Shown: positions 1 through 64,000 of the stretch, piece by piece
Position numbering within the stretch: position 1 is the stretch's first letter
How the letters are laid out: every line of letters begins with the position of its first letter
From: Thermoanaerobaculia bacterium
Lineage (GTDB): Bacteria > Acidobacteriota > Thermoanaerobaculia > UBA5066 > Gp7-AA6
Reading direction: 5' to 3'
Length of the DNA: 64,000 bases
Assembly: GCA_036505535.1 (NCBI GenBank)
Contig: DASXTI010000179.1
Span: forward strand, 4,688 to 68,687
The notes under the pieces: generated by a model
Databases searched by the model: none
What the model was told of the DNA's origin: nothing
The model's input: the letters and a program-made list of their open reading frames with translations, nothing else
Made by a program: the position numbers and the translations under genes

Positions 1-781
1 CGGTATAGGGATGGAGCGGACGGACCGCGACGGCGTCCACCGGCCCTTCCTCCACGACACGACCGAGATAGAGAACCGCGATCCGATCTGCAAGCCGGCA
101 CACGACGGCGAGGTCGTGGGAGATGAAGAGATAGGAGAGCTGCGCCTGTTCGCGCAGGTCGAGCAGGAGATTGGCAATCTGGGCGGCGATCGAGACGTCG
201 AGTGATGAAACCGGCTCGTCGCAGACCAGAAATTTCGGGCGGGTTGCGAGTGCGCGAGCGATCGCCACGCGTTGCCGCTCTCCGCCGGACAGCTCGGCCG
301 GAAAGCGCGAGGCCATCTTCGCGGAGAGACCGACCCGGGACAACATTTCGTCGATGCGGTCGCGAATCGCGCGCCCCCGGGCAAGCCGGTGGATGCGGAG
401 CGGCTCCGCGATCTGGTCGCCGACGGACATTCGGGGATTCAGCGAGGTCTGAGGGTCCTGGAAGACGACCTGAAGCTTTCCCCGGCGACGCCGGAGCGCC
501 GATCCCGAGAGCGATAGCCAGTCCTCGCCGTCGAATCGGACTTCTCCGCCGTCCGCCTCCTCGAGCCGCGCGATGAGACGGCCGATGGTGGTCTTGCCGC
601 TTCCCGACTCGCCAACCAGTCCGAGCGTCTCGCCGTGCGCCACGTCGAAAGAGACGCCGCGTACCGCGGGAAGGTAACCTTCGACCCGTCCGAAAAGCCC
701 CCGCCGGATCGAAAAGCTCTTTTCGAGGCCGACCGCCGATAGTAACGCTTCCCGATTCGCGGGCGGCGCGACGGAGCTCAT
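1..781 (-). CDS. Oligopeptide/dipeptide-type ABC transporter ATP-binding protein (OppF/DppF-like); C-terminal part runs off the left edge
   Basis: Own minus-strand translation from ATG 781..779: MSSVAPPANREALLSAVGLEKSF...GLVGESGSGKTT (Walker A)...LSGGERQRVAIARAL (ABC signature)...LVCDEPVSSLD (Walker B). ATGA start/stop overlap with the upstream ATPase gene. Absent from the ORF track because it is cut by the window edge. Confidence 0.85.
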   Translation of the reverse strand, partial: MSSVAPPANREALLSAVGLEKSFSIRRGLFGRVEGYLPAVRGVSFDVAHGETLGLVGESGSGKTTIGRLIARLEEADGGEVRFDGEDWLSLSGSALRRRRGKLQVVFQDPQTSLNPRMSVGDQIAEPLRIHRLARGRAIRDRIDEMLSRVGLSAKMASRFPAELSGGERQRVAIARALATRPKFLVCDEPVSSLDVSIAAQIANLLLDLREQAQLSYLFISHDLAVVCRLADRIAVLYLGRVVEEGPVDAVAVRPLHPYT

Positions 782-1779
782 GCCGGCGTTCTCGCCTCTC
801 CTTCCTCGTGGAGAAAACAGCGAGCCCGGCCGGTTTCCGTCGTATAGAGCTCGGGCTCGCGCCGGTCGCAGGGGGCGAACCGTTCCGGACAGCGCTCGAC
901 GAACGCGCAGACGCCGCTCTCGCGTGCCGAAAGATCCGCGACGGTCCCGGGGATCGCGTCGTACCGCTGACCGTGGTGACGAACCGCCGCCGCGATCCGC
1001 GGTACCGAACGGAGCAGGCCGCGGGTGTAGGGATGGCTCGGAGCCGCAAAGAGCGCGGCGGTTCGTGCCTCCTCGACCACACGGCCCGCATAAAGCACGA
1101 GCACTCGGTCGCTGTGCTCCGCCACGATGCCGAGGTCATGTGTAATCAGGAGGATCGTGAGGCCGTGCAGCCGACGCAGTGAATCGAGCAGCGCCAGCAC
1201 CTGCGCCGCCACGGTGGCGTCGAGAGACGCCGTGGGCTCATCCGCCAGAAGGATCTTCGGACCGGCCGCAAGAGTCATGGCGAGAAACGCTCGCTGTCGC
1301 ATCCCTCCGGAGAGGCGGTGCGGATACTCGCCCAACGCGTGATCCGGGTCCGGAAACGCCACATCGCGCAAGGCGTCGCGCGCGATCCGACGCGCTTCAG
1401 AGCGTGAGACGTTGTGGTGGAGCCGGATCGACTCGACGATCTGGTCTCCGATCGTTCGCACCGGATCGAGAGCCGCGGCGGGCTCCTGGAAAACCAGGCC
1501 GATCCTCGCGCCTCGGACGCCGCGCCATTCGCGGTCCGTCAGACGGAGGAGATTTCTTCCGGCGTGGATCACCCGTCCGCCGATTCGCCCCCCTTCCGGC
1601 ACGAGGCCGAGGATCGCTCGTGCGAGCTGCGTCTTGCCGCATCCGCTCTCCCCCACCACCGCCACCGTTTCGCCGGCTTCGAGCTTGAACGAAATGCCGT
1701 CGACGGCCGGCCGGAGTCTTCCGTTGAGGGGCAGCTCGACGCGAAGATCTTCGACCACCAGCAAAGGTGAGGACCCCAT
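778..1779 (-). CDS. Oligopeptide/dipeptide-type ABC transporter ATP-binding protein (OppD/DppD-like)
   Basis: ORF 778..1848. Motifs GESGCGKTQ (Walker A), LSGGMRQR (signature), LLADEPTASLD (Walker B) and the C-terminal oligopeptide-ABC extension. Start placed at the internal ATG (MGSSPLLVVEDLRVEL), which fits the family N-terminus. GTG 1848 is an alternative start. Confidence 0.85.
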   Translation of the reverse strand: MGSSPLLVVEDLRVELPLNGRLRPAVDGISFKLEAGETVAVVGESGCGKTQLARAILGLVPEGGRIGGRVIHAGRNLLRLTDREWRGVRGARIGLVFQEPAAALDPVRTIGDQIVESIRLHHNVSRSEARRIARDALRDVAFPDPDHALGEYPHRLSGGMRQRAFLAMTLAAGPKILLADEPTASLDATVAAQVLALLDSLRRLHGLTILLITHDLGIVAEHSDRVLVLYAGRVVEEARTAALFAAPSHPYTRGLLRSVPRIAAAVRHHGQRYDAIPGTVADLSARESGVCAFVERCPERFAPCDRREPELYTTETGRARCFLHEEGEARTPA

Positions 1780-1854
1780 TTTGGATTCAGGGCTTGGGAT
1801 TTTGGACGGGGACGAATCTCGCGGCGGGATCAGCGGGTCACTCCTCACTGCGGC

Positions 1855-4374
1855 TCACGAGTTCTTCCGAACCGCCTCGAGATCTCTCACGCGCCGGATC
1901 ACGTCGCGATAGTTCGTGTTGAGCCCGTAGACCTCGAGGAACGTCTTGTAGGCGAGGTCGATGTCGCCGGTGTCCTGATAGACCTGCCCAAGGTCATAGA
2001 GCATGCCCGCGGTCTCGGCTTCTTTGATCGACGGCGTCGCGAGCCCCTTGCGGAACCATTTGATCGCCAGCTGGGGCATTCCCTTCTCCAAAAAGCAATG
2101 GCCGAGCATGCTGCAGCACTCCACGGCGCGGCCCGGATCCTTGCTCGCGAGCTGAAACTCGCCGATCGCTTCGTCGACGAGACCCATCTCCTTGTATGCG
2201 ATGCCCAGGTTGTAGTGGGTTTCGTAGTCCTCGGCCGACAGCTGCTGCTCGACCCCCTTCTTGAACTCGCGGAAGATCTCCTCCAGAGACACCTCCCCCT
2301 GCGGCGCCGAAGCATCCGTGCTCTCCTCGGCGACGGCCTCTTCCGAAAGCTCCTTTTCCAGTTCCTCGGCGAGGTTGAAGAACTTTTGCTCGTCGGCGAA
2401 GAGATTCTCTTCCGCGACGACCGGAACCTCCGGAGTCCGAGTCGCGCCGCTGTCGCCCGCCCGCTGCATCTCGTCCTCGAGAAGATTACCGAGCTGTTCG
2501 TAGGACACGAACTCCGTATCGGCCGGCGTCACCGGTTCCGGTGTGCTCAGGCGTTGGATCGTCGGGGGCGGCCCGCCCGGTTCGGGCTGCGTGAACTCGA
2601 TCCCAGCTTCGTCGAATGGAGCGGGACCCATTTCGGCGGGAGGCGCGGCCGGTTGGCTGACTTCGAACTCCTCGAACGCAACATCCAGTCCCGCGGGAGG
2701 AGGCGGCGCGAGCTCGGAAGCCGGCGGGAACTCCGCACCGGGCGCCTCGAGCCCGCTTCGCGCCAGAACGCGACTGGCGTCGGCCGGGTGGCCGGCCTCG
2801 CGATACGCGGCGGCGAGGGCCTCCGTTTCCCGCTGCAGCGCGGGGTTCCTCGACTCCGCGAGCAGCTCGACCAAACGTTCCCGGGCCTTCAGCAGATCGG
2901 GGCGGCGGCGCAGGAGCGAGAAGAGGCGCTCGATCGCCTTGTCGGACAGGCCGTACTTGGCGAAGACCTCGGCTTCGACGATGAGGGTTTCGAGCTGCTG
3001 GTCGTCGACTGCCCCGCCCTCGACGAGGAGTTCCGCCGACGTCGCGGGCGCAACGTAAGCCGTGGGACCCGAGGGAGGCGCCGGCTCGGACCGGCCGCTT
3101 GCGGGCTCCCACTCGATCGCGGGAACTTTCGGCTGCGGCGCATGAATCGGGCCCGCATCCTCCAAATCGATGATGAGCTCCTGGAACTCGGGAGCCGCCT
3201 CGGCGGAGGCCACGGGCGGCGGCGGTCCGATGTCCTTGAGCCGATTCGCCGCTTCCACGTTGGATGGATCGGCCTCCATGGCGCGCCGGTAGTGTTCCGC
3301 GGCACGGGCCGGGTCGTTGCGCCGCTCCGCCTGTTGTCCGAGAGTCGCGAGCACCCTGGATAAGGCCGGGCGATTGCCTTCGGCCTCCAGCACCTCCGTC
3401 ATCTTCTCGAGAGCGCCGCGCTGCTCCGGATCCGCCGCCAGAATGGGCTCGAGGTAATCGGCCGCGCGCGTGAATTCGCGCCGCGAGACGGCGGCGTCGA
3501 CCGCCGGCGCGATGACCGCAACGGCCTTCTCGAAGGCCTGCTCGTTCATACGGAGCCGGCAGAGGAAGACCCGGGGCGCCTCGGCATGCGCGTCGAGGGC
3601 GAGCGCCTGCTCGGCCGTGCGCAGCGCTTCCGCGCGCTGCCCCGTCTCCAGTTGCGCTTCCGCGATCAACGCCAGGCTCTCGGCGGTCCTCGGCGCCGCC
3701 TTGAGAACCGCCATGGCGGCCGCCGCATTCTTCTGCGCGAGAAGGGAACGGACCAGGTTCTTTTGCGTTTCGGCATCGTCGGGCGAAAGCTCCAGCGCCT
3801 TCTGGAAGACTTGCGCGGCTTCGTCGTGGGCGCCGCGTTTCAACAGCATCGAGCCGATCAGGCCGTACTGCATGACGGCCTGATCCTTCTGGTTGTTGGC
3901 GCGGTAGAGGTCGGCGAGGCGGACCTGGATTCGCAGGTCTGCGGGATCAATCGACGACATCTTCTTGTAGACGGCGATGGCGTCTGCGAGCCGGTTGTTC
4001 TTCTGATAGTGGTCGGCTAAGACCTGGTACTGGCTTCGCGCGTCCTGGACCAACCCCTGCTTGTGGTAGAGGTCCGCGAGCTTGTCGTAGACCTCGAGCT
4101 GCGCCGGGTCGATCTTGTTGATCTTCTTGTAGATCGCGATCGCCTTCAGGAAGAAGCCATCCCGCGAGTAGAAGTCGGCGATCCGCGTAAAGAACGGGAT
4201 CGAATCCGCCGGACGATTCATTCGGACGTAGAGGTCTCCGACTTTGTTCAGCGTCGAGATGTCCTTGGGATTTTCCTCCAGAACGCGCAGGTATTCCTTC
4301 AGCGCCTGGTCGAGCTTGCCCCGGGACAGCAGCTTCTCGGCGGACTGGAGAACCTGTTCGCGGTTGACCGCCAT
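1855..4374 (-). CDS. Large TPR-repeat protein (839 aa): N-terminal and C-terminal TPR arrays separated by a Pro/Glu/Ala-rich low-complexity centre
   Basis: ORF 1855..4374. Repeated TPR-like 34-aa helices (e.g. LGIAYKEMGLVDEAIGEFQLA, LGQVYQDTGDIDLAYKTFLEV). No enzymatic motif recognised. Confidence 0.75.
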   Translation of the reverse strand: MAVNREQVLQSAEKLLSRGKLDQALKEYLRVLEENPKDISTLNKVGDLYVRMNRPADSIPFFTRIADFYSRDGFFLKAIAIYKKINKIDPAQLEVYDKLADLYHKQGLVQDARSQYQVLADHYQKNNRLADAIAVYKKMSSIDPADLRIQVRLADLYRANNQKDQAVMQYGLIGSMLLKRGAHDEAAQVFQKALELSPDDAETQKNLVRSLLAQKNAAAAMAVLKAAPRTAESLALIAEAQLETGQRAEALRTAEQALALDAHAEAPRVFLCRLRMNEQAFEKAVAVIAPAVDAAVSRREFTRAADYLEPILAADPEQRGALEKMTEVLEAEGNRPALSRVLATLGQQAERRNDPARAAEHYRRAMEADPSNVEAANRLKDIGPPPPVASAEAAPEFQELIIDLEDAGPIHAPQPKVPAIEWEPASGRSEPAPPSGPTAYVAPATSAELLVEGGAVDDQQLETLIVEAEVFAKYGLSDKAIERLFSLLRRRPDLLKARERLVELLAESRNPALQRETEALAAAYREAGHPADASRVLARSGLEAPGAEFPPASELAPPPPAGLDVAFEEFEVSQPAAPPAEMGPAPFDEAGIEFTQPEPGGPPPTIQRLSTPEPVTPADTEFVSYEQLGNLLEDEMQRAGDSGATRTPEVPVVAEENLFADEQKFFNLAEELEKELSEEAVAEESTDASAPQGEVSLEEIFREFKKGVEQQLSAEDYETHYNLGIAYKEMGLVDEAIGEFQLASKDPGRAVECCSMLGHCFLEKGMPQLAIKWFRKGLATPSIKEAETAGMLYDLGQVYQDTGDIDLAYKTFLEVYGLNTNYRDVIRRVRDLEAVRKNS

Positions 4375-4385
4375 CTCAGAAGATT

Positions 4386-5078
4386 CTAACCGCGACGACG
4401 CGCCGGCCGGCCCGCGATTGCGTCGACGCCGGCTTCCGGCACGACTCCATGGTACGTGAGGCGATGCTCCGGACAGGGCCCGCAGAGCCGGAGAGCCTCC
4501 CAGTGCTCGGGCGTTCCATAGCCCTTGTGATGTTCGAAGCCGTATGCGGGATAGGCCCGGCCGAGCGCATCCAGAAGTCGATCGCGATGTACCTTGGCGA
4601 TGATCGAGGCCGCGGCGACGGAGGCCGAGAGTGCGTCACCATGAACGACGGGAAGCTGCGGCACGCGCACTCCCGGCACGCAAACCGCATCGACGAGGAG
4701 CGCCTCCGGAGGCGGGTCGAGCGCCGTCACGGCGACGCGCATCGCCTCCAGGCTCGCGCGCAGAATATCGCGCGCATCGATTTCCGGCGCCTCGACGACC
4801 CCGATGGCGAACGCAATCGCGTGGCCGCGAATTTCCCGATCCAGGCGCACTCGGGCGTCCGCATCGAGCTGCTTGGAGTCATCGAGTCCCGGCAGGACGC
4901 AGTCGGACGGAAGGATGACCGCGGCCGCGACGACCGGACCGGCGAGGGAACCTCGACCCACCTCGTCGACACCGGCGATGAGAGCGAAACCGCGCCCACG
5001 CAGCTCTGCCTCGAGGCGAGCTAGGTCGCGGAGACGGCCCAATTCCGCGAAGAGAGCGGCGAGCGGGTCGGGGGTCAC
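4386..5078 (-). CDS. rnhB: Ribonuclease HII
   Basis: ORF 4386..5078. GVDEVGRGSLAGPVV and DDSKQL motifs. Classic position downstream of rplS. Confidence 0.9.
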   Translation of the reverse strand: MTPDPLAALFAELGRLRDLARLEAELRGRGFALIAGVDEVGRGSLAGPVVAAAVILPSDCVLPGLDDSKQLDADARVRLDREIRGHAIAFAIGVVEAPEIDARDILRASLEAMRVAVTALDPPPEALLVDAVCVPGVRVPQLPVVHGDALSASVAAASIIAKVHRDRLLDALGRAYPAYGFEHHKGYGTPEHWEALRLCGPCPEHRLTYHGVVPEAGVDAIAGRPARRRG

Positions 5079-5096
5079 GTCCGGGGAGATGAAACG

Positions 5097-5447
5097 CTAA
5101 TCCGACTGCTTTTCGTCGATGCGGGCAGCCTTTCCCTTGCGCGACCGCAGATAGTAGAGCTTGGCGCGACGGACCGCGCCCTTTCGCTCGACCTCGATGC
5201 GATCGATGATCGGGGAGTGGAGAGGAAAAATCCGCTCCACGCCGATACCTCCCGAGATCTTCCGGACAGTGAAGGTTTCGCGGGCGCCTCCCCCTCGGCG
5301 GGCGATGACGACGCCGGCGAACATCTGAATGCGTTCCTTCTCGCCCTCGCGAACCTTGACGTGGACGCGGACGGTGTCCCCCGGCGCGAAGGTCGGCACG
5401 TCGCTCTTGAGCAACGGCTTTTCTAAATCGAGCAGGATGTCACTCAT
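5097..5447 (-). CDS. rplS: 50S ribosomal protein L19
   Basis: ORF 5097..5540 trimmed to the internal ATG at 5447 ([32 protein letters not shown]...). Full-length L19 similarity. The upstream extension has no homology. Confidence 0.95.
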
Positions 5448-5545
5448 GGCAAACCACTCCAAGGCCGAGCGGGCGGAAGCCCGCAAAACTCTCGAGGAAA
5501 CGGCAAATTCTAAACGAGCGGCCCCCTTCAGCGCAACCAACCCGC

Positions 5546-6262
5546 TCAGGACTCCCCTTCCCCGGGAGCGGGCGGTCGCCGTGCGATCAAGTCGGGTCGC
5601 CGCTCGCGGGTTCGCTGGAGCGCCTGTGCTCGCCGCCAGCGAAAGATTTTCGCGTGGTCGCCGGAGAGCAGGACCTCCGGGACGACGAGCCCACGAAACT
5701 CTCGGGGACGTGTGTAGTGCGGATAGTCGAGGCGCTCGCGGAGAAAGGACTCGTTTTCCAGAGACTCCGAAGCCCCGACGACCCCGGGCACCAAGCGCGT
5801 GACGGCCTCGGTCAAGGCCAGCGCGGCGGCTTCTCCTCCCGGCAGGACGAAATCCCCCAGCGAGATCTCTTCGTCGTAGAGGCCGAGCTCGCGGGCGCGC
5901 TCGTCGATCCCCTCGTACCGGCCGCAGACGAGGAGGATGCGTTCCCGCGAGGCGATCGAGGCAGCCCGGTCCTGATCCAGACGCGTCCCCTCCGGGGCCA
6001 GGAGAATGGTCCAGGCCCGCGGACGGCCCTCGGTTTCGCGCCGCGCTTCGATGGCCGCGGTCACCACGGGCGCCATCATGACCATCCCGGCTCCCCCGCC
6101 GAAAGGTTCGTCGTCGACCTTGCGATGGCGGCTCTCCGCGAAGGCTCGCAGGTCGGTCACCATAACCTCGATCACGCCGGCCGCGATCGCCTTGCCCAGC
6201 AGGCTCTCCCGCAGCGGCGAGGCGAAATACCCCGGAAAAATGGTGAGAATCTCGATCTGCAT
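5546..6262 (-). CDS. trmD: tRNA (guanine37-N1)-methyltransferase
   Basis: C-terminal 238 aa of ORF 5546..6805, starting [13 protein letters not shown]...[10 protein letters not shown]...[19 protein letters not shown]. The 5' extension of the ORF is Arg-rich and overlaps rimM in another frame. Confidence 0.93.
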
Positions 6263-6296
6263 GAGCGTCAGCGGCCGGTGCGATATAGTCTCATCG

Positions 6297-6373
6297 GTTG
6301 AAGGTCGAAGTTCAGAGGCCGAGAGTGGACGACGGACTCCCCCATCCTCGACCACGCGCTTTCGACCTTCGAC
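6297..6373. repeat. Weak member of the heptad-hairpin class between rimM and trmD (GTTGAAG GTCGAAG ... CTTTCGA CCTTCGAC)
   Basis: Left arm 6297-6310 and right arm 6359-6373 match 12/14 in reverse complement. The loop is about 48 nt, with only two units per arm. Confidence 0.4.
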
Positions 6374-6408
6374 TTTTTTGGCGACTTTCCAGCCACGCAG
6401 AGACCCTT

Positions 6409-6921
6409 TCACAGATCGAGTAATCCCTCGGGCGGATCGAGAACAATGCGCCGAGTGGCCCTGTCCACGCGGACGACGATGGGATGCGCGAAGGGAACGA
6501 GCACGACCTTCCCGGCCCGAGTTTCCACCGACAGCATCGCTCCGGCCGGTGTCTGCTCGAGCCCTTCCACGCGTCCGAGCCGGTTGCCGCGCACGTCCTC
6601 GCACAGCCAGTCGCGAATCTCGTGGCCATAGAAGAAGCCGTCGGGCGCCGGAAATGCATCCCCGACGGGGACGCAGAGGTCTCCACCCTGAAGGGCGCGG
6701 GCTGCATCGACGTCGGCCACGCCCTCGAAACGAAGGAGAAGCCGCGCGGCGTGCGGCCGAACGCTCGCGATCGTGAGCGTCTTTTGGGCCGCGCCGAGCC
6801 GCCACCGAAGCACCGCACCCGGCTGGAAACGCCCCGGAAAATCGGTGACGACCTCGATGGAGAGCTCTCCGGCCAACCCATGGGGCCTTCGAATTTGGCC
6901 GACGACGAGAAGCTCCGGCAT
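6409..6921 (-). CDS. rimM: 16S rRNA processing protein RimM
   Basis: ORF 6409..6921 (LVVGQIRRPHGLAGELSIEVVTDFP...). Conserved rpsP-KH-rimM-trmD order. Confidence 0.9.
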   Translation of the reverse strand: MPELLVVGQIRRPHGLAGELSIEVVTDFPGRFQPGAVLRWRLGAAQKTLTIASVRPHAARLLLRFEGVADVDAARALQGGDLCVPVGDAFPAPDGFFYGHEIRDWLCEDVRGNRLGRVEGLEQTPAGAMLSVETRAGKVVLVPFAHPIVVRVDRATRRIVLDPPEGLLDL

Positions 6922-6957
6922 TCCGAGGATTTCACGCGGCGGGCGCGTGGCGAGCTT

Positions 6958-7194
6958 TCAGTCGCGGACGCGGATGACGACGCGCTTGCCGCGAGCCGTC
7001 GCGGCCGCCGAAACGAACGCACGCAGAGCCCGGACGGTGCGCCCCTCCCGGCCGATCAGGCGGCCGCGGTCGGCCTCCGGCACCTCGATGTCGTAGACCG
7101 CCGTCTTCCCTTCAAAGCTTTCGGACACTCGGGCCTCATCGGGACGATCCGACAGCCGGCGAACGACCGTATCGATCAAGCGCTTCATCGCCAA
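6958..7194 (-). CDS. KH-domain RNA-binding protein (UPF0109/YlqC family)
   Basis: ORF 6958..7194. Motif IGREGRTVRALRAFV (GXXG KH loop). Typical position between rpsP and rimM. Confidence 0.85.
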   Translation of the reverse strand: MAMKRLIDTVVRRLSDRPDEARVSESFEGKTAVYDIEVPEADRGRLIGREGRTVRALRAFVSAAATARGKRVVIRVRD

Positions 7195-7197
7195 GCT

Positions 7198-7446
7198 CTA
7201 CGCCCCCGGCGCCGGTTCGGGACGCTCGAGGAGCGACTGAACCGTCGGCGATACTCCGGCTCCCCTGCCGATCCAGTGGCGGGCGCGCTCGCGATCGAAG
7301 GAGATCGTGACCGGATCGGTGACCGGATCGTAGGAGCCGAGCTCCTCCAAGACTTCGGCGCGCGCCGTCCGGCGCGAGTCCGAAACGACGATCCGGTAGT
7401 AGGGTCGGTTGCGGGCGCCCATGCGGCGCAGGCGAATTTTCAGCAT
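7198..7446 (-). CDS. rpsP: 30S ribosomal protein S16
   Basis: ORF 7198..7446, MLKIRLRRMGARNRPYYRIVV... Confidence 0.95.
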   Translation of the reverse strand: MLKIRLRRMGARNRPYYRIVVSDSRRTARAEVLEELGSYDPVTDPVTISFDRERARHWIGRGAGVSPTVQSLLERPEPAPGA

Positions 7447-7499
7447 CTCGGCGACCTTCTCCTGCCTTTCGAAAGCGAAGCATTCTACACGAAGGATGC

Positions 7500-8846
7500 C
7501 TACCGATTTCTGGCCGTCGGGAAGGCCACTTTCGACAGATCCAGGCCCGGCATCCCTTTTCGGGCTGCTCGCATCATGCGCCGCATCTGTTGGTATTGCT
7601 TCAGCAGCCGGTTGATCTCCGCGACGGAGGTTCCCGAGCCCCCAGCGATTCGCCTCTTGCGGCTGCCGTTCAAGACCTGGGGGTACCGGCGCTCTTCGGC
7701 CGTCATCGAGTCGATGATCGCGGTGACGCGGACCAGGGCCTTCTCATCCACACTCTCGGGTGTCCGCAGGGCCTTGAAGGCGCCGGCCTTGGGGAGTAAG
7801 TCCAGCAAGCCTTCGAGCGGTCCCATCTTCTTCATCGAGCGAAGCTGATCGCGGAGATCCTCGAGCGTGAACTCGCCGGCGACCGTCTTCGCGGCGAGTT
7901 TCTTCGCGGCGTCGGCGTCGACGTGGGCTTCGACCTTTTCGATCAGCGTCAGCACGTCGCCGAGTCCGAGGATCCGCGAGGCCATCCGATCCGGATGAAA
8001 AGGCTCGAAGTCCTCCGTCTTTTCGCCGACCCCGACGAACTTGATCGGCCGGCCGGTCGTCGTCACGACGGACAGCGCGGCACCCCCGCGCGCGTCGCCG
8101 TCGGTCTTGGTCAGGATGATGCCGGTCAGCGGCAGCGCCTCCGCGAATCCGGCCGCGGAGCGCACCGCGTCCTGGCCCGTCATCGCGTCGGCGACGAAGA
8201 GGATCTCCTGTGGCTCGATCGCTGCCGCGACGGCCCGGATTTGCTGCATCAGCTCTTCGTCGACGTGGAGGCGGCCGGCGGTGTCGACGATGACCGTGTC
8301 GCGCCCGGTTTGCTTCGCCTCGCGCACCCCTTCCCGCGCGACTTCGACCGGGTCCGTCCGCGAACCGGGACCGAAGACCGGAACGCCGATCTGCCTTCCC
8401 AGAGTCTCCAATTGCTCGACGGCCGCGGGCCGGGCGAGGTCGGCGGCGACGACGAGAGGATAGCGTCCCCGTGTCTTCAGATGCCGCGCGAGCTTGGCCG
8501 CCGAAGTCGTCTTTCCAGATCCCTGAAGCCCGACCAGCGCGATGATCGCGGGCTTCCCGGCGAGAGCGATGTCCGCCGCCTCTCCGCCGAGCAGCGCGAT
8601 GAGCTCGTCCCGGACGATTCGGGTCACCTCCTGCGCCGGTGAGAGCTGCTGGATCACCCTGGCGCCGACGGCGCGCTCCTTGACCCGCGTGGTGAATTGC
8701 CGGACCACCGGCAAAGCCACGTCGGCCTCCAGAAGAGACAATCGGATCTGGCGCAAGGCGGAGTCGAGGTGGAATTCGGTGAGGTGTCCCTCCCCGCGCA
8801 GCTCCTTGAAGACGCCCTGGATTCGATCGCCGAGACTCTCGAACAC
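7500..8846 (-). CDS. ffh: Signal recognition particle protein Ffh
   Basis: ORF 7500..8900. GLQGSGKTT, DTAGR, TKTDGDARGG G-domain motifs and a Met-rich M domain. Start placed at GTG 8846 (MFESLGDRIQ, the canonical Ffh N-terminus). ATG 8873 and TTG 8900 are alternatives. Confidence 0.93.
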   Translation of the reverse strand: MFESLGDRIQGVFKELRGEGHLTEFHLDSALRQIRLSLLEADVALPVVRQFTTRVKERAVGARVIQQLSPAQEVTRIVRDELIALLGGEAADIALAGKPAIIALVGLQGSGKTTSAAKLARHLKTRGRYPLVVAADLARPAAVEQLETLGRQIGVPVFGPGSRTDPVEVAREGVREAKQTGRDTVIVDTAGRLHVDEELMQQIRAVAAAIEPQEILFVADAMTGQDAVRSAAGFAEALPLTGIILTKTDGDARGGAALSVVTTTGRPIKFVGVGEKTEDFEPFHPDRMASRILGLGDVLTLIEKVEAHVDADAAKKLAAKTVAGEFTLEDLRDQLRSMKKMGPLEGLLDLLPKAGAFKALRTPESVDEKALVRVTAIIDSMTAEERRYPQVLNGSRKRRIAGGSGTSVAEINRLLKQYQQMRRMMRAARKGMPGLDLSKVAFPTARNR

Positions 8847-8934
8847 CGCCCCGTAACCCCCGTTCGACTTCATCGCCGGCCAAACGGCGACGCGCCCCAA
8901 GAATAGCCGCCCGGTGCTGTCGAGTCGAGGCCGG

Positions 8935-8962
8935 TTGACAGGGGGCCGACTTCGGATATTAT
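8935..8962 (+). promoter_or_regulatory. Putative sigma70-type promoter (TTGACA-N16-TATTAT) for the Thr-rich lipoprotein gene
   Basis: TTGACA at 8935-8940 and TATTAT at 8957-8962, read directly. About 80 nt upstream of the AAGGAG RBS and ATG 9042. Confidence 0.45.
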
Positions 8963-9041
8963 TGCGCGTCGATTTTCCCGGCCATGGCTTTTTTTTGCTT
9001 CGACGAGAAAGAGCGCTTCAACAAAGAAGGAGATGAGGGAT

Positions 9042-9290
9042 ATGAAGAAGTTCCTGACCCTGGGTTTTGCGGCCGTGGCGGCGATCGCACTGACGACGGG
9101 CTGCCAGAAGAAGGAAACGACCTCCACCACGACCGAGACCACGACCCAGACGGAGTCCGCTCCCGCCGTCGTGGAGGAGACCGGCACCACGGCGACTACG
9201 ACCACGACAGGCACGGGGACGATGGGCACCGAAACGACGACCACGGCGACCACCACCACGAGCGCCCCGGCGCCCGCCAAGACGCCATAG
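9042..9290 (+). CDS. Small Thr-rich lipoprotein
   Basis: ORF 9033..9290. Signal peptide plus lipobox (LTTGC). AAGGAG at 9027-9032 fits the second ATG (9042, MKKFLTLGF...). The mature part is about half threonine. Own promoter and terminator. Confidence 0.6.
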   Translation: MKKFLTLGFAAVAAIALTTGCQKKETTSTTTETTTQTESAPAVVEETGTTATTTTTGTGTMGTETTTTATTTTSAPAPAKTP

Positions 9291-9316
9291 TCCGGAATCG
9301 TTCGGTCATTTCGTTG

Positions 9317-9345
9317 GGCCCCCGATCGGGGGCCTTTTCTTTCTC
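9317..9345 (+). terminator. Rho-independent terminator
   Basis: Perfect palindrome GGCCCCCGA/TCGGGGGCC (9317-9334) followed by TTTTCTTTCTC. Confidence 0.75.
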
Positions 9346-9385
9346 TCCGATCGGCCGGAGGACGCTGCCGCTACACTGATCCGGA

Positions 9386-10480
9386 GTGCTTCCGGTCTGG
9401 CTGGATGCGTTGCTCCTTCTCCTCGCCGTCGGCGCGAGCATTCGCGCCTGGCGGTTGCAGGGTCGCGCGCGCGCGCTGGCCGCCCGCCTCCAGACCCGAG
9501 AGCGCGAGAGCCACTTCCTCGGCGAATCGCCCGATCCGGAGCAGATCCTCCGGCATGCATACCGCGCGGCCTCGGACATTCTTCCGCTGTCGGCATTCGA
9601 TCTCTACCGGGTCGACCAGGAGCAGCGAATCTACGAGGTCTGGACTCTTTCGGGGGGCAGCGCGGAGGATCTGCATCCCGTACGCGATCCCGCGCATGCA
9701 TATCTGGGAGAGCTCATCGACTCCCGCGCTCTATTGCGGTTTGCCGCCACGGAGACGGACCGCTCCTTTGCGCCGAGCGAATTGCTCGCGGGCAACCCTC
9801 CCACGGAGCGGCTGCACCTGCCGCTCTATTCCGGCGATGCCTTAGTCGCATACCTCATGCTGGTGTCGCCAGAGCCGATCGACGAGCATCACAAGGCCGA
9901 GATTCGGGCGTTGCTGGCGCCCCTGACCTCCTCCCTGCATGCGTCGCGCAACTGGGAGATCGCGGTCACCGACGAGCTCTCGGGCCTCTTCTCGCGGCGC
10001 TACTTCGAGACACGCCTTTCCGAGGAATGGGCCCGGTACCTCCGCTACGGGGCCGCCGTGTCGGTCGGCCTCTTCGACCTCGATAACTTCAAGAAGCTCA
10101 ATGACACCCTCGGCCACGGGGCCGGAGACACGGCGATTCGACGATTCGGAGAGATCCTGCGTGCGGCCCTCCGCTCAAGCGACATTGCCTGCCGCTATGG
10201 GGGCGAAGAGTTTGCCGTGCTCTTCCCGGAGACCGCCGCCCGCTCCGCTCTGGCGGTCGCCGACCGCGTCCGCTGCTCGATCGAGCGGGAGCCCTTCGCG
10301 ACGGAGGGACGACCGTTTCGGGTCACCGTCTCCGCCGGGGTGGCCGACACGACGGGCCTTGGCGCGAAAGACCGGCAGCAACTTCTGTTTCGTGCGGACA
10401 AGGCGCTCTACGGCGCCAAAGACACCGGCCGGAACCGGGCCAGGCTCTGGTCGGAAAAAGCGCCCATCCGGCGCTTCTAG
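9386..10480 (+). CDS. Diguanylate cyclase (N-terminal TM segment, sensor region, GGDEF domain)
   Basis: ORF 9386..10480 (GTG start). Active-site GGEEF with an RSSD (RxxD I-site) five residues upstream. Motifs DLDNFKKLNDTLGH and DKALYGAKDTGRN. Confidence 0.85.
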   Translation: MLPVWLDALLLLLAVGASIRAWRLQGRARALAARLQTRERESHFLGESPDPEQILRHAYRAASDILPLSAFDLYRVDQEQRIYEVWTLSGGSAEDLHPVRDPAHAYLGELIDSRALLRFAATETDRSFAPSELLAGNPPTERLHLPLYSGDALVAYLMLVSPEPIDEHHKAEIRALLAPLTSSLHASRNWEIAVTDELSGLFSRRYFETRLSEEWARYLRYGAAVSVGLFDLDNFKKLNDTLGHGAGDTAIRRFGEILRAALRSSDIACRYGGEEFAVLFPETAARSALAVADRVRCSIEREPFATEGRPFRVTVSAGVADTTGLGAKDRQQLLFRADKALYGAKDTGRNRARLWSEKAPIRRF

Positions 10481-10511
10481 TGCAAGCCGACCAGCAAAAC
10501 CCGGACGCGTC

Positions 10512-10712
10512 TTACTGTAGCGCGCGACGGAGCCCGCGCAGAAGACGCTCGAGAACGGCGGGCAAGCGCAGGCGCAGGCGGGGCGTAACGAGGCTGGCAA
10601 TCGCGTCCGCGTGATCGCGCGTCCAAGAAGTATCTTCGGGTTGGAGGCCGAGCTCCCCCAGAATTCGACCGTTCTCCTGCGCCAGGCGCCGCAGAGGGTC
10701 GTCGGCGCTCAA
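10512..10712 (-). CDS. Hypothetical small protein (66 aa), possibly translationally coupled to the glycosyltransferase
   Basis: C-terminal part of the otherwise Arg-rich ORF 10512..11585. From TTG 10712 it reads MSADDPLRRLAQENGRILGELGLQPEDTSWTRDHADAIASLVTPRLRLRLPAVLERLLRGLRRALQ. The TTG overlaps the GT stop (TTGA). No homology recognised. Confidence 0.3.
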   Translation of the reverse strand: MSADDPLRRLAQENGRILGELGLQPEDTSWTRDHADAIASLVTPRLRLRLPAVLERLLRGLRRALQ

Positions 10713-11761
10713 GAGAGCCCCGCCCCCGAGAGCAACGCCGCGATGGGCTCGTCCCACGTCAAGGCGGCCGCCCGCCGGCGGCCGGCCTCGCCCATGGCCT
10801 GGAGCGTTTCGATCCTCGGCCACGCCAGGCGCAAGGCCGCTCCCAGAGCCTCGGGCCGCGGAGCCACGACGAGGCCCGTTTCGCCGTCGCGCACGAACTC
10901 GAGCGGGCCGCCCGCGTCTTCGGTCGTCAAGACCGGCTTGCCCGACAGGAACGCCTCGAGCGGCACGTAGCCGAGGTCTTCCCCCGCGGCCGTCACGGCC
11001 ACGATCCGCGCGTTTTCGTAGAGACCGAGCAAAGTCGCGTCGTCGACCGCCTCGATCCAGCGTACCCGCTCCTGCAGACCGAGATCGCGGGCGAGACGCT
11101 TGAGCCGTTCCTCCTCCGGCCCGCGGCCGACGAAGATCGCTCGGGCCTCTGGGGCGTGCGGCAGGGCCTCCAACAACAGGGCGGGGCGCTTCCATTCGTC
11201 GAGCCGTCCGACCCAGAGCACCGAGTCGCCGAAAGGGCCGCTGCGGTACTGTCCGACGAGCGGCGGAGGATGATAGAGCGGCGCGCAGCGGATTCCGTTG
11301 TATCGGTAGAGTCGGGAGGCGACCGTCTGCGAGTTTGCGAACACGCGGCGCGCCTCGGAGAGCCCCACCCGGTCGATCCTCGCGATGACTTCGCGAGTGC
11401 GCCGGTCCTCGGGAGAGGAAGTGAAGTCGCTGTAGAGGGTACCGAGCTGGTCGTAAACCTGGCGGTACTGGTGGATCAGCCAGACGACTTTGTTGGGGTG
11501 CCGGATCGCGTAGCTCGGGAATCGGGTCGCGATGACCGCGTCGACGCGGAAGGCTCCGACCTCCGTCAAGTCGAGGCTCCGCCACGCCAATGCGCCGCGG
11601 ATCAGATCGAAGCGCTCCCGTTCGGCCAGCGGCATCGTCACGAGATCCGCCTCGACCCCTCTCTTGCGGAGCTCTTCGGTCAGTCGGCGGACATGTCGTT
11701 CCGCACCCCCATCGGAGAACGGGGTCTGCACGCCGAGAACCAAGATCCGGTGGGATTTCAA
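10709..11761 (-). CDS. Glycosyltransferase family 4 (GT-B, GT1-type)
   Basis: ORF 10709..12061 trimmed. Homology starts at KSHRILVLGVQTPFSDGGAERHV and includes EDLGYVPLEAFLSGKPV (E-x7-E region). The only start compatible with the upstream gene is TTG 11761, which overlaps its TGA. Confidence 0.8.
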   Translation of the reverse strand: MKSHRILVLGVQTPFSDGGAERHVRRLTEELRKRGVEADLVTMPLAERERFDLIRGALAWRSLDLTEVGAFRVDAVIATRFPSYAIRHPNKVVWLIHQYRQVYDQLGTLYSDFTSSPEDRRTREVIARIDRVGLSEARRVFANSQTVASRLYRYNGIRCAPLYHPPPLVGQYRSGPFGDSVLWVGRLDEWKRPALLLEALPHAPEARAIFVGRGPEEERLKRLARDLGLQERVRWIEAVDDATLLGLYENARIVAVTAAGEDLGYVPLEAFLSGKPVLTTEDAGGPLEFVRDGETGLVVAPRPEALGAALRLAWPRIETLQAMGEAGRRRAAALTWDEPIAALLSGAGLS

Positions 11762-12837
11762 GTCGCGCGGCCGATCAACGCATAGTCCTGGGGCGCGAAG
11801 AGGAGGGCGTTCAACTTCCGCTCGTTCTCCGATCTTTCGTCGAGCCGCTCCGAAGGGGGAAGCGGCGAGCGAAATTCGATGCGGACGTCCGTGAAGCCGG
11901 CCGCTTCTGCGAAAAAGCGCAGTGTCTCGGAGGGCACGGGCCGGAAGTGTGTCGGATCGAGGTAAAACGCCCGCATCGCCGAGATCGAGTCGGAGTTGAT
12001 CGTCTCGGCGATCACGACTCCCCCGGGGGCCAGCACACGCCTGGCCTCCTGGAGGAAGCAAAAGATCTCCACCGGAGTCCAGTGCTCGATGACCTGAAAG
12101 CAGACGACCCCGCCGAGTCGGCCCGGCGGGCGCCGGGTCAGAAGCTCGAGCGCCTCCCCCCGCTCGACGTCGAGTCCTGCTCGACGACAGGCCTCGACGC
12201 TAATCGGGTTGGACTCGATGCCGCTCGCGGCGATGCCCTCGGTTTTCAGGAGCCGGAGAAATTCTCCCCGGCCGCAGCCGACGTCCACGATGGGACCCGG
12301 TAAGTCTCGCAGGAAGTCGACGTAGAAGCGTTGTCCTTTCGCTATCTCTGCCGGACTGCCCCGGAACCGCTCCTCGAAGAGAGCATAGATGCCGGGCGGA
12401 ATCGCCGCTGCAGGGGACGCCGCCGCGGAGGGAAGTGATACCCCCGCCGGTGACCCGGTCTCCGCCAGAGTGAGCCGCGCTTCCTGGACGCCGGCCCGCC
12501 GCTTCAACTCCTCGACGCCTCGCTCCGTATCGGCGCGAAGCCGATCCAAGCCATCGGCGAGGCTCGAGGAGGCGGCAAGCGATAAGGCGTTGAACGACGA
12601 TTGATTCCTCCAGAGAAACCGCAACGCCCGGATCGCCAGACGCTTGACGCGCGCCAGCGGCGCCCCGGATGGTACCGATGGCGTCAGGACGTCCGCCCCC
12701 CGGCGAAGCGAACCACGCGCCTCCGCGGTGGCCGGCTCCCCGCCCTCCGCCGGCCCAACAGGAGCCGCCGCGGTTTCGGCGATCGCCGAGCGGATCTCCT
12801 CCGCGAGGATTTTCTTCCGGTCGTTTGCATGCTCCAT
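11758..12837 (-). CDS. Class I SAM-dependent methyltransferase with an N-terminal coiled-coil-like region
   Basis: ORF 11758..12939 trimmed to ATG 12837 (MEHANDRKK...). SAM motif I IVDVGCGRGEF and LAPGGVVIAE. Upstream of GT4. Confidence 0.8.
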   Translation of the reverse strand: MEHANDRKKILAEEIRSAIAETAAAPVGPAEGGEPATAEARGSLRRGADVLTPSVPSGAPLARVKRLAIRALRFLWRNQSSFNALSLAASSSLADGLDRLRADTERGVEELKRRAGVQEARLTLAETGSPAGVSLPSAAASPAAAIPPGIYALFEERFRGSPAEIAKGQRFYVDFLRDLPGPIVDVGCGRGEFLRLLKTEGIAASGIESNPISVEACRRAGLDVERGEALELLTRRPPGRLGGVVCFQVIEHWTPVEIFCFLQEARRVLAPGGVVIAETINSDSISAMRAFYLDPTHFRPVPSETLRFFAEAAGFTDVRIEFRSPLPPSERLDERSENERKLNALLFAPQDYALIGRAT

Positions 12838-12918
12838 CGCGAATCTCGAGCGAGGATAAAGGCGGCCCGAGAGCGTTGCAACCCAAAGCGCCGTCACGAA
12901 CGGACGCCGAGAGCAGGC

Positions 12919-12927
12919 TGCTAGAAT
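12919..12927 (+). promoter_or_regulatory. Extended -10 box TGcTAGAAT
   Basis: Read directly. Ends 10 nt before ATG 12938, with no SD in between. Confidence 0.45.
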
Positions 12928-12937
12928 CCCGCGCCCC

Positions 12938-14008
12938 ATGAGGTATCTGCTGCTGCTCTCGGCCGCCGCGCTGGCATTTCTCTCCGCCGCCGCGCAGAAC
13001 GCTCCCGTACCGGCACCGGCCGTGCCCGATGCCGCCCTGCTCTATCCCGGGGAGGAGAACTTTCTCGCCCACGTCCGCCAGCTGACCTTCGGCGGACAGA
13101 ACGCCGAGGCGTACTGGTCGGCGGACGGTTCGCGGCTGATCTTTCAAAGCGACGAAGGCAGGCTCCCCTGCGATCAGATCTTCGTCATGAAGGCGGACGG
13201 TTCCGCGCGGCAGCGTATTTCCAACGGGCAGGGCAAGGCGACCTGCTCCTACTTCTTCCCGTCGGGCGATCGCGTGCTCTACTCATCCACCTTCCGTCGC
13301 GGCCCCGAATGTCCGCCCCGGCCCGACCGGTCTTCCGGCTATGTCTGGGCGCTCGACGATTACGACATCTACACCGCGAAGCCCGACGGGAGTGACATTC
13401 GCCCCCTCTTCTTCTCGCCGGCCTACGACGCCGAGGCGACCGTGTCTGCCGACGCAAGGAAGATCGTCTTCACCTCCGCGCGCGATGGAGACCTCGAGAT
13501 CTATTCGATGAACGCCGATGGGTCGAACGTCAAACGGTTGACGCACACGCCGGGTTACGACGGCGGGCCATTTTTCTCCGACGACGGGAAGAAGATCGTC
13601 TATCGGGCCGACCACCCGGAGAAGCCCGAAGACCTGGCGCGCTACCGGGAGAATCTCGCCCGACATACGTACGCGCCGCGGTCGCTCGAGATCCGCGTCA
13701 TGGATGCCGACGGCTCGAACGACCATGCGGTGACGTCGAATGGCGCCGCGAATTTCGCCCCCTTTTTCTTCCCCGGAGGTACCGAGATCATCTTTTCCTC
13801 CAACCTCGCCGACCCGAAAGGACGGGACTTCGACCTCTACAAGATTCGCGGGGACGGAACCCGGTTGACGCGCATCACCTACAGTCCCGCCTTCGACGGG
13901 TTCCCGATGTTCACGCGCGACGGCGGGCGGCTCGTTTTCGCGTCGAATCGCAATGGGAAGGAGCCGCACGAAACCAACATCTTCGTGGCGGATTGGATCG
14001 AGCGCTGA
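12938..14008 (+). CDS. Secreted TolB-like beta-propeller protein (WD40-like/PD40 repeats)
   Basis: ORF 12938..14008. Signal peptide MRYLLLLSAAALAFLSAAAQ. Repeated motifs such as IVFTSARDGDLEIYSMNADGSNVKRLT and LVFASNRNG. Confidence 0.8.
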   Translation: MRYLLLLSAAALAFLSAAAQNAPVPAPAVPDAALLYPGEENFLAHVRQLTFGGQNAEAYWSADGSRLIFQSDEGRLPCDQIFVMKADGSARQRISNGQGKATCSYFFPSGDRVLYSSTFRRGPECPPRPDRSSGYVWALDDYDIYTAKPDGSDIRPLFFSPAYDAEATVSADARKIVFTSARDGDLEIYSMNADGSNVKRLTHTPGYDGGPFFSDDGKKIVYRADHPEKPEDLARYRENLARHTYAPRSLEIRVMDADGSNDHAVTSNGAANFAPFFFPGGTEIIFSSNLADPKGRDFDLYKIRGDGTRLTRITYSPAFDGFPMFTRDGGRLVFASNRNGKEPHETNIFVADWIER

Positions 14009-14034
14009 GCCCGCGGGGCGCAAGAAGCCCGGCC

Positions 14035-15102
14035 CTAAGGACGAGGATGGGGCGTCTCCTCGGCGAACTGGATCAGGGCCAGCACCAGGGCAAGGATGAC
14101 CGGGCCGAGGAAGAGGCCAATCATGCCGAAAGCGGCAAGGCCTCCGAGCACGCCGAAGAACACCGTCAGCGTGCCCAGCGCGGCGCGGCCCGAGACGAGA
14201 AGCGGTCGAACGAAGTTGTCCACCATCCCGACGACGAGCGCCCCCCACGCCGCCATGAAGATGGCCCTTCCGGACGCCCCCTGCGACAGCAGATAGAGCG
14301 CCGCGGGACCCCAGACGAAGGCCGTGCCCCCGACCGGAATGAACGAGGCAATCGCGGCGAGCGCGCCGAACACCACGGGGGAAGGCAGTCTCGTGACTGC
14401 GAACGCTAGGCCGACGGTGATCCCCTGGAGGATCGCGGTCGCCACGCTGCCGAAGACGACCGCACGTGTCACGTCTCCAAGCCGCTTGCCGAGCCGATCC
14501 TTTCGGCCCGGGTCCATCGGCACGAGCGCCTTCAGGCGCCGGGCCATCGCGTCGCCGTCGCGAAAGAAGAAGAACAGGAGGAAGAGCATCAGGATCAAGT
14601 TGCCGACGAAGCCGAGCGCTCCGAGGAGCACGTCCCGCGTGTGCGTGAGCAAGAACTGCACGATGTTCTGCGCCGCATGGACGGCCCAGTCCTGGACCTC
14701 GGCGGCATCGACCGCGAAATGCTTCTGGAGCCACTCCATGGCGGGGCCGATCAACGGTAATCGCTGAATATCCTGGACGCCCCCGACCTGGTACGCGGAT
14801 GCCCTCTGCGCGAGCGCACGCCCCAGGTCGACGGCCTGCCTGGCGAAAGCCACGGCTCCGATGGTCGCAGGCGCGACGATCCCGAGCGTCACCGCGAGGG
14901 TGAGCAGGATCGCGGCCACGCCCTTTCGGCCGCGGACGGCCTTCCGGAGCCGATCGTTGACGGGATACAGGAGGAACGCGATCAGAAACGCCCAGAGAAT
15001 CGGCCCGACGAAGGGTTGAAAGATGCGAAACAGCAGGTAGCCGAGCAGGGCGACGATCGCGAGGTTGAATACCCGCGCGGCGATGCGGTTCTCCTGTGCC
15101 AC
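14035..15102 (-). CDS. AI-2E family transporter (PerM/UPF0118)
   Basis: ORF 14035..15102. Polytopic membrane protein with family-typical segments (ILWAFLIAFLLYP, FIPVGGTAFVWGP, MVDNFVRPLL). Confidence 0.85.
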   Translation of the reverse strand: MAQENRIAARVFNLAIVALLGYLLFRIFQPFVGPILWAFLIAFLLYPVNDRLRKAVRGRKGVAAILLTLAVTLGIVAPATIGAVAFARQAVDLGRALAQRASAYQVGGVQDIQRLPLIGPAMEWLQKHFAVDAAEVQDWAVHAAQNIVQFLLTHTRDVLLGALGFVGNLILMLFLLFFFFRDGDAMARRLKALVPMDPGRKDRLGKRLGDVTRAVVFGSVATAILQGITVGLAFAVTRLPSPVVFGALAAIASFIPVGGTAFVWGPAALYLLSQGASGRAIFMAAWGALVVGMVDNFVRPLLVSGRAALGTLTVFFGVLGGLAAFGMIGLFLGPVILALVLALIQFAEETPHPRP

Positions 15103-15118
15103 GAAAGCCTCGCGGCGG

Positions 15119-15127
15119 ATGCTAGCA
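15119..15127 (-). promoter_or_regulatory. Extended -10 box TGcTAGCAT (minus strand) upstream of the AI-2E transporter gene
   Basis: Plus-strand ATGCTAGCA at 15119-15127. 16 nt upstream of GTG 15102. Confidence 0.4.
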
Positions 15128-15172
15128 GGTTGTCCTAAAGCGAGTGTGACCCACAGCCATCTTTCAGCCGCC

Positions 15173-15181
15173 TGCTAACAT
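15173..15181 (+). promoter_or_regulatory. Extended -10 box TGcTAACAT upstream of queG
   Basis: Read directly. Ends 7 nt before GTG 15189, with no SD. Confidence 0.45.
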
Positions 15182-15188
15182 CGACGTC

Positions 15189-16241
15189 GTGGGCGCGGTC
15201 CCGGATCGTCTCTTTGCGGCGCGAGTCTTCCGCGAGGAAGCGGAGAACGAGGGATTCACCCGCTTCGGCGTCGCGCGCGCCGGAGAAGCGCCGCGGTACG
15301 ACCGGTTCGCGAACTGGATCGCGGAGGGCCGCCACGCCGGCATGCGCTATCTCCAGGCCACGCAGCAAGTGCGGAGAACGCCCGACGCGCTCCTGCGAGG
15401 CGCCCGATCCGTCGTCTGTCTGGCCGCACCGTACTCGGCAGCGCCGTACGTGGCCTCGGACGGGGCGCGCTTTGCGCGTTACGCGCGTGGCACGGACTAT
15501 CACGGCACGCTCCGCAGGCGAGCCCTTCGCGCCGCCGAACGGACGTGGGAGCGGCTCGGCGGGGGATGGGGGTACCGCGTCTGCGTCGACTCGACGCCCC
15601 TCGCGGAGCGCTCCTTTGCGGCCGCGGCGGGCGTCGGATGGATTGGAAAGAACGGGTGCCTGATCGATCCTGTGCAAGGCTCCTATCTTCTTCTCGCCGA
15701 GATCCTCACGGATCTCGATCTACCGGAAGACGAGCCGATCGCCGAGCGGTGCGGCGCCTGTGTACTCTGCCTCGAGGCCTGCCCCACCGAGGCTTTTCTG
15801 TCGCCCGGACTTCTCGACTCGGCACGATGCCTCGCCTACTGGACGATCGAGCATCGAGGGGTGATCCCCGATCCATGGAAGAACGCGCTCGACGACTCGG
15901 TCTTCGGCTGCGACATCTGTCAGGAGGTCTGTCCCTGGAACGCTTCCCTGCCGGCCGTCGCGGCCCAGTCCTCGCAGGCGTTGCCCATGCCTAACGCTTT
16001 GCCGCCCACGCGGGCCGAGATTCTCGCGATGGGCGGAGGGGAGTGGCGCCGCCGCTTCGGAAACACCGCCGTCAATCGAGCCGGCCGTCGCGGGCTGCAG
16101 CGCAACGCCGCCGCATCGGCGGGAGCCCGGAGGGATGCCGCCTGCCTCCCCGTCTTGCAGAATGCTCGCGGCGTTGGCGAGGCGGGCCTGGCGGACGCGG
16201 CGGGTTGGGCCACGGCCCGCCTGCAGACTCTTCCCCTGTAA
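15189..16241 (+). CDS. queG: tRNA epoxyqueuosine(34) reductase
   Basis: ORF 15189..16241. Two 4Fe-4S ferredoxin motifs (CGACVLCLEACP, CDICQEVCPWN), a HEAT-like C-terminus and the family N-terminal domain. Confidence 0.88.
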   Translation: MGAVPDRLFAARVFREEAENEGFTRFGVARAGEAPRYDRFANWIAEGRHAGMRYLQATQQVRRTPDALLRGARSVVCLAAPYSAAPYVASDGARFARYARGTDYHGTLRRRALRAAERTWERLGGGWGYRVCVDSTPLAERSFAAAAGVGWIGKNGCLIDPVQGSYLLLAEILTDLDLPEDEPIAERCGACVLCLEACPTEAFLSPGLLDSARCLAYWTIEHRGVIPDPWKNALDDSVFGCDICQEVCPWNASLPAVAAQSSQALPMPNALPPTRAEILAMGGGEWRRRFGNTAVNRAGRRGLQRNAAASAGARRDAACLPVLQNARGVGEAGLADAAGWATARLQTLPL

Positions 16242-16274
16242 ACTCTCGCTCCGGATTCGAAAGGAAGTCTCCGT

Positions 16275-17549
16275 ATGGATCCCCAAATGCTCCTCTATAT
16301 CTTCGCCTTCCTGCTCTCGCTTGCTTTCTCGGGCTTCTTCGCGGGCTCCGAGACGGCCCTCGTATCGCTCGGCCGGATCGAGCTCCAGCGGATGCGCGAA
16401 AAGGGGGACCGGCGCGGCGCACTGATCCGCATGCTGCGTGCGCATACATCGCGACTCCTCGCGGTCATCCTGATCGGCCAGAACCTATTCATGTCCGCGG
16501 CCTCCGCCTCCGCGACGAACCTGGCCACGGGCTGGTTCGGCCAGAAGTCAGGCTTCTTCGTGGCGGTTCTCTTCTCCACGATCACGCTGTTCGTCTTCGC
16601 CGAGATGATGCCGAAGTCCATCGGAGCCGCGTCTCCGGCCGCGGTCTCGCGGGCCGTCGTGATTCCGTTGTCCTGGATCATGAAGGTCCTCTCTCCCGTC
16701 GCCGAGGTCTGCGTGCGGTTGACCAGCCGCGTCCTCCGCGCCTTCGGCGTGCCCGAGGTGAGGCCGGCGTTGACCGAAGAGGAGTTAAAGAGCGTCTTCA
16801 ATCTGGGCGCGGACGAAGGGGTGATCCACCGCGAGGAGAGACAGCTCCTCCACAAGGTTCTCGAGTTCGGAGACAAGACCGTTCGGGACATCATGGTCCC
16901 GCGCACCAAGATTGTGGCCCTTCCCGAGACGGCGAGCTTCGCCGACGTGCGGGCGCTCCTTCACGAGCACAAGCTCTCCCGCCTCCCCGTTTACCGTGGC
17001 ACGCTGGACAACGTCGTGGGAGTTCTTCACGCCAAGGACCTGTTTGACCTCTCCGACGCGGAGGAGCAGGCCTTCGAGCTCGGCAAGTACTGTGATCCGC
17101 CCTTCCTGGTTCCGGAGTTCAAGCGCGCCGAAGATCTCTTCCGCGAGATGCGCCGCCGCCGGACGCACATGACGATCGTCGTGGACGAGCATGGAGGGAC
17201 GGCCGGCCTCGTGACGATCGAGGACGTCATCGAGGAGCTTCTGGGCCAGATCCAGGACGAGTACGACGAGGAGATGCCGGGCTTCGAGCCGGCCGGCGAG
17301 CGCGCCTACATGCTCGACGGCAGCTTTCGGTTGGACGACCTCGAGGAGCAGTTCGGGTTCCATCTGCCGCGGGACGAAGCCGAGACGATCGCGGGACATC
17401 TCATGCTCCGGTTCGGTCGGATTCCGCGCAAGGGAGAACGCTGGAAGGGACGCTTCGCCGACTTCGTGATCGAGGAAGCCACGCCGACCGCCATCAAGAG
17501 AGTGAAGATGACGCTGCCCGTGGCTTCCGAAAAGAGAGAGACCCCCTGA
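16275..17549 (+). CDS. Hemolysin-family/CNNM transporter (DUF21 membrane domain, CBS pair, CorC_HlyC domain)
   Basis: ORF 16275..17549. GSETALVSL, the CBS region (VRDIMVPRTKIVAL...), and HMTIVVDEHGGTAGLVTIEDVIEELLG. Confidence 0.88.
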   Translation: MDPQMLLYIFAFLLSLAFSGFFAGSETALVSLGRIELQRMREKGDRRGALIRMLRAHTSRLLAVILIGQNLFMSAASASATNLATGWFGQKSGFFVAVLFSTITLFVFAEMMPKSIGAASPAAVSRAVVIPLSWIMKVLSPVAEVCVRLTSRVLRAFGVPEVRPALTEEELKSVFNLGADEGVIHREERQLLHKVLEFGDKTVRDIMVPRTKIVALPETASFADVRALLHEHKLSRLPVYRGTLDNVVGVLHAKDLFDLSDAEEQAFELGKYCDPPFLVPEFKRAEDLFREMRRRRTHMTIVVDEHGGTAGLVTIEDVIEELLGQIQDEYDEEMPGFEPAGERAYMLDGSFRLDDLEEQFGFHLPRDEAETIAGHLMLRFGRIPRKGERWKGRFADFVIEEATPTAIKRVKMTLPVASEKRETP

Positions 17550-18550
17550 GCGGGGAGCGCCGCGTCACGCTGATCCGCGGCGATGGAATCGGACCGGAAG
17601 TCGCCGACGCCGTTCTCACGATCTTGGAGTCGGCGGGCGCACCTCTCTCCTTCGAGGAAGTCGTCGTCGGGCAGGAGGCCGAGAAGACCGAGGGAAATCC
17701 CTTGCCTGCGCGGGCGCTCGATTCGATCCGGAACAACCGCGTCGCCCTGAAGGGTCCCGTCGGAACGCCGGTCGGAAAGGGATTCTCCTCCGTCAACGTC
17801 CGGCTGCGTCAGACGCTCGAGCTCTACGCCAATCTCCGGCCCGTCAAGAACCTGCCGGCCGTCGACAGCCGATTCCAAAATGTGGACCTCGTCGTCGTGC
17901 GGGAGAACACCGAGGATCTTTACAGCGGCCTCGAACACATCGTGGTGCCCGGAGTCGTCGAGTCATTGAAGATCATCACGGCGAAGGCCTCGACCCGCAT
18001 CGCGCGGTACGCCTTCGACTATGCGCGAAAAAATGGCCGGCGCCGCGTCACGGCGGTCCACAAGGCAAACATCATGAAGCTCTCCGACGGTCTGTTCCTC
18101 GACTGCTTTCGCCAGGTGGCCGAGGATTACCCGGACATCACCGCCGACGATCGAATCGTGGACGCGGCCTGTATGCGCCTGGTCATGAGCCCCGACGCCT
18201 TCGACGTCCTCCTCCTGGAGAACCTCTATGGCGACATCGTGTCCGATCTGGCGGCCGGGTTAGTGGGCGGGCTCGGGCTCGTTCCGGGCGCCAACCTCGG
18301 GTCGGACGCGGCGATCTTCGAGGCCGTTCATGGAACCGCTCCCGACATCGCGGGACAGGATCGCGCCAACCCGACGGCGCTGCTGATGTCCGCGATCCTC
18401 ATGCTGCGTCACCTCGACCTCCCCGAGCACGCCGACTCGGTCGAGAAGGCGTTGCTCTCGACCCTTCGGGCGGGCATCAAGACCCCCGATATTGGCGGAA
18501 CGGCGGGCACGCGGGAGTTCGCGAGAGCGGTGGCGGAGAGGCTGAGATGA
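17546..18550 (+). CDS. Isocitrate/isopropylmalate dehydrogenase family protein, most like NAD-dependent isocitrate dehydrogenase
   Basis: ORF 17624..18550, plus upstream in-frame homology (RRVTLIRGDGIGPEVADAVLTIL) that has no ATG/GTG/TTG. The only plausible start is CTG 17546, which overlaps the upstream TGA. Motifs RENTEDLYSG and NLYGDIVSDLAAGLVGGLG. Confidence 0.85.
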   Translation: MSGERRVTLIRGDGIGPEVADAVLTILESAGAPLSFEEVVVGQEAEKTEGNPLPARALDSIRNNRVALKGPVGTPVGKGFSSVNVRLRQTLELYANLRPVKNLPAVDSRFQNVDLVVVRENTEDLYSGLEHIVVPGVVESLKIITAKASTRIARYAFDYARKNGRRRVTAVHKANIMKLSDGLFLDCFRQVAEDYPDITADDRIVDAACMRLVMSPDAFDVLLLENLYGDIVSDLAAGLVGGLGLVPGANLGSDAAIFEAVHGTAPDIAGQDRANPTALLMSAILMLRHLDLPEHADSVEKALLSTLRAGIKTPDIGGTAGTREFARAVAERLR

Positions 18551-18637
18551 TTGCCGATTGGCGATTTCCGATTGACGATTGAGGGCTCGTCTCGGTGATG
18601 GCTTCAATCGACAATCATCAATCGGCAATCGCCAATT
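18549..18637. repeat. Heptad-repeat hairpin (5 x GATTGNN, loop, 5 x NNCAATC) filling the gap between convergent stops
   Basis: 18549-18583 reads GATTGCC GATTGGC GATTTCC GATTGAC GATTGAG. 18603-18637 reads TTCAATC GACAATC ATCAATC GGCAATC GCCAATT. Confidence 0.85.
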
Positions 18638-18638
18638 C

Positions 18639-18932
18639 CTAGTACAGCTCGACCTTCGGGATCATCAGCGCCCGCACGGCACAGTTGCCCCGGACGCGAG
18701 CCTGGCAGCCGAGGCGGCGGCCATCGCCCATCTCGTAGGCCAACTCCTGCGGGTTGATCGGCGAGAGGTTCTCCGAGCCGACGATGACCTCGATCCGGCA
18801 CGTCGAGCAAGTTCCATTCCCACCGCAGACGTGACTGATCTTCACGCCCAAATCGAGAGCAGCCCGTAGGACTGTCGTGCCCTCCTCGACGGAGCCCGCC
18901 TTCCCTTCGTTGACGAAGACGATCGTGGGCAT
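18639..18932 (-). CDS. 2Fe-2S ferredoxin (plant/adrenodoxin-like fold)
   Basis: C-terminal 97 aa of ORF 18639..19283 from ATG 18932: MPTIVFVNEGK...CGGNGTCSTCRIEV...LGCQARV. The upstream ORF extension overlaps trmB antisense. Confidence 0.8.
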   Translation of the reverse strand: MPTIVFVNEGKAGSVEEGTTVLRAALDLGVKISHVCGGNGTCSTCRIEVIVGSENLSPINPQELAYEMGDGRRLGCQARVRGNCAVRALMIPKVELY

Positions 18933-18944
18933 GAGAATTGCGGT

Positions 18945-19571
18945 TTGCGAAATCAGGGTAGCACAGGGGTCCAAGCGGGCCGGTGGCCCGGCAGTCCGGA
19001 CGAGGAGCTCTGGTTCGGGCGTTCGCTCGAGCCAGAGGACCTCTTCGGCCGCCGAGCGCCCCTGGAAGTCGAGATCGGCAGCGGCAAAGCGCGGTTCTTG
19101 ATCCAAGCAGGTCGGGCGAATCCGGCGCACGACTTCGTCGGCATCGAACGCTCGCTCGCCTACTACCGGACCTGTCGGGATCGCGTGACTCGCGCGAGCC
19201 TCCCCAACGTCCGGATTCTGCGCGCCGACGGTCGGACCTTCGTCGAGACGGCGCTCGCTCCGCGGTCGGTTCACGCGTTGCACATCTACTTTCCGGACCC
19301 CTGGCCCAAGAAGAGGCAGAAGAAGCGTCGCTTAATCGACGGCGTCTTTCTGGAACTCGTGGCTTCCCGGCTGGAGGCGGGAGGGCTTCTTCGCATCGCC
19401 ACGGACCATCCCGACTATGGCTCGGGCCTCGGTTCGCTCTTACAGACCGTGCCCGCCTTCGAGCGTCTCGTCTGGGATGCTCTCCCCGCGCCACCCACGA
19501 CCCACTACGAGATCAAGTACCGCGCAGAAGGAAGACCGATATGGAGGTATCTGCTGAGAAAAGGTTCCTAG
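18945..19571 (+). CDS. trmB: tRNA (guanine46-N7)-methyltransferase
   Basis: ORF 18945..19571 (TTG start). Motifs LEVEIGSGKARFL, LHIYFPDPWPKKRQKKRRL and ATDHPDY. Confidence 0.85.
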   Translation: MRNQGSTGVQAGRWPGSPDEELWFGRSLEPEDLFGRRAPLEVEIGSGKARFLIQAGRANPAHDFVGIERSLAYYRTCRDRVTRASLPNVRILRADGRTFVETALAPRSVHALHIYFPDPWPKKRQKKRRLIDGVFLELVASRLEAGGLLRIATDHPDYGSGLGSLLQTVPAFERLVWDALPAPPTTHYEIKYRAEGRPIWRYLLRKGS

Positions 19572-19630
19572 TTTCTGGTTACTGGTTTTCTGGTTCCGTC
19601 GACGTCGACCAGAAACGAGAAACCTGAAAC
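19571..19630. repeat. Heptad-repeat hairpin (TTNCTGG units, GTCGACGTCGAC centre, CNNGAAA units)
   Basis: Left arm TTTCTGG TTACTGG TTTTCTGG. Right arm CCAGAAA CGAGAAA CCTGAAA. Lies between the convergent trmB and pgsA stops. Confidence 0.8.
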
Positions 19631-19645
19631 CCGCTACCATCGGCT

Positions 19646-20209
19646 CTATGGTTCCGCCGCCGGAGGCGGCCCGGAAATTGCGATTTGCCGGAGGAAACGC
19701 ACAAAGTACTCCGTCCCCGAGACGAGCGCGACGCCGACGACCAGCCAGAGTAGGACCCGGCCGGGAAGCGCGAACGCCTCATGGCGCAGCGCCAGGATCA
19801 GTAGAGAAACGGCTGCAATCTGCGTGAACATCTTCGCCTTGCCCCACCCCGAGGCCGGAATCAGGATGCCTCGCCCCGACGCGATCGATCGTAATCCCGA
19901 CACGGCAAACTCGCGGCCGACGACCACAACCACCATCCATGCCGGCGCCAGACCCAGTTCCACGAGCGAGATGAAGGCCGCGGAGATCAGCAACTTGTCA
20001 GCGATCGGATCGAGCAGGGTCCCCAGGGTGGTGATCTCGCCGCGCCTCCGGGCGAGCCAACCGTCCAGGAAGTCGGTGGCGACGGCGGTGAGAAAAATCC
20101 CGAGCCCGACCGTCTCGCGTCCGTCGAACTTCGTCAAGAGCACGACGACGAGAAACGGGACCAGAAAGATCCGCAGCAGAGTCAGAGCGTTGGGGAGGTT
20201 TATCGTCAC
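19646..20209 (-). CDS. pgsA: CDP-diacylglycerol--glycerol-3-phosphate 3-phosphatidyltransferase
   Basis: ORF 19646..20209. CDP-alcohol phosphotransferase motif DFLDGWLARRRGEITTLGTLLDPIADK. Confidence 0.9.
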   Translation of the reverse strand: MTINLPNALTLLRIFLVPFLVVVLLTKFDGRETVGLGIFLTAVATDFLDGWLARRRGEITTLGTLLDPIADKLLISAAFISLVELGLAPAWMVVVVVGREFAVSGLRSIASGRGILIPASGWGKAKMFTQIAAVSLLILALRHEAFALPGRVLLWLVVGVALVSGTEYFVRFLRQIAISGPPPAAEP

Positions 20210-20249
20210 GGGATCGTCTGCTCAAATATACGGGATTCCAAGACCGCGC

Positions 20250-20278
20250 CTCGAGACTCCTCCGTCTCGAGACTCCTC
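20250..20278. promoter_or_regulatory. 13-nt direct repeat CTCGAGACTCCTC x2 (16-nt spacing) in the pgsA/deacetylase divergent region; possible operator
   Basis: Copies at 20250-20262 and 20266-20278 are identical. Followed by CATAAT (20282-20287) and GTG 20294. Confidence 0.3.
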
Positions 20279-20293
20279 GCGCATAATAGTCGG

Positions 20294-21682
20294 GTGAACG
20301 TTCCCTGCCCGACCCACTCCGGCCGGCGCGCCCATAAGAGCTGTCACTTCTGCCGCAGGGCGATCTGCCGCCTGTGCGAAGTGCGGATGCGGGGACATCT
20401 CTACTGTTCCACGCGTTGCGCGCGTGATGCGAGCCGGCACGCGGTCTGGCGCCGCATCCAGGGGGAACTCGTTCGGCCCATCCCCGCGCGCGCCGCGGTC
20501 TTTCTGGTGGCGCTCGCCGCGTCGGCTCCCGTCATTCTCGCTCTTCGGACCGTCGCCCATCTCGATCGTCTCAATACCCCTTCTCCGCTGGCTCGTCCCC
20601 GGCGCGAGACGCCGAGCGCGCGCCTCGAATCTGCGACGGAGGCCGCCGGCGGACTCCGCCTGGATGGAACCGCTTCGGAGGGAAGCGCCGTCTTTCTCTT
20701 CGCGGGTGGACACTTCGTGGCGGCCGCTCCGGTCGCCGACGGGCGTTTTCACTTCGACGGGGTCAGGGAGAAGGGACCCTTCCGCGTCGGCGCCATGCCG
20801 CTCTCGACCGAGCTGCTTCCGACTCCCGTTGCTCGACCCGTACGCCCGATAGTCCCTCCCTCCGTGTCTGCCCCGCCCCAGCCGACCGGGCCGCCCGCCC
20901 GCGCCGCGGCGGCTCAACCGGCACTATTTCCGAGGTGGCCCGCGGCGCCGGACTTGACGCAGGGGCCGGCGGATCGCCGGGACGTTCTCGTCTCCTTCGA
21001 CGCGGGATCCTCGGACCGCGGCGCTACCGAGATTCTCGACGCGCTGGCGGCCCGAGGAATCCGTACGACGATCTTCGTGACGGGGGAGTTCGTCCGCCGT
21101 TATCCGATGATCGTGCGCCGCATCGCGGCGGAGGGTCACGAAGTCGGCAATCACACCGACACTCACCCTCATCTGACGACCTACGGCCCCGACGGCCGCC
21201 AGATCACCCGCCCCGGAGTCGACCGAGCGTTCCTCACCGGCGAGCTCACTCGCACCGCGCGCCTCTACCGCGAAGCCACGGGGCGCGCCATGGCGCCCCT
21301 TTGGCGTGCCCCTTTCGGAGAGCACAATGCCGAAATCCGCCGGTGGGCGGCCGTGCAGGGTTACTGGCACGTCGGCTGGACGGGAGGCCGCAGCGGCCTC
21401 GACGGACTCGATTGGATCTCGGATCCTCTATCGCGCTCGTTCCAGCCGGCCGAGCGGCTCCTGGCTCGGCTGGTTCACCATGCCGAGAACGGAGGCATCG
21501 TGCTGCTCCATCTCGGGAGCGACCGGGAGGAGCCCGTCGCTTCGAGGATCGGCGTTCTCTTCGACGGCCTGAAGGGCCGCGGCTTCCGCTTCGCCCTCGC
21601 CTCGGAGTTCCTCGAACGGGAGGGCTACGACGAGGCGAAGCTGGCCGTCTTCCGCGACTCCGCCGCGGGCGTCGCGCATTGA
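20294..21682 (+). CDS. Membrane-anchored polysaccharide deacetylase (NodB homology domain) with an N-terminal B-box-type zinc finger
   Basis: ORF 20294..21682. N-terminal Cys/His cluster CPTHSGRRAHKSCHFCRRAICRLCEVRMRGHLYCSTRC, one TM segment, a Pro-rich linker, then NodB motifs (SFDAGSSD, HEVGNHTDTH, WRAPFGE, VLLHLG). Confidence 0.8.
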   Translation: MNVPCPTHSGRRAHKSCHFCRRAICRLCEVRMRGHLYCSTRCARDASRHAVWRRIQGELVRPIPARAAVFLVALAASAPVILALRTVAHLDRLNTPSPLARPRRETPSARLESATEAAGGLRLDGTASEGSAVFLFAGGHFVAAAPVADGRFHFDGVREKGPFRVGAMPLSTELLPTPVARPVRPIVPPSVSAPPQPTGPPARAAAAQPALFPRWPAAPDLTQGPADRRDVLVSFDAGSSDRGATEILDALAARGIRTTIFVTGEFVRRYPMIVRRIAAEGHEVGNHTDTHPHLTTYGPDGRQITRPGVDRAFLTGELTRTARLYREATGRAMAPLWRAPFGEHNAEIRRWAAVQGYWHVGWTGGRSGLDGLDWISDPLSRSFQPAERLLARLVHHAENGGIVLLHLGSDREEPVASRIGVLFDGLKGRGFRFALASEFLEREGYDEAKLAVFRDSAAGVAH

Positions 21683-23097
21683 CGATCGCCTTCGGCACCG
21701 ACGGGTGGCGCGGAGTCATCGCCGACGACTGCACGTTCTCCGAGATTCGCCGGATTGCCGCGGCGGTGGCGCGCTTCTACGTCGCGGACCCGGGACCCGG
21801 AGACCGGCACCGGATCGTGGTCGGCTATGACCCCCGTTTCTTCTCTCCCGAATTCGCCCGCGCGAGCGCCGAGGTCTTCGCCGAAGCGGGGATCGACGTT
21901 CTCCTGGCGGACCGTCCGATCCCGACGCCGGCCGTTTCGTTCCACGTCCGACGGCTCGGCTTGAAGGGGGGCGTCTCCATTACGGCCAGCCACAACCCCG
22001 GCCACTACAATGGCTTCAAGGTCAAGGCCCACTTCGGCGGCAGCGCTCCTCCGGAGACCTATCGGTCGATTGCGGGCGAGGTCGATCGTCGGCTTCCCCG
22101 CGCCGACCGCGCCGGAAGGATCGAGACCGAGGATCTGATCACGCCCTACCGGAATCGCTTATCCGAGCTGGTCGATCTCGCGGCGATTCGCGCGTCGCGA
22201 CTCTCGGTCCTCTCCGACGCGATGCACGGCGCGGCGGGCTCTTTGGTCGCGGAGCTGCTCTCGGGTGGCACGCTTCGTATCGTTGCCTTCCGCACCGAGC
22301 GCGACCCGCTCTTCGGGGGGGTCCATCCCGAGCCGATCGCCAAGAACCTCGCGGCATCCTCCGAACGCGTGCGTGCCGGGAGTCTCGATCTCGCCCTGGC
22401 CCAGGACGGTGATGCCGATCGTCTCGGCGTGCTGGGCCACGACGGGCGCTTCGTATCGCCTCACCAGATTCTGGCGCTGCTCCTGCTCCACGTCTTCCGC
22501 AAACGGGGCCTCCGAGGAGGCATCGCCAAGACGTTCTCGACCTCGTTCCAGGTCGATCGCATCGCGGCGCGCCTCGGTGTCCCGCTCATCGAGACCGGAA
22601 TCGGATTCAAGTACGTCGCCGAGCTGATGAACCGAGGGGAGGCCGTTGCGGGGGGCGAGGAGAGCGGCGGTTATGCTTTTTCCTTCCATCTGCCCGAACG
22701 GGACGGAGTCCTCTCGGCCCTCCTGCTGGTGGAGAGTCTGGCGAAGACCGGCAGAAATCTCGAGGAGGCGCTCGAAGAGCTCGCCTCCGAGTTCGGCCGG
22801 TTCGACTACGGGCGGCGCGACGTGTATCTGCCGACCGATGCCGCCGAGCGCTATCTCCGACAGAGCAACGCCTCCCCCCCCTTCTCCTTCGCCGGTGAAA
22901 GGGTCACGGCGGTGCAGGACCGCGACGGGGTCAAGTACGTCTTCGGGGACCGAGGCTGGCTCCTCCAACGCTTGTCCGGAACCGAACCGATGGCGCGCCT
23001 TTACTGCGAGCACGAGGCGGGAGAGAAGATGATGGCGATCCTGGACGAAGCCGAGCGGCGGCTTCGCGAGTTTGTCCACTCCGGGCGTATGCTCTAG
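21679..23097 (+). CDS. Phosphoglucomutase/phosphomannomutase family protein
   Basis: C-terminal 472 aa of ORF 20935..23097. Begins TIAFGTDGWRG, with active-site TASHNPGHYNGFK and the Mg site DGDADR. TTG 21679 overlaps the upstream TGA. Confidence 0.85.
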   Translation: MTIAFGTDGWRGVIADDCTFSEIRRIAAAVARFYVADPGPGDRHRIVVGYDPRFFSPEFARASAEVFAEAGIDVLLADRPIPTPAVSFHVRRLGLKGGVSITASHNPGHYNGFKVKAHFGGSAPPETYRSIAGEVDRRLPRADRAGRIETEDLITPYRNRLSELVDLAAIRASRLSVLSDAMHGAAGSLVAELLSGGTLRIVAFRTERDPLFGGVHPEPIAKNLAASSERVRAGSLDLALAQDGDADRLGVLGHDGRFVSPHQILALLLLHVFRKRGLRGGIAKTFSTSFQVDRIAARLGVPLIETGIGFKYVAELMNRGEAVAGGEESGGYAFSFHLPERDGVLSALLLVESLAKTGRNLEEALEELASEFGRFDYGRRDVYLPTDAAERYLRQSNASPPFSFAGERVTAVQDRDGVKYVFGDRGWLLQRLSGTEPMARLYCEHEAGEKMMAILDEAERRLREFVHSGRML

Positions 23098-23135
23098 CAG
23101 GCTGCTGGCCGATTGCGAGCCTCCGGAGGCGTGGC

Positions 23136-24632
23136 ATGAACATCCTGCTCCTCTCCATGCCCGACTCGTTCGAGCACATGCCGACCGTCGCGGTTCGCAT
23201 GCCCAACGGCGCCCTGACTTCGCTCGCCGGCAACGTCGATCCGCATCATCGAGTGGCCGTCGCGGACCTCGTGCTCGTCCAGCGGCGAGTTCGGGAAACC
23301 GTCGAGAGGCTGGTTCGGGAGCTCTCCCCCGACCTCGTCGGCCTGTCGGTCATGACCTTTCAGCGCCCGACGGCCTGGAAGATCCTCGACCTCGTGCGGG
23401 CGCTGCGGCCGGGCGTCCCGATCGTCGTCGGCGGCTATGACCCGAGTCTCGATCCCGAGGCCTATCGCGACATCCCCTCGGGCGCCGCCGACTTTCTCGT
23501 CCGCGGAGAGGGTGAGCTTCCCTTCCGCGAGCTGCTCCGTGCACTCGAGTCCGGCGGCGGTTTCGATGGGATCGCGGGGGTCTCCTTCCGCGTCGGGGAC
23601 GGCTTCCACCACAATCCACCGCGGCCGGCCAGCCGCCTCGAGGAGGGCGATATTCGCCTCCCGAATCGTGGCGCGCGGGTGCTCGCGGGATACACGATGC
23701 TCGGCCGGCAAGTCGACGTCGTCGAGACCTCCCGCGGGTGCACCTACGACTGCAGCTTCTGCTCGATCATCGAGATGCGCGGGCGCAACTTCCACACCTA
23801 CGATTTCGAGCGCGTGCTCGCGGACATCCGGGATGCCCGGTCACACGGCGCGCGCTCGATCTTCGTCGTCGACGACAACATCACGCTCGACGTCCGGCGG
23901 TTCGAGGCCCTTTGCCGCACCCTCGTGGAAGCGGGGCTGAACGACATCGACTACACGGTCCAGGCGATGACCTCCGCCATCGCGAATGCGCCGGAGACGC
24001 TCGCCCCGCGCATGCGGGAAGCGGGTTTCCGCTACGTCTTCCTCGGCATCGAGAATATTCTGGAGGACGATCTCGGATTCCTGCGCGCGGCCGCCAAGAA
24101 CACCCGCCGCGAACAGGGGAAGAGCCTGGGCAATGCGACCGAAAAAGCGATCGACCGCCTCCACCGAAACGGCATGTACGTCGTCGGGGGTTTGATCGTC
24201 GGCAATCCCGACGACACCGCCGAGTCGATCGAGGCGAACCTCGACTTCGCGCGACGCCATGTCGACTGGCCCTACGTCCAGCATCCCACCCCCTACCCCC
24301 GAACTCCGATGACGCGAGAGCTCCAGGAGCGCGGGCTCATATCCCATTCTCGGATCGAGGAGTACGACGGAACGACCGCGGTCGTGCGCACCGCGAGCCT
24401 CTCCCCCGAGGAGATCGAGTTCCGGCGTTGGAGGAGGGATCGCTGGATGAAGCTCCGGCACATGCCGGTCGCCTTTCGGCACGATCCGATCTTTGTGCTT
24501 CGCCATGCGCCGCAGATGCTGGCGCACACGTTTCGCGGAACGACCTTCAAGTCTCTTCTGGGTCTCGAGCCGGAGTCGCGGACCTTCGAGCGGTACCGGA
24601 GGATTCGGGCGAGGGAAAGGGAGTATCTATAG
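23136..24632 (+). CDS. B12-binding domain-containing radical SAM protein
   Basis: ORF 23136..24632. N-terminal cobalamin-binding-like domain, then the CxxxCxxC motif (SRGCTYDCSFCS). Confidence 0.85.
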   Translation: MNILLLSMPDSFEHMPTVAVRMPNGALTSLAGNVDPHHRVAVADLVLVQRRVRETVERLVRELSPDLVGLSVMTFQRPTAWKILDLVRALRPGVPIVVGGYDPSLDPEAYRDIPSGAADFLVRGEGELPFRELLRALESGGGFDGIAGVSFRVGDGFHHNPPRPASRLEEGDIRLPNRGARVLAGYTMLGRQVDVVETSRGCTYDCSFCSIIEMRGRNFHTYDFERVLADIRDARSHGARSIFVVDDNITLDVRRFEALCRTLVEAGLNDIDYTVQAMTSAIANAPETLAPRMREAGFRYVFLGIENILEDDLGFLRAAAKNTRREQGKSLGNATEKAIDRLHRNGMYVVGGLIVGNPDDTAESIEANLDFARRHVDWPYVQHPTPYPRTPMTRELQERGLISHSRIEEYDGTTAVVRTASLSPEEIEFRRWRRDRWMKLRHMPVAFRHDPIFVLRHAPQMLAHTFRGTTFKSLLGLEPESRTFERYRRIRAREREYL

Positions 24633-24635
24633 GTT

Positions 24636-24725
24636 AGGAGGAGTGATTTGTGATTTGTGATTGGGGCGGAAAAGTCTTCTTCGCGCTGATCACCAATCAC
24701 CAATCTCCAATCACAAATTCCTCCT
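24636..24725. repeat. Heptad-repeat hairpin (GATTTGT/GATTGGG units versus ACCAATC/TCCAATC/ACAAATT units, flanked by AGGAGG...CCTCCT)
   Basis: Left arm 24636-24666, right arm 24688-24725. Lies between convergent stops 24630-32 and 24736-38. Confidence 0.8.
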
Positions 24726-24735
24726 AGCGCCCGTC

Positions 24736-25998
24736 CTAATTACGCCTCTGATCCACCGGCCGATCCATGTCGGAGATCCGGCGACGGGGGCGGGGAGGCT
24801 CGGTCAAGACGGTCCCTTCGCCTTCGAAGCGGATCTTCGGCGGGCTGGCGACGTCGGGCTGCATGACCTCTTCCAGAAACTGATCATCGAGGACCGAGGC
24901 TACGAGATCCCCGCTCCAGGCCACGAGATCGCGCGAAGAGATCGAGAGCGGAAAATCCGCCGTGACCTCGTGCGCGAGAACGGGAGCGCCGACGGAAAAG
25001 ACGACGCTGCCCCGCCCGTGCACCCTCAGGACGTCGACGCGGCGGCCGCGCCGAAAGTCGTGGATCGCGTCGAGACGGAACGTGAGGCCGTGGTCGATCG
25101 CGAGAAGCCGGGTCCCCTCGACGAAGAGCGTCTGGCCGTTCAAGTCACGACGGTAGGCGCGACGGCCGGGGTCGTAAACGAGGAGCGTCCCCTGCCCCGC
25201 GACCCGCAGAATGCGCTCGAGCGACGTACTGCGGAACGCCGGTTCCACGGCGAAACGGATCTTGCCGCTGTACCAGGCCACGCACCCTTTCCGGACGAAC
25301 ACGGTTCCGCGCGAGGCGACTTCCAGGCCCCCTTCCGGCCGTACCTTGAAGAGCGGGCGCGAATCCGCCTGCGGCAGCGATATCGGCGCCACACCATCCG
25401 GCGCCTCGAGGAAGGCGGGCTCGTCGCCGGGGCGCGCGGCCTTGCTCACGGGGTCACCGTCCCCCGACCTCACCGCCGCCGGCGCGTCGGAGGGGAGGCG
25501 TGAAGCGCCGTCGCGTCCCGGACGTCTCAAGGCCTCTTCGATCTCGACGATGCGACGCTTGGCGCCGGCGACTCGCAAGTGCTCGAGGGCGAGGCCGAGC
25601 TTGCCGCGCATCTGATAGAGCAAGCCGAGGTACAGGTGACTGCGCCGATGGGCAGGCCGCAGTTCGATCGCCGCCCGCAGCTCCTCCTCCGCTTCGGCCA
25701 GCCGGCCCGCCTTGAAGAGGATCAACCCCAGGTTGGCATGAAGCACCTCGGAGGCGGGGTTTTCGACGATCAGCGCGCGCGCCGCGGACGCCGCCTCGTT
25801 GTAATGCCCCCGTTTGAACTCGAGAATGGAGACGAGGTTCAAGACCTCCTCATTGCGTGGACGGAGATTGCGCGCCTGCTCGAGCTCCTCCCAGGCCTCG
25901 GTCAGGTGTCCCGCGCGCACGCCGCGACGGGCGCGGTTCAGATGCAAGAGAAAGAGACCTTGGTCGACGGGTGGGTGGTCGCCGGCAGCGCTCGACAC
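24736..25998 (-). CDS. TPR-repeat protein with a C-terminal AIM24/DUF124-like beta domain
   Basis: ORF 24736..25998 (GTG start). The N-terminal ~150 aa are TPR (LGLILFKAGRLAEAEEELRAAIEL, LGLLYQMRGKLGLALEHL). Assigning the C-terminal ~230 aa to AIM24 is by pattern resemblance only. Confidence 0.65.
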   Translation of the reverse strand: MSSAAGDHPPVDQGLFLLHLNRARRGVRAGHLTEAWEELEQARNLRPRNEEVLNLVSILEFKRGHYNEAASAARALIVENPASEVLHANLGLILFKAGRLAEAEEELRAAIELRPAHRRSHLYLGLLYQMRGKLGLALEHLRVAGAKRRIVEIEEALRRPGRDGASRLPSDAPAAVRSGDGDPVSKAARPGDEPAFLEAPDGVAPISLPQADSRPLFKVRPEGGLEVASRGTVFVRKGCVAWYSGKIRFAVEPAFRSTSLERILRVAGQGTLLVYDPGRRAYRRDLNGQTLFVEGTRLLAIDHGLTFRLDAIHDFRRGRRVDVLRVHGRGSVVFSVGAPVLAHEVTADFPLSISSRDLVAWSGDLVASVLDDQFLEEVMQPDVASPPKIRFEGEGTVLTEPPRPRRRISDMDRPVDQRRN

Positions 25999-26016
25999 GT
26001 CGACCTCGGCGCCGGG

Positions 26017-26715
26017 CTACCCGATGCGTCGCGCCGCGGGATGGCCCTTGGTCGTCAGAATGACGCGGTTGGTCCGGGAGTCACGCAGCCAGTTGACCGG
26101 CCTTCCTTTCGTCGCCGGGATGCCTCGAAAGGTCTCCGTCGGAGGCTTGCCGAAGCCGCCGCCGAGCACGGACCCGCCGTAATAGGCGGCGAGCGTCTTG
26201 CGAACGTAGAGCTGGGTTTCGTCGTAAGGCGGGATGCCGTCATACCTTTCGACGGCAGCCTCCCCCGCGTTGTATGCCGCGAGCGACCGGATGACGTCTC
26301 CGCCGTAAACACCCAGCAGATGCGAGAGGTGGCGCACGCCGGCCGCGATGTTCTGCGCCGGGTCGTGAATGTTATGGACGCCCTGGCGCGAAGCGACCTC
26401 GGGCATCAGCTGCATGAGTCCCCGCGCCCCTTTGCGCGAGACGGCGCCCGGATTGAAGCCCGATTCCACGAGCATCACCGACTTCACCAGCTTCGGATCG
26501 ATGGAGCTCTCGCGTGCCGCCGCGGCGATCAAGTTGTCGTAGGCGGACGCGCGCTGGACGCGGGACGCGAGCCATTCCTCGCTCGAACCGATCTTGGCCG
26601 GGCCGTCGTTGTAGATAAGCCGCCGGCCGTCCTTGACGACGACGCGCACATCCGCATTTCCTGTCCGGACCATGGCGACAAGAAGCCCCAGGCAGACGAA
26701 CACTCGCAGTTTCAT
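26017..26715 (-). CDS. Secreted lytic transglycosylase (SLT domain)
   Basis: ORF 26017..26715. Signal peptide, catalytic ES (MLVESGFNP), GLMQLMP and AAYNAGEAAV. Confidence 0.85.
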   Translation of the reverse strand: MKLRVFVCLGLLVAMVRTGNADVRVVVKDGRRLIYNDGPAKIGSSEEWLASRVQRASAYDNLIAAAARESSIDPKLVKSVMLVESGFNPGAVSRKGARGLMQLMPEVASRQGVHNIHDPAQNIAAGVRHLSHLLGVYGGDVIRSLAAYNAGEAAVERYDGIPPYDETQLYVRKTLAAYYGGSVLGGGFGKPPTETFRGIPATKGRPVNWLRDSRTNRVILTTKGHPAARRIG

Positions 26716-26840
26716 GAAAACGTGAGATGCAATTATAGCCGACGGTGGAAGCAGCGTAAAGATCTGAGTCGCGGCGTCTTAGGCGCTACTGCCGGTGACC
26801 CAGCACACACACCCGACCGGAAGCTCGGTGGCGCGAGACA

Positions 26841-29531
26841 CTATGAGGCGGCCTGGCGCGGCGGCTCCGCTAGAAGATCTCTCACGGCTTCCGCCGCCGC
26901 CTTGAGCCCCGCCGCCAGGAGCTCCGCCTTCTTTCCCCCCGCCTGAGCGAGATCCGGTTTTCCTCCACCGCTTCCGCCCAAAGTCTTTCCAACGCGGGAG
27001 GCGATCCGCGACGCCGGAAGGCGGCCGGTCAGATCCGCCGTGACGGCGATGATCACCGAGGTCTTGCCTTCGCCTGCCGTCGCCACGATGACGACGCCGC
27101 TCTTGACCTTCGATCGCAACGTATCGGAGAGATTCCGCAGGTCCGGAATCGAGAGTCCCTCCACCACACGCGTCACGATCGGCACGCCGGCGACCTCGAT
27201 CCTTTCGGACGGCGTTCCGGCGTCGCCGGAGGCGAGCTTGAGCTTCAACGCGGCGACCTCGCGCTCGAGAGCCTTGAGGCGCTCCTCGCGCTCGTCCCAG
27301 CGCGCCGGAAGTGCTTCGCGCGGCGCCTGCGCCGCTCCGGAGAGGGCATTCAAGATCTGCTCATCCCGCGACAGCAGCTCGACGGCGCCAAGGGATGTCA
27401 CGGCCTCGATGCGTCTCTGGCCTGCGGCAATCGCGCGGTCCGAGACGATCTTGAAGGCGCCGATCTCGCCCGTGCGCGGGACGTGGCAGCCGCCGCAGAG
27501 CTCCGTCGAGAAACCCGGGACTTCGACTACGCGCACGCGCTCGCCGTACTTTTCGCCGAAGAACATGTCAGCGCCCCGACGCCGCGCTTCCTCCATCGGC
27601 AGGATCTCCTTGGTGACGGGCTGGTCTCGAAGGACTTCTTCGTTGACCAACCGCTCGATGTCGGCGAGCTGCTCGGAGGTGGGAGCAACCGCCGCAGCGT
27701 AGTCGAAGCGGAGCCGGTCCGGCGCGACGAGCGAGCCCATCTGCCTCGCCGAGGTTCCGAGCACCTTGCGCAGCGCGGCGTGAAGGAGGTGTGTCCCGGT
27801 GTGGTTCGCCTGCGTTCGGCGGCGAGTCCATTCGGGAACGGACATGTCGACGGCCATTCCCAGTTCGAGTCGGCCCCGCAGGATTCGAATGCGGTGCGCG
27901 ATCAGTTTCGAGATCGGCTTCTGAACGTCGATGACTTCCGCCTCGCCTCCGGCCCACCGCCAGACACCCGTGTCGGCAACTTGACCGCCCCCCTCCGGAT
28001 AGAAGACCGTCCGATCGGTGATCGCGTCGCCGGTTTCCCCTTCGGTGAGCGATGAAGCCTCGGCCCCGTTTGTCACGATGGCCAGCACCTGCGCCCCGGA
28101 CAGGGAGACGAAATCCTGCTCCGGGTAGCCGCGAAAGACCGAGTGCGGCGCCGGGAGCTCCAGCCGCTCGAAGACTCTCGCGTCGGCCGCCTCGAACTTC
28201 GTCGAGGCTCGCGAGGCGGCGCGCTGCCGTTCGAGGGCTTCCTCGAAGCCGGCCCGGTCGACGGCGACGCCTTCGTCGCCGGCGATCTCCTCGATCACCT
28301 CCAGCGGGATCCCGTAGGTATCATAGAAGCGGAAGATGGTCTCGCCCGAAAGAGCCGTCGCCCCTTCGCGCCGGAGGCGCTCGATCGCCTCGCCGACGCG
28401 GTCGGCCCCCTCCGAGAGCGTCTTGCCGAATCTCTCCTCTTCCCGCCTCAGCGCGCCGGCCACGCTCTCCTCGACACGCGGCGTCTCGGAAGGCTGGAAG
28501 TAGACGCCGGCGAAGCTCTCGACGACCGCCGGGACCAGCTGATACAGAAATGGCTGGGTGAGCCCGAGCCGGTGGCCGTAACGCATCGCGCGTCGAAGGA
28601 TCCGGCGCAGCACGTAGCCTCGTCCCTCGTTAGAAGGCAAGGCGCCGTCGGCGACGAGCATCGTCGCCGCGCGGGCGTGGTCCGCAATCACGCGAAAGGG
28701 TGCATCCTCGGGCGCCATCCCGCCCTTGTAGGGCTGGCCGGAAAGCTCCGCGAGCCGCGCCAGGATCGACGCGAAGAGGTCCGTGTCGAAATTGTTGTTG
28801 ACGCCCTGAAGAATCGCCGTCAGCCGTTCGAGGCCCGCGCCGGTGTCCACGGACGGCCGCGGCAGCGCCGCCATTCCGCCCGACGCGTCGCGCTCGTATT
28901 GCATGAACACGAGGTTCCAGATTTCCAGCGTGTCATCGCCGGGGCCATTGACTTTGTCGACCGAGTTTTGCGAGGGGCTCGTCGGATCGGGGCCGCGGTA
29001 GTAGTGGATCTCGGAGCAGGGGCCGCACGGCCCCGTGTCCCCCATGGCCCAGAAGTTCTCCTTTTCCCCAAAGCGCAAGATGCGGGCCTTGGGCAGATAC
29101 CTTTCCCAGAGCCGGTAGGCCTCATCGTCCTCGGCGTACACCGTGGCCCAAAGCCGTTCGGGGTCGAGGCCGTAGCCGCTCTGTTCATCCGTGACCAGCT
29201 CCCAGGCGAACCGGGTCGCCTCATCCTTGAAGTAATCGCCGAAGGAGAAGTTGCCGAGCATTTCGAAAAACGTGTGGTGGCGCCCCGTGTAGCCGACGTT
29301 GTCGAGGTCGTTATGCTTGCCGCCGGCGCGCACGCATTTCTGGACGGTCGTCGCGCGCGTGTAGTCCCGCTTTTCGCGGCCGGTGAATACGTCCTTGAAC
29401 TGATTCATGCCGGCATTGGCGAAGAGCAGGGTAGGATCCTCGGCCGGAATCAGGGAGGAGGAGGGGACGCGGCGGTGCCCCTGCCCCTCGAAATATCGAA
29501 GGAATCTCTCCCGGACCTCAGTCGACCTCAT
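26841..29531 (-). CDS. alaS: Alanine--tRNA ligase
   Basis: ORF 26841..29531, 896 aa. Full-length AlaRS similarity (FANAGMNQFK, editing-domain HTGTHLLH, C-terminal DHHA1). Confidence 0.97.
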   Translation of the reverse strand: MRSTEVRERFLRYFEGQGHRRVPSSSLIPAEDPTLLFANAGMNQFKDVFTGREKRDYTRATTVQKCVRAGGKHNDLDNVGYTGRHHTFFEMLGNFSFGDYFKDEATRFAWELVTDEQSGYGLDPERLWATVYAEDDEAYRLWERYLPKARILRFGEKENFWAMGDTGPCGPCSEIHYYRGPDPTSPSQNSVDKVNGPGDDTLEIWNLVFMQYERDASGGMAALPRPSVDTGAGLERLTAILQGVNNNFDTDLFASILARLAELSGQPYKGGMAPEDAPFRVIADHARAATMLVADGALPSNEGRGYVLRRILRRAMRYGHRLGLTQPFLYQLVPAVVESFAGVYFQPSETPRVEESVAGALRREEERFGKTLSEGADRVGEAIERLRREGATALSGETIFRFYDTYGIPLEVIEEIAGDEGVAVDRAGFEEALERQRAASRASTKFEAADARVFERLELPAPHSVFRGYPEQDFVSLSGAQVLAIVTNGAEASSLTEGETGDAITDRTVFYPEGGGQVADTGVWRWAGGEAEVIDVQKPISKLIAHRIRILRGRLELGMAVDMSVPEWTRRRTQANHTGTHLLHAALRKVLGTSARQMGSLVAPDRLRFDYAAAVAPTSEQLADIERLVNEEVLRDQPVTKEILPMEEARRRGADMFFGEKYGERVRVVEVPGFSTELCGGCHVPRTGEIGAFKIVSDRAIAAGQRRIEAVTSLGAVELLSRDEQILNALSGAAQAPREALPARWDEREERLKALEREVAALKLKLASGDAGTPSERIEVAGVPIVTRVVEGLSIPDLRNLSDTLRSKVKSGVVIVATAGEGKTSVIIAVTADLTGRLPASRIASRVGKTLGGSGGGKPDLAQAGGKKAELLAAGLKAAAEAVRDLLAEPPRQAAS

Positions 29532-29796
29532 ACCAGCTCCGGATGATCTCAGAAATCTTCTCCGCCCGAAAACCGCGCCGGGTCAGCGCATCGAATACCC
29601 GTCGGCGACGGAGCGGCGGCGCAAGATTCGACCGCGCGCTCCAGAGCCTCTCAAACGCGCGGCGGAGCGCCTCCTCTTCCCGTTCGTTTGCTCCTTCCGC
29701 CGCGAGGGCCTCCGCGATCGTCTCGCGTCCGAAACCCCGAGCCTTCAGCTCCCGTTCCACGCGGGAGCGCCCGTACCGCGCTCCTCGCGAGCGCAC
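29518..29796 (-). CDS. recX: Recombination regulator RecX (canonical-start ORF only; RecX-like sequence continues upstream in frame to 30009)
   Basis: ORF 29518..29796 (GTG). RecX repeats 2-3, and it overlaps the alaS start as in many bacteria. The 71 codons upstream (29797-30009) encode RecX repeat 1 (ARERALRLLAIRPRGRAELNRALVDRGF) but contain no ATG/GTG/TTG. Confidence 0.75.
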   Translation of the reverse strand: MRSRGARYGRSRVERELKARGFGRETIAEALAAEGANEREEEALRRAFERLWSARSNLAPPLRRRRVFDALTRRGFRAEKISEIIRSWYEVD

Positions 29797-30009
29797 CGCC
29801 GAGCGCGCCGCCGAAAGGTCGTCCAGCCAGCCTTCCCGCTCCAGGCGTTCCAGGGCCTCTCCGACCGCGCTCGGATCGAAGCCCCGATCGACGAGCGCGC
29901 GGTTGAGCTCTGCGCGCCCCCGCGGCCGAATCGCGAGAAGGCGAAGGGCCCGCTCCCGCGCGCCCTCGACGGACGCGGGCTCAGCGGGAGGAGAAGAGCG
30001 CCGCGCCGT

Positions 30010-31200
30010 CTAGCTGCGCCCCGGAGGGAGCTGATTGGAGAAGTCGAACGGGGACTCTTCCCCAAGCGGATTGAAGTCGGACGGCACCTCGAGCGAAGCG
30101 TCCATCTCTTCGCGCGCGACGTCCGAGGTCGACTGGATTCCCTGAATCTTGAGCTTGAACTCGTTGGGGTTCGTCGCACGCTTGAGCGCCTCTTCCAGCG
30201 TGATCAGGCCCGACTTGTAGAGGCTGTAGAGGGACTGGTCGAAGGTCTGCATGCCGTACTGCGAGGTGCCCTGCTGAATGGCGTCCTTGATGTATTTGGT
30301 TTTTTCCTTGTTCTCGATGCATTCCCGGACGTAATTGGTCCGGATCAGCACCTCGGCCGCCGGCACGCGGCCGAGTCCGTCCGCGCGCGGCATCAGGCGA
30401 AGTGAAATGACCGACTTCAAGACGGCGCCGAGCTGTAAGCGGATCTGCTTCTGCTGGTGGGGCGGGAAAACGGCGATGATTCGATTGATCGTCTCAGTCG
30501 CATCGAGGGTATGGAGCGTGGAGAAGACGAGATGGCCCGTTTCCGCGGCGGTCAAGGCCGTTTCGATCGTCTCGTAGTCCCGCATCTCGCCGACGAGGAT
30601 GACGTCGGGGTCCTGGCGCAGCGCGCTTCGCAGTGCCAGCGAGAAGCCCTTGGTGTCCACGTCGACCTCGCGCTGGTTCACGATCGACTTCTTGTCGCGA
30701 TGGAGAAACTCGATCGGGTCTTCGATCGTCATGATGTGCTCGTTGCGTGTCGAGTTGATCTGGTCGACCATCGCCGCGAGCGTGGTGGACTTGCCCGAAC
30801 CGGTCGTTCCGGTGCAGAGCACCAGCCCGCGCTGTTCCTGGCAGATCTTCTCGAGCACCGGCGGGAGCAAGAGGTCCTTGATGCTCAGAATCCGGGCAGG
30901 AATGACGCGTAGCACGAGGCCCACCGTGCCGCGCTGCTGGAAGATGTTGCAACGAAAACGCCCGAGGTTCGGTACGTTGTAGGCGATGTCGATCTCGAAG
31001 TTGTTCTTGAATTTTTCCTTCTGGCGGGCCGACATGATCGAAAAGGCCATCGCGATCGTGTCTTCCTGCATGAGACGACGCATGTCGGCGAGCGGAATGA
31101 GCGTTCCGTCGACGCGAATGACGGGAAAAGCACCGACTTTCAGGTGCAGGTCGGACGCTTTCCGCTCGACCGCAATCTTCAGCAGATCGTTGATATGCAT
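30010..31200 (-). CDS. pilT: Type IV pilus retraction (twitching motility) ATPase PilT
   Basis: ORF 30010..31200. Walker A GTTGSGKST, Asp box, Walker B ILVGEMRD, His box TGHLVFSTLHT, and the PilT-specific AIxxxLxQ-type helix region. Confidence 0.92.
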   Translation of the reverse strand: MHINDLLKIAVERKASDLHLKVGAFPVIRVDGTLIPLADMRRLMQEDTIAMAFSIMSARQKEKFKNNFEIDIAYNVPNLGRFRCNIFQQRGTVGLVLRVIPARILSIKDLLLPPVLEKICQEQRGLVLCTGTTGSGKSTTLAAMVDQINSTRNEHIMTIEDPIEFLHRDKKSIVNQREVDVDTKGFSLALRSALRQDPDVILVGEMRDYETIETALTAAETGHLVFSTLHTLDATETINRIIAVFPPHQQKQIRLQLGAVLKSVISLRLMPRADGLGRVPAAEVLIRTNYVRECIENKEKTKYIKDAIQQGTSQYGMQTFDQSLYSLYKSGLITLEEALKRATNPNEFKLKIQGIQSTSDVAREEMDASLEVPSDFNPLGEESPFDFSNQLPPGRS

Positions 31201-31327
31201 GGTTTTGTTTTCCTCGGTTGGCGGCTAGCTTACGCCCCTTGCCGAATGATTGGAAGACCTCGGTCGCCGATCGTCGGTGTCGTGTGGCGCGGCAGCGATG
31301 CTTCTAAGTGGCTGGACCGTAAGACGT

Positions 31328-31346
31328 AAGAGTGAGATCCACTCTT
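31328..31346 (-). terminator. Weak terminator-like hairpin just downstream of ilvE
   Basis: AAGAGTG/CACTCTT 7-bp stem directly after the ilvE stop. No clear U-tract. Confidence 0.25.
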
Positions 31347-31347
31347 C

Positions 31348-32286
31348 TCAGACACGGGCTTCGACCGGCAGCGCCGTCAGCCATCCACGGCGATCTTCCG
31401 CCTCGCCGCGAACGAGCGCGAAGAATTCTTTCTGGAGCCTCTCGGTGATCGGACCGCGACGGCCTCCACCGACCACGATGCGGTCGACCGATCGGATCGG
31501 CGTGATCTCGGCCGCGGTTCCGGTGAAGAAGACCTCGTCGGCGATGTAGAGCATCTCGCGGGCGATCTGCTGCTCGACGACGGTATATCCGGCGTCTCTG
31601 GCCAGGCACATGATCGAGTCACGCGTGATACCCGGCAAGATCGTGCCGGCCAACGGCGGTGTCAGAATCCGGCCCCCGTAGACGATGAAGATGTTCTCGC
31701 CGCTTCCCTCCGAGATCCGCCCGCCGTTGTCCAGAGCGATCCCCTCCGTGAAGCCGTTGACGATCGCCTCCATCTTGATCAGCGCGGAGTTCAAATAGTT
31801 GCCGGTCGCCTTGGCCATGGCCGGGAAAGTATTGGGCGCCATGCGGTTCCACGAGGACACGCAGACGTCGACGCCGCCTTCCAGAGCCTCCTCGCCCAGG
31901 TAATTTCCCCACCGCCACACCGCGATCATCACCTCGACGGGGCTATGGAAGGGGTTCACCCCGAGCGCTCCCAAGCCGCGGTAGACGACCGGGCGGATAT
32001 AGCACTCCTCGAAGCCATTGGCGCGAATCGTCTCGAAGACCGCATCGCGAAAATCCTTGGGCGAATAGGGAATCTCCATCCGGTAGACCTTGCAGGAGTC
32101 ATAGAGCCGCTTGATGTGCTCGTCGATACGAAAAGCCGCAGGACCGCTCTTCGTCCTGTAGACACGGGCCCCTTCGAACATCGCCGAGCCGTAGTGAAAG
32201 ACGTGAGAGAAAGCATGGATCTTCGCGTCGGCGAAGTCCACGAGCCGGCCGTTCATCCAGACTTTCTTGACGTCCTCGTAGGACAT
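31348..32286 (-). CDS. ilvE: Branched-chain amino acid aminotransferase
   Basis: ORF 31348..32352 trimmed to ATG 32286 ([24 protein letters not shown]...). Fold-type IV PLP enzyme motifs (EGIRAY-like [16 protein letters not shown]). Confidence 0.92.
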
Positions 32287-32400
32287 ACCGCCTCCGCTTC
32301 GAGATCTTGGGTGACGACGGAGTATTCTCCCCTTCCCTCTGTCAATGCGCAATCTCTAAAGGTGAACGGAAGAACCTCGAGCATTAAGCAAACTCGGGGC

Positions 32401-32449
32401 GCGTCTTGCGTCTTCGCTTTCACGTTTCACGTCTCGCGTCTCATGTCTT
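32401..32449. repeat. Tandem heptad array (7 x RCGTYTY) at the 3' end of rsmE; the partner arm (about 32360-32381) is weak
   Basis: Reads GCGTCTT GCGTCTT CGCTTTC ACGTTTC ACGTCTC GCGTCTC ATGTCTT. The rsmE stop (32441-43) lies inside the array. Confidence 0.6.
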
Positions 32450-33166
32450 ACGGGCGAGCGCCGCCTGAGCGAGTATCAGCGCGGCGACCGCGGCCGTCTC
32501 GGCTCGAAGCTTCCCCGCGGCCAGCGACACAATCCTCCATCCGGAGGCGATGGCCCCGTCGCGTTCCCGGTCGGACCATCCTCCCTCCGGCCCCACCAGC
32601 AGGGCTGTCGACTCCGCGCGGAGCAAGGATGGAAAGACCTCGCCGCTCGGATCGAGCATGAGCCGGTTCTTCGAGGACTCGCTCCGAAAGATCTCGGAAA
32701 GAGCGACGGGTCCCACGATCGCCGGCCACCTCGCCCGCTCCGACTGCTTCGCCGCCTCCCGCACGACGCGTTCGAGCCGCGGGACGAGGCGCTGGCTCGC
32801 GCGAAAGCTCTGTGTGCGCTCGCTCGTCAAGAGTGTGAGGCGCGCGGCTCCCAACTCGGTTGCCTTCTCCGCAACCCAGCCGAGCCGCTCCCCGCGAATC
32901 GCCGCGACACCGAGAGATATCGGCGCGTGCGCTTGGACAGACGCGACTCGAATCGACTCGACGAACACTTCGAGCTCTCGCCGCTGCCGCCGGGTCAGCC
33001 GCCCGACCGCCTCCCGTCCACTGCCGTCGACGAGCACGATGGCGTCGCCCGACGCCAGCCGTCGCGCGTGCGCGTGAGCTACCTCTTCGCCGGTGATCCG
33101 GCAGGCCGCGCCGGCTGCCGGAAGCCTGTCGACTATGAGACGCGCGCCAGGCTCAGACAGATCCAC
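32441..33166 (-). CDS. rsmE: 16S rRNA (uracil1498-N3)-methyltransferase
   Basis: ORF 32441..33364 trimmed to GTG 33166 (homology begins ARLIVDRLP...GEEVAHAHARRLASGDAIVLVDGSG). C-terminal SPOUT knot LLVGPEGGWSDRE. Overlaps the prmA end. Confidence 0.8.
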   Translation of the reverse strand: MDLSEPGARLIVDRLPAAGAACRITGEEVAHAHARRLASGDAIVLVDGSGREAVGRLTRRQRRELEVFVESIRVASVQAHAPISLGVAAIRGERLGWVAEKATELGAARLTLLTSERTQSFRASQRLVPRLERVVREAAKQSERARWPAIVGPVALSEIFRSESSKNRLMLDPSGEVFPSLLRAESTALLVGPEGGWSDRERDGAIASGWRIVSLAAGKLRAETAAVAALILAQAALARKT

Positions 33167-33963
33167 TCCTTGTCTGTGCGGCGGCCCGCAAGCTTCCAGC
33201 GCGCGGTCCTCGTTTTCGCCAGCACGTCCCGCTCGCGATTTCGCGTCACGCCGGAGAGAATGACGCGCCCGCGGCGACTCGCGCGGGCGAACAGCCGCCG
33301 CGTCTCGGAAAGGATTTCGTCGGGCAGCATGTTTGCGACGATCAAATCGAAGTGCCCGGCGCATGCCGAGAGCGGGCCGGCGAAAAGCCGCACCCGAATA
33401 CCGAAGGAGTGCCGGCGGATGTTCTCGCGCGCCACGAAGATCGCGTCGGCGTCCGTGTCGAGTCCGACGGCCAAACGCGCTCCAAGGGCGGCGCCGGCCA
33501 GAGCCAGCACGGCGGAGCCCGTCCCCGCGTCCAGGAGCGAGCGCCCCTCGAGCGCTTCCTCTTCCAGAGCGATGAGCGCCAGACGCGTCGACTCGTGCGC
33601 TCCCGTCCCAAAGGCACGGGAGGCCGGTAGGCGCAGGACGATGCGCCCCTCCGGGGGCGGCGCTTCGCTCGGATCGCCGGGATCGATCCAGAGGCGGCGG
33701 CCTACCGGGAAAGGTCGCGAAACGGCCCGATACGATTCGAGGGGATCCCCCTCCAGGATGTCGGTGGTCAGCGCGTGACGGATGCGCGCGGCGCGGAGGG
33801 ACTCAGAAGCCCGCCGCGCCGCGCCGGCCTCGCGATAAAACGCGACGAGATCGCGACCGGCCTGCTCGAAGCCGAGGGGATCATGCAGGGAGAGGAGCCC
33901 GAGCACGACCTCATCCCCGGACTTTCGGGGGACGGTCAGGCGGCTGTAGCGGGCGCGGGACAC
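33133..33963 (-). CDS. prmA: Ribosomal protein L11 methyltransferase
   Basis: ORF 33133..34041 trimmed to GTG 33963, because the extra N-terminus merely translates the heptad repeat. Motifs FGTGAHESTRLAL, LDAGTGSAVLALA and DLIVANM. Confidence 0.85.
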   Translation of the reverse strand: MSRARYSRLTVPRKSGDEVVLGLLSLHDPLGFEQAGRDLVAFYREAGAARRASESLRAARIRHALTTDILEGDPLESYRAVSRPFPVGRRLWIDPGDPSEAPPPEGRIVLRLPASRAFGTGAHESTRLALIALEEEALEGRSLLDAGTGSAVLALAGAALGARLAVGLDTDADAIFVARENIRRHSFGIRVRLFAGPLSACAGHFDLIVANMLPDEILSETRRLFARASRRGRVILSGVTRNRERDVLAKTRTARWKLAGRRTDKEWICLSLARVS

Positions 33964-33970
33964 GAGTGCT

Positions 33971-34060
33971 GAAGATTGAGGATTGAAGATTGAGGATTGA
34001 AGATTAGGCGATTGAGGTGAGACATTTCCGTGACTCCTCAATCATCAATCTTTAATCATT
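33971..34060. repeat. Heptad-repeat hairpin between dnaJ and prmA (6 x GATTGAR-type units versus CCTCAATC ATCAATC TTTAATC)
   Basis: Left arm 33971-34017 (includes GATTGAGGATTGAA x2). Right arm 34036-34060 contains the dnaJ stop codon. Confidence 0.85.
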
Positions 34061-35189
34061 CGTCTCCGAATAGCTTCTTCGCCTTCTTGAACACATTCGC
34101 CTTCTCCTTTCCGACGGGGGCGCCAATAAGGTCCGCGTACTGCCGCAAGATCTCCTTCTCCTCCTTGGACGGAGACTCCGGCACCTGAACGCCGATTCGG
34201 ACAACGAGATCCCCCCGCCCGCTCCGGCCCAGACGTCCCATGCCCTTGCCTCTCAGCCGCAATTCCGAGCCGGCGGCGGTCCCCGGCGCGACCGCGATCT
34301 GTTCGGGTCCATCGAACGTGGGGACCGAGACCTCACCCCCGAGCACGAGCGTTGGAAAGGGAAGATCGAGGGAAACGACGACATCGTCCCCCTCACGGGA
34401 GAACGCCTCGTCCTCGGCCACCGTCAGCACGACGTACAGGTCGCCGGCGGGTCCGCCGTTCGGACCCGCGTCCCCCTCGCCCGTTAGGCGCAGCCGCGAG
34501 CCCGACTCCACGCCCGCGGGGATTCGTATCGTGAGCTCCTTTTTGCCGCGCCGACGCCCCTCGCCGTGGCAGGCCCTGCAGGGTTTCTCGATGAGCCGGC
34601 CCTCCCCCTGGCAATTCGCGCAGGGGCGCGTGAGAGTGAGAAACCCCTGTGAAATGCGTTGGCGGCCGCGGCCACCGCAAGCGGGACATATTTTCGGCCG
34701 CGAGCCCGGCTCCGCACCCGTGCCGCCGCAGCTGTCGCAACGCTCAAAGCGTGAGATCGCGATCGGAGCCTCCATGCCGAACGCCGCGTCGCGAAACGAG
34801 ATCTCCATCCGATAGACGAGGTCGCTCCCCACCGGTGGTTCGCGCGCCCCGCCGAATCCGCCCCCCGACGCGAATCCGAAGAGACCGCTGAAGAGATCCG
34901 AAAAGTCGGCGAAAACGGATGGGTCGAATCCCTGGAACCCCCCGAAACCGGGGCCGTTTGCGGCAAAGGCGGCGTGACCGAAGCGGTCGTAGCGCGCCCG
35001 CTTCTCGGGATCGGAGAGAACCGCATAAGCCTCGGAGGCCTCCTTGAACTTCTCGGCGGCATCGGGATTGTTGGGGTTGCGGTCCGGGTGGTGAGTCAGC
35101 GCGAGCTTGCGATAGGCAGACTTCAGGGCCGACTCATCCGCGTCGCGGTTGACGCCCAGAATCTGGTAATAGTCGCGTCGTTCCGACAT
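34056..35189 (-). CDS. dnaJ: Molecular chaperone DnaJ
   Basis: ORF 34056..35258 trimmed to ATG 35189 ([13 protein letters not shown]...HPDRNP). G/F region and four CxxCxGxG zinc motifs. Confidence 0.95.
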
Positions 35190-35196
35190 AGAAAAA

Positions 35197-35280
<84 letters not shown>

Positions 35281-35283
35281 TAT

Positions 35284-37113
35284 CTAGCCCGCCGCGGCTC
35301 CGCCCGCTCCCGCACGAGCGAGCATGACGCGGGTCAAAACCTTACTGACACCCTGCATGTCGAAGATCGCTTCATTGAAGGCCTCTCGCGAATCGCCTGT
35401 GGCGATCTCGCGCGAGCGCTTCAGGGTCTCCTCGATTCGCTGCCGCTCGTCGTCGGCCAAGCCCGAGCCGAACTCCGAGAGCACCCGCTCATTCGATGAG
35501 ATCATGCCTTCCAGGCGGTTCTTGATCGCGGCAATCTCCCGACGCTCATGATCGGCCTCGGCGAAAGCCGAAGCCTCCTTGATGATCTTGTCGATCTCGG
35601 TCTGCGACAGGCCCCCGGCCGGGTTGATCTGCATCCCCTGGGCCTTGCCCGTCGCCAGATCGCGCGCGGAGACGTTGACGATTCCGTTCGAGTCGATTGC
35701 GAAAGTGACTTCGATCTGCGGCACCCCGCGGGGCGCCGCCGGAATGCCGACGAGCTCGAAGCGCCCCAGCGACTTGTTGTCCTTGGCGATGTCGCGCTCC
35801 CCCTGCAGGACATGGATCTCGACGACGGACTGGTTGTCGGCGACGGTCGTGAAGACCTTCGTGTTCTTCGTCGGGATCGTGGAGTTCCGCTCGATCAGCT
35901 TCTCGAAGACGCCCCCATGCATCTCGATGCCGAGCGAGAGTGGCGTGACATCGAGGAGGACGACGTCCTTGATCTCTCCCTTCAACACGCCCCCCTGGAT
36001 CGCGGCGCCGATCGCGACGACCTCGTCCGGGTTGATGTCCCGATTGGGCTCGCGGCCGAAGAGCTCGGCAACCATCCGCTGGACCTTCGGCGTGCGCGTC
36101 TGTCCGCCGACCAGAATCACCTGATCGACGTCCGACGGCTTCAATCCCGCGGCGGCGAGCGCGTCGAGGCACGGCGCCGCGGTCCGATCGATCAGATCCG
36201 CAACGAGGCTCTCGAAGCGCTCCCGCGTCAGCGTCCGGTTGATGTGCTTGGGGCCCGAGGCGTCGGCGGAGATGAAGGGCAGGGTGAGCGTCGTTTCCGT
36301 CGCCGTCGAGAGCTCGCACTTGGCCTTCTCGGCGGCCTCCTTCAGGCGCTGCAGCGCCATGCGGTCCTGGCGCAGATCGATTCCGGTCGACTTGCGGAAG
36401 TCGTCCAGAAGCCAGTCCATGATCTTCTTGTCGAAGTCTTCCCCGCCGAGGTAGGTATCGCCCGCGGTGGCCTTGACCTCGTAGATTCCATCGCCCAACT
36501 GCAGAATCGAGATATCGAACGTGCCGCCGCCGAGGTCGTACACGGCGACGATCTCGCTGCCTCGCCGGTCGAGGCCGTACGCCAGCGAAGCGGCCGTCGG
36601 CTCGTTGATGATGCGGAGGACCTCGAGCCCTGCGATCCGCCCGGCGTCGCGCGTCGCCTGACGCTGCGCATCGTCGAAGTACGCCGGAACGGTGATGATC
36701 GCCTCGGTGATTTCGTCGCCGAGAGCCTCTTCCGAGAACTCCTTGATCTCCCGCAGAATGAAGGCCGAGATCTCCTCGGGGCTGTACTCGCGTGCCCGAG
36801 CGCGGATCTTTACGTCGCCGTTGACGGCGCGCACGATCTCGTAGGGGAGCACCTCCCGGGCGTGCTGCGTCTCTTCGGCGTCGTATTTCCGGCCGACCAG
36901 ACGCTTCACCGCGAAGACCGTGTTCATCGGGTTCGTGATCGCCTGGCGCTTGGCGATCTGCCCCACCAGCCGCTCGCCGTCCTCGGTGAAGCCGACGATC
37001 GAGGGGGTCGTGCGGCTCCCCTCGCGGTTCGTCAATACCTGAGGCGTCGCGCCCTCGACCACGGAGACGCAGCAGTTGGTCGTACCGAGGTCGATGCCCA
37101 GGATCTTGCCCAC
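35284..37113 (-). CDS. dnaK: Molecular chaperone DnaK (Hsp70)
   Basis: ORF 35284..37113, [16 protein letters not shown]...DLGGGTFD...; full-length Hsp70. Confidence 0.98.
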
Positions 37114-37145
37114 GATGCCTCCTTAGTCTCCCTCGAAACGTTCCG

Positions 37146-37769
37146 TCATGCACGCGGACCGTCGGGACCCGACGTGTCCGGCTCCGTATTCTCTCCCCGG
37201 CGCACGGCGACCTTGACGAACGCCGGCCGGATCAGCCGATCGTTCAAGAAGTAGCCCTTCTGGAGCTCCTGCAGGATCGTGTTCGGGGGCACCGCGTCGG
37301 TCTCTTCGGTTGCGACCGCCTCATGGAGGTTCGGATCGAACGGGCCGGAAGTGTCGATGGGAATCAGTCCGTATCGCTTCCAAAGCTCCGCCAGCTGCTT
37401 GCGGATGATGACGACGCCCTGACCAAAGTCGCTCTCGAGGTCCTCCGGCCTCGCATGCGTCAGCGCCCGCTCGAAGTTGTCCATGATGGGAAGAAAGTCG
37501 TGAGCGAATCCGGCGAGCGCAATCTTGAAATACTCCTGACGCTCCCGCTCGCTTCTCTTCTTGTGGTTCTCGAACTCCGCGAGCTTGCGGATGTGGCGCT
37601 CTCGGAGCTCTTCGAGGTCCTTCTGAATCGATCGAAGCTTCTCTTCGGCCGCGGATAGCGCGCTCGTTTCCTCGGCGGCGAGAGCGGCGTCGAGCGATTC
37701 CCCCGAGTCCTCGAGCTCGATTGTGTCTTCGTCGGAACGCGGGCGCGGCTCCCGGTCTCGATCGCTCAT
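37146..37769 (-). CDS. grpE: Nucleotide exchange factor GrpE
   Basis: ORF 37146..37769. Coiled-coil N-terminus and the GrpE C-terminal beta domain (GYFLNDRLIRPAFVKV). ATGA overlap with hrcA. Confidence 0.93.
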   Translation of the reverse strand: MSDRDREPRPRSDEDTIELEDSGESLDAALAAEETSALSAAEEKLRSIQKDLEELRERHIRKLAEFENHKKRSERERQEYFKIALAGFAHDFLPIMDNFERALTHARPEDLESDFGQGVVIIRKQLAELWKRYGLIPIDTSGPFDPNLHEAVATEETDAVPPNTILQELQKGYFLNDRLIRPAFVKVAVRRGENTEPDTSGPDGPRA

Positions 37770-38833
37770 TCGGAGCTCTCCCCATCGGAGGCGTGATCCT
37801 CCCGCCGCTCGAGACGGTCGGAGACGGCCCGTCCGAGCAATTCCACGACGGGGATGACGCGGGTATACTCCCGCCGCGCCGGCCCGATGACACCCAGCAT
37901 TCCCGTCAGTGTCTCTCCCGGTCCGTAAGAGGTCAAGACGGCCGAGAGCCGCGGGTCCACCGCGTGGTCGTCCTCGGAGCCCAGAACCACGCTGGTGCCC
38001 GGGAAGTCCAGGTACCGGGAGACCAGATCCAGCACACGTGCCTTCTCATCGAAGGCCTGGAAGATCTTCTTCAGGGAAAACACGTCGGAAAACTCGGGCT
38101 TCTCCAGCAATTTGGCGGTGCCGTCGAAGAAGAGGCGATCCTCGGCGTCCTTCTTCTCGAGCGCCAGGCGGGCCAGTGCGGCCGCCCGCCCGAGGATCCG
38201 ATCGGCTTCGGCCTTCTCGCGAGCGATCGCCGCCAGCAGGCGACGGCGCGTTTCGTGCAGCGTCAGGCCTCCATATTCCCGGGTCAGCCGATCGCTGATC
38301 CCGTCGAGCTCCGCCGGCGTGTAGGCCACATCCGTATCGAGGACGCGCGAGATCACGACGTCGGGCTCGTTGATCTGAACGACGAGGATCTTACCGGGCG
38401 CCACGGCAAGGAAACGCAGGCTCCGGACGACCGTGTGGAGGGCGTCGGGAGCCACCACGAACCCGACCTCACCCGAGAACTGCGAGAGCAGCCGCGAGGC
38501 GGCAGTAAAGAGGCGGCTGACGTCGCCTCCCGCCGAGTCGAGATCCGAGTCGACCTGCTCGCGCACGTCGTCGGCCACCCGCCGATGCCGCATCAGTTCG
38601 TCGATGTATAGCCGGTAGGCGTGGTCCGTGGGAACCCGGCCGGCGGAGGTGTGTGGCTGTGCGAGGTATCCGCCGTCGGTCAAATCCGCCATGATGTTGC
38701 GGATCGAGGCGGGCGAAAGCGCGAATCGATTCGATTTAAAGAGAGCCCGGGAAGAGACCGGGCGCCCGGTGTCCACGTGGACACGGATAATCTCCTTCAA
38801 GATCGCGCGGCTGCGTGTATCGAGCGGGTTCAC
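37766..38833 (-). CDS. hrcA: Heat-inducible transcription repressor HrcA
   Basis: ORF 37766..38833 (GTG). Winged-helix N-terminus RSRAILKEIIRVHVDTGRPVSSRAL. Operon context and the adjacent CIRCE. Confidence 0.93.
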   Translation of the reverse strand: MNPLDTRSRAILKEIIRVHVDTGRPVSSRALFKSNRFALSPASIRNIMADLTDGGYLAQPHTSAGRVPTDHAYRLYIDELMRHRRVADDVREQVDSDLDSAGGDVSRLFTAASRLLSQFSGEVGFVVAPDALHTVVRSLRFLAVAPGKILVVQINEPDVVISRVLDTDVAYTPAELDGISDRLTREYGGLTLHETRRRLLAAIAREKAEADRILGRAAALARLALEKKDAEDRLFFDGTAKLLEKPEFSDVFSLKKIFQAFDEKARVLDLVSRYLDFPGTSVVLGSEDDHAVDPRLSAVLTSYGPGETLTGMLGVIGPARREYTRVIPVVELLGRAVSDRLERREDHASDGESSE

Positions 38834-38860
38834 TTAGCACTCTCCCTTTAGGAGTGCTAA
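38834..38860. promoter_or_regulatory. CIRCE operator (TTAGCACTC-N9-GAGTGCTAA), perfect consensus
   Basis: Read directly at 38834-38842 / 38852-38860. Abuts the hrcA GTG. Confidence 0.92.
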
Positions 38861-38868
38861 TGATACCA
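38860..38868 (-). promoter_or_regulatory. Extended -10 box TGgTATCAT (minus strand) for the hrcA operon, overlapping CIRCE by 1 nt
   Basis: Plus-strand ATGATACCA at 38860-38868. Confidence 0.5.
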
Positions 38869-38893
38869 GAGGATGAGCGGCTAGACTCGCGCC

Positions 38894-39754
38894 GTGCCGC
38901 CGCTCCTCGATAGCTCCCTCCTCCTCGTGGGCCCCGGCCGCGTCGGTTTGGCGTTCGCGCGATCGTGGACCGCCGCAGGCGGACGAATCGCCGGTATCGT
39001 GGCCCGAGACCCATCGCGCGTTTCGATCGCCGATCTGGGAGACGTGCCATTGCTTTCGGAGGGAGAAGCGAGACTTCCCGGCTGCGACATTCTGATTCTC
39101 GCCGTCTCCGACGATGCCATCGCCGCGGCCGCCACGAAGTGGGCGGGACGGCTCGCCTGCCGGTACGCCTTTCACTTTTCCGGAGCGCTGGGAAGCGACG
39201 AGCTCGCATCCTTGCGCCGTGGCGGCTCCTCGGTCGGCTCACTTCACCCGGTGCGTCCCTTCACGGGCGGGCGAAATGAAGACTGGCGTGGCGTCCTGGT
39301 CGCGGTCGAGGGGGACACGGCCGCCGCCGACGTGGGTGAGGCGATCGCACGGGCGGTCGGCGCACGGCCGTACCGCCTGGCGGCCGAGGCAAAGCCTCTC
39401 TACCACGCGGCTGCTTCGCTGGCCGCCGGCGGCGCCGCCGCTATCGTCTCCGTCGCCGTGCGCGCCTGGGTGGCGGCTGGAATTCCCGAGGAGATCGCGC
39501 GGGAAACGCTGGCGGGCCTCGCTTCGCGCGCCACCGCTGCCGTCGGAGAGCACCCGTTCGCGGAAGCGTTTACGGGAGCCGTCGCGCGGCGCGACGTCGG
39601 TACGGTCCGGACGCACGCCCGCGCGCTCGCGGGACACGAGGAGGCTTTGAACCTCTACCGCGCGCTCGGCGAGGAGATTCTGCGCCGAACCTCGGGCCGC
39701 GGCAAGGAGAAGGAGATTCGAGAGATCCTGCGCGCGGGACGTGCACCTTTCTGA
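38894..39754 (+). CDS. Rossmann-fold protein with a DUF2520-type C-terminal domain (putative oxidoreductase)
   Basis: ORF 38894..39754. VGPGRVGLAF dinucleotide-binding loop. Family assignment of the C-terminal helical domain is from memory of the DUF2520 architecture. Confidence 0.6.
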   Translation: MPPLLDSSLLLVGPGRVGLAFARSWTAAGGRIAGIVARDPSRVSIADLGDVPLLSEGEARLPGCDILILAVSDDAIAAAATKWAGRLACRYAFHFSGALGSDELASLRRGGSSVGSLHPVRPFTGGRNEDWRGVLVAVEGDTAAADVGEAIARAVGARPYRLAAEAKPLYHAAASLAAGGAAAIVSVAVRAWVAAGIPEEIARETLAGLASRATAAVGEHPFAEAFTGAVARRDVGTVRTHARALAGHEEALNLYRALGEEILRRTSGRGKEKEIREILRAGRAPF

Positions 39755-39787
39755 GCGGTCCGGCAGCCTCATCGTAACCCTCTGAAG

Positions 39788-39796
39788 TGTTACAAT
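39788..39796 (+). promoter_or_regulatory. Extended -10 box TGtTACAAT upstream of the MglA-like gene
   Basis: Read directly. 40 nt upstream of ATG 39837. Confidence 0.45.
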
Positions 39797-39836
39797 TTCG
39801 GCAGTCCGTCGTACATGCGCGACGGCTCTTCGAAGC

Positions 39837-41192
39837 ATGGTTTTCTTCAACTACGCCACGATGCAGATGGCGGCCAAGGTCGTGTACTACGGCCCGGGTC
39901 TGTGCGGCAAGACGACCAACCTCCACCACATCTACGGACGCACCGCCCCCGGCTCTCGCGGAGAGATGGTCTCGCTGGAAACCGAGACCGACCGAACCCT
40001 CTTCTTCGATCTGCTGCCGCTCGACGTCGGCGTGATCGGGGGGTTCAAGACACGGGTACAGCTCTACACGGTTCCTGGTCAGGTCTTCTACAACACGACT
40101 CGAAAATTGGTCTTGAAGGGGGTCGACGGTATCGTCTTCGTCGCCGATTCCCAGCGCGCGATGAAGGACGCCAACGTGGAGTCGCTGGCGAACCTGAAAA
40201 CAAACCTCGCCGAGATCGGCATCAAGCTCGAGGAGATCCCGCTCGTATTCCAGTACAACAAGCGGGACCTAGCCAACATCCTCTCGGTCCCGGAGCTCGA
40301 AGAGAGCCTCAACCATGATCGCCGCTGCGAGAGTTACGAAGCCTGCGCCGTGCTCGGCCAGGGCGTCTTCGAGACGCTGAAGGCGATCTCGCGTCTGACT
40401 CTGCGATCTCTGAAGAAGCGAATGCTTGGTGAGGAGAAGCCCCCCGCGCGGCCGGCCGAGGCACCGCCGCCGATCGCCGCGGCGGCACCTTCGCCGTCCC
40501 CGACTCCGGCGCGCCCCTCCGCACCTCCTCCGCGGCCCGTGATCCCGGAGGCGACGGCCGAGATCGAGGAGACCCTGGAGGTCGAGCCCGGAACGTTCTC
40601 GGAGGCGTCGCCCATCTCGGAAGAAGCTCCGGTCGCGCACGAGCTCAACCAGCCTCCGGCGGCCTTCGACGCGACGGATGTCGAGACGGTCCAGGAATTC
40701 GAGCAGGCTCTCGATTCGCTCGATGCGCCGCTGCCCGAAGCACCCGCAACCGCTGCGCCGCCGGACACCGAGATCGCCGACGTCTCGTTCGCGGAGACCG
40801 AACAACCCGAGCCGAAAGAAGCCGTCTCGGAGGAAGTCCGCCACGTCAAGGTGCGCTCCAACATCGACATCCTCGCGGAGCTCGAAAGACTCCGAAAGAC
40901 TTCGACCGCGGCACCATTGGACGAAAAGCCTCGCCGCGCGCCCACGGGCATCTCCGTCGACGATCTTCTTGCCAGCAGCCTCAACCACCGCAAGGAGGTC
41001 AACAAGGTCTTCGAAGTGCAGGTTCCCAGGCAGCAACTCTCACAAGGGCACCAGGTCACCGTCGGATTGCGCTTCGCGGACCGCCAGGGCAAAGAACTCG
41101 GCGAAGAGCAATCTTTTTCCATCGAGCTGCACTCACGCAGCGACATTCAGAAGCTCTTGCTTTCGCTCAAGTTCCATATCCTCGGTAAGTGA
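39837..41192 (+). CDS. MglA-type Ras-like GTPase fused to a ~250-aa C-terminal extension (Pro/Ala/Glu-rich linker plus an unknown ~110-aa domain)
   Basis: ORF 39837..41192. Residues 1-~197 closely track Myxococcus MglA (VVYYGPGLCGKTTNL, TDRTLFFD, YTVPGQVFY, VFVADSQ, QYNKRDL). No homology recognised for the remainder. Confidence 0.85.
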   Translation: MVFFNYATMQMAAKVVYYGPGLCGKTTNLHHIYGRTAPGSRGEMVSLETETDRTLFFDLLPLDVGVIGGFKTRVQLYTVPGQVFYNTTRKLVLKGVDGIVFVADSQRAMKDANVESLANLKTNLAEIGIKLEEIPLVFQYNKRDLANILSVPELEESLNHDRRCESYEACAVLGQGVFETLKAISRLTLRSLKKRMLGEEKPPARPAEAPPPIAAAAPSPSPTPARPSAPPPRPVIPEATAEIEETLEVEPGTFSEASPISEEAPVAHELNQPPAAFDATDVETVQEFEQALDSLDAPLPEAPATAAPPDTEIADVSFAETEQPEPKEAVSEEVRHVKVRSNIDILAELERLRKTSTAAPLDEKPRRAPTGISVDDLLASSLNHRKEVNKVFEVQVPRQQLSQGHQVTVGLRFADRQGKELGEEQSFSIELHSRSDIQKLLLSLKFHILGK

Positions 41193-41305
41193 CGGCGCGC
41201 ACCGCCGTCGCGATGAAGATCCGGTACAACACCGTGGTGTCCTCTGGGCGCCACAACCTCGGAAAGCCTTTGCATTTGAGCTGCAGACCGGTTTACCCTT
41301 TTTTC

Positions 41306-42976
41306 ATGCATCAGGCTTTCGGGCGCGTGCGGAGGAGAATTCTTGTGTTTGCGGCTTTGCTCGCCGCCGTCCGCTGCGCCTCGGCGCCCTCGACGCCCTC
41401 GACGCGGCCCGAACCGCCGCAGGCAGCGGCATCCGCATTCTCGCCGGCCGAGAGGATGATGAATCAAGCGTCGGACGAGTTTCGTTACGGCCGGGATGCC
41501 GCGCTGGCAGGAGACTTCGAGTGCGCCCGGTACCATTTTAGCCAGGCGATCGACAGCGTCCGGCCCGTCGGCGGGCCCGCGCTCGAGGGACCGATGCTCG
41601 CCTTCTCCTTCGACTTGTATGACGGCATTCAGCGCTACGAAGCGCTCGCCGGTGCGACGGAGGAGGCCGGAACCTCGCATGGGCAGATCGCACCGGAGCT
41701 GGCCGAGATCGAGGCGCCCGCGGCCACACCGGAAGCGATCTCGACGGCCCGGGAGGCGATCGCCTCCGACATGCCGACGGTCGTCTCGGACGTCCCTCTC
41801 GTCGTCAATGAAGCGGTGCTGAGGGTGCTCGCCGCCTTCCAGAGCGACGCGCTGCACGACAAGATCGCGGCGGGGCTCTCGCGCTCGGGCCGCTACATTC
41901 CGATGATCCACCGCGTCTTCGAAGAAGAAGGGCTGCCACGAGATCTCGCGCTGATCGCCTTTATCGAATCGTCGTTCCTTCCGCATGCTCAATCGCCGCG
42001 TTCGGCCCACGGCATCTGGCAGTTCATGCCGCGCACGGGGCGTCAGTACGGCTTGAAGTCCAACGGCGTCGTCGACGAACGCAGCGACCCCGAGAAGGCG
42101 ACGCGCGCCGCGGCCCGCTATCTCTCCTACCTCCATGAGATCTTCGGCGACTGGTACCTCGTCATGGCCGCCTACAACGCGGGCGAGGGCAAGATCCTGC
42201 GGGCCATGGAGAAGACCGGAGCGCGGGATTTCTGGGAACTCGCCGCGACCAACGCGATCCGCCGCCAGACTCAGAATTACGTCCCGGCCTTCCTTGCCTC
42301 GGTCTTAATCTCCAAGAACCCCGCGCACTACAGTTTCGACGTCGTGCTCGAGTCGCCTTTCGACTACGAAACCATCCGGCTGGACCGTCCCGTCAGTCTG
42401 CAGCATCTGGCCAAGGGCGGCGAGGTCTCGCTCGAGGACTTGCGCGGACTGAACCCGGAGCTGCGATCCCTCGTCACACCGCACCAGCCCGAGGGCTACG
42501 AACTGAGAGTTCCGGGCGGAAAGCGCAATGCCGTGCTGCTCGCCTTTGCCGCCGCGCCGGCCTCGAAGCCGCCTGTGTTCCGCGCCTACGTCGTCAAGAA
42601 GGGGGAGACGCTTCCCCGCATTGCCCGGCGCTATGGCATGTCGGTCGGATCGCTCGCCTCCGCGAACTCCCTCCCGCCGCGTGCGAAGCTGTCGCGCGGA
42701 CAGGAGCTCCTCATCCCGGAGAAAATGGCCGCGGCCTCAGTCCGAAGGAAGAGCGCAAAGAAGGGCCCGGTGGCGAGGATCGCCCAGGCGCCGATTTCTC
42801 CGGCGAAGAAGGCCGATGCGGCCAAGAATTACCGCGTCCGGAATGGCGACACGCTCTACCGGATCGCCCTGCGGCATGGGGTCAGCGTCGCCGAGATTCT
42901 GGCCATCAACAGCCTCGGCGGACCGGCCGTCATCAAGCCGGGGGACAGGCTGAGGATCCCGGCCAAAGCAAAGTAG
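41306..42976 (+). CDS. MltD-like lytic transglycosylase (SLT domain plus three LysM domains)
   Basis: ORF 41189..42976 trimmed to ATG 41306 (signal peptide MHQAFGRVRRRILVFAALLAAV). Motifs IESSF, GIWQFMPRTG, AAYNAGEGK. LysM repeats (YVVKKGETLPRIARRYG, YRVRNGDTLYRIALRHG). Confidence 0.85.
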   Translation: MHQAFGRVRRRILVFAALLAAVRCASAPSTPSTRPEPPQAAASAFSPAERMMNQASDEFRYGRDAALAGDFECARYHFSQAIDSVRPVGGPALEGPMLAFSFDLYDGIQRYEALAGATEEAGTSHGQIAPELAEIEAPAATPEAISTAREAIASDMPTVVSDVPLVVNEAVLRVLAAFQSDALHDKIAAGLSRSGRYIPMIHRVFEEEGLPRDLALIAFIESSFLPHAQSPRSAHGIWQFMPRTGRQYGLKSNGVVDERSDPEKATRAAARYLSYLHEIFGDWYLVMAAYNAGEGKILRAMEKTGARDFWELAATNAIRRQTQNYVPAFLASVLISKNPAHYSFDVVLESPFDYETIRLDRPVSLQHLAKGGEVSLEDLRGLNPELRSLVTPHQPEGYELRVPGGKRNAVLLAFAAAPASKPPVFRAYVVKKGETLPRIARRYGMSVGSLASANSLPPRAKLSRGQELLIPEKMAAASVRRKSAKKGPVARIAQAPISPAKKADAAKNYRVRNGDTLYRIALRHGVSVAEILAINSLGGPAVIKPGDRLRIPAKAK

Positions 42977-43037
42977 GTATCGGCCCTTCTCGCGGCGACG
43001 CGCGCCGAAATGAATCCGCCCCAGCGTCTCCGACGCT

Positions 43038-43046
43038 TGATACAAT
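43038..43046 (+). promoter_or_regulatory. Extended -10 box TGaTACAAT upstream of comM
   Basis: Read directly. 48 nt upstream of ATG 43095. Confidence 0.45.
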
Positions 43047-43094
43047 CGGCGAGTCCTCATTCGATCAGGCTCTCCTCGGCTCCGAGGAGGCTGC

Positions 43095-44633
43095 ATGCTC
43101 GCCCGCGTTTACTCCGCCGCCACTCTGGGCCTGGAAGCCCGAGTCCTCGACGTCGAGGTCGACGCCTCTGACGGATTGCCGCGCTTCACGATCGTGGGCC
43201 TGCCCGATACGAGCGTGCGCGAGGCGCGCGAACGGGTTCGCTCGGCTCTGAAGAACGCGGGTTTCCCTCTTCCCGGTGGCGCCGTCACGGTCAACCTTGC
43301 GCCCGCCGACTTCCGCAAGTGCGGTGCGGCGCTCGACCTGCCGGTCGCCGTCGGCCTGCTGAGCCTCTGTGGCGTTCGATCCGTTTCCAGCGCACGGCGG
43401 ATCTTCGTGGGCGAGCTCGGGTTGGGCGGCGAAGTGCGTGCCGTGCGAGGGGCGCTCTGCCTCGCACTTGCCGCCCGCGAGGCCGGTTTCGACGAGATCG
43501 TCCTGCCCGCCTCCAATTCCGCCGAGGCGGCGGCGATCCACGGCATCCGGGTCATTCCCGTGGCCCACATGAGCTCGGCGATCGAGCACTTGACCGGCGC
43601 GAGACCGATCCCCCCGGCGGCGCCGGCCGCCTACCGGTCCGACCCGCTGTTCGATTGCGATTTCGCCGAGATCCGTGGCCAGTCCGTCGCCCGCCGCGCC
43701 GCCGAGATCGCCGCGGCGGGGGGTCACCATCTGCTCTTGACCGGGCCGCCCGGCGCCGGAAAGACGATGCTCGCCCGCCGTCTGCCCGGAATTCTCCCGG
43801 CGCTATCGCACTCCGAGGCGATCGAAGTCACCAAGGTCCACTCCGTCGCCGGCGTCCTGCCTCGCGACGGCGGTCTCGTCGCGGCACCGCCCTTTCGCGC
43901 GCCCCACCACGGCATCTCCTCGGCAGGCCTGATCGGCGGGGGCGCGAAACCCTCCCCGGGAGAAATCTCGCTCGCCCACCGAGGAGTCCTTTTCTTGGAC
44001 GAGATTCCCGAGTTCCGGCGAGACGCGCTCGAGGCGATCCGTCAACCGCTCGAGGAGCGCCGGATCGCGGTCGTCCGAATCGGCGGCGCCAGCACTTTTC
44101 CGTGTGACGTCCTTCTCGTGGCCGCGATGAACCCTTGCCCATGCGGCTTCCGGGGTGATCCGCGCCGCTCCTGCTGCTGCGATCCGCGCGATCGGCTCCG
44201 CTACATCCGAAAAGTCTCCGGCCCGCTGCTCGACCGCATCGACCTTCACGTCACGATGGCCGCGGTGCCGTGGAACGACCTGCGCGACTCGGCGGAGGGC
44301 GAAAAATCCGCCGCGGTTCGGGACCGCGTCGTGAGCGCCCGCAAGAAAGCGGCGCCTCGACGCCGCGGTGTGCCCGGGTTTCGCAACGCGGACCTCTCCG
44401 CCTCGGATCTCGAACGCCATTGCGAGGTCGATGCGGCGGGCCGCCGGATTCTCGAGGCCGCGGTCTCGCGCCTGCACTTCTCCGTTCGTGCTCTCCACCG
44501 GGGGCTGCGAGTCGCCCGAACGATCGCCGATCTGGCGGCCAGCGAACGGGTTAATGCGGAGCATCTCGCCGAGGCTTTCTCCTTTCGCGCACCGGGCCTC
44601 GCCTCGCCAGCCTGCCCGAGGGATCAGGATTGA
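43095..44633 (+). CDS. comM: YifB/ComM family Mg-chelatase-like AAA+ ATPase
   Basis: ORF 43095..44633. Lon-protease-like N-domain, Walker A GPPGAGKTM, and GVLFLDEIPEF. Confidence 0.9.
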   Translation: MLARVYSAATLGLEARVLDVEVDASDGLPRFTIVGLPDTSVREARERVRSALKNAGFPLPGGAVTVNLAPADFRKCGAALDLPVAVGLLSLCGVRSVSSARRIFVGELGLGGEVRAVRGALCLALAAREAGFDEIVLPASNSAEAAAIHGIRVIPVAHMSSAIEHLTGARPIPPAAPAAYRSDPLFDCDFAEIRGQSVARRAAEIAAAGGHHLLLTGPPGAGKTMLARRLPGILPALSHSEAIEVTKVHSVAGVLPRDGGLVAAPPFRAPHHGISSAGLIGGGAKPSPGEISLAHRGVLFLDEIPEFRRDALEAIRQPLEERRIAVVRIGGASTFPCDVLLVAAMNPCPCGFRGDPRRSCCCDPRDRLRYIRKVSGPLLDRIDLHVTMAAVPWNDLRDSAEGEKSAAVRDRVVSARKKAAPRRRGVPGFRNADLSASDLERHCEVDAAGRRILEAAVSRLHFSVRALHRGLRVARTIADLAASERVNAEHLAEAFSFRAPGLASPACPRDQD

Positions 44634-44766
44634 CAGGCGACGCAGGGCCTCATAGGATCCGAGTCACTTCCGAAGCCAGAGCTTCGGTCATGACTCTCTC
44701 ATCCGGTCTTGCAGGCGTATCGGCGCGAAGCCTGCCCGCCCGGGTTGGCCTTGAGAAGGAGAGCGA

Positions 44767-45609
44767 GTGAAAAAGTACAACACGATCATCTTCGTTCCCC
44801 ATGCCCGGGCGCGATTTCGCAAGCTCACCATCTCCACGCGCTTCCTCGGCCTCTCGGCCGTCGCCGCCGCGACCCTCTTCGTCGCGGCGATTGCGTTTGC
44901 ATGGGCCTTCTTCGCGTCGGCTCGGAGCGACCATCAGTACCGTCTCGCGATGGCCGAGAACCAGAAGCTGCGCTCGACGTCGGCCCTCCTCCACCAGCGC
45001 CTCGACGGGATCTCCAAGCAGCTTTCCGATTTCGAAGCACGGACGCGGCGGCTCGCGATCGTCGCCGGACTGGCTGATTCCGTGCGCGGCGGCGTGGGCG
45101 GACCCGGAGCGACCCAGGGCCGAATGGACTCCCTCTCGGATCAGAGTGCCCTCCTCTCCTCGCGCCTCTCCCTGCTGGAAGCCGAGTTCTCGAAGCGCTC
45201 GACCTTGATCGCGACCACTCCAACGGTCTGGCCGGTGCATGGCGTCGTCAACTCGGGATTCGGCATGCGGACCGATCCGTTCACCGGCCTGCCGGCTTAC
45301 CACGAAGGCGTCGACATCTCGACCGCCCGAAGCGAGCCGGTGCTCGCCACCGCGGACGGAATCGTCCGGAGGAGCGGCTGGGCCGGCGAGTACGGAAAGT
45401 CGATCGAGATCGCCCATGGCGACCGGTATCAGACCCTCTACGGCCACCTCGAGGAAATGCTCGTGCAGGAGGGGGACGAGGTCCGCCGTGGGGATCGCGT
45501 CGGTCTCGTTGGCTCGACCGGCCGCTCGACCGCACCGCATCTTCATTATGAGGTGCATGCCGACGAGCATCCGGTCAATCCGCTCGAGTACATTCTGGAG
45601 AGTCGGTAG
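44767..45609 (+). CDS. M23 family metallopeptidase (EnvC/NlpD-like, N-terminal TM and coiled coil)
   Basis: ORF 44767..45609 (GTG, SD GAAGGAG). Motifs HEGVDI and GSTGRSTAPHLHYEVH. Confidence 0.88.
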   Translation: MKKYNTIIFVPHARARFRKLTISTRFLGLSAVAAATLFVAAIAFAWAFFASARSDHQYRLAMAENQKLRSTSALLHQRLDGISKQLSDFEARTRRLAIVAGLADSVRGGVGGPGATQGRMDSLSDQSALLSSRLSLLEAEFSKRSTLIATTPTVWPVHGVVNSGFGMRTDPFTGLPAYHEGVDISTARSEPVLATADGIVRRSGWAGEYGKSIEIAHGDRYQTLYGHLEEMLVQEGDEVRRGDRVGLVGSTGRSTAPHLHYEVHADEHPVNPLEYILESR

Positions 45610-45668
45610 TCTGTAGTTGGGACCAGCCGACTACCGACTACCGACTACCGACTACCGACTACCGACTG
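45601..45668. repeat. Heptad-repeat hairpin (TAGTCGG-type units versus 5 perfect plus 1 variant CCGACTA) at the M23 peptidase 3' end
   Basis: 45601-45621 reads AGTCGG TAGTCTG TAGTTGG G and includes stop TAG 45607-09. 45627-45668 is (CCGACTA)x5 plus CCGACTG. Confidence 0.85.
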
Positions 45669-45737
45669 ACCCTCGACCCTCCCGAAACTCACGAATCCGA
45701 AATAAACTGTGTCGGGTAAGGTGTTAACCGCCTAAAT

Positions 45738-50035
<4,298 letters not shown>

Positions 50036-50038
50036 GAC

Positions 50039-50114
50039 ATTGCCGATTGAAGATTGACGATGGAAGATTGAAAGCCCCGAACAAATCGTCAATCTTCAAT
50101 CGGCAATCATCAAT
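50039..50114. repeat. Heptad-repeat hairpin with a perfect 22-bp stem between convergent guaB and rarA
   Basis: 50040-50061 (TTGCCGATTGAAGATTGACGAT) is exactly complementary to 50085-50106. The right arm extends into the rarA stop (50110-12). Confidence 0.9.
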
Positions 50115-51501
50115 TCTTCCTCTTCTTCCTCTTCTCCTTCTCCTCTTCCTCCTTGGCCCACTTCTGCTGTCGGAGCTTGAGCACCGCCTCGAGCCGCCGG
50201 GACAGCTCCGCCTCCTCACCGGAAGCGCGCGGACGATAGTAGCGCCGGCCGCGCAGGCTCTCGGGAAGACACTCGATTCCTCCCACTCCCTCCGGCTCCG
50301 CATGCGCATAGCGGTAGCCGCGCCCATATCCGACTTCGCGCATCAGCTTCGTGACGGCATTCCGGATGACGGGCGGCACCGGTTCCGCCGGCTTCTCGGC
50401 GACGTCTTTCTTCGCCTCCCCCTCCGCTTGGTAAAGGGCGTTCGACTTCGGCGCCAGAGCGCAGTAGACGGCGCCCTGCGCCAGGGCGAGCGATCCCTCG
50501 GGCATTCCGAGGAAATCGAACGCGTCCTTGGCGTCGAGCGCGACGCGCAACGCCCGCGGATCGGCCAGACCGACGTCCTCCGAGGCGAAGCGCACGATCC
50601 GCCGGGCCAGGTACAGCGGCTCCTCCCCCGCCTCGAGCATCCGGACGAGCCAGTAGATCGTGGCGTCGGGGTCCGACTCCCGCATCGACTTGTGGAGCGC
50701 GGAGATCAAGTTGTAATGCTCTTCCCCCGCCTTGTCGTAAAGAAGGACCTTGCGTTGCAGCAGGTCCCGCAGCTTTCCGACCTCGATTGTCTTGGCCTTG
50801 GCCGCCTCGGCGTCGGCCGCCGCCGCCTCGAGCAGGTTCAGCGCGCGCCGCGCATCACCGCCCGAGGCTTGCGCGATGAAGGAGAGGGCCTCATCGTCGA
50901 GCCGAAAGTCTCGCGCGCCGAGGCCGCGCGAGATGTCCCGCAGCGCGCGCTCGACGATCCGAGCAATCGCCTCGGGAGCCAGAGGCTCTAAGACCACAAC
51001 CTTGCAGCGGGAGAGCAGCGCGCCGTTCAATTCGAACGACGGGTTCTCCGTCGTCGCCCCCACCAGCACGATGTCCCCCGACTCGACGTACGGCAGGAAG
51101 ACGTCCTGCTGCGAGCGGTTGAAACGGTGGATCTCGTCGAGGAACAAGATCGTGCGCTTGCCATGTCGCGCGCGCATGCCACGTCCCTGTTCCAACACCT
51201 CGCGCATTTCCTTCACGCCCGTCGCTACCGCCGAGTAGGAGAGGAACAGCGAGGACGTCTGTGATGCGATCAGTCGCGCAAGGGTCGTCTTCCCGACGCC
51301 GGGAGGGCCCCACAGGATGAGCGACGGCACCCGGTCCTCGGCGATCGCCCGGCGAAGAAAACCATTGGTGCCGACGACCTCCGCCGGCCCCTCCACCTCG
51401 TCGAGGGAGCGTGGGCGCATCCGGTCCGCGAGCGGCGTGGCAAGAGGAAAAACGTCGCCGGTAGCCCGCTTCGGTTCTTCCTCGAAAAGCCGGCCGCTCA
51501 C
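50110..51501 (-). CDS. rarA: Replication-associated recombination protein A (AAA+ ATPase RarA/MgsA)
   Basis: ORF 50110..51603 trimmed to GTG 51501 (overlaps the upstream TGA). Motifs PLADRMRPRSLDEV, GPPGVGKTT, LFLDEIHRFN and the MgsA C-terminal domain. Lys/Glu-rich tail. Confidence 0.9.
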   Translation of the reverse strand: MSGRLFEEEPKRATGDVFPLATPLADRMRPRSLDEVEGPAEVVGTNGFLRRAIAEDRVPSLILWGPPGVGKTTLARLIASQTSSLFLSYSAVATGVKEMREVLEQGRGMRARHGKRTILFLDEIHRFNRSQQDVFLPYVESGDIVLVGATTENPSFELNGALLSRCKVVVLEPLAPEAIARIVERALRDISRGLGARDFRLDDEALSFIAQASGGDARRALNLLEAAAADAEAAKAKTIEVGKLRDLLQRKVLLYDKAGEEHYNLISALHKSMRESDPDATIYWLVRMLEAGEEPLYLARRIVRFASEDVGLADPRALRVALDAKDAFDFLGMPEGSLALAQGAVYCALAPKSNALYQAEGEAKKDVAEKPAEPVPPVIRNAVTKLMREVGYGRGYRYAHAEPEGVGGIECLPESLRGRRYYRPRASGEEAELSRRLEAVLKLRQQKWAKEEEEKEKRKKRKN

Positions 51502-51761
51502 TTCGCCTCCAGAGCCTTTCGGCACTCGGGGGAGCAGACGGCAACGATCTCTTCCCCGCGCCTCCCCGAGAGCGCCAGTCGCCGATCGATCCAGGTCCCG
51601 CATACCGGATCCCGCACCATTTCCTCTTCGCGCGTGCCGCCCGGCCGAACGCCCGCACGTGAACCCGGCCGCCCGAGAACGGCCGCCAGGAAGATTCGCA
51701 GCCCGCGCAGAACGACCAGAAACAGGAAGACCGCGAAAAGAAGCAGGACGACGCGGACCAT
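51498..51761 (-). CDS. Small membrane protein with a C-terminal YHS/TRASH-type Cys motif
   Basis: ORF 51498..51761. One TM segment, then DPVCGTWI...VAVCSPECRKAL. ATGA overlap upstream and GTGA overlap downstream. Confidence 0.6.
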   Translation of the reverse strand: MVRVVLLLFAVFLFLVVLRGLRIFLAAVLGRPGSRAGVRPGGTREEEMVRDPVCGTWIDRRLALSGRRGEEIVAVCSPECRKALEAK

Positions 51762-52327
51762 CAGGCGGCCGCGCGAAGGCTCGAGATCTGAACCTGGATT
51801 CTCTCGAGCTGCGGTATCTCCGGGTAACGTCTCTTCAATTCGTCGAACGCGCGCTGGGCCGCTCCGGCGTCCTTTCGATCGAAAGCTTCGACGAGAACCA
51901 GGTTCAAGAGCGATTGCCAGTGATTGGGGTCGCTCTCGCGCGCCTTCGAAAAGTAGGCGACCGCGAGATTGAATTCCCCCCGGTTACGGTAAGCGGCTCC
52001 GAGATCGGAGAGAAGATTCGGATTCTTGGGGGCCTTTCGCCGAGCCTTTTCGTAGAGTGCGATGGCCTTATCCCACTCCTCCCGGTCGTAATAGACGTTG
52101 CCGAGGTCCATCAATAACTCCGGGTTTTCGGGATCCCGGTCGACGGCCCGCTTCAGATCTCCGAGGCGATCCCCCCCCGTCGCCGCCGGGGCCGCCGGAG
52201 AAGCGGAAGGTACCCCCTCCGGTCGCCCTCCCCCGCCGGCGAAGTACCCCGCGCCGAACCCGATCAGCGCGCCCACCAGAAGGGTCACGATCGATTGCGC
52301 GGCGAAGGATCTCCTCGGCGCCTCCAT
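51761..52327 (-). CDS. Membrane-anchored TPR-repeat protein
   Basis: ORF 51761..52327. One TM segment plus three TPR-like repeats (LGNVYYDREEWDKAIALYEKA, LGAAYRNRGEFNLAVAYFSKA). Confidence 0.7.
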   Translation of the reverse strand: MEAPRRSFAAQSIVTLLVGALIGFGAGYFAGGGGRPEGVPSASPAAPAATGGDRLGDLKRAVDRDPENPELLMDLGNVYYDREEWDKAIALYEKARRKAPKNPNLLSDLGAAYRNRGEFNLAVAYFSKARESDPNHWQSLLNLVLVEAFDRKDAGAAQRAFDELKRRYPEIPQLERIQVQISSLRAAA

Positions 52328-52432
52328 TGCTCCATTCTCTCAGACTTTGCCCGCCAGCCCCGGTATCGCGGCCGATGATCGGCAGCCGGAGACGCCACAA
52401 ACGTCGGGCGGAGTAGGCTCGAGTCGGCGAGC

Positions 52433-52458
52433 AATAAAAAGGGCGGCTTGCGCCGCCC
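52433..52458 (-). terminator. Rho-independent terminator of carD
   Basis: Minus strand reads GGGCGGC-GCAA-GCCGCCC followed by TTTTTATT, about 25 nt after the carD stop. Confidence 0.8.
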
Positions 52459-52482
52459 GTCCTTGCCCACGACTCGCCGGAA

Positions 52483-52998
52483 TCAGTGAGCCGTGGCGCG
52501 GCTCGAGGCCGATCGTGCGAGCGCCTTGTCCACCTGACGCTCGACTTCCTTCTCATCGAGATTGTTGATGACCGCAATCTCCGAGACGATCAGATACTTC
52601 GCCCGCTCGTACATCTTCTTCTCGCGAAACGACAGCGTCTTGCGGGACGAAATGAAGTTGAGTGTCTTCAATACGTCGGCGATCTCGTGGAGCTGACCGC
52701 TCTTCATCTTGTCCAGGTTCTGCTTGTAACGACCCTTCCAATCCCCCGTGGCAGAGAAACGCCCGTCCGCCAGCAGCTTCATGAGACCCGTGATGTCCTT
52801 TCGCTGAGTCAGCCTTCGAAGGCCGATCAGACCCGTGTTCCCGATCGGCACCATGACACGGGAATTGTTCGACAGGAGACGGAGATGATAGAAGCTGCGC
52901 GGAGCCGCCGGTTCCGACGCGAAACCCTCGCCGATCTTTTCGACGACCGAGACCCCGTGGTTGGGGTACACAATCTTCTCTCCCACCTTAAATCCCAC
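52483..52998 (-). CDS. carD: CarD/CdnL family RNA polymerase-binding transcription factor
   Basis: ORF 52483..52998 (GTG, SD AGGAGG). N-terminus FKVGEKIVYPNHGVSVVEKI (TRCF-RID-like) and a helical C-domain. Confidence 0.9.
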   Translation of the reverse strand: MGFKVGEKIVYPNHGVSVVEKIGEGFASEPAAPRSFYHLRLLSNNSRVMVPIGNTGLIGLRRLTQRKDITGLMKLLADGRFSATGDWKGRYKQNLDKMKSGQLHEIADVLKTLNFISSRKTLSFREKKMYERAKYLIVSEIAVINNLDEKEVERQVDKALARSASSRATAH

Positions 52999-53045
52999 TC
53001 AATCCTCCTAAAAGAAGTTCAAAAGACCTGTGCCGGGAGCCAAGA

Positions 53046-53074
53046 ATTATAGGCAAAAAGAGGGCAGAACTCAA
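53046..53074 (-). promoter_or_regulatory. Putative sigma70 promoter of carD (TTGAGT-N17-TATAAT on the minus strand)
   Basis: Plus-strand ATTATA at 53046-51 and ACTCAA at 53069-74. About 45 nt upstream of the start. Confidence 0.5.
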
Positions 53075-53331
53075 TCCTTAACGGGCGCTCGGACGGTTGG
53101 AACTTATGCTATTTCAGCAAGTTACACTGTCGCTGTGACCGCCGTCACAGTGTCGCCGGCCGTGACCGACAGCCAAGTGCCGTCGCCTCAGTAAGTTCTG
53201 CGCGTAGCGTGGTCTTCACAGGGACTCGATCGCCCGCGCGATCCCGGAACGACATTTGCACCCTTCGATCGCGAGGGCGAGGCCGCCTCGATAAGGACTT
53301 CGTGAGCACGCAACCCACGGATTGAAGATCG

Positions 53332-54048
53332 ATGCCCACAGCCGAAGGAGCCGCTCCGTTCGTCCCGAAGACCCGGAACCTCGACCGCTTGCGTCGCGCC
53401 GCGGCGACGTGTCGGGGCTGCGACCTCTATCGCCGGGCCACGCAAACCGTCTTTGGCCTGGGAGCGCCCGATGCTCGAGTCGTCCTCGTCGGAGAGCAGC
53501 CGGGAGATCAAGAGGACCGGCAGGGAGCGCCCTTCGTCGGACCCGCGGGAGATGTGCTGCGGCGAGCACTCTTGGAGGCGGGCATACCCTTGGACAAGGT
53601 CTACCTCACCAATGTCGTCAAGCACTTCAAGTTTGAGGAGCGCGGCAAGCGCCGAATTCACAAGAAGCCGGGTCGGACGGAGATCGTCGCATGCCGCCCG
53701 TGGCTCAATGCGGAGCTCGAAGCCATACGCCCGGACGTCGTCGTCTCGCTCGGAGCGACGGCGGCACAGGCGATCATGGGCTCCCGCTTTCAGCTCATGA
53801 AGGATCGCGGTCGGTTTCTGCCGACTAGCCAGGCGCCGAAGTTGCTGGCGACCCTCCATCCCTCGGCGGTTCTGCGCGCTCCCGAGAGAGCCGACCGGCA
53901 CCGCCTCTACCGTCTATTGACTGCCGACTTCCGTGTGGTTGCCTCGGAACTCGACGGCGCAAGCCGGGGCCGCGCGAGAATGGCTCGAAAGCGCCCTGCG
54001 AGCCGGATTCTTGTGGCCAAGGGACGCCTCGCCACTCCTCGCGGCTGA
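53332..54048 (+). CDS. udgX: Family 4-type uracil-DNA glycosylase of the UdgX subtype
   Basis: ORF 53332..54048. Motif A GEQPGDQED, motif B HPSAVLR, Fe-S cysteines (CRGC...C), and the UdgX-specific loop KRRIH (aa 106-110, nt 53647-53661). Colinear with M. smegmatis UdgX as I recall it. Confidence 0.85.
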   Translation: MPTAEGAAPFVPKTRNLDRLRRAAATCRGCDLYRRATQTVFGLGAPDARVVLVGEQPGDQEDRQGAPFVGPAGDVLRRALLEAGIPLDKVYLTNVVKHFKFEERGKRRIHKKPGRTEIVACRPWLNAELEAIRPDVVVSLGATAAQAIMGSRFQLMKDRGRFLPTSQAPKLLATLHPSAVLRAPERADRHRLYRLLTADFRVVASELDGASRGRARMARKRPASRILVAKGRLATPRG

Positions 54049-54249
54049 ATTTCGTCGCGACGCTCGCGCCGGAGCCTGATTTCGGCCAAGGAATTCTGCA
54101 GCGAGACAAGCGGGTTCGCATTCCGATCGGGCCTTCTTGAGATGGAGAGTCGGCTGGCTTGCTTCTTGCTCCTTGACTTGTGTGGTTGGCGTGTGCGGCG
54201 TTCGATAACCAGCGCCGCACCACGATTCAACCAGACCGGAGGTCTTGCA

Positions 54250-54816
54250 ATGGCGAACAGACTGGAGGGAAAGAGAGTCGCCATCCTCGTCGCCGATGGC
54301 TTCGAGCAGATCGAGCTCACCGGCCCCCGAGAGGCGCTCGGTCGCGCGGGCGCTCGCACCTTCATCGTTTCGCCGTCCCCGAAGGCGGTGAAAGGCTGGA
54401 ACGTCAACGAATGGGGGGATAAGTTCCCTGTCGACAAGCCGCTCGACGAGGCCCGGCCGGAGGAGTACGACGCGCTGCTACTGCCCGGCGGCGTGATGAA
54501 CCCGGATCGGCTGCGCCGCAACTACAAGGCGCTGGCCTTCGTTCGCTCCTTCTTCGACGCCGGCAAGCCCATCGCGGCAATCTGCCACGCGCCGTGGACG
54601 CTGATTGACGCGGGCGCGGTCCGCGGGCGTCGGCTGACCTCCTACGAATCCATTCAATCCGACCTCAAGAACGCGGGAGCTCAGTGGGTCGACCGGGAGG
54701 TCGTGGTCGACGACGGTCTGGTGACCAGCCGGAAGCCCTCGGATATCCCCGCCTTCGTCGAGAAGATGATCGAAGAATTCTCTCGGGGTCGGCACGAGCA
54801 ACTTCGCGCCGGCTGA
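54250..54816 (+). CDS. DJ-1/PfpI family protein (type 1 glutamine amidotransferase-like; general stress protein 18 type)
   Basis: ORF 54142..54816 trimmed to ATG 54250 (MANRLEGKRVAILVADGFEQIEL). Nucleophile elbow AICHAPW. Confidence 0.88.
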   Translation: MANRLEGKRVAILVADGFEQIELTGPREALGRAGARTFIVSPSPKAVKGWNVNEWGDKFPVDKPLDEARPEEYDALLLPGGVMNPDRLRRNYKALAFVRSFFDAGKPIAAICHAPWTLIDAGAVRGRRLTSYESIQSDLKNAGAQWVDREVVVDDGLVTSRKPSDIPAFVEKMIEEFSRGRHEQLRAG

Positions 54817-54844
54817 TGATCAACCCTTTTTTCTTTTCAGGAGG

Positions 54845-55219
54845 TTGTCGATGGCCATACAGACGACAGCAGAACGGAGAACGCTCACCGCGAGCACTCT
54901 GACGGGCAACGCCGTTCGCAACTCGCAAGGCGAGAGGCTTGGAAAGATCGAAGACTTCATGCTCGATTTGGAGACGGGCCGGATCGCCTATTGTGTTCTT
55001 TCCTTCGGAGGTTTTCTGGGGATGGGCGACAAGCTCTTCGCGGTTCCCTGGAACGCGATGACGCTCGACATGGTCAACCACGAGTTCATCCTCGATGTGC
55101 CCCAAGAGCGCCTGAAGCAAGCGCCCGGGTTCGACAAGGACAATTGGCCCGACATCTCGGATCGTCAGTGGGGTTCGCGCGTGTTTGCTTTCTACAACGT
55201 GGCGCCCTACTGGGAATAG
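54845..55219 (+). CDS. PRC-barrel domain protein
   Basis: ORF 54845..55219. Typical VRNSQGERLGKIEDFMLDLETGRIAYCVLSFGGFLGMGDKLFAVPW. Confidence 0.85.
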   Translation: MSMAIQTTAERRTLTASTLTGNAVRNSQGERLGKIEDFMLDLETGRIAYCVLSFGGFLGMGDKLFAVPWNAMTLDMVNHEFILDVPQERLKQAPGFDKDNWPDISDRQWGSRVFAFYNVAPYWE

Positions 55220-55233
55220 CGTGCGGCGGAGCA

Positions 55234-55270
55234 GCGGCGCGGGACTTCTGGTTCCGCGCCGCTTCGTTTT
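55234..55270 (+). terminator. Rho-independent terminator after the PRC-barrel gene
   Basis: GCGGCGCGGGA...TCCGCGCCGC stem followed by TTCGTTTTCG. Confidence 0.6.
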
Positions 55271-55294
55271 CGTCGCGCGCTCGCAGGAGGCCCC

Positions 55295-56071
55295 ATGGAA
55301 CCAGTCGTGGGAATCTTTCCTTCCCGTTCCACAGCGACGAGCGCTGCTCTCGATCTGCGTTCGAGAGGATTCGCACCGGAACGGGTGCAACTGCTTCTTC
55401 CGCAGGAAGTCTCCGGCGAGCTGGCGAGGGTCCCCACGGAGGAGGCCGAGCAATCCGGGGTGGGCCAGGCGGTGGGCGGAGTCGTCGGCGGCGCGCTCGG
55501 CGCCTCGGCGGGCCTCGGCCTCGGGACCGCGGTAGCGAGCGTGCTGGTGCCCGGTGTCGGCGCCGTGACGGCGATCGGTCTGGCGGCGGCTGCTCTGTTC
55601 GGAGCCGGGGGCGCCCTCGGAGGAGCAGCGGCAGGAGGCGCGTTGGAGGAAAAGACGCGCCACGGCCTGCCCAAGGACGAGCTTTATCTGTACGAAGACG
55701 CGCTCGCGCACGGGCGGTCGGTCGTCTTCGCGATGCCCGAATCCGAGGAAGAGGCCGAAACCGCCCGTCGAGTGCTGGAGAACACCGGCGCCGAGAGCCT
55801 GGACAAAGCGCGGGAGGCATGGTGGGTCGGACTGCGGGACGCGGAAAAGGCGCACTACGAAACCTCGGAGAAAGACTTCTCCTCCGTCGAGACGCACTAC
55901 CGAAGAGGATTCGTGGCCGCCCTGCACCCCGATACTCGCGGGATTCCGTACGAGAAGGCCCGTGCCCTTCTGCGCGATCGCGCGGGTGACGTCGTCGATC
56001 ACGATGCTTTTCGCCTCGGCTATGAGCGCGCTTCGGCTCGTGCGCGGCGGCCCGAGCCGGCTGGCCGCTGA
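55295..56071 (+). CDS. General-stress-protein-17M (YflT)-like protein with a central glycine-zipper segment
   Basis: ORF 55295..56071. N-terminus VVGIFPSRSTATSAALDLRSRGF resembles the YflT domain. Gly/Ala-rich hydrophobic stretch GVGQAVGGVVGGALGASAGLGLG... Confidence 0.65.
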   Translation: MEPVVGIFPSRSTATSAALDLRSRGFAPERVQLLLPQEVSGELARVPTEEAEQSGVGQAVGGVVGGALGASAGLGLGTAVASVLVPGVGAVTAIGLAAAALFGAGGALGGAAAGGALEEKTRHGLPKDELYLYEDALAHGRSVVFAMPESEEEAETARRVLENTGAESLDKAREAWWVGLRDAEKAHYETSEKDFSSVETHYRRGFVAALHPDTRGIPYEKARALLRDRAGDVVDHDAFRLGYERASARARRPEPAGR

Positions 56072-56116
56072 TTGGCGGGGCCCCCCGTCCGAGAAGCCCC
56101 CGGGCTCCGCCGGGCC

Positions 56117-59100
56117 TCAGCCGAGAACCACCGTAATCCGGTGCTCGCTCCCATCGTCGGCGAGAGGGATCCACCCGGTTGCCGCGGGCTCGCCGTCGAG
56201 CGAAATGGTCGCGATGCCCCGCGTGACGCCGCGCGGGTTCTCGACCGTCAGGCGGTAGCGAGCCGAGTGATACCGGAAGAGGATCTCGTATCCGGGCCAG
56301 GCGCGGGGGATACACGGATCGAGGTACAGCCGCGTACCCCTCAACCGGAAGCCCAGAATCCATTCCACACCCGCACGGTACATCCAGCCGGCCGATCCGG
56401 TGTACCAGGTCCAGCCTCCGCGCCCGACATGCGGCCGCTCGGAGTAGACGTCGGCCGCCACGACAAAAGGCTCCACCTTGTAGCGGTGGAGGCCCGAACG
56501 CGTGCTGGAGTGACCGATGGGATTGACGATGGCGAAAAGCTCGCCGGCCTTGTCTCCCTCGCCCAGCGCCGCGAACGCGGCGATCGTCCAGAGGGCGGCG
56601 TGTGTGTACTGACCGCCGTTCTCCCGGACGCCCGGCAGGTATCCCTTCACGTAACCTGGCGAGAGCGTCGTCCGGTCGAACGGAGGCGCGAAGAGAAGGA
56701 CGAGGCCGTCTCCCCGTTGCACCAGGTACTCCTCGACCGCGACCATCGCCCGCCGGCTTCGCTCCGCGTCTCCCGCGCCTGAGAGCACCGCCCAGGACTG
56801 GGCAATCGAATCGATGCGGCACTCATCGTTCGACGCGGATCCGAGCGGCGTTCCATCATCGAAGAAGGCGCGGCGATACCAGCTCCCGTCCCAGCCATCT
56901 CGTTCGAGGGCGGTCTTCAGGGTATCTAAGTGAGCCCGCCACTTGTGCGCGCGCTCGAGCTCCCCACGCTCCTCGGCGATGGGGGCAAACTGACGAAGAT
57001 TCGTGTGCAGAAACCAGCCGAGCCAGATGCTCTCACCCTTTCCGGCGGATCCGACGCGGTTCATCCCATCGTTCCAGTCTCCGGTACCCATCAGCGGCAG
57101 ACCGTGACGCCCGACGGCGAGGCTGCGGTCGAGGGCGCGGGCGCAATGCTCGAAGAGCGACGCCGTTTCCGCCGAGATCTTCGGCTCGAAATATCGCTCG
57201 GTTTCCTCGGGCCGAAGCGGCTCCGCCTCGAGGAAGGGGACCGGCGCGTCGAGAACACTGCGGTCGCCCGTGATCTCGACGTAGTGCGCGGTCGCGTAGG
57301 GCAGCCAGAGCAGGTCGTCCGAGATGCGCGTGCGCACTCCCTTCCCCGAAGGAACGTGCCACCAGTGCTGAACGTCACCCTCCCGAAACTGTCGCGCGGC
57401 CGCGCGCAGCAGATGCTCGCGCGTCACCTCGCGTCGGGCCACCGTCAGAGCCATCACGTCCTGGAGCTGGTCGCGGAAACCCCAGGCGCCGCCGGACTGA
57501 TAGAACGCGGCGCGGGCCCGCACGCGGCAAGCGAGGGTCTGATAAAGAAGCCATCCGTTCAACATCAGATCCATGGCTCGGTCGGGAGTCCGAACCTGCA
57601 GGGCCCCGAGCGTGTCGTCCCACTCGCGAGTCACTTCGCCGAGCGCCTCGTCGAGGTTCCGCAAGCGATAGCTTGCGACGAGCCGCCGCGCCTCCCCGGC
57701 ATCCGCGCCCTCGCCGAGCAGAAAGACGATCTCTGTGCGTTGTCCCGGCGCCAGCCGGAGGAACGTCTGCAATGCCGCACACGGATCCAGGCCGGCGCCC
57801 GCCCGTTGCGACAGCGCCGCGCCGGCCGCCAGGCCCGCCGGCGCGTCGAGGCCGCCGTTTCGCCCCAGGAACTCGGTGCGGTCGGCCGTCCAGGCGGTCT
57901 GCCGTCCGCCGAGGTCGGCGAACGCAACCCGCCCCGCGTATTCTTCGTTCCACGGGTTGCGAGCGAAGAGGGCGCCCGTTCCGCGGTCGAGCTCGGTCAG
58001 AACGAACGGCGCGGTGGCGGATCTCCGCGGGCCTAGGACCCACTCCGCGTAGGCGGTTACCGAGAGCGCTCGCGCCTGACGCGACCGGTTCTCGATCGAG
58101 AGCCGGGAAATCTTCACCGGGTCTTCTCGCGGAACGAACACGAAGAGGTCGAGAGCGATGCCGCGGCTTTCGTGCTCGAAACGGCTGTAGCCCCGGCCGT
58201 GCCTCACCACGTAGGGCCATTCATCGCGGATCGGCAGCGCGGTCGGGCCCCAGATCTCCCCGGTGTCTTCGTCGCGCACGAGCAGGGCCTCGCCTGGCGA
58301 GTCGCCGACGGGGTCGTTCGACCAGGGGGTGAGCTGGTTCTCGCGGCTGTTGACAGCCCACGTGTAGCCGGAGCCCGACTCGGAGATGAGAGTACCGAAA
58401 GAAGAATTCGCGAGGACGTTGACCCAGGGCGCCGGCGTCCACTGTCGTTCTCCGAGGATCGTGACGTACTCGCGTCCTCCCCCGGAAAAGCCTCCGAGGC
58501 CGTTGAAAAACTCTAGCGCGAGGCGGGGCTGCGGCACCTCGGCGGCGGGGATCTGAGCGGCCGCAGGCTGGGGCGGCCGGGCGGCGGGAACCACACGCAG
58601 GAGGCGCACCATCTGCTCCGCAAGAGAGCCGTGCCGGGAGAGCAGAATGACCCGCGCGGCGGTTCGTAGCGCGTCGCGTTCCTCTCCGGAGAGCAGCTCT
58701 CCCCGCAAGACGAAGATTCCGCCCGGCGATTCTTCCGCAATGCCGGCTGCCCGGCGCGCGGCGCGCGCCAGGGATTCCAGGACGGCCGTGAGGTCCGGGG
58801 CGTACGACGGCGGTTGCTCGTTGATGATGACGAGATCGACGTCGAGACCCTTCAGCCTCCAATACTCGTGGGCACGAAGGAGTTGCCGGGCAATTTCCTG
58901 GTCTTCTACATGGTCGATGCGGAGAAGCACGATCGGCCGGTCACCCGAGATGCCATGCCGCCACAGAGTGGATGGTCCCCGACGATTTCGTTTGAGGACC
59001 TCTGCGGGCGCGCGCAGACTCGGGTCGGAATAGAGAATGCGCGTCCCGAGCCGCTGAAAGAGATGAGCCTCGTCGGCGGAGATGCCGAGATGATTGAGCT

Positions 59101-62100
59101 GCACCTGCGCCTGCGTCCAGGCGAGGCTCCCCATCCGATCGAAGGTCGCCGGCTCGCGGTATTTGTCGGCGAGGGCGAGTGCTCCCTCTCTCGAGGGCGA
59201 AACGACCGTCGCGAGGTGAACCCTCGTCGTCGCGCCGGGCAGGAGACGTAGCCGGCGGCGCAGACTGAAAATTGGATCGAGAACCGAGCCCACGGTATTC
59301 GAGAGCGGGCGTCCCTCCTCGACCGAGCTCGGACTGCGTATTCCCTTTCCGCGGCCCAGAAACCGCGCGCGATCGGTCTCGTACTGCGCCGCCCCAGCGG
59401 ATTCCGCCTCGGCCGTCATCACGTGAGCGGCCCAAATGGCCGTCTCCTTTTCATCGCGAGGCCGGCGAGTAGCGAGGAGCGCCTCCAACGCGGGCACGAA
59501 CTCCGTGTGAACGAAGAGGTTCGAGAAAGCGGGATGGGCTGCATCCACGGCGGACGGCGCCAGGACGAGCTCCGCGTAGGAGGTGATCTCGATATCCCGA
59601 AGCCGCGTCCCGAGATTCGTGACGGAGATCTCGCGCATTTCGGCGTCGTCCTCCGCCGAGACGACGACGTGAAGACTCGTCGCGATCGGCCCATCCCTCC
59701 GCAGGATCTCGACCCGGTCCTCGGAGAAGACGGCCTCGTAGGCATCGGGCTCCACTCCGGCCGGCTGGTATCCCGCGGACCAGAGCTTTCCCGTCTGGCC
59801 GTCTCGCAAGAACACGTAGGTGCCCCACGGATCCCGAGTCGTGTCCTCGCGCCAGCGCGTGATGTCGAGCCCCTTCCATCGGCTGTAGCCGGAGCCCGCG
59901 GCCGTGACCATGACGGCATAACGGCCGTTGGAGAGCAGGTGCGTTCTCGGCGGCGAATCGTGAGGCGACCGGAACCGCCGGAGAACGGGGGGCACTTCCT
60001 CCCGGACGTGAAGCAAGGCTTGCCCCTCTTCGGCACGGGGGCGGGCCACGGCCACGGTGCGGGGCGTCCTTTCCTGAAGGAGCAGTTCGGAGGCTTGAAT
60101 CGCGGGCTCGGCATGGAAGCGCCGACGCATCACCCCCTCCTCGAGGACGTTCGCGAGGGCGAGGATCGTCATTCCCTGGTGATGCGCCATGTAGGCGCGG
60201 ACGATCGCGAACTTTTCCCCTTCGGGAAGCCGGGAGGTCGTGTAGTCGATCGACTCGTAGAATCCGTAGCTGCCGAGCGCGCCGGTCGCTGCGAGGCGTT
60301 CGAAGTTCTTCGTCGCGGCGGCCGGATCGACCATGGCGCCGAGCGCCGTCGCGTAGGGGGAGACGACGACATCCTCGGAGAGTCCGCGCTTCAAGCCGAG
60401 GCCGCCGACGCCGAAATTCGAGTACTGATAGGTGAAGTTGAGGTCGCGTACGTTGTAGGCCGCCTCCGAGATCCCCCAGGGAACGCCGCGGTCCTTGCCG
60501 TAGCGAATCTGCCGCCGGACGATCAAACGATTGGTCTGCTCGAGCAGACTTCCGTAGGGAGGGTCGAGCACGAGGTCGGGCATCAGGTACTCGAACATGG
60601 ATCCAGACCACGAGACCAGGGCCGACCCCCGCCCGACCGGCGTCAAAGGACGACCGAGGCGGAACCAGTGCTCGGCCGGGACATCGCCGCGCGAGATCGC
60701 AATGAAGCTGGCCAGACGGGCCTCGGAGGCCAGGAGATCGTAGTGGCCCGGATCGAGACGGCCTTCGGACAACCGGTAGCCGATCGAGAAGAGCTCGCGT
60801 TGCCGGTCGTAGAGGAAGGTGAAGTCCATTTCCGCCACGATTTGCGCCGCGATCCTCGCGAGGGACGAGAAGCGGCGAGCGAGCCCGGCCGCGCCGCTTG
60901 CCGAGCGGTCGAGCTCTCGGATCAAAAAATCGAGAATCGTGTCGCCGGTTCCATCGCGAAGTCTTTCGCGCAGTGCGCCGAGATCGTGTGAGGCGGCCTC
61001 GTAGAGATCCGGAGCCTCCTGCAGGGTGTGAGCCTGGTCCGTCAGTGTTTCCACGACCTGGACCGCTTCGCGCGGGACCTCCGCCCCGCCGCCGGAACTC
61101 TCGGCGAAAAAGCGGCTCCAGCTGCGCATCGCGTCGAGATCGCGTCTGTGGCTGGCAATGCAATCCCGCAGCGCGAGCGCCCATGCGGTCGCTTCCCCTG
61201 CTGGGGCGTCACCGATCTCCTGCCCCAGCGCGTGCACGATGTCGACGAGGGTCTCGGCGCACGCGGCGAGCCTTTCGAGACGCCCGGCCCAGCCACCCGG
61301 CGAATCCGGCACGGGTTTTCCCAGCAGCCCGTTGGCCTCTTGAAGCGCCTCCTCGAGCTGCCGCTCGGTCACGATGCGATCGCGGCGGTGCCCGGCCATC
61401 GCGCCCGCCGACTCGCGAAGCAGCGCCAGCGCATCGGCGATGCCTTCCAGAACGCGGTCGGTCCGAAGAGGAGTGTCGAGCCTTTCGAGACAGGCGTTTC
61501 GAAGGGTGATCAGAGCAGCGGCCAGGTTGCCACTGTCGACGGTCGAAACGTATTTCGGTTCGAGCGGCGTCAGGCGGCGGGTGTCATACCAGTTGTAAAA
61601 ATGGCCGCGATAGCGTTCGAGCTCGCGCATCGTAGATACGGTCGTCTCGAGCCGTTCCGCCATCTCCTCGGTTCCAATCCAGCCGAGGTCGTTCGCGGCC
61701 ACGGTCGAGAGAAGAAACAGACCGATGTTGGTCGGAGACGTGCGTCCCGCGATCTCGGGCCGCGGCAGTTCCTGGAAGTTGTCGGCCGGCAGATGATGAT
61801 GCTCCGGACCGGCGAAAGACTCGAAGTATCGCCACGTCCGGCGGGCGATCGCGCGGAACTGTCTGGCGTCCGCCTCCGAAATCGGCGCCTCTCCGACCTC
61901 GAGGGGAGGCAGGCTCACCCATCGCGCGACGGCCGGCGAGGCCGCCCAGAGTAGAAGAAAGGGAAGGGCGCAACGCCAGGCTCCCGAGCCGCTGGCAGCG
62001 ACGAGGGCGCCCGCGGCGGCCGCCATCCAGACGGCCACCTGCATGCGACGATAGAAGCCGGTCAACCGGAGATCGAGCGCGCGGCGTGCCTGCGCGGCGG

Positions 62101-64000
62101 GAATCCATTCGAGGAGGTGACGGCGCGTTACGGCGAGGCGCCAGAGGGTGCGCAGGATCGCGTCCGACCGGAGATAAGCCTGGTGAGCCAGAAAGACGAT
62201 GCGCAAGGCCGTCTGGGAGAGGCCCAGCATCAAATCGGCGGCGACTCCGCGGATGAAGCTCCTCTTGGCGATCTCGCGACGGCGCGGAAGCAGGCCCGCG
62301 AAGAAGGAGAGGAACGACGGGAGCGCCAGAACGCAGAGCAGGAATGCCGTCCAGAACACGGCGCCCACGCGGGGAAGGGTCCAGCTCGCGACGAGCGTCC
62401 CGAAGGCCGCCGGCGCCGCCAGGCTGCGGCGGAGATTGTCGATCATCTTCCAGCGTCCGATTGCCGGAATCGGGTTGGCGACACGGCGCCCGTGCGCGTC
62501 CGGGATTCTGGGGAAGATCCAGGCAAGAAGCTGCCAGTCGCCGCGAGTCCACCGGTGCTGCCGCGCCGCGGCCACCTCGTAGTGTCCCGGGTAGCCTTCG
62601 AAGAGCTCGATGTCCGAAACGAGCCCCGCCCGGGCGAAGAGTCCCTCGAAAAGATCGTGCGACAGTAAGGTGTTCTCCGGGACTCTTCCCGCCAGCGCCC
62701 GCTCGAAGGCGTCCACATCGTAGATTCCCTTGCCCGTGTAGATCCCGTCCCCGAACAGATCCTGATAGACGTCGGAAACCGCAAAGGCGTAAGGATCGAC
62801 ACCGCGGGGACCGGAAAACGCCCTCTGGTAGAGCGTGCCCCACCCCGTTTCTGGGAGCGTCGGCGTGACGCGAGGCTGAAGAATCGCGTGGCCTTCCACG
62901 ACGCGGCCGGTTTCGAGTTCGAAGAGAGGTCGATTCAACGGATGCGCGATCGTTCCGACCAGCCGCCGCACCGCGTTGCGCGGCAGGCGCGTATCGGCAT
63001 CGAGCGTGATGACGTAACGAACGCCGGCCGGTGTGGCGGCGACCCCGCCGTCGAGCGCGAGGAAGGTCGTGTCGGTTGCGCCGCGCAGAAGCCGGTTGAG
63101 CTCGTGGAGCTTGCCACGCTTGCGCTCCCAACCCATCCAGATTCCTTCGCTCTCGTTCCAGACACGGCGACGATGGAGGAACAGGAAACGGTCGCCGCCT
63201 CCCGCCGCCGGGCCGTGCTTGCGGTTGAGCTCCTCGATGCCGGCCCGGGCGACCTCCACGAGCCCTTCGTCTTCGGGGAGACTCTCGACTGGGGCGTCGG
63301 TCCAGTCCGAAAGCAGCGCGTACCGCAGTTCCGGGTCGGGATTGGCCAGGTAGTGCACTTCCAACCGTTGGACGACCTCACGGACCTCCGCCTCATCGGT
63401 CAAGAGCATCGGAATGGCCACGAGCGTCCGCGCCCCCGCCGGCACGCCATCGGCAAGCTCGAGCTTCGCGAGGCGCCGGGGACCCACCAGCTCCGTCACA
63501 TCCCGGTTCACGACGGCGATCGCGAGCTCCGAGGCGGGCACGAGCGCGAGCAGCGCGAGAACGAGGAGGGAAATCAACGGTGTCCCGGCGAAGGCCGCGA
63601 TCGAGACCGGAATGGCCAGAATCGCCAGGGTCAAGAACGAGATCGTCCAGAGATAGAAGGGACTCGCTGCCCGAAACCAGGCGCGGCGCATCCACTGGGG
63701 CGCGGGAAGCCGGAAATCGAGCACGCGCTCGAGCTGCGGGCGGCCCTTCGAGATCAGGTAGTAACCCGGGTCGGCGAAGCGCGGGTCGGCGGGCTTCGCG
63801 CTCGCGGCTGCCGCGGCGGCGGCGTTGCGCGCGAGCTTGACGGCCCGTCGGGCAACCTCGAGCTCAGAATGGAAGCTGCCCCGCGAGAGCTCCTCGACGG
63901 CGCGGCGATAGCGATCGCGCGTCGGGAAATCCATCTCCGCCACGCGCGTGCCGTCGCACAGCGCCTCCTCGACCAGGCTGACCTGCTCGAAGAAGTCGGC
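56117..64000 (-). CDS. ndvB: Cyclic beta-1,2-glucan synthase (GT84 glycosyltransferase plus GH94 phosphorylase domains); N-terminus lies beyond the right edge
   Basis: ORF 56117..63943 (2608 aa). The reading frame stays open to position 64000 ([19 protein letters not shown] upstream of the nominal GTG). Multi-TM GT region ([10 protein letters not shown]), a central region and a C-terminal GH94/glucoamylase-like region. Known Cgs/NdvB proteins are about 2800-2900 aa. Confidence 0.93.

Follow-up and report, generated by a model that had tools for sequence, protein, structure and literature searches.

In a 64-kb stretch of the MAG of a soil bacterium from the Thermoanaerobaculia (Acidobacteriota), hereafter the window, an Iso_dh-family gene on the + strand (ending at 18550) converges on a Fer2 ferredoxin gene on the − strand (ending at 18639), and the entire gap between their stop codons (TGA at 18548-50; CTA, that is TAG on the − strand, at 18639-41) is occupied by a hairpin whose arms are tandem 7-nt repeats (E1, 18549..18637). 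Its 5′ arm, GATTGNN x5 at 18549-18583, reads GATTGCC GATTGGC GATTTCC GATTGAC GATTGAG; a 19-nt loop (18584-18602) separates it from a 3′ arm of NNCAATC x5 at 18603-18637, which reads TTCAATC GACAATC ATCAATC GGCAATC GCCAATT. These arms, the ~19-nt loop and the convergent stops had been described in an earlier note on this DNA, and the letters agree exactly. E1 folded better than dinucleotide shuffles on both strands (z = −4.5 and −5.5). The + strand fold contains a 7-nt bulge, with the MFE structure making up 0.11 of the ensemble, as expected from the register-shifted pairing that the same note had proposed.

Six further copies of the design had been listed, at 19571, 24636, 33971, 35197, 45601 and 50039, and all were recovered: at each of the seven main loci TRF identified two period-7 arrays facing each other, and each locus folded better than dinucleotide shuffles (z from −3.2 to −7.2). 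E2 (19571..19631, unit GTTTCTG / CAGAAAC, z −3.2) lies between the convergent trmB (+, ending at 19571) and CDP-alcohol phosphatidyltransferase (−, ending at 19646) genes. E3 (24636..24725, z −7.2) consists of GTGATTT/GTGATTG units, extended by AGGAGGAG...CTCCTCCT, and is flanked by a B12-binding radical SAM gene (+, ending at 24632) and a TPR/AIM24 gene (−, ending at 24736). E7 (50039..50114, GATTGNN, z −6.9), in which an unbroken run of 23 base pairs mirrors three different units, is located between a convergent IMP dehydrogenase gene (+, ending at 50035) and an MgsA-like AAA+ gene (−, ending at 50110). E6 (45601..45668, unit AGTCGGT / ACCGACT, z −6.2), whose 3′ arm is longer than its 5′ arm, overlaps the end of a peptidase M23 gene (+, ending at 45609), with secA (45738) 70 nt farther on.

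The other two elements are found in − strand spacers of a conserved hrcA-grpE-dnaK-dnaJ-prmA-rsmE cluster. E5 (35197..35280, fold z −4.1, or −4.4 in sense), with a perfect ATTGCCG x6.4 array on the + strand, lies in the dnaK/dnaJ spacer, with the dnaK stop 3 nt before it and the dnaJ ATG (35189) 7 nt after it. E4 (33970..34060, GATTGAA/GATTGAG units, z −3.3, or −3.1 in sense) lies in the dnaJ/prmA spacer, and the prmA GTG at 33963 is 6 nt past the element. The earlier note placed all copies at gene 3′ ends; the elements at 33971, 35197 and 45601 sit between co-directional genes and are thus also 5′ of the next gene. Two loci that had been put forward as weaker copies differ from these seven. 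The one at 6297..6373 (+) has two units per arm (GTTGAAG GTCGAAG ... CTTTCGA CCTTCGAC) followed by TTTTTT (z −2.7), and resembles an ordinary terminator, here of the + strand gene that ends at 6301. The other, at 32401..32449 (−, z −1.6), is a solo direct array of ~7 units without an inverted partner, G-rich on the sense (−) strand and starting at the stop (32441) of an rsmE-like gene.

Window-wide, TRF returned 15 period-7 rows against 3.0 in 40 Markov-1 simulations, and the number of inverted period-7 pairs was 5, or 7 with a more sensitive partner search, against 0.03 in the same simulations. Four kinds of unit are present (GATTGNN, GTTTCTG, AGTCGGT and GTGATTT). The elements have a GC content of 38-57% as compared to 65.9% for the window, which bears out the impression that they are AT-richer than their surroundings. 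They lie outside called genes or overlap them by no more than the stop codon, and fill 4-5 of the 9 convergent junctions. With 7 elements in 64 kb, there is about one per seven genes. The suggested Rfam check gave no match in the window at the gathering threshold on either strand.

To place these loci in context, we used a collection comprising the window and 118 genome loci (951 kb in total). Here, 184 period-7 array pairs were inverted and 4 direct, and TRF rows of period 7 (499) far outnumbered those of period 6 (66) and period 8 (95). The arms have a median of 5 units and are 90% complementary to each other, giving a median of 33 paired bases and a median dG of −46 kcal/mol, while the loops, of 0 to 76 nt, show no sequence relationship. 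Within a unit, five positions are conserved and two vary. One unit predominates in most arms, and the variable NN positions were mirrored with an identity of 0.766, as compared to 0.776 when unit order was shuffled. Elements typically begin just after the stop codon (median 2 nt; within ±10 nt in 57%), and the median distance to the next start codon is at least 37 nt. When seeding of the arrays at the stop codon was examined, phase match of the array period into that codon was modestly raised (44% versus a 24% baseline).

At least 10 phyla have the design, built from many kinds of heptamer: Acidobacteriota, Planctomycetota, Chloroflexota, Gemmatimonadota, Verrucomicrobiota, Desulfobacterota, Bacteroidota, Armatimonadota, Kiritimatiellota and Proteobacteria. 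A single Oscillochloris genome carries the unrelated units GATTGCA, AGGGGAC, TGAATGT and AGGAGGC, and at one Stenotrophomonas locus (L094) GGGAATC hairpins stand beside one GATTG hairpin. This distribution upholds the view that we are dealing with a recurrent class set by architecture, not by sequence. GATTG was considered as a uniquely conserved protein site and rejected, given that the permuted cores GTTAG and TGAGT were found at 6 and 9 sites, versus 13 for GATTG and 0 for GTATG, in the same collection; GATTG is hardly commoner than other G/T-rich cores. Copies within one genome have unrelated loops and flanks. Because of this, and because several unrelated unit types coexist per genome, they are not copy-paste elements. 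Some Oscillochloris copies do share the order of variant units, for example GATTGTA second from the outer end, and one IMG/VR contig has three copies with identical loop and flank.

Comparison of strains and species revealed turnover at some junctions and persistence at another. E1 is identical in three other metagenome contigs. E2 is longer by one AGAAACC unit in a near-identical strain (L001), and E6 has 6 units in the window versus 4 in two other samples (L189 and L190), confirming the slippage-type length variation that the earlier note had allowed for. Two contigs end inside E2. As a separate observation, several contigs break inside arrays, and the elements disrupt short-read assemblies. 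Relatives at ~73% protein identity have no element at the Iso_dh/Fer2 or trmB/CDP-OH junctions, indicating that most copies are dispensable; an element is present in relatives at another junction. The dnaK/dnaJ spacer contains a heptamer-arm hairpin, with differing units, in four of five lineages (the window, L192, L193 and L194; z = −4.4, −2.0, −2.6 and −3.3, respectively), with the spacer of the fifth (L195) having no heptamer hairpin (z = +0.5).

Several observations bear on transcription through the elements. The E4 and E5 spacers contain no sigma-70-like site, and in a 26-tRNA array hairpins are found in most spacers. Since elements lie inside the dnaK-dnaJ-prmA operon, in spacers without such a site, and between tRNA genes, they must be transcribed through. 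Five or more T among the 8 nt that follow the stem were present in 3.3% of elements. The absence of a U tract claimed earlier thus holds for 97% of elements and fails for E5, whose stem in the dnaK sense is followed by UUUUUUCU, a T/U run. No sense-strand U tract was detected overall, with T content after the stem being 2.25 per 9 nt in both orientations, nor was an RNA-specific wobble signature, with 60 G.U-type versus 71 A.C-type mismatches in the sense orientation. Canonical terminator-like sites are not enriched in the window (21 versus 12.8 expected, and 12 versus 13.0).

The arms are strongly polarised, the G-rich arm being the 5′ arm. In one collection the ratio of forward to reversed elements was 28:0, and elements with non-GATT units showed the same polarity (39:7), which points to a general G>C rule and not a motif rule. 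The polarity is not absolute, as ~29 genuine reversed GATTG elements in a metagenome collection rule this out; these occur sporadically, since the remaining elements on their contigs run 14:3 forward. Among solo arrays beside stop codons, the sense strand tended weakly to be the G-rich one (16:7, p = 0.09). The G-first polarity is new in this analysis.

The description of the class as apparently undescribed was overstated, since inverted heptamer arrays are known from Xanthomonas (PMC4692102) and paired 7-9-nt repeats from Geobacter (PMC2700814). Xanthomonas genomes each contain 70-75 inverted pairs of length-variable GGGAATC heptamer arrays near stop codons, on average 28 nt from the upstream stop and 160 nt from the next gene (Rehm et al. 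2015, PLoS One, PMC4692102); hairpins, polarity and the wider distribution lay outside that analysis. As in the window, these are tandem 7-nt arms on opposite strands, convergent, close together and intergenic, located near the upstream stop (within ~50 bp) and farther from the next start, with the G-rich array first and a unit number that differs between close relatives. They differ in unit sequence and phylum, and the window units have no G3 tract, so that the G-quadruplex reading given to the Xanthomonas arrays is not applicable to the window. Geobacter metallireducens has paired opposite-strand sites with 3-5 tandem copies of 7-9-nt units (MTYCTGA x5, GTTGCTYN x4, TCTCCGTS x3), some between operon genes (proB-proA) and some IS-associated, which were read, as a proposal only, as sites for an IHF/HU-type global regulator (Aklujkar et al. 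2009, PMC2700814). They share with the window elements the pairing of short tandem units on opposite strands at variable spacing, and unlike them also have periods of 8-9. For both of these previously described systems, any function is putative.

Cyanobacterial STRR and other heptanucleotide SSRs, which reportedly were treated by Mazel et al. in 1990 and Mrazek et al. in 2007, are likewise intergenic 7-nt tandem units of variable copy number, over-represented among long SSRs, but are mostly solo direct arrays, with few pairs in Nostoc. TAACTGA and TTTTGAA arrays lie upstream of start codons; the Beggiatoaceae TAACTGA repeats were set aside as relatives on this ground and as direct repeats. The earlier note did not recognise the elements as REP/BIME, MITE or CRISPR, and they do not qualify as any of the three. 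The REP/BIME and REPIN elements of proteobacteria are likewise abundant, imperfect, extragenic palindromes that lie 3′ of genes or in operon spacers and are transcribed, but are 20-40 bp long, with a family-specific conserved sequence, a GTAG/CGTC tag, a tie to RAYT and arms that are not tandem repeats. In the window we found neither the REP/BIME tag nor a conserved palindrome, since arms begin GATTG, GTTTC, GTGAT or AGTCG and GTAG occurs only inside an E6 unit. Unrelated loops between copies and the lack of flanking direct repeats led us to reject a copy-paste MITE, and contiguous 7-nt units with an inverted second array exclude CRISPR, with its 24-48-nt repeats and unique spacers. Rho-independent terminators share the hairpin directly 3′ of a stop codon; the present stems have roughly three times the length, are richer in AT than the genome and also occur inside operons. 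A full-text literature search on inverted or palindromic tandem repeats together with heptamer returned nothing, and a large cross-genome hairpin survey does not mention repeat-built arms. Collectively, the elements belong to a known but poorly studied design.

REP/BIME hairpins in Escherichia coli operons stabilise upstream mRNA and attenuate transcription, and in Bacillus subtilis a dnaK-dnaJ stem-loop shapes transcript stability. Judged by analogy, REP/BIME is the nearest functional analogue. The explanation that we favour, and to which we give about even credence, is that these heptanucleotide-repeat palindromes are REP-like extragenic hairpins made by slippage, which would function as stem-loops in the RNA, both in 3′ UTRs and in the spacers between cistrons, and not as canonical U-tract terminators. 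An element starts no more than a few bases from a stop codon or tRNA 3′ end; ~3-7 tandem G-rich heptamers form its 5′ arm, the complementary units its 3′ arm, and the loop between them is unrelated. Replication slippage would add or drop units, and templating between the arms of the palindrome could maintain their complementarity. Transcribed within a 3′ UTR or intercistronic spacer, the element would form an imperfect RNA stem of ~30 bp, which may serve as a barrier to 3′-to-5′ decay and as a partial, non-canonical block to transcription. Such a stem would fix the 3′ end of the upstream cistron and its stability relative to the next one (dnaK versus dnaJ, for instance), and might insulate convergent genes from each other. 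A role as a 3′-end or intercistronic stabiliser is plausible. RNA stems of at least 30 bp are expected substrates of RNase III, and cleavage of these long stems could destabilise the transcript instead.

A different account is that the elements are neutral or selfish mutational by-products: heptamer SSRs grow by slippage, are turned into quasi-palindromes by template switching and are tolerated only right after stop codons, with no function. We judge this unlikely, though it is to be taken seriously. It would fit the two orthologous junctions that lack elements in relatives while another junction has one, the unit-number polymorphism between strains, the many arbitrary units (with other G/T-rich cores nearly as common as GATTG), the weak extension of the array period into the stop codon, and the failure to find a sense-strand signature in either mismatch types or T content. 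However, the dnaK/dnaJ hairpin is kept in four of five lineages despite differing units, inverted pairs outnumber direct ones 184 to 4, seven elements in 64 kb is a high density, and the strong G-first polarity would require an extra, unknown mutational bias.

The favoured RNA-stem and slippage model itself leaves the G-first polarity and the preference for period 7 without explanation. A bolder reading, which we regard as improbable, takes the near-absolute polarity and the 7-nt preference as marks of a dedicated, widely conserved process in at least 10 phyla. This process could be a factor-dependent signal right after stop codons that is read co-transcriptionally (in termination, RNA processing or Rho protection, as an unrecognised alternative to the U tract in poorly studied phyla), or else a mechanism that writes or expands repeats directionally, with both arms growing towards the centre.

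We consider it decidedly improbable that the elements act at the level of DNA, whether as targets bound by an architectural or nucleoid protein (IHF/HU-like, or gyrase by analogy with REP/BIME) or as cruciforms where supercoils build up at gene ends. Positive supercoiling, as expected between convergent genes, would work against cruciform extrusion. A unit with five conserved and two variable positions, a strand-symmetric mismatch spectrum and the fact that a dimeric protein would naturally fix arm orientation all speak for a DNA-level role, as does the global-regulator or IHF/HU binding proposed for paired tandem repeats (Aklujkar et al. 2009, PMC2700814). Against it, the polarity extends to non-GATT units (39:7) as a G>C rule, and no candidate protein was identified. 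The single repeat-reading protein that had been suggested sits poorly with the variety of unrelated units that coexist per genome, four in Oscillochloris and four kinds in the window.

Spread as a non-autonomous mobile element, MITE- or REPIN-like and moved by a transposase such as RAYT, is very unlikely. High copy number and dispersal are as expected for such an element, and so are the variant-unit order shared by some Oscillochloris copies and the IMG/VR contig with its three copies identical in loop and flank. However, nearly all copies share neither loop nor flanks with one another, target-site duplications were not seen, arm length changes by whole units, the GTAG/CGTC tag is absent and the units number dozens of unrelated sequences.

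That the elements are canonical Rho-independent terminators, possibly bidirectional, has very little probability. They do lie directly after stops and fill 4-5 of the 9 convergent junctions of the window, where canonical terminator-like sites are not enriched, and T/U runs follow E5 in sense and the 6297 element. The U tract is nevertheless present in only 3%, equally in sense and antisense, and the ~33-bp stems are far longer than terminator stems. The terminator role raised in the earlier note is also unlikely in the form of efficient termination, which would silence the essential cistrons that begin 6-7 nt after two copies in the dnaK-dnaJ-prmA operon, as well as tRNAs of one array that have copies between them. 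G-quadruplex-forming repeats, as read for Xanthomonas and Nostoc heptamers, can be dismissed almost entirely: some members elsewhere have G runs (GATTGGG/GGGGATT, GGGAATC, AGGGGAC) and G4 formation in vitro was shown by Rehm et al. (PMC4692102), but the window units (GATTGCC, GATTGAA, GTTTCTG, AGTCGGT, GTGATTT) lack G3 tracts, and the presence of an inverted partner makes a duplex stem the likelier structure.

In this genome, heptamer hairpins account for a noticeable part of the intergenic DNA. The polarity rule offers a simple test separating RNA, DNA and mutational explanations, and the elements may be of use as strain-typing markers. U-tract terminators look scarce in the window, and the formation of transcript 3′ ends is poorly understood in most of the carrier phyla. 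If the elements shape mRNA 3′ ends or cistron stability, they would constitute a common regulatory device that terminator predictors and Rfam have missed, one that varies between strains and would allow rapid changes in expression via slippage of units.

The element at 18549-18637 (E1) exemplifies the architecture: a 19-nt loop joins five GATTGNN units (18549-18583) to five NNCAATC units (18603-18637), exactly as the earlier note had read them. It is bracketed by a TGA on the + strand (18548-18550) and by CTA (18639-18641), read as TAG on the − strand. The window belongs to a Thermoanaerobaculia (Acidobacteriota) MAG; the TrmB and DnaJ encoded in it match proteins of that name at 100% identity. 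By Tandem Repeats Finder (TRF), facing period-7 pairs start in the window at 18549/18605, 24643/24689, 33970/34038, 35197/35256 and 50039/50084; at 19608 and 45627 TRF returned a single arm only, and shorter partner arms for these two arrays were recovered by local alignment search. The window yielded 15 period-7 TRF rows and 5 inverted pairs; forty Markov simulations of it gave 3.0 and 0.03, respectively. All seven main loci (E1-E7) fold far better than dinucleotide shuffles (z −3.2 to −7.2) and, as had been proposed, are AT-richer than their surroundings (38-57% G+C versus 65.9% for the window). The recurrence of the design did not extend to two weaker copies that the earlier note had listed, which are of other kinds: 6297-6373 has arms of only two units with TTTTTT after them, so that it resembles a normal terminator, and 32401-32449, 3′ of rsmE, is a solo direct array without a partner. 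A canonical terminator-like site, GGGCCCCCGATCGGGGGCC followed by TTTTCTTTC, is found at 9316-9335 on the + strand; no other strong one was seen across two scanned segments of 20 kb (5001-25000; 31001-51000), where terminator-like matches overall were not clearly above shuffled expectation.

Convergent junctions hold E1 (Iso_dh-family gene and ferredoxin gene), E2 (19571; trmB and a CDP-alcohol phosphatidyltransferase gene), E3 (24636; a radical SAM gene and a TPR-AIM24 gene) and E7 (50039; an IMP dehydrogenase gene and an MgsA-like gene), while E6 (45601) lies 3′ of a peptidase M23 gene with secA 70 nt downstream. The E3 junction is new in the window: two genes at 22159-24632, one encoding a B12-binding radical SAM enzyme, separate phosphoglucomutase-family and TPR/AIM24 genes that are adjacent in all four relatives. 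E7 is adjoined by a 40-nt TTC/CTC-rich polypyrimidine tract (50114-50153) that falls in the 3′-terminal part of the − strand MgsA-like gene, where it would encode a Lys/Glu-rich tail. Elsewhere in the window, one 2608-codon ORF whose GC3 resembles that of coding sequence spans 56117-63943 on the − strand.

The remaining elements lie in a conserved heat-shock cluster on the − strand (31348-37113; dnaK-dnaJ-prmA-rsmE-class IV aminotransferase, with hrcA and grpE upstream of dnaK in relatives), three successive spacers of which hold heptamer elements. E5 (35197) occupies the dnaK|dnaJ spacer, ending 7 nt from the dnaJ ATG, and is followed in the dnaK sense by UUUUUUCU; E4 (33970) occupies the dnaJ|prmA spacer, 6 nt from the prmA GTG. 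Since the next start is so close and no sigma-70-like site was found in either spacer, transcription would have to read through both elements if dnaJ and prmA are expressed.

To assess distribution, we scanned 185,579 species genomes for an exact pattern (three GATTGNN units, 5-35 nt, three NNCAATC units), which matched at least 118 stretches. The titles among the matches listed name Planctomycetota, Acidobacteriota and Chloroflexota, with many copies in Oscillochloris sp. ZM17-4 (Chloroflexota), as well as Gemmatimonadota, Verrucomicrobiota, Desulfobacterota, Bacteroidota, Armatimonadetes, Pontiella, Roseobacter and Stenotrophomonas. The median element has five units per arm, 33 paired bases in the main helix (interquartile range 29-38), 90% arm-to-arm complementarity and a folding energy of −46 kcal/mol. 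It begins a median of 2 nt from the upstream stop codon (within ±10 nt in 57%) and ends a median of at least 37 nt before the next in-frame start; only 3.3% have five or more T within 8 nt 3′ of the stem. Junctions were co-directional in 101 cases, convergent in 37 and apparently divergent in 23, orientation outside the window having been called by a rough heuristic based on ORFs and GC3, so that some junction and sense assignments will be in error. In the 951 kb made up of the window and the loci listed, TRF gave 499 rows of period 7, 66 of period 6 and 95 of period 8; of the pairs formed by same-unit arrays, 184 were inverted and 4 direct, and 76 of a further 133 partnerless arrays lay inside long ORFs.

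These genome loci were selected for GATTG in forward orientation; the unbiased sets are the flank elements, the window, and paired forward and reversed scans. The 66 elements outside the query selection (flanks and window) carry dozens of different units, including AAGTATG, GATTTTG, AGGGGAC, GGAGATT, GCAGTTG, GGGAATC and GGGTTCA. In IMG/VR, whose contigs may include host DNA, permuted cores were about as frequent as GATTG (13 sites; TGAGT 9, GTTAG 6, GTATG 0), and GATTG at period 8 gave 2 sites. It is thus architecture rather than a motif that defines the class, and the GATTG core seen across phyla is no evidence for one conserved binding protein. In a Chloroflexaceae MAG (Prado088, JALONX010000048.1, L030 56-4411), AAGTATG- and GATTTTG-type hairpins occupy most spacers longer than 60 nt among 26 tRNA genes on one strand. 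A soil metagenome contig (Ga0074046_10020366, L139 3150-3430) carries three head-to-tail copies of a ~115-bp unit, and within each copy lies one whole GATTG hairpin whose loop does not differ between them. One GATTGTT hairpin occurs three times on a single 41-kb viral contig (IMGVR_UViG_3300037424_002340; L126 1306-1375, L129 1199-1268, L135 12673-12742); unlike chromosomal copies elsewhere, these three agree in their loop and have T-rich left flanks that are alike, two of them identical.

The arms have a polarity, 5′ G-rich and 3′ C-rich, which, the element being palindromic, is the same whichever strand is read. In the unselected set G exceeded C in the 5′ arm by 58 to 7 (p = 4e-11), by 39 to 7 without GATT-type units and by 51 to 7 with one element per locus and unit. 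Three unrelated cores gave 13, 6 and 9 forward sites in IMG/VR and 0, 0 and 0 reversed; removing reverse-complement and duplicate contigs leaves about 20 independent forward sites out of 28. Reversed GATTG matched 36 times in the metagenome collection; seven of these are each just a pair of adjacent forward hairpins, and genuine reversed elements do exist. Other elements on the same contigs were forward by 14 to 3. The duplex is identical in either arm order, so thermodynamics cannot explain the polarity, which calls for an explanation in kinetics, an enzyme or mutation.

Whole units are gained and lost between near-identical strains, as the earlier note had anticipated: E2 has one more unit in one sample than in the window, and E6, six units long in the window, has only four in two further samples although the flanks are identical; E1 is unchanged. 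Several Logan short-read contigs from the same population (L001-L003, L191) stop exactly inside heptamer arrays, which suggests that the elements break short-read assemblies. Between species the elements turn over. Four relatives (about 73% TrmB identity) keep gene order over 20 kb, and none of the four has a heptamer hairpin at Iso_dh|Fer2 or trmB|CDP-OH, where the genes either overlap, leave a gap of 10-18 bp or have unrelated sequence between them; one (L125) carries a heptamer hairpin of its own at a different convergent junction. In related Thermoanaerobaculia, another kind of palindromic repeat, containing GGGATCCCTCG, fills Iso_dh|Fer2 (L124 9634-9699, L125 9522-9693). Persistence was seen at one operon junction: among five lineages compared, dnaK|dnaJ has heptamer-arm hairpins, differing in unit and length, in the window (GATTGCC-type, z −4.4) and in three of four relatives (L192, GAGTCTT-type, z −2.0; L193 and L194, GATTGGT/GATTGAA-type, z −2.6 and −3.3), and none in the fourth, L195. 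At dnaJ|prmA one relative retains the G-rich 5′ array alone, and another mostly the complementary 3′ array. Loops and flanks are unrelated among copies within one genome, which favours in situ growth over transposition.

Known identities do not fit. Canonical terminators are ruled out by the missing U tract, by stems three times too long, and by copies within an operon and between genes of the Chloroflexaceae 26-tRNA array; G-quadruplex repeats are ruled out for the window units, which lack a G3 tract. The earlier view that REP/BIME, MITE and CRISPR do not apply holds: against REP/BIME, there is no conserved sequence or GTAG/CGTC tag; against MITE, the interior is not conserved and target duplication is absent; and against CRISPR, the 7-mers are contiguous with the second array inverted. 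The window matched no Rfam family. The elements are not undescribed, as had been supposed. Xanthomonas genomes each carry about 185 GGGAATC heptamer arrays, near stop codons and varying in length between species, for which a G-quadruplex line was followed (Rehm et al. 2015, PMC4692102), and Geobacter metallireducens has paired, opposite-strand tandem 7-9-nt repeats guessed to be IHF/HU sites (Aklujkar et al. 2009, PMC2700814); cyanobacterial STRR are solo heptamer arrays. The window elements are therefore fresh examples of a kind that others have seen but nobody has named, surveyed or tested. Judged by the searchable literature, three points appear to be new: the breadth across phyla, the general rule that elements almost touch a stop codon, and the G-first polarity.

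Mismatch repair misses loops of more than ~4 nt, and stable re-annealing may require a unit of at least ~7 nt; Mrazek reportedly made a proposal along the same line. Replication slippage would expand and contract unit number, and templating between arms would maintain the palindrome. The main rival shares this origin and differs solely in function: the hairpins would be mutational by-products without a role, tolerated only after stop codons, which we consider rather unlikely. No sense-strand signature favouring RNA over DNA was found (G·U-type versus A·C-type mismatches, 60 versus 71), and T counts after the stem in co-directional pairs are equal in sense and antisense (2.25 per 9 nt). Our preferred reading, held with moderate confidence, joins slippage and inter-arm templating to a REP-like role of the transcribed hairpin, which would block 3′-to-5′ decay and partly block transcription, and so may tune upstream versus downstream cistrons and separate convergent transcripts.

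Follow-up and report, generated by a model that had tools for sequence, protein, structure and literature searches.

Tandem heptamers in cyanobacteria, Xanthomonas, Geobacter and Beggiatoaceae have been reported for decades without an explanation. The heptanucleotide STRR repeats of cyanobacteria were reportedly described by Mazel et al. in 1990. Intervening sequences (IVS) that carry an open reading frame (ORF) are found in the 23S rRNA of Leptospira and Brucella as well as in that of Coxiella. The family PF05635 is S23p, the "23S rRNA intervening-sequence protein", a bAvd-like four-helix bundle, and the S23p of rRNA IVS is not known to have a function or catalytic activity. Among the closest described systems is the helix-45 IVS of Coxiella burnetii, in which a 28-bp stem is cut in its middle by RNase III, a Shine-Dalgarno (SD)-like AGAAGA precedes GACAGAT heptamers, the number of which differs among strains, and an S23p ORF lies in the loop (Warrier et al. 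2016, PMC4990558). In Xanthomonas campestris and X. axonopodis, convergent GGGAATC heptamers form 70-75 inverted pairs per genome, which are intergenic, lie near stop codons, are rare between divergent ORFs and preferentially contain about four units (Rehm et al. 2015, PMC4692102). The table of that study places GGGAATC repeat 15 across the beginning of XCC0516, which is a PF05635 protein; the study does not mention the S23p/PF05635 family (PMC4692102). Classes 1-3 of Geobacter metallireducens are tandem 7-9-nt repeats (e.g. MTYCTGA x5) arranged as intergenic opposite-strand pairs, and such paired repeats are present in one species and missing from its congener (Aklujkar et al. 2009, PMC2700814). 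Beggiatoaceae and Cyanobacteria have TAACTGA repeats, for which cold-shock, S1 or CsrA proteins were proposed as binders; those of Beggiatoaceae are often located upstream of start codons, and a single inverted set was reported (MacGregor 2015, PMC4679880).

The window, that is, the whole stretch of 64,000 nucleotides that was analysed, contained eight loci with period-7 arrays. Seven of the eight were imperfect hairpins with 3-6 tandem heptamers per arm and loops of 4-40 nt without a gene inside (Table 1). One architecture had been claimed for all loci in the preliminary description. It held for these seven hairpins, and failed at 32401, where a direct array folded like its shuffled versions. 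No Rfam family was matched in the whole window at the gathering threshold.

Table 1. Period-7 loci of the window and PF05635 cassettes of the same genome.
Feature	Position	Setting	Arms, loop or stem	RNA fold
GATTGNN/NNCAATC hairpin	18549-18636	fills gap between stop codons of leuB-like and ferredoxin genes		-42 kcal/mol, z -4.2
Focal hairpin	~19571-19631	between convergent trmB and pgsA (flanking genes by Pfam)		+ strand: -26 kcal/mol, z -2.6, 1/200 shuffles equally good; - strand: -23.3 kcal/mol, z -1.3
GTGATTT/AATCACN hairpin	24636-24725		26-nt loop; frame AGGAGGA...TCCTCCT	-44.6 kcal/mol, z -5.0
Direct array of (G/A)CGT(C/T)T(C/T) units	~32401-32452		single arm	z -0.4, +0.4, +0.1
GATTGAR hairpin	33970-34059	between dnaJ stop codon and prmA start codon		z -3.4
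Hairpin	35197-35280	between dnaK and dnaJ		z -5.1
Asymmetric hairpin	~45601-45668	between M23 peptidase gene and secA		z -5.3
GATTGNN hairpin	50039-50114	between convergent genes	23-bp perfect stem	-36.3 kcal/mol, z -7.4
C19 cassette	C19:3822-4133 (PF05635 match)		TAGTCGG/ACCAACT; left arm identical to 45601 unit	
C123 cassette	C123:7055-7279 (PF05635 match)		GTTTCAG/AACCTGG; one mismatch from 19571 unit	
C39 cassette	C39:6795-7057 (PF05635 match, frameshifted)		CGGAAGA/CGTCTTC; CGTCTTC arm one mismatch from 32401 unit	
C148 cassette	C148:1329-1628 (PF05635 match)		ATTGCCG/AATCGGC; identical to 35197 unit (GATTGNN loci)	

The focal locus consisted of a left arm (TTTCTGG TTACTGG TTTTCTGG TTCC), a centre GTCGACGTCGAC and a right arm (CAGAAAC GAGAAAC CTGAAAC). 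The sequence was as it had been described, with TTNCTGG/CNNGAAA-type units around a central sequence. The arms can be written as (TTTCTGG)x3 and (CNGAAAC)x3 around GTCGACGTCGAC and belong to the CTGGTTT family. TRF assigned a period of 8 (3.1 copies) to the left arm and a period of 7 (3.4 copies) to the right arm. The focal hairpin was genuine but modest, with a mismatch every ~5-7 pairs. None of the 20 congeners compared had it at the trmB-pgsA junction, where the stop codons overlapped in most of them. No target-site duplication was visible at this junction against the relatives compared, which were just 75-80% identical.

The other hairpin loci showed the same layout with other units. The four GATTGNN loci (18549, 33970, 35197 and 50039) were hairpins as proposed, and at 24636 both the fold and the AGGAGG...CCTCCT frame were found. 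In the case of 45601, the TAGTCGG/CCGACTA hairpin was also found; three degenerate AGTCGGT units faced six perfect CCGACTA units, and three of the six right-arm units were left unpaired. At 35197, a perfect (ATTGCCG)x6 stood opposite (CAATCNN)x3.6, and the left arm at 33970 had a 14-nt super-period. The 32401 array is probably a decayed hairpin, of which one CGGAAGA-like unit is left upstream at ~32364; at the equivalent junction, congener G010 had a complete AACGGAA hairpin. Further junctions were also compared among congeners. Different heptamer units or nothing were found at the leuB-like/ferredoxin junction, and GATTTCG-type hairpins occurred at the dnaJ-prmA junction in four congeners. 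At the dnaK-dnaJ junction of 20 congeners, 13 had heptamer hairpins with differing units, five had GC-rich spacers without heptamers, and from two no spacer was obtained. A G-rich heptamer arm, a loop and a C-rich heptamer arm recurred with differing units, even at one junction across species. This was in agreement with the earlier proposal that the design is conserved rather than the sequence.

Arrays of this kind were abundant throughout the genome. Strict period-7 arrays numbered 320, and no other period between 4 and 12 gave more than 17. The genome count was 727 arrays and 213 inverted pairs. The heptads had been called unrelated. The units did differ, but their 171 classes joined as one cluster through single-base steps, and rotation-aligned units had a loose NNHGRTT core (4.0 bits, compared with 2.5-2.8 for shuffled units). 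GATTGCC was the commonest unit, a few unit families covered most arrays, and the dominant units (GATTGNN, GTGATTT, CTGGTTT and AGTCGGT) were all without GGG. Arms of 4-5 units made up 76% of cases. The non-coding origin that had been suggested was consistent with the arrays, which were non-coding and started at a median of 3 nt past stop codons. Hairpins were present in 16% of the gaps between convergent genes, in 6% of those between tandem genes and in 2% of those between divergent genes, values that are approximate because of simple gene calling. The G-rich arm came first in 192 of the 213 pairs, regardless of gene orientation. A transcription-coupled mutation bias was discarded as the cause of this rule, since it was equally true in ++, -- and +- gaps. 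Stop codons in three frames were likewise discarded as the reason for a G/T-rich first arm, since the commonest unit, GATTGCC, has no stop triplet. An SD-like 4-mer was present in 34% of left flanks, compared with 3% having the anti-SD form, and its mirror-image form was present in 27% of right flanks.

Every unit named in the window belonged to a dispersed multi-copy family with 24-35 hairpins in this genome. This meant that the argument of the preliminary description, in which a mobile family was dismissed for want of shared sequence, did not hold, and one of the families also shared its loop and flanks. This was the GTGATTK family of locus 24636, with 66 pattern matches and a common loop of ~28 nt. 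It occurred in G000, G021 and G022, of which G021 and G022 had no PF05635 match, and no gene-bearing copy of it was found in this genome. The CTGGTTT family had 24 hairpins, and their loops were mostly unrelated. GATTGNN triplets gave 303 matches here. Of 40 congeners, 34 had no match, and none of the others exceeded 13. These results showed that the unit families are genome-specific.

Arrays of sites for a dsDNA-binding protein that acts in chromosome structure or partition, either IHF/HU or a ribbon-helix-helix protein, would account for the strict 7-bp register and the conserved core. The omega repressor is a ribbon-helix-helix protein that binds 7-bp WATCACW heptads, and the AATCAC(A/C) units at 24689-24718 fit this heptad. 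The paired heptanucleotide sites of G. metallireducens were also read as IHF/HU global-regulator sites (PMC2700814). However, many unit families were present within one genome, and the elements were bound to gene 3' ends and avoided divergent gaps, which contain promoters. RNA is favoured by the strand-symmetric G-first layout and by the connection, described below, with rRNA IVS that RNase III processes. We regard sites for a dsDNA-binding protein as the least probable of the explanations weighed here.

The arms were compared within and between species. They were complementary within an element while the unit changed across species (shared 6-mers of 0.11-0.16, compared with 0.03 between species). 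Co-variation of the arms, which had been suggested as a check, was seen to this extent, but the variable positions of the unit were not compensated. Slippage, also suggested earlier, was seen in a single arm: G019 had three extra TTGAGTC units relative to its sister G063, and the two differed by 14 nt in length at a second junction. A symmetric change in unit number had been suggested as a further check, and the copy numbers of left and right arms were uncorrelated (rho -0.06). An inverted-copy mechanism predicts a mirrored order of variants. Permutation of the unit order in one arm caused no destabilisation (-37.2 kcal/mol observed, -37.9 permuted), and two permutation tests, for mirrored variant order and for compensated variable unit positions, were negative. 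The arms lengthen and shorten independently by unit slippage, and pairing depends on the conserved unit core and not on compensated variable positions.

These data also bore on the model of the preliminary description, in which each array arose locally and without relation to the others, by slippage with selection for self-complementary sequence, or by a mechanism that makes an inverted copy of one arm. The slippage in G019 fits this model, as do the perfect x6 arrays that face degenerate arms in the window and the mostly unrelated loops of the CTGGTTT family. However, the units were non-random, with a few genome-specific families dominating, and one family had a common loop and flanks. Variant order was not mirrored and variable positions were not compensated, the G-rich arm came first whatever the gene orientation, and congeners of the same composition had arrays only at background level. 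The local-origin model was largely refuted by the genome-specific families, the shared loop and flanks and the tracking of cassettes shown below, and we consider it very unlikely. The observation from which it started was partly confirmed, and its interpretation was partly supported.

PF05635 matches were found at four loci in the genome (Pfam E 2.5e-37 to 2.4e-12; Table 1), and each of the four genes was enclosed by inverted heptamer arrays. The focal unit GGTTTCT was one base apart from the C123 arms GGTTTCA and GGTTCCA. Four of the five window unit types (GATTGNN, TAGTCGG, CTGGTTT and CGTCTTY) also flank a PF05635 gene elsewhere in the genome, exactly or with one mismatch; this had been missed in the preliminary description. 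The 12 PF05635 genes retrieved from congeners were all flanked by heptamer arms, and every one of them had a unit of its own. Among 80 PF05635 genes from other phyla, collected by a single-protein scan, 53 had an inverted heptamer pair, 22 had a single array and five had none. The closest solved structure to the PF05635 protein was 2GSC (Xcc0516), which has five chains. A Mantel comparison of protein distance and arm distance across 13 cassettes was not significant (r 0.12, p 0.18), and arm sharing was restricted to the closest protein pairs, which may be orthologous loci. A retro-element route through a bAvd-like partnership with a reverse transcriptase was set aside, as the 87%-complete assembly had no RVT_1 gene.

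The gene-less arrays were then related to these cassettes. Of 650 arrays, 338 matched a cassette arm with at most one mismatch, compared with 84 expected from shuffled units. A cassette of the own genome matched 36-120 gene-less arrays, compared with 2-61 for fifteen foreign cassettes, and gene-less copies outnumbered gene-bearing copies by ~50:1. The share of matching gene-less arrays was highest in the own genome for eight of nine cassettes (mean 0.197, compared with 0.053). In 400-kb samples of seven genomes, all of them relatives and not independent, four arrays each, a background density, were counted in two genomes without PF05635, 25-36 in those with 1-3 genes and 72 in G000, which has four. 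These results showed that gene-less arrays track resident cassettes in five genomes. Most congeners have directly adjoining genes where this genome has the C148 cassette and where it has the 19571 hairpin. By this comparison, cassettes and hairpins are insertions at junctions where the genes of relatives abut. The link between cassettes and gene-less hairpins is absent from the searchable literature, which covers the repeats and the rRNA IVS separately.

The gene itself was not present in all cases. Since the window loops had no PF05635 gene, the window copies were classed as gene-less relatives and not as full members. BLAST of gene-less loops against the interiors of resident cassettes found no common sequence, so there was no sign of internal deletion of the kind known from MITEs. 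G031 and G017 gave no PF05635 match but had heptamer hairpins in the syntenic region, which meant that the gene is unnecessary for hairpin persistence. With moderate confidence, we favour the joint reading that the window hairpins are gene-less members of cassette-like elements, whose full form is a small PF05635 gene between inverted arrays of 4-5 heptamers, and that the heptad types are different lineages of one element class, several of which are present together in this genome. The shared design would then be the terminal architecture of the PF05635 cassette class, and the differing heptads would be its lineages. The causality may also be reversed, with PF05635 genes inserted into the loops of pre-existing hairpins.

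Dispersed, extragenic, hairpin-forming and genome-specific families whose presence varies between species would also be expected of REP/REPIN-like palindromes or MITEs that a RAYT (IS200/IS605-type Y1) or other transposase mobilises in trans, and the genome had three Y1_Tnp matches. However, the array-poor genomes G026, G006 and G032 had five, four and four Y1_Tnp matches, and G001, G020, G021, G023 and G031 had hairpins without any. Because Y1_Tnp counts across 41 congeners did not follow array abundance, a RAYT/Y1 transposase was rejected as the mobiliser. The arms were variable-number tandem heptamers and not a fixed REP unit, and the 19571 junction lacked a visible target-site duplication. 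We find it highly improbable that the hairpins are REP/REPIN-like palindromes or MITEs.

A host function at gene 3' ends was weighed in the same way. Hairpins could be stem-loops selected by the host as terminators, attenuators or barriers to mRNA decay, with the 7-nt unit as the footprint of a host ssRNA-binding protein, e.g. a cold-shock protein, and with PF05635 merely lodged there. The start of hairpins just past stop codons and their excess in convergent gaps agree with this explanation. A consensus scan of 20 kb gave 16 canonical U-tract terminators, not above the shuffle expectation of 13 +/- 3.4. The dnaK-dnaJ spacer was present in 18 of 20 congeners, either as a heptamer hairpin or as a GC-rich spacer. 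The five-base conserved core with two free positions resembles a binding motif, the arm length is narrow, and cold-shock, S1 and CsrA proteins were earlier proposed for TAACTGA heptamers (PMC4679880). However, most hairpin junctions were empty in congeners, with stop codons that abut or overlap, and a conserved need was not visible there. Unit families differed between species that have the same housekeeping proteins and followed the resident PF05635 cassettes, and arrays were nearly absent from two congeners. The stems had no trailing U-tract: no T-run directly followed the stems at the inspected window hairpins, and zero terminator matches of the consensus scan coincided with hairpins. Host-selected stem-loops are, in our view, an unlikely explanation.

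In the cassette reading, the hairpins could still affect the genes beside them. By analogy with the rRNA IVS of Coxiella and other bacteria, the transcribed stems (~28-35 bp) may serve as substrates of RNase III or act as barriers to decay at the 3' ends of genes, and an RNase III gene was present in the genome. These stems would take the place of the ordinary GC-rich stem-loops of other species. More speculatively, each subunit of a pentameric S23p might bind one unit of the protein's own heptamer array, and this putative binding might cause matching hairpins to spread or to be retained. A stronger form would make S23p pentamers unit-specific binders, one paralogue per unit, and protein and arms together a selfish module without a transposase that seeds and maintains hundreds of matching gene-less hairpins at gene ends. 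We put this forward tentatively, as a possibility with chances well below even. If it is true, rRNA IVS and bacterial heptamer repeats such as STRR, GGGAATC and TAACTGA would share a single explanation. The evidence joins heptamer repeats and the S23p gene within one genome and across the genus. An old descriptive puzzle becomes testable: does S23p bind its own array, and does RNase III cut the stems in mRNAs? A further question is by which route an element without a recognisable transposase reached hundreds of gene ends. The results are also relevant to annotation, as the hairpins sit at the positions where terminators are expected in such genomes.

The elements were finally compared with the known systems. 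Like the Geobacter sites, to which they are likened by published description, they include paired intergenic arrays; those sites were read as IHF/HU sites without a link to a gene family or an RNA hairpin. They resemble STRR and TAACTGA repeats in being tandem heptamers that abound in intergenic regions, with several types of unit in one genome; those repeats are mostly direct arrays, unlike the inverted pairs found here. With REP/REPIN they share genome-specific extragenic palindromes and long hairpins that are gained and lost between relatives. They differ from these in their variable-number heptamer arms and in their associated gene, which encodes a four-helix bundle, and no association of the elements with Y1 transposases was found. 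The Xanthomonas GGGAATC repeats are likewise genome-wide tandem heptamers of intergenic regions, which often form convergent pairs and are scarce between divergent ORFs. However, GGGAATC is one unit type and was explained by G-quadruplex formation, whereas the dominant units here have no G-tracts. The assembly (87% complete) had no 23S gene in which an IVS could be looked for. Unlike rRNA IVS, the elements lay between protein-coding genes and not in rRNA helix 9, 25 or 45, and unlike the Coxiella IVS, the window copies were gene-less and several unit lineages occurred in one genome. RNase III cleavage was shown for the IVS and is predicted here only by analogy. The elements were similar to the Coxiella IVS in their terminal inverted repeats of tandem heptamers, which form a stem of ~28 bp, in the PF05635/S23p gene in the loop of the gene-bearing cassettes, in the purine-rich SD-like stretch that precedes the 5' arm and is mirrored after the 3' arm, and in the variable number of units.

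Eight period-7 loci were detected with TRF in the 64-kb window. The focal stretch reads TAG TTTCTGG TTACTGG TTTTCTGG TTCC GTCGACGTCGAC CAGAAAC GAGAAAC CTGAAAC. It is flanked by the stop codons of two convergent genes, one for a TrmB-type methyltransferase and one for a CDP-alcohol phosphatidyltransferase. The predicted RNA fold was −26 kcal/mol on the plus strand (z −2.6) and −23.3 kcal/mol on the minus strand (z −1.3). Six other loci folded with z from −3.4 to −7.4. One array was direct only, and its RNA fold was no better than those of shuffles. Therefore, the arm/loop/arm hairpin design claimed in the preliminary description held at seven loci and failed at one.

Features of the window and of other contigs of the source genome (G000); positions are in the window unless a contig is named
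Feature	Position	Description
Focal hairpin	19571-19630	trmB/pgsA junction
Hairpin	18549-18636	leuB/fer2 junction; z within −3.4 to −7.4
Hairpin	24636	same z range
Hairpin	33970	same z range
Hairpin	35197	same z range; dnaK-dnaJ spacer, 35187-35286
Hairpin	45601	same z range
Hairpin	50039-50114	same z range
Direct array	32401-32452	no inverted arm
CT-rich run (TTC, TCCTCT repeats)	50114-50153	immediately after the 50039-50114 hairpin, in the 3' end of minus-strand ORF 50110-51603; would encode a Glu/Lys-rich tail
Open frame, minus strand	56117-64000	>2,600 codons, continues past the window end
C19 cassette		arm units TAGTCGG / ACCAACT
C123 cassette		arm units GTTTCAG / AACCTGG
C39 cassette	C39:6795-7057	arm units CGGAAGA / CGTCTTC; gene with frameshift and in-frame TGA
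C148 cassette	C148:1245-1751 (junction)	arm units ATTGCCG / AATCGGC
GTGATTK loop	24663-24688; C116:10240; C117:870; C108:17443; C224:9155	GGCGAGAARGTCACGCTGNCGCCCTG, ~28 nt, partly self-complementary
AT-rich palindrome ATATATTAGTAnTTGCTAATATAT	C29:17754; C39:11638; C62:37749; C4:14914	in loops of four AGTCGGT-family hairpins

The whole genome (3.6 Mb, 66% GC, 258 contigs) held 320 strict period-7 runs, compared to at most 17 for every other period from 4 to 12. TRF gave 727 heptamer arrays and 213 inverted adjacent pairs. The first arm had more G than C in 192 of the 213 pairs. This G-first rule was equal across ++, -- and +- gaps, and in single arrays, likewise, the G-rich strand was the sense strand of the preceding gene. 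With a home-made GC3-based gene caller, which makes the figures approximate, hairpins were located in 74 of 452 convergent, 121 of 2049 tandem and 9 of 465 divergent gaps, and the median distance from stop codon to hairpin start was 3 nt. Purines predominated in the 12 nt upstream of the first arm, where 34% of cases contained an SD-like 4-mer, and the 12 nt downstream of the second arm were their mirror image. Arms were 4-5 units long in 76% of cases. U-tract terminators were not above shuffle expectation in the 20 kb scanned.

The heptads had been described as unrelated between loci. However, the 171 unit classes were linked by single-base steps, and rotation-aligned units showed a loose NNHGRTT core (4.0 bits, compared to 2.5-2.8 for shuffled units). 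Every unit named earlier was a dispersed family, with 24 hairpins for CTGGTTT, ~35 for AGTCGGT and ~28 for GTGATTT. BLAST with the focal hairpin gave matches on five other contigs. Part of the GTGATTT family had a common loop of ~28 nt and AGGAGGA...TCCTCT flanks. GATTGNNGATTGNNGATTG occurred 303 times in G000, was absent from 34 of 40 congeners and reached at most 13 in any other. The unit families are genome-specific. The description as unrelated is true only in part. The palindrome in the AGTCGGT-family loops appears to be one small element nested inside another.

Four loci of PF05635 (S23p, the 23S-rRNA intervening-sequence protein, a four-helix bundle) were found in G000, the highest number among 41 searched genomes of the genus. 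All four were enclosed by inverted heptamer arrays, an arrangement called a cassette here. The cassette arm units were those of window 45601 and of the GATTGNN loci, and differed from the units of 19571 and 32401 by one mismatch. At most one mismatch separated 338 of 650 arrays from a cassette arm, against 84 expected with shuffled units. The four G000 cassettes each matched 36-120 gene-less arrays, and fifteen foreign cassettes matched 2-61 each. Matching gene-less arrays were commonest in the cassette's own genome for 8 of 9 cassettes (mean 0.197 vs 0.053); because the genomes are related, the p-value exaggerates this result. The four paralogues shared only 14-30% pairwise identity. The C39 cassette is decaying, and its arm family survives as gene-less arrays.

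Some results limited this link. Gene-less hairpin loops and cassette interiors had no common sequence, and overall PF05635 protein distance did not track arm distance. No gene-bearing copy of the GTGATTK family was found in G000; the family was also present in congeners G021 and G022, where PF05635 was not found. An association with a Y1 transposase was not found, and no reverse transcriptase gene was found in the 87% complete G000 assembly. The window loci are best read, with moderate confidence, as gene-less relatives of S23p/PF05635 cassettes. The hairpin design is common to the loci because they belong to one class of element. Within this class, every type of unit forms a dispersed family of the ordinary kind. 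The regularity noticed earlier was real but wrongly bounded.

The arrangement was also observed beyond this genome. Heptamer arms accompanied all 12 PF05635 genes fetched from congeners, and every gene had its own unit. Another 80 genes came from Patescibacteria, Gemmatimonadota, Planctomycetia, several proteobacterial classes and other groups; an inverted heptamer pair was present at 53 of these, one array at 22 and none at 5. AT-containing arrays per 400-kb sample numbered 4, without pairs, in two gene-free congeners, 25-36 in four congeners with 1-3 genes, and 72 in G000.

Orthologous junctions were compared in 20 congeners, with synteny of window 17.6-37.2 kb preserved across the genus. 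At trmB/pgsA, the hairpin was present in G000 only, and most relatives had overlapping stop codons. At leuB/fer2 and dnaK/dnaJ, different species had heptamer hairpins with different units, including AGTCGAC, GGGTCNA, GAGTTNA, GGTGACA, GATTTGT, CAGTTNT and GAGTCTT; the remaining species had a GC-rich non-heptamer spacer, another repeat or nothing. A left arm resembled the reverse complement of the right arm in the same species 3.5 to 6 times more closely than it resembled the right arm of another species, and therefore the arms co-vary as whole arrays. Within G000, permuting unit order in one arm did not weaken the predicted hairpins (−37.9 kcal/mol vs −37.2 observed). Pairing depends on the unit core, and the variable positions show no mirroring and no compensation. 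Unit number did not change symmetrically: the left arm in G019 had three more TTGAGTC units than in G063 with an identical right arm, and left and right copy numbers were uncorrelated. The arms of the gene-less hairpins slip independently of each other.

The dnaK-dnaJ spacer (L031-L050) had a heptamer-type hairpin in 13 of 20 congeners and a GC-rich spacer in 5, with none extracted in 2; a conserved function of this spacer may be to set the dnaK:dnaJ ratio. The leuB/fer2 junction of G017, G020, G036, G021 and G031 (L032-L036) contained a non-heptamer repeat with GGGATCCCTCGG...CCCTCGGGATGGAGTTGTA, by appearance a second family of dispersed palindromic elements in the genus. In most congeners, the genes on either side of the C148 junction adjoin directly, so the cassette is an insertion. 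Where G000 has this GATTGCC cassette, G025, G008 and G032 (L152-L154) had a 1.7-kb insertion, and this site is apparently a hot spot for insertions. In G025, the only one with ORFs listed, the long frames include a putative ECF-type sigma factor, judged by reading.

By analogy with rRNA intervening sequences, the hairpins probably function at the RNA level, as stems of RNase III type at the ends of genes; their binding by protein and the way they spread are points that we infer. Our literature search found no publication linking PF05635 with genome-wide heptamer hairpins. Cold-shock, S1 or CsrA proteins were proposed by MacGregor to bind TAACTGA repeats (PMC4679880), and several classes of paired heptanucleotide sites were reported in the Geobacter metallireducens genome (PMC2700814). 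In Xanthomonas, 70-75 convergent GGGAATC pairs per genome were ascribed to G-quadruplexes (Rehm et al., PMC4692102). That paper leaves the PF05635/S23p family unmentioned; in its supplementary table, repeat 15 is mapped to the beginning of XCC0516. Xcc0516, the S23p protein of Xanthomonas, forms a homopentameric toroid (PMC4990558). Among solved structures it was the nearest to that of the C19 protein (E 3e-21; PDB 2GSC, five chains). In Coxiella, the stem of the 23S intervening sequence is 28 bp long and is cut mid-stem by RNase III; GACAGAT heptamers in variable number come after an SD-like stretch, and the loop holds an S23p ORF (PMC4990558).

Follow-up and report, generated by a model that had tools for sequence, protein, structure and literature searches.

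The window, by which we mean the whole stretch of 64,000 nucleotides that was analysed, belongs to the genome of a bacterium of the class Thermoanaerobaculia, phylum Acidobacteriota, recovered as a soil metagenome bin (258 contigs, 87% complete); the organisms of its genus and family are all uncultured. Three genes lie there on the minus strand in the order pilT-recX-alaS, with the following features.

30010..31200, minus strand: pilT, 396 aa, type IV pilus retraction ATPase (open reading frame list and Pfam T2SSE)
30019..30022, minus strand: GGGG run within the last pilT codons, 9 nt 5' of the ACG; a weak, suggestive Shine-Dalgarno-like element
30007..30009, minus strand: ACG immediately after the pilT stop, the putative start codon of recX; present at 34/34 genus loci
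29518..30009, minus strand: proposed recX reading frame of 163 codons, closed by TGA at 29520-29518 (translation and Pfam)
29842..29961, minus strand: RecX_HTH1, residues 17-56 (PF21982, E 1.3e-15, profile positions 1-40 of 40)
29704..29823, minus strand: RecX_HTH2, residues 63-102 (PF02631); the first canonical start falls inside it
29542..29679, minus strand: RecX_HTH3, residues 111-156 (PF21981, E 3.4e-09)
29794..29796, minus strand: GTG, first canonical in-frame start, giving a 92-aa product
29529..29531, minus strand: ATG of alaS (open reading frame list and sequence)

The ATPase domain of the pilT product was recognised over residues 3-274 (PF00437, T2SSE, E 8.6e-44), a match that does not tell PilT from PilU or another paralogue, and the C-terminal tail ends ...FDFSNQLPPGRS before the TAG stop codon at 30012-30010 (minus strand). 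In the recX frame, the residues directly after the threonine encoded by the ACG are ARRSSPPAEPASVEGAR. The alaS start overlaps the 3' end of recX by 14 nt, and a GGAG lies inside recX, 6 nt upstream of the ATG. The genome holds a single copy of recX, and recA was located on a separate contig (C79) without recX after it. An earlier note on this DNA had described the order pilT-recX-alaS and the absence of the recA partner, a pilT TAG in the same frame as recX, and a recX frame that stays startless until the GTG at 29796; its coordinates were confirmed, and its translation of the 71 startless codons was reproduced letter for letter.

RecX consists of three tandem three-helix domains (RecX_HTH1, HTH2 and HTH3) in about 150-170 aa, and it binds and caps RecA filaments, blocking their growth. 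In the 163-aa frame of the window, each of the three Pfam domains passes its curated cut-off. RecX_HTH1 lies wholly inside the startless stretch, and its full-profile match bears out the proposal of the earlier note that this stretch is genuine RecX repeat 1. The GTG-started product of 92 aa is truncated, as had been suggested, since HTH1 is missing from it and HTH2 is kept at profile positions 13-42, without the first 12. Because HTH1 precedes the first canonical start, translation must begin within the 16 codons that follow the pilT stop. In pairwise comparisons within the genus, dN/dS was 0.36 for residues 2-71 of recX, 0.41 for the 16 residues before HTH1 and 0.24 for residues 72-163, with a median dS of 0.74-1.05 across the gene, at which synonymous sites are near saturation. 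The startless part of recX thus reads as translated and under purifying selection, because dN/dS is 0.36 at residues 2-71.

Searching the genus gave recX matches in 43 of 44 genomes, and the junction with the upstream gene was read in 34 of them, the window genome included; counts over these relatives, and over those of the family given below, are counts of non-independent observations. An intact RecX frame of 162-171 codons was present in 34/34 genomes, and in no case does a canonical start occur in the interval from the upstream stop to HTH1. By a rough hand estimate, which takes the frequency of start-type codons as about 4.5% per position, one startless stretch of 71 codons would arise by chance in about 4% of cases, so that a single such stretch is unremarkable, and its recurrence in all 34 genomes of the genus is well beyond chance. 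The window assembly is a fragmented metagenome bin, and the earlier note had counted a sequencing error and the decay of recX among its four options. The same startless arrangement in 34 independent species-level assemblies excludes the first of these, and the dN/dS of 0.36 in the startless part, together with frames that are intact everywhere, excludes the second; dN/dS stays at 0.24-0.41 along the gene, and the genome has no second recX. A sequencing or assembly error, or a decaying pseudogene, accordingly has next to no probability. The alignment of junctions from relatives, which had been proposed as a check, turned out in the same direction, with a normal start in 0/34 genus genomes and purifying selection on the startless part.

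The RecX product could also be started elsewhere, either at GTG 29796 or at an internal near-cognate codon such as the ATT at 29931-29929, with the upstream part untranslated or vestigial. GTG 29796 is the only canonical start, and a gene finder limited to ATG, GTG and TTG could call nothing longer. However, the 71 codons upstream of it encode the full RecX_HTH1 at a dN/dS of 0.36, and its column in the genus alignment (column 78) reads GTG in 18/34 rows, GTC in 9 and GTT in 3, which is not the pattern of a conserved start. The ATT lies within helix 1 of HTH1 and is unconserved, its column being V, I, M, A or L. A start at either place is therefore quite unlikely. In the protein collection searched, the 92-aa product had no exact match.

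The sole near-cognate codon (one base from ATG) in the upstream interval was an ACG, found in 34/34 genus genomes, 20-25 codons upstream of the L in the ALRLL motif. It was identical at all three bases, the third included, at every one of these loci, whereas another conserved threonine column of the same alignment was spelled ACG in 20 rows, ACC in 12 and ACA in 1. Among the fourfold- and sixfold-degenerate conserved columns listed (the same residue in at least 30/34 rows), only a TCT was uniform in 34 rows, and it belongs to the conserved block that immediately precedes the alaS start. The ACG itself is missing from this list since the aligner split its rows over two columns (29 and 5), each row reading ACG. 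The bases flanking the ACG on either side vary, and no extended motif surrounds it. After the ACG, the conservation is of the protein type (e.g. PP..P..S), with two proline columns and one serine column kept in 33/34 rows and written with two to four synonymous codons each. Before it, the length, the frame and the sequence of the spacer are all unconserved. Most genus loci carry G-rich runs (GGGG, GGGAAG, TAGGG) before the ACG, at the distance seen in the window for GGGG and GGGAAG, and in many relatives GGGAAG makes use of an AGA arginine codon. Against the anti-Shine-Dalgarno sequence CACCUCCU, these runs gave weak and non-uniform predicted duplex energies of -3 to -6 kcal/mol.

The frame shared by pilT and recX had suggested that the TAG might be read through, giving a PilT-RecX fusion in which recX has no start of its own. 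The pilT stop is in frame with and directly abuts the RecX frame in 19/34 genus genomes, the window included, and the spacer is in frame in 9 of the 14 genomes that have one. These 14 spacers measure 2, 3, 4, 5, 6, 6, 6, 7, 7, 9, 9, 9, 9 and 12 nt and share no common sequence; at one further locus (L063) no pilT stop was found at the expected place, which is probably an assembly indel. Five of the spacers (2, 4, 5, 7 and 7 nt) put the two genes out of frame, however, and the same out-of-frame spacer of 7 nt recurs in two independent assemblies of related species. In the other genera of the family the pilT and recX frames differ freely, many loci being out of frame, and the excess of in-frame spacers (9/14) in the genus is expected if zero spacing is ancestral. 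TAA is the strongest terminator and TGA a leaky stop; the pilT stop in the genus is TAG in 25 genomes, TAA in 8 and TGA in none. The 41 tRNAs found in the 87%-complete assembly include no suppressor with the anticodon CUA or UUA. Moreover, read-through leaves unexplained the invariant third base of the ACG where it is separated from the stop. With the frame relation unconserved, TAA in 8 genomes and no suppressor tRNA found, comparison of the junctions makes a fusion by programmed read-through unlikely, and we give it a low probability. The in-frame relation of pilT and recX therefore holds for the window and is not conserved across the genus, where it appears to be a by-product of an ACG that abuts the stop.

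The comparison was extended to 88 loci of the family, made up of the 34 genus loci and junctions from 54 genomes of the other 11 genera. At the aligned start position these loci carry ACG in 51 cases, GTG in 22, ATC in 9, TTG in 4 and ATG in 1, with 1 not assignable, so that every codon in the series is ATG or one base from it. In genus g19 the position holds ACG at 6 loci, always 19 codons away from the motif, and ATC at 7 loci, 19-20 codons away, and genus g21 carries ACG, ATC and GTG at the aligned position. The homologous place is taken by either GTG or CTG in one genus of the sister family f2, and in family f3 the N-terminus of the protein reads (M or V)-T-A-x-R-R. Such a series is the pattern expected of a site read by the initiator tRNA, and it would be hard to account for otherwise. 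A RecX tree was built from HTH1 onward, with the start region left out and families f2 and f3 as the root; coming from a short protein and a quick search, it gives the broad picture only. Nearly all of its major branches contain ACG, and a minimum of 12 changes of state has to be assumed. ACG would therefore seem to have been kept for a long time, and the presence of ATG at 1/88 loci suggests selection for weak starts. Of the 87 family loci tested, 78 have a gene with a PilT tail of the FDFS(N/R)Q type immediately before recX, and most of the remaining 9 have the tail in a variant spelling such as YDFS.

Editing of C to U in the mRNA could in principle make AUG from ACG, as in plant organelles, and an invariant ACG would be expected of an editing site. 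We know of no C-to-U mRNA editing system described in bacteria. The DYW deaminase (PF14432) was not found in the window genome, a weak search since the control genomes were also empty. More directly, sister lineages have ATC at the aligned position, from which C-to-U editing cannot yield AUG; near-cognate initiation is thus needed in the ATC lineages anyway, because editing cannot rescue them. Editing is for these reasons very unlikely.

In some relatives a canonical start is followed by ACG, as GTG-ACG (L105 and L132) or TTG-ACG (L123), and a threonine or an ACG at position 2 may have a value of its own. The ACG could then be kept as another signal, e.g. an RNA processing or binding site, or as a required threonine, with ribosomes entering RecX by a mechanism we have not considered. 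Against this, the bases flanking the ACG vary freely, and a start is still required for which another conserved candidate is absent; we consider such a role improbable. The same relatives indicate that the genus ACG could descend from a conserved second codon (Thr) and not from a start codon, which would account for part of its conservation, though not for the missing other start.

Of the four options offered by the earlier note, which taken together are partly supported, (re)initiation at the ACG after the TAG is the one that the comparative data favour. We conclude that recX is, with good probability, a complete and functional gene of 163 codons whose initiation codon is the ACG at 30009-30007. 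It is also likely, if somewhat less secure, that throughout this family of Thermoanaerobaculia ACG truly serves as a bacterial start codon and has done so for a long time, exchanging only with ATC, GTG, TTG and ATG. To our knowledge, ACG is not among the start codons of NCBI table 11, which includes CUG, AUC and AUA, and a natural bacterial gene family initiated at ACG would lie outside that set. Sussman et al. in 1996 reportedly counted ACG, along with CUG, AUU, AUC and AUA, among the codons that IF3 represses. Reporter work in E. coli (Hecht et al., bioRxiv 10.1101/063800) showed initiation at ACG with an N-terminal Met and placed it among codons that reach about 0.1-1% of the AUG level, which makes ACG a very poor start in that host. 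A survey of model bacterial genomes in the same paper lists no annotated starts other than ATG, GTG, TTG, CTG, ATT, ATC and ATA. A full-text literature search, which covered few subscription journals, found no natural bacterial gene with an ACG start among the papers listed; the cases in these were organelle, viral, eukaryotic or engineered.

We also screened the window genome for startless coding stretches using a codon log-likelihood model of low power, in which recX scored 11.6, below the strict filter. The screen yielded 17 strict and 41 relaxed candidates, with 3 TGA selenocysteine sites and 5 validated CTG, ATT or ATC starts; at this low power, a second ACG start was not found in the genome. 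In five genes of the window genome, the first canonical start comes only after a Pfam domain has begun.

17546, in the window: CTG start of an Iso_dh gene, overlapping the upstream stop as CTGA at 17546-17549
window genome: pth, CTG start
window genome: ECF sigma factor gene, CTG start, five bases after GGAGG
window genome: lgt, ATT start, six bases after GGAGGGA
window genome: infC of the autoregulated type, ATC start

Because Pfam domains precede the first canonical start in these five genes, near-cognate initiation is in regular use in the window organism, and the CTG, ATT and ATC starts of housekeeping genes hint at a start-codon selection that is relaxed, or exploited, throughout the lineage. 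The initiator tRNA was not found in the 87%-complete assembly, where both CAU tRNAs detected are without the initiator 1:72 mismatch, and it seems to be unassembled; the tRNA-Thr(CGU) of the genome is an ordinary elongator.

The arrangement of the locus suggests how such a start might be fed. A consensus scan, which is weak evidence, gave no promoter- or terminator-like site in 29300-31500, and because none was found between pilT and alaS, the three genes are probably co-transcribed and would share one transcript. The pilT stop and the start are 0 nt apart in the window and 0-12 nt apart across the genus, so that ribosomes terminating at the pilT stop would already be on or close to the ACG, where the weak Shine-Dalgarno-like G-rich run at the end of pilT may help to keep them. 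A small fraction might then re-initiate at the ACG with the initiator tRNA despite the mismatch at the middle base, presumably with Met as the first residue. RecX output would in that case be a small fixed fraction of PilT output and depend on pilT translation, and a low RecX dosage may be the purpose of the weak ACG start. Across the family, the gaps from pilT to the start are 0-54 nt for ACG and 2-45 nt for ATC, and genus g20, with long gaps of 26-183 nt, always has GTG. Although few independent clades contribute to it, this pairing of short gaps with weak codons is in keeping with ribosomes that go straight from termination on pilT to initiation on recX. The weakness of the ACG start is probably by design, with ribosomes that complete pilT as its probable supply.

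Parts of this arrangement are known from other systems. The AUU starts of infC and pcnB in E. coli, and the table 11 starts CUG, AUC and AUA, which serve dosage control, are like the recX ACG one-base neighbours of AUG at a fixed position. Starts of the infC/pcnB type are conserved in orthologues and provide weak initiation of a scarce or autoregulated protein, to which the recX ACG may be likened, and infC of the window genome itself starts with ATC; unlike them, the recX ACG mismatches AUG at the middle base. The proposed coupling shares with termination-reinitiation at ATGA and TAATG junctions, and with 70S scanning, the short stop-to-start distance and a presumed single transcription unit, and the CTGA junction at 17546-17549 of the window is analogous to these coupled junctions. 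It differs from classic coupling in that the restart codon is ACG and the junction abuts (TAG|ACG) instead of overlapping. ACG also stands at the initiation position, with a low protein ratio, in plant organelles (where it is edited) and in eukaryotic and viral genes such as AAV VP2 and Sendai C'. Editing-restored ACG starts are well known in chloroplasts and mitochondria (e.g. PMC12548569). These are different translation systems, however, and editing is unlikely here given the ATC of the sister lineages.

As for recX itself, in E. coli the protein is kept scarce by a terminator, with recA-recX read-through, and alaS follows recX there as it does in the window. In mycobacteria recX overlaps recA, which limits RecX (PMC3062782). 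The locus described here would resemble these recA-recX systems in that recX is a distal, weakly expressed gene of an operon with its dosage limited relative to the upstream gene, but the upstream partner is pilT, and the throttle would act at translation initiation and not at transcription termination. A non-canonical start codon that serves as a throttle would be of a known kind; new would be an ACG outside the accepted bacterial set, conserved across a family.

If ACG initiates recX, the natural bacterial start-codon set is wider than the seven codons of NCBI table 11. Furthermore, the natural series of ACG, ATC, GTG, TTG and ATG at one site offers a handle on how start-codon strength relates to the RecX:RecA balance. 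Because a gene finder restricted to ATG, GTG and TTG calls at most a 92-aa fragment of recX, public annotation may truncate or miss this gene, and probably others in these soil Acidobacteria as well. A weak ACG start, if used, would keep RecX levels very low, as would suit an inhibitor of RecA filaments, and the attachment of recX to pilT, not recA, would be a different solution to keeping this inhibitor scarce. More speculatively, the link to pilT may tie the control of recombination to DNA uptake by the type IV pilus in naturally transformable bacteria.

The pilT-recX junctions of relatives differ in how the stop of pilT is spaced from the start of recX. In some other genera of the window's family, tandem 7-nt units make up the spacer that separates the recX ACG from the stop of pilT; the units are purine- and G-rich and terminate a few bases upstream of the ACG:

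L096 (G140): TAGACGG, three copies
L136 (G152): ACGGGAA, four copies
L100 and L101: unit GGGAC[TA]C

The spacer of a further pilT-recX locus, L121, also falls in this heptad-repeat group. Heptad repeats of this type also follow stop codons at other places in the window's genome. Within the sister family f2, the genus g8 resembles the window's family in that a weak codon sits near the pilT stop, and the recX start position switches there between two codons: CTG at three loci (L041, L044 and L051), where it is located 12 nt past the pilT stop, and GTG at five (L048, L050 and L053-L055). At the five GTG loci the recX frame is open far upstream and no pilT stop was seen close to recX. In L063 the pilT frame lacks a stop at the expected site (G091, contig C8; GGGCGCGCTAGACC). 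This locus derives from a long-read bin with an estimated completeness of 73%; here the missing stop is probably a one-base assembly indel.

Both genes flanking the pilT-recX junction carry conserved 3' features on the minus strand of the window:

30013-30150, minus strand: PilT extension at the C-terminus, about 45 residues long, with ...SPFDFS(N/R)Q-PPGR as its last residues
29518-29590, minus strand: recX end with conserved synonymous sites, from a codon alignment of 34 genomes

The PilT extension is kept across most of the window's family and is found again in many f2 loci. In about 30 of the 34 genomes of the genus its final Gly is encoded by GGG or GGA, whereas across the window's genome Gly is most often encoded by GGC, suggesting that the pilT 3' end serves both in coding and in ribosome binding. 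In recX, synonymous sites are near-invariant over the final ~24 codons in the 34 genomes (GGT 32/34, TTT 32/34, ATT 30/34, TCT 34/34, ATC 33/34, CGG 30/33, GAA 30/31), with an AT-rich codon choice atypical for the window's genome. The alaS ATG (29531) lies just downstream and alaS overlaps recX by 14 nt; the conserved recX end is probably an alaS ribosome-binding or regulatory region embedded within recX.

The window's genome (G000) also holds three in-frame TGA codons, each at a catalytic Cys position:

C117:386-691, minus strand: peroxiredoxin, FYPKADTPG-U-TLEGC
C113:39556-40596, plus strand: SelD-like, SAG-U-ACKIGQ
C163:21025-21327, plus strand: AhpD/CMD-family, NACHY-U-TRSH

Two of these genes have a Pfam domain that extends across the TGA, and tRNA-Sec is present in the genome; all three are probable selenoproteins.

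A probable non-canonical start also lies elsewhere in the window:

17546-17549, plus strand: CTGA junction of an isocitrate/isopropylmalate dehydrogenase (Iso_dh) gene

No canonical start precedes the domain of this gene, the first being a TTG 26 codons past CTG 17546, and position 2 of the Iso_dh profile corresponds to residue 7 counted from this CTG. The codon is preceded by a GAGAGAG run and shares bases with the upstream gene's TGA. It appears to act as a start codon coupled to that stop. In four further genes of G000 the Pfam domain begins 5' of the first ATG, GTG or TTG:

infC, C117: start ATC
lgt, C123:13379-14170: start ATT, preceded by GGAGGGA
pth, C62:30239-30904: start CTG
ECF sigma factor, C29:2593-3129: start CTG, preceded by GGAGG

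From these gene starts, near-cognate initiation looks unusually common in the lineage of the window's genome.
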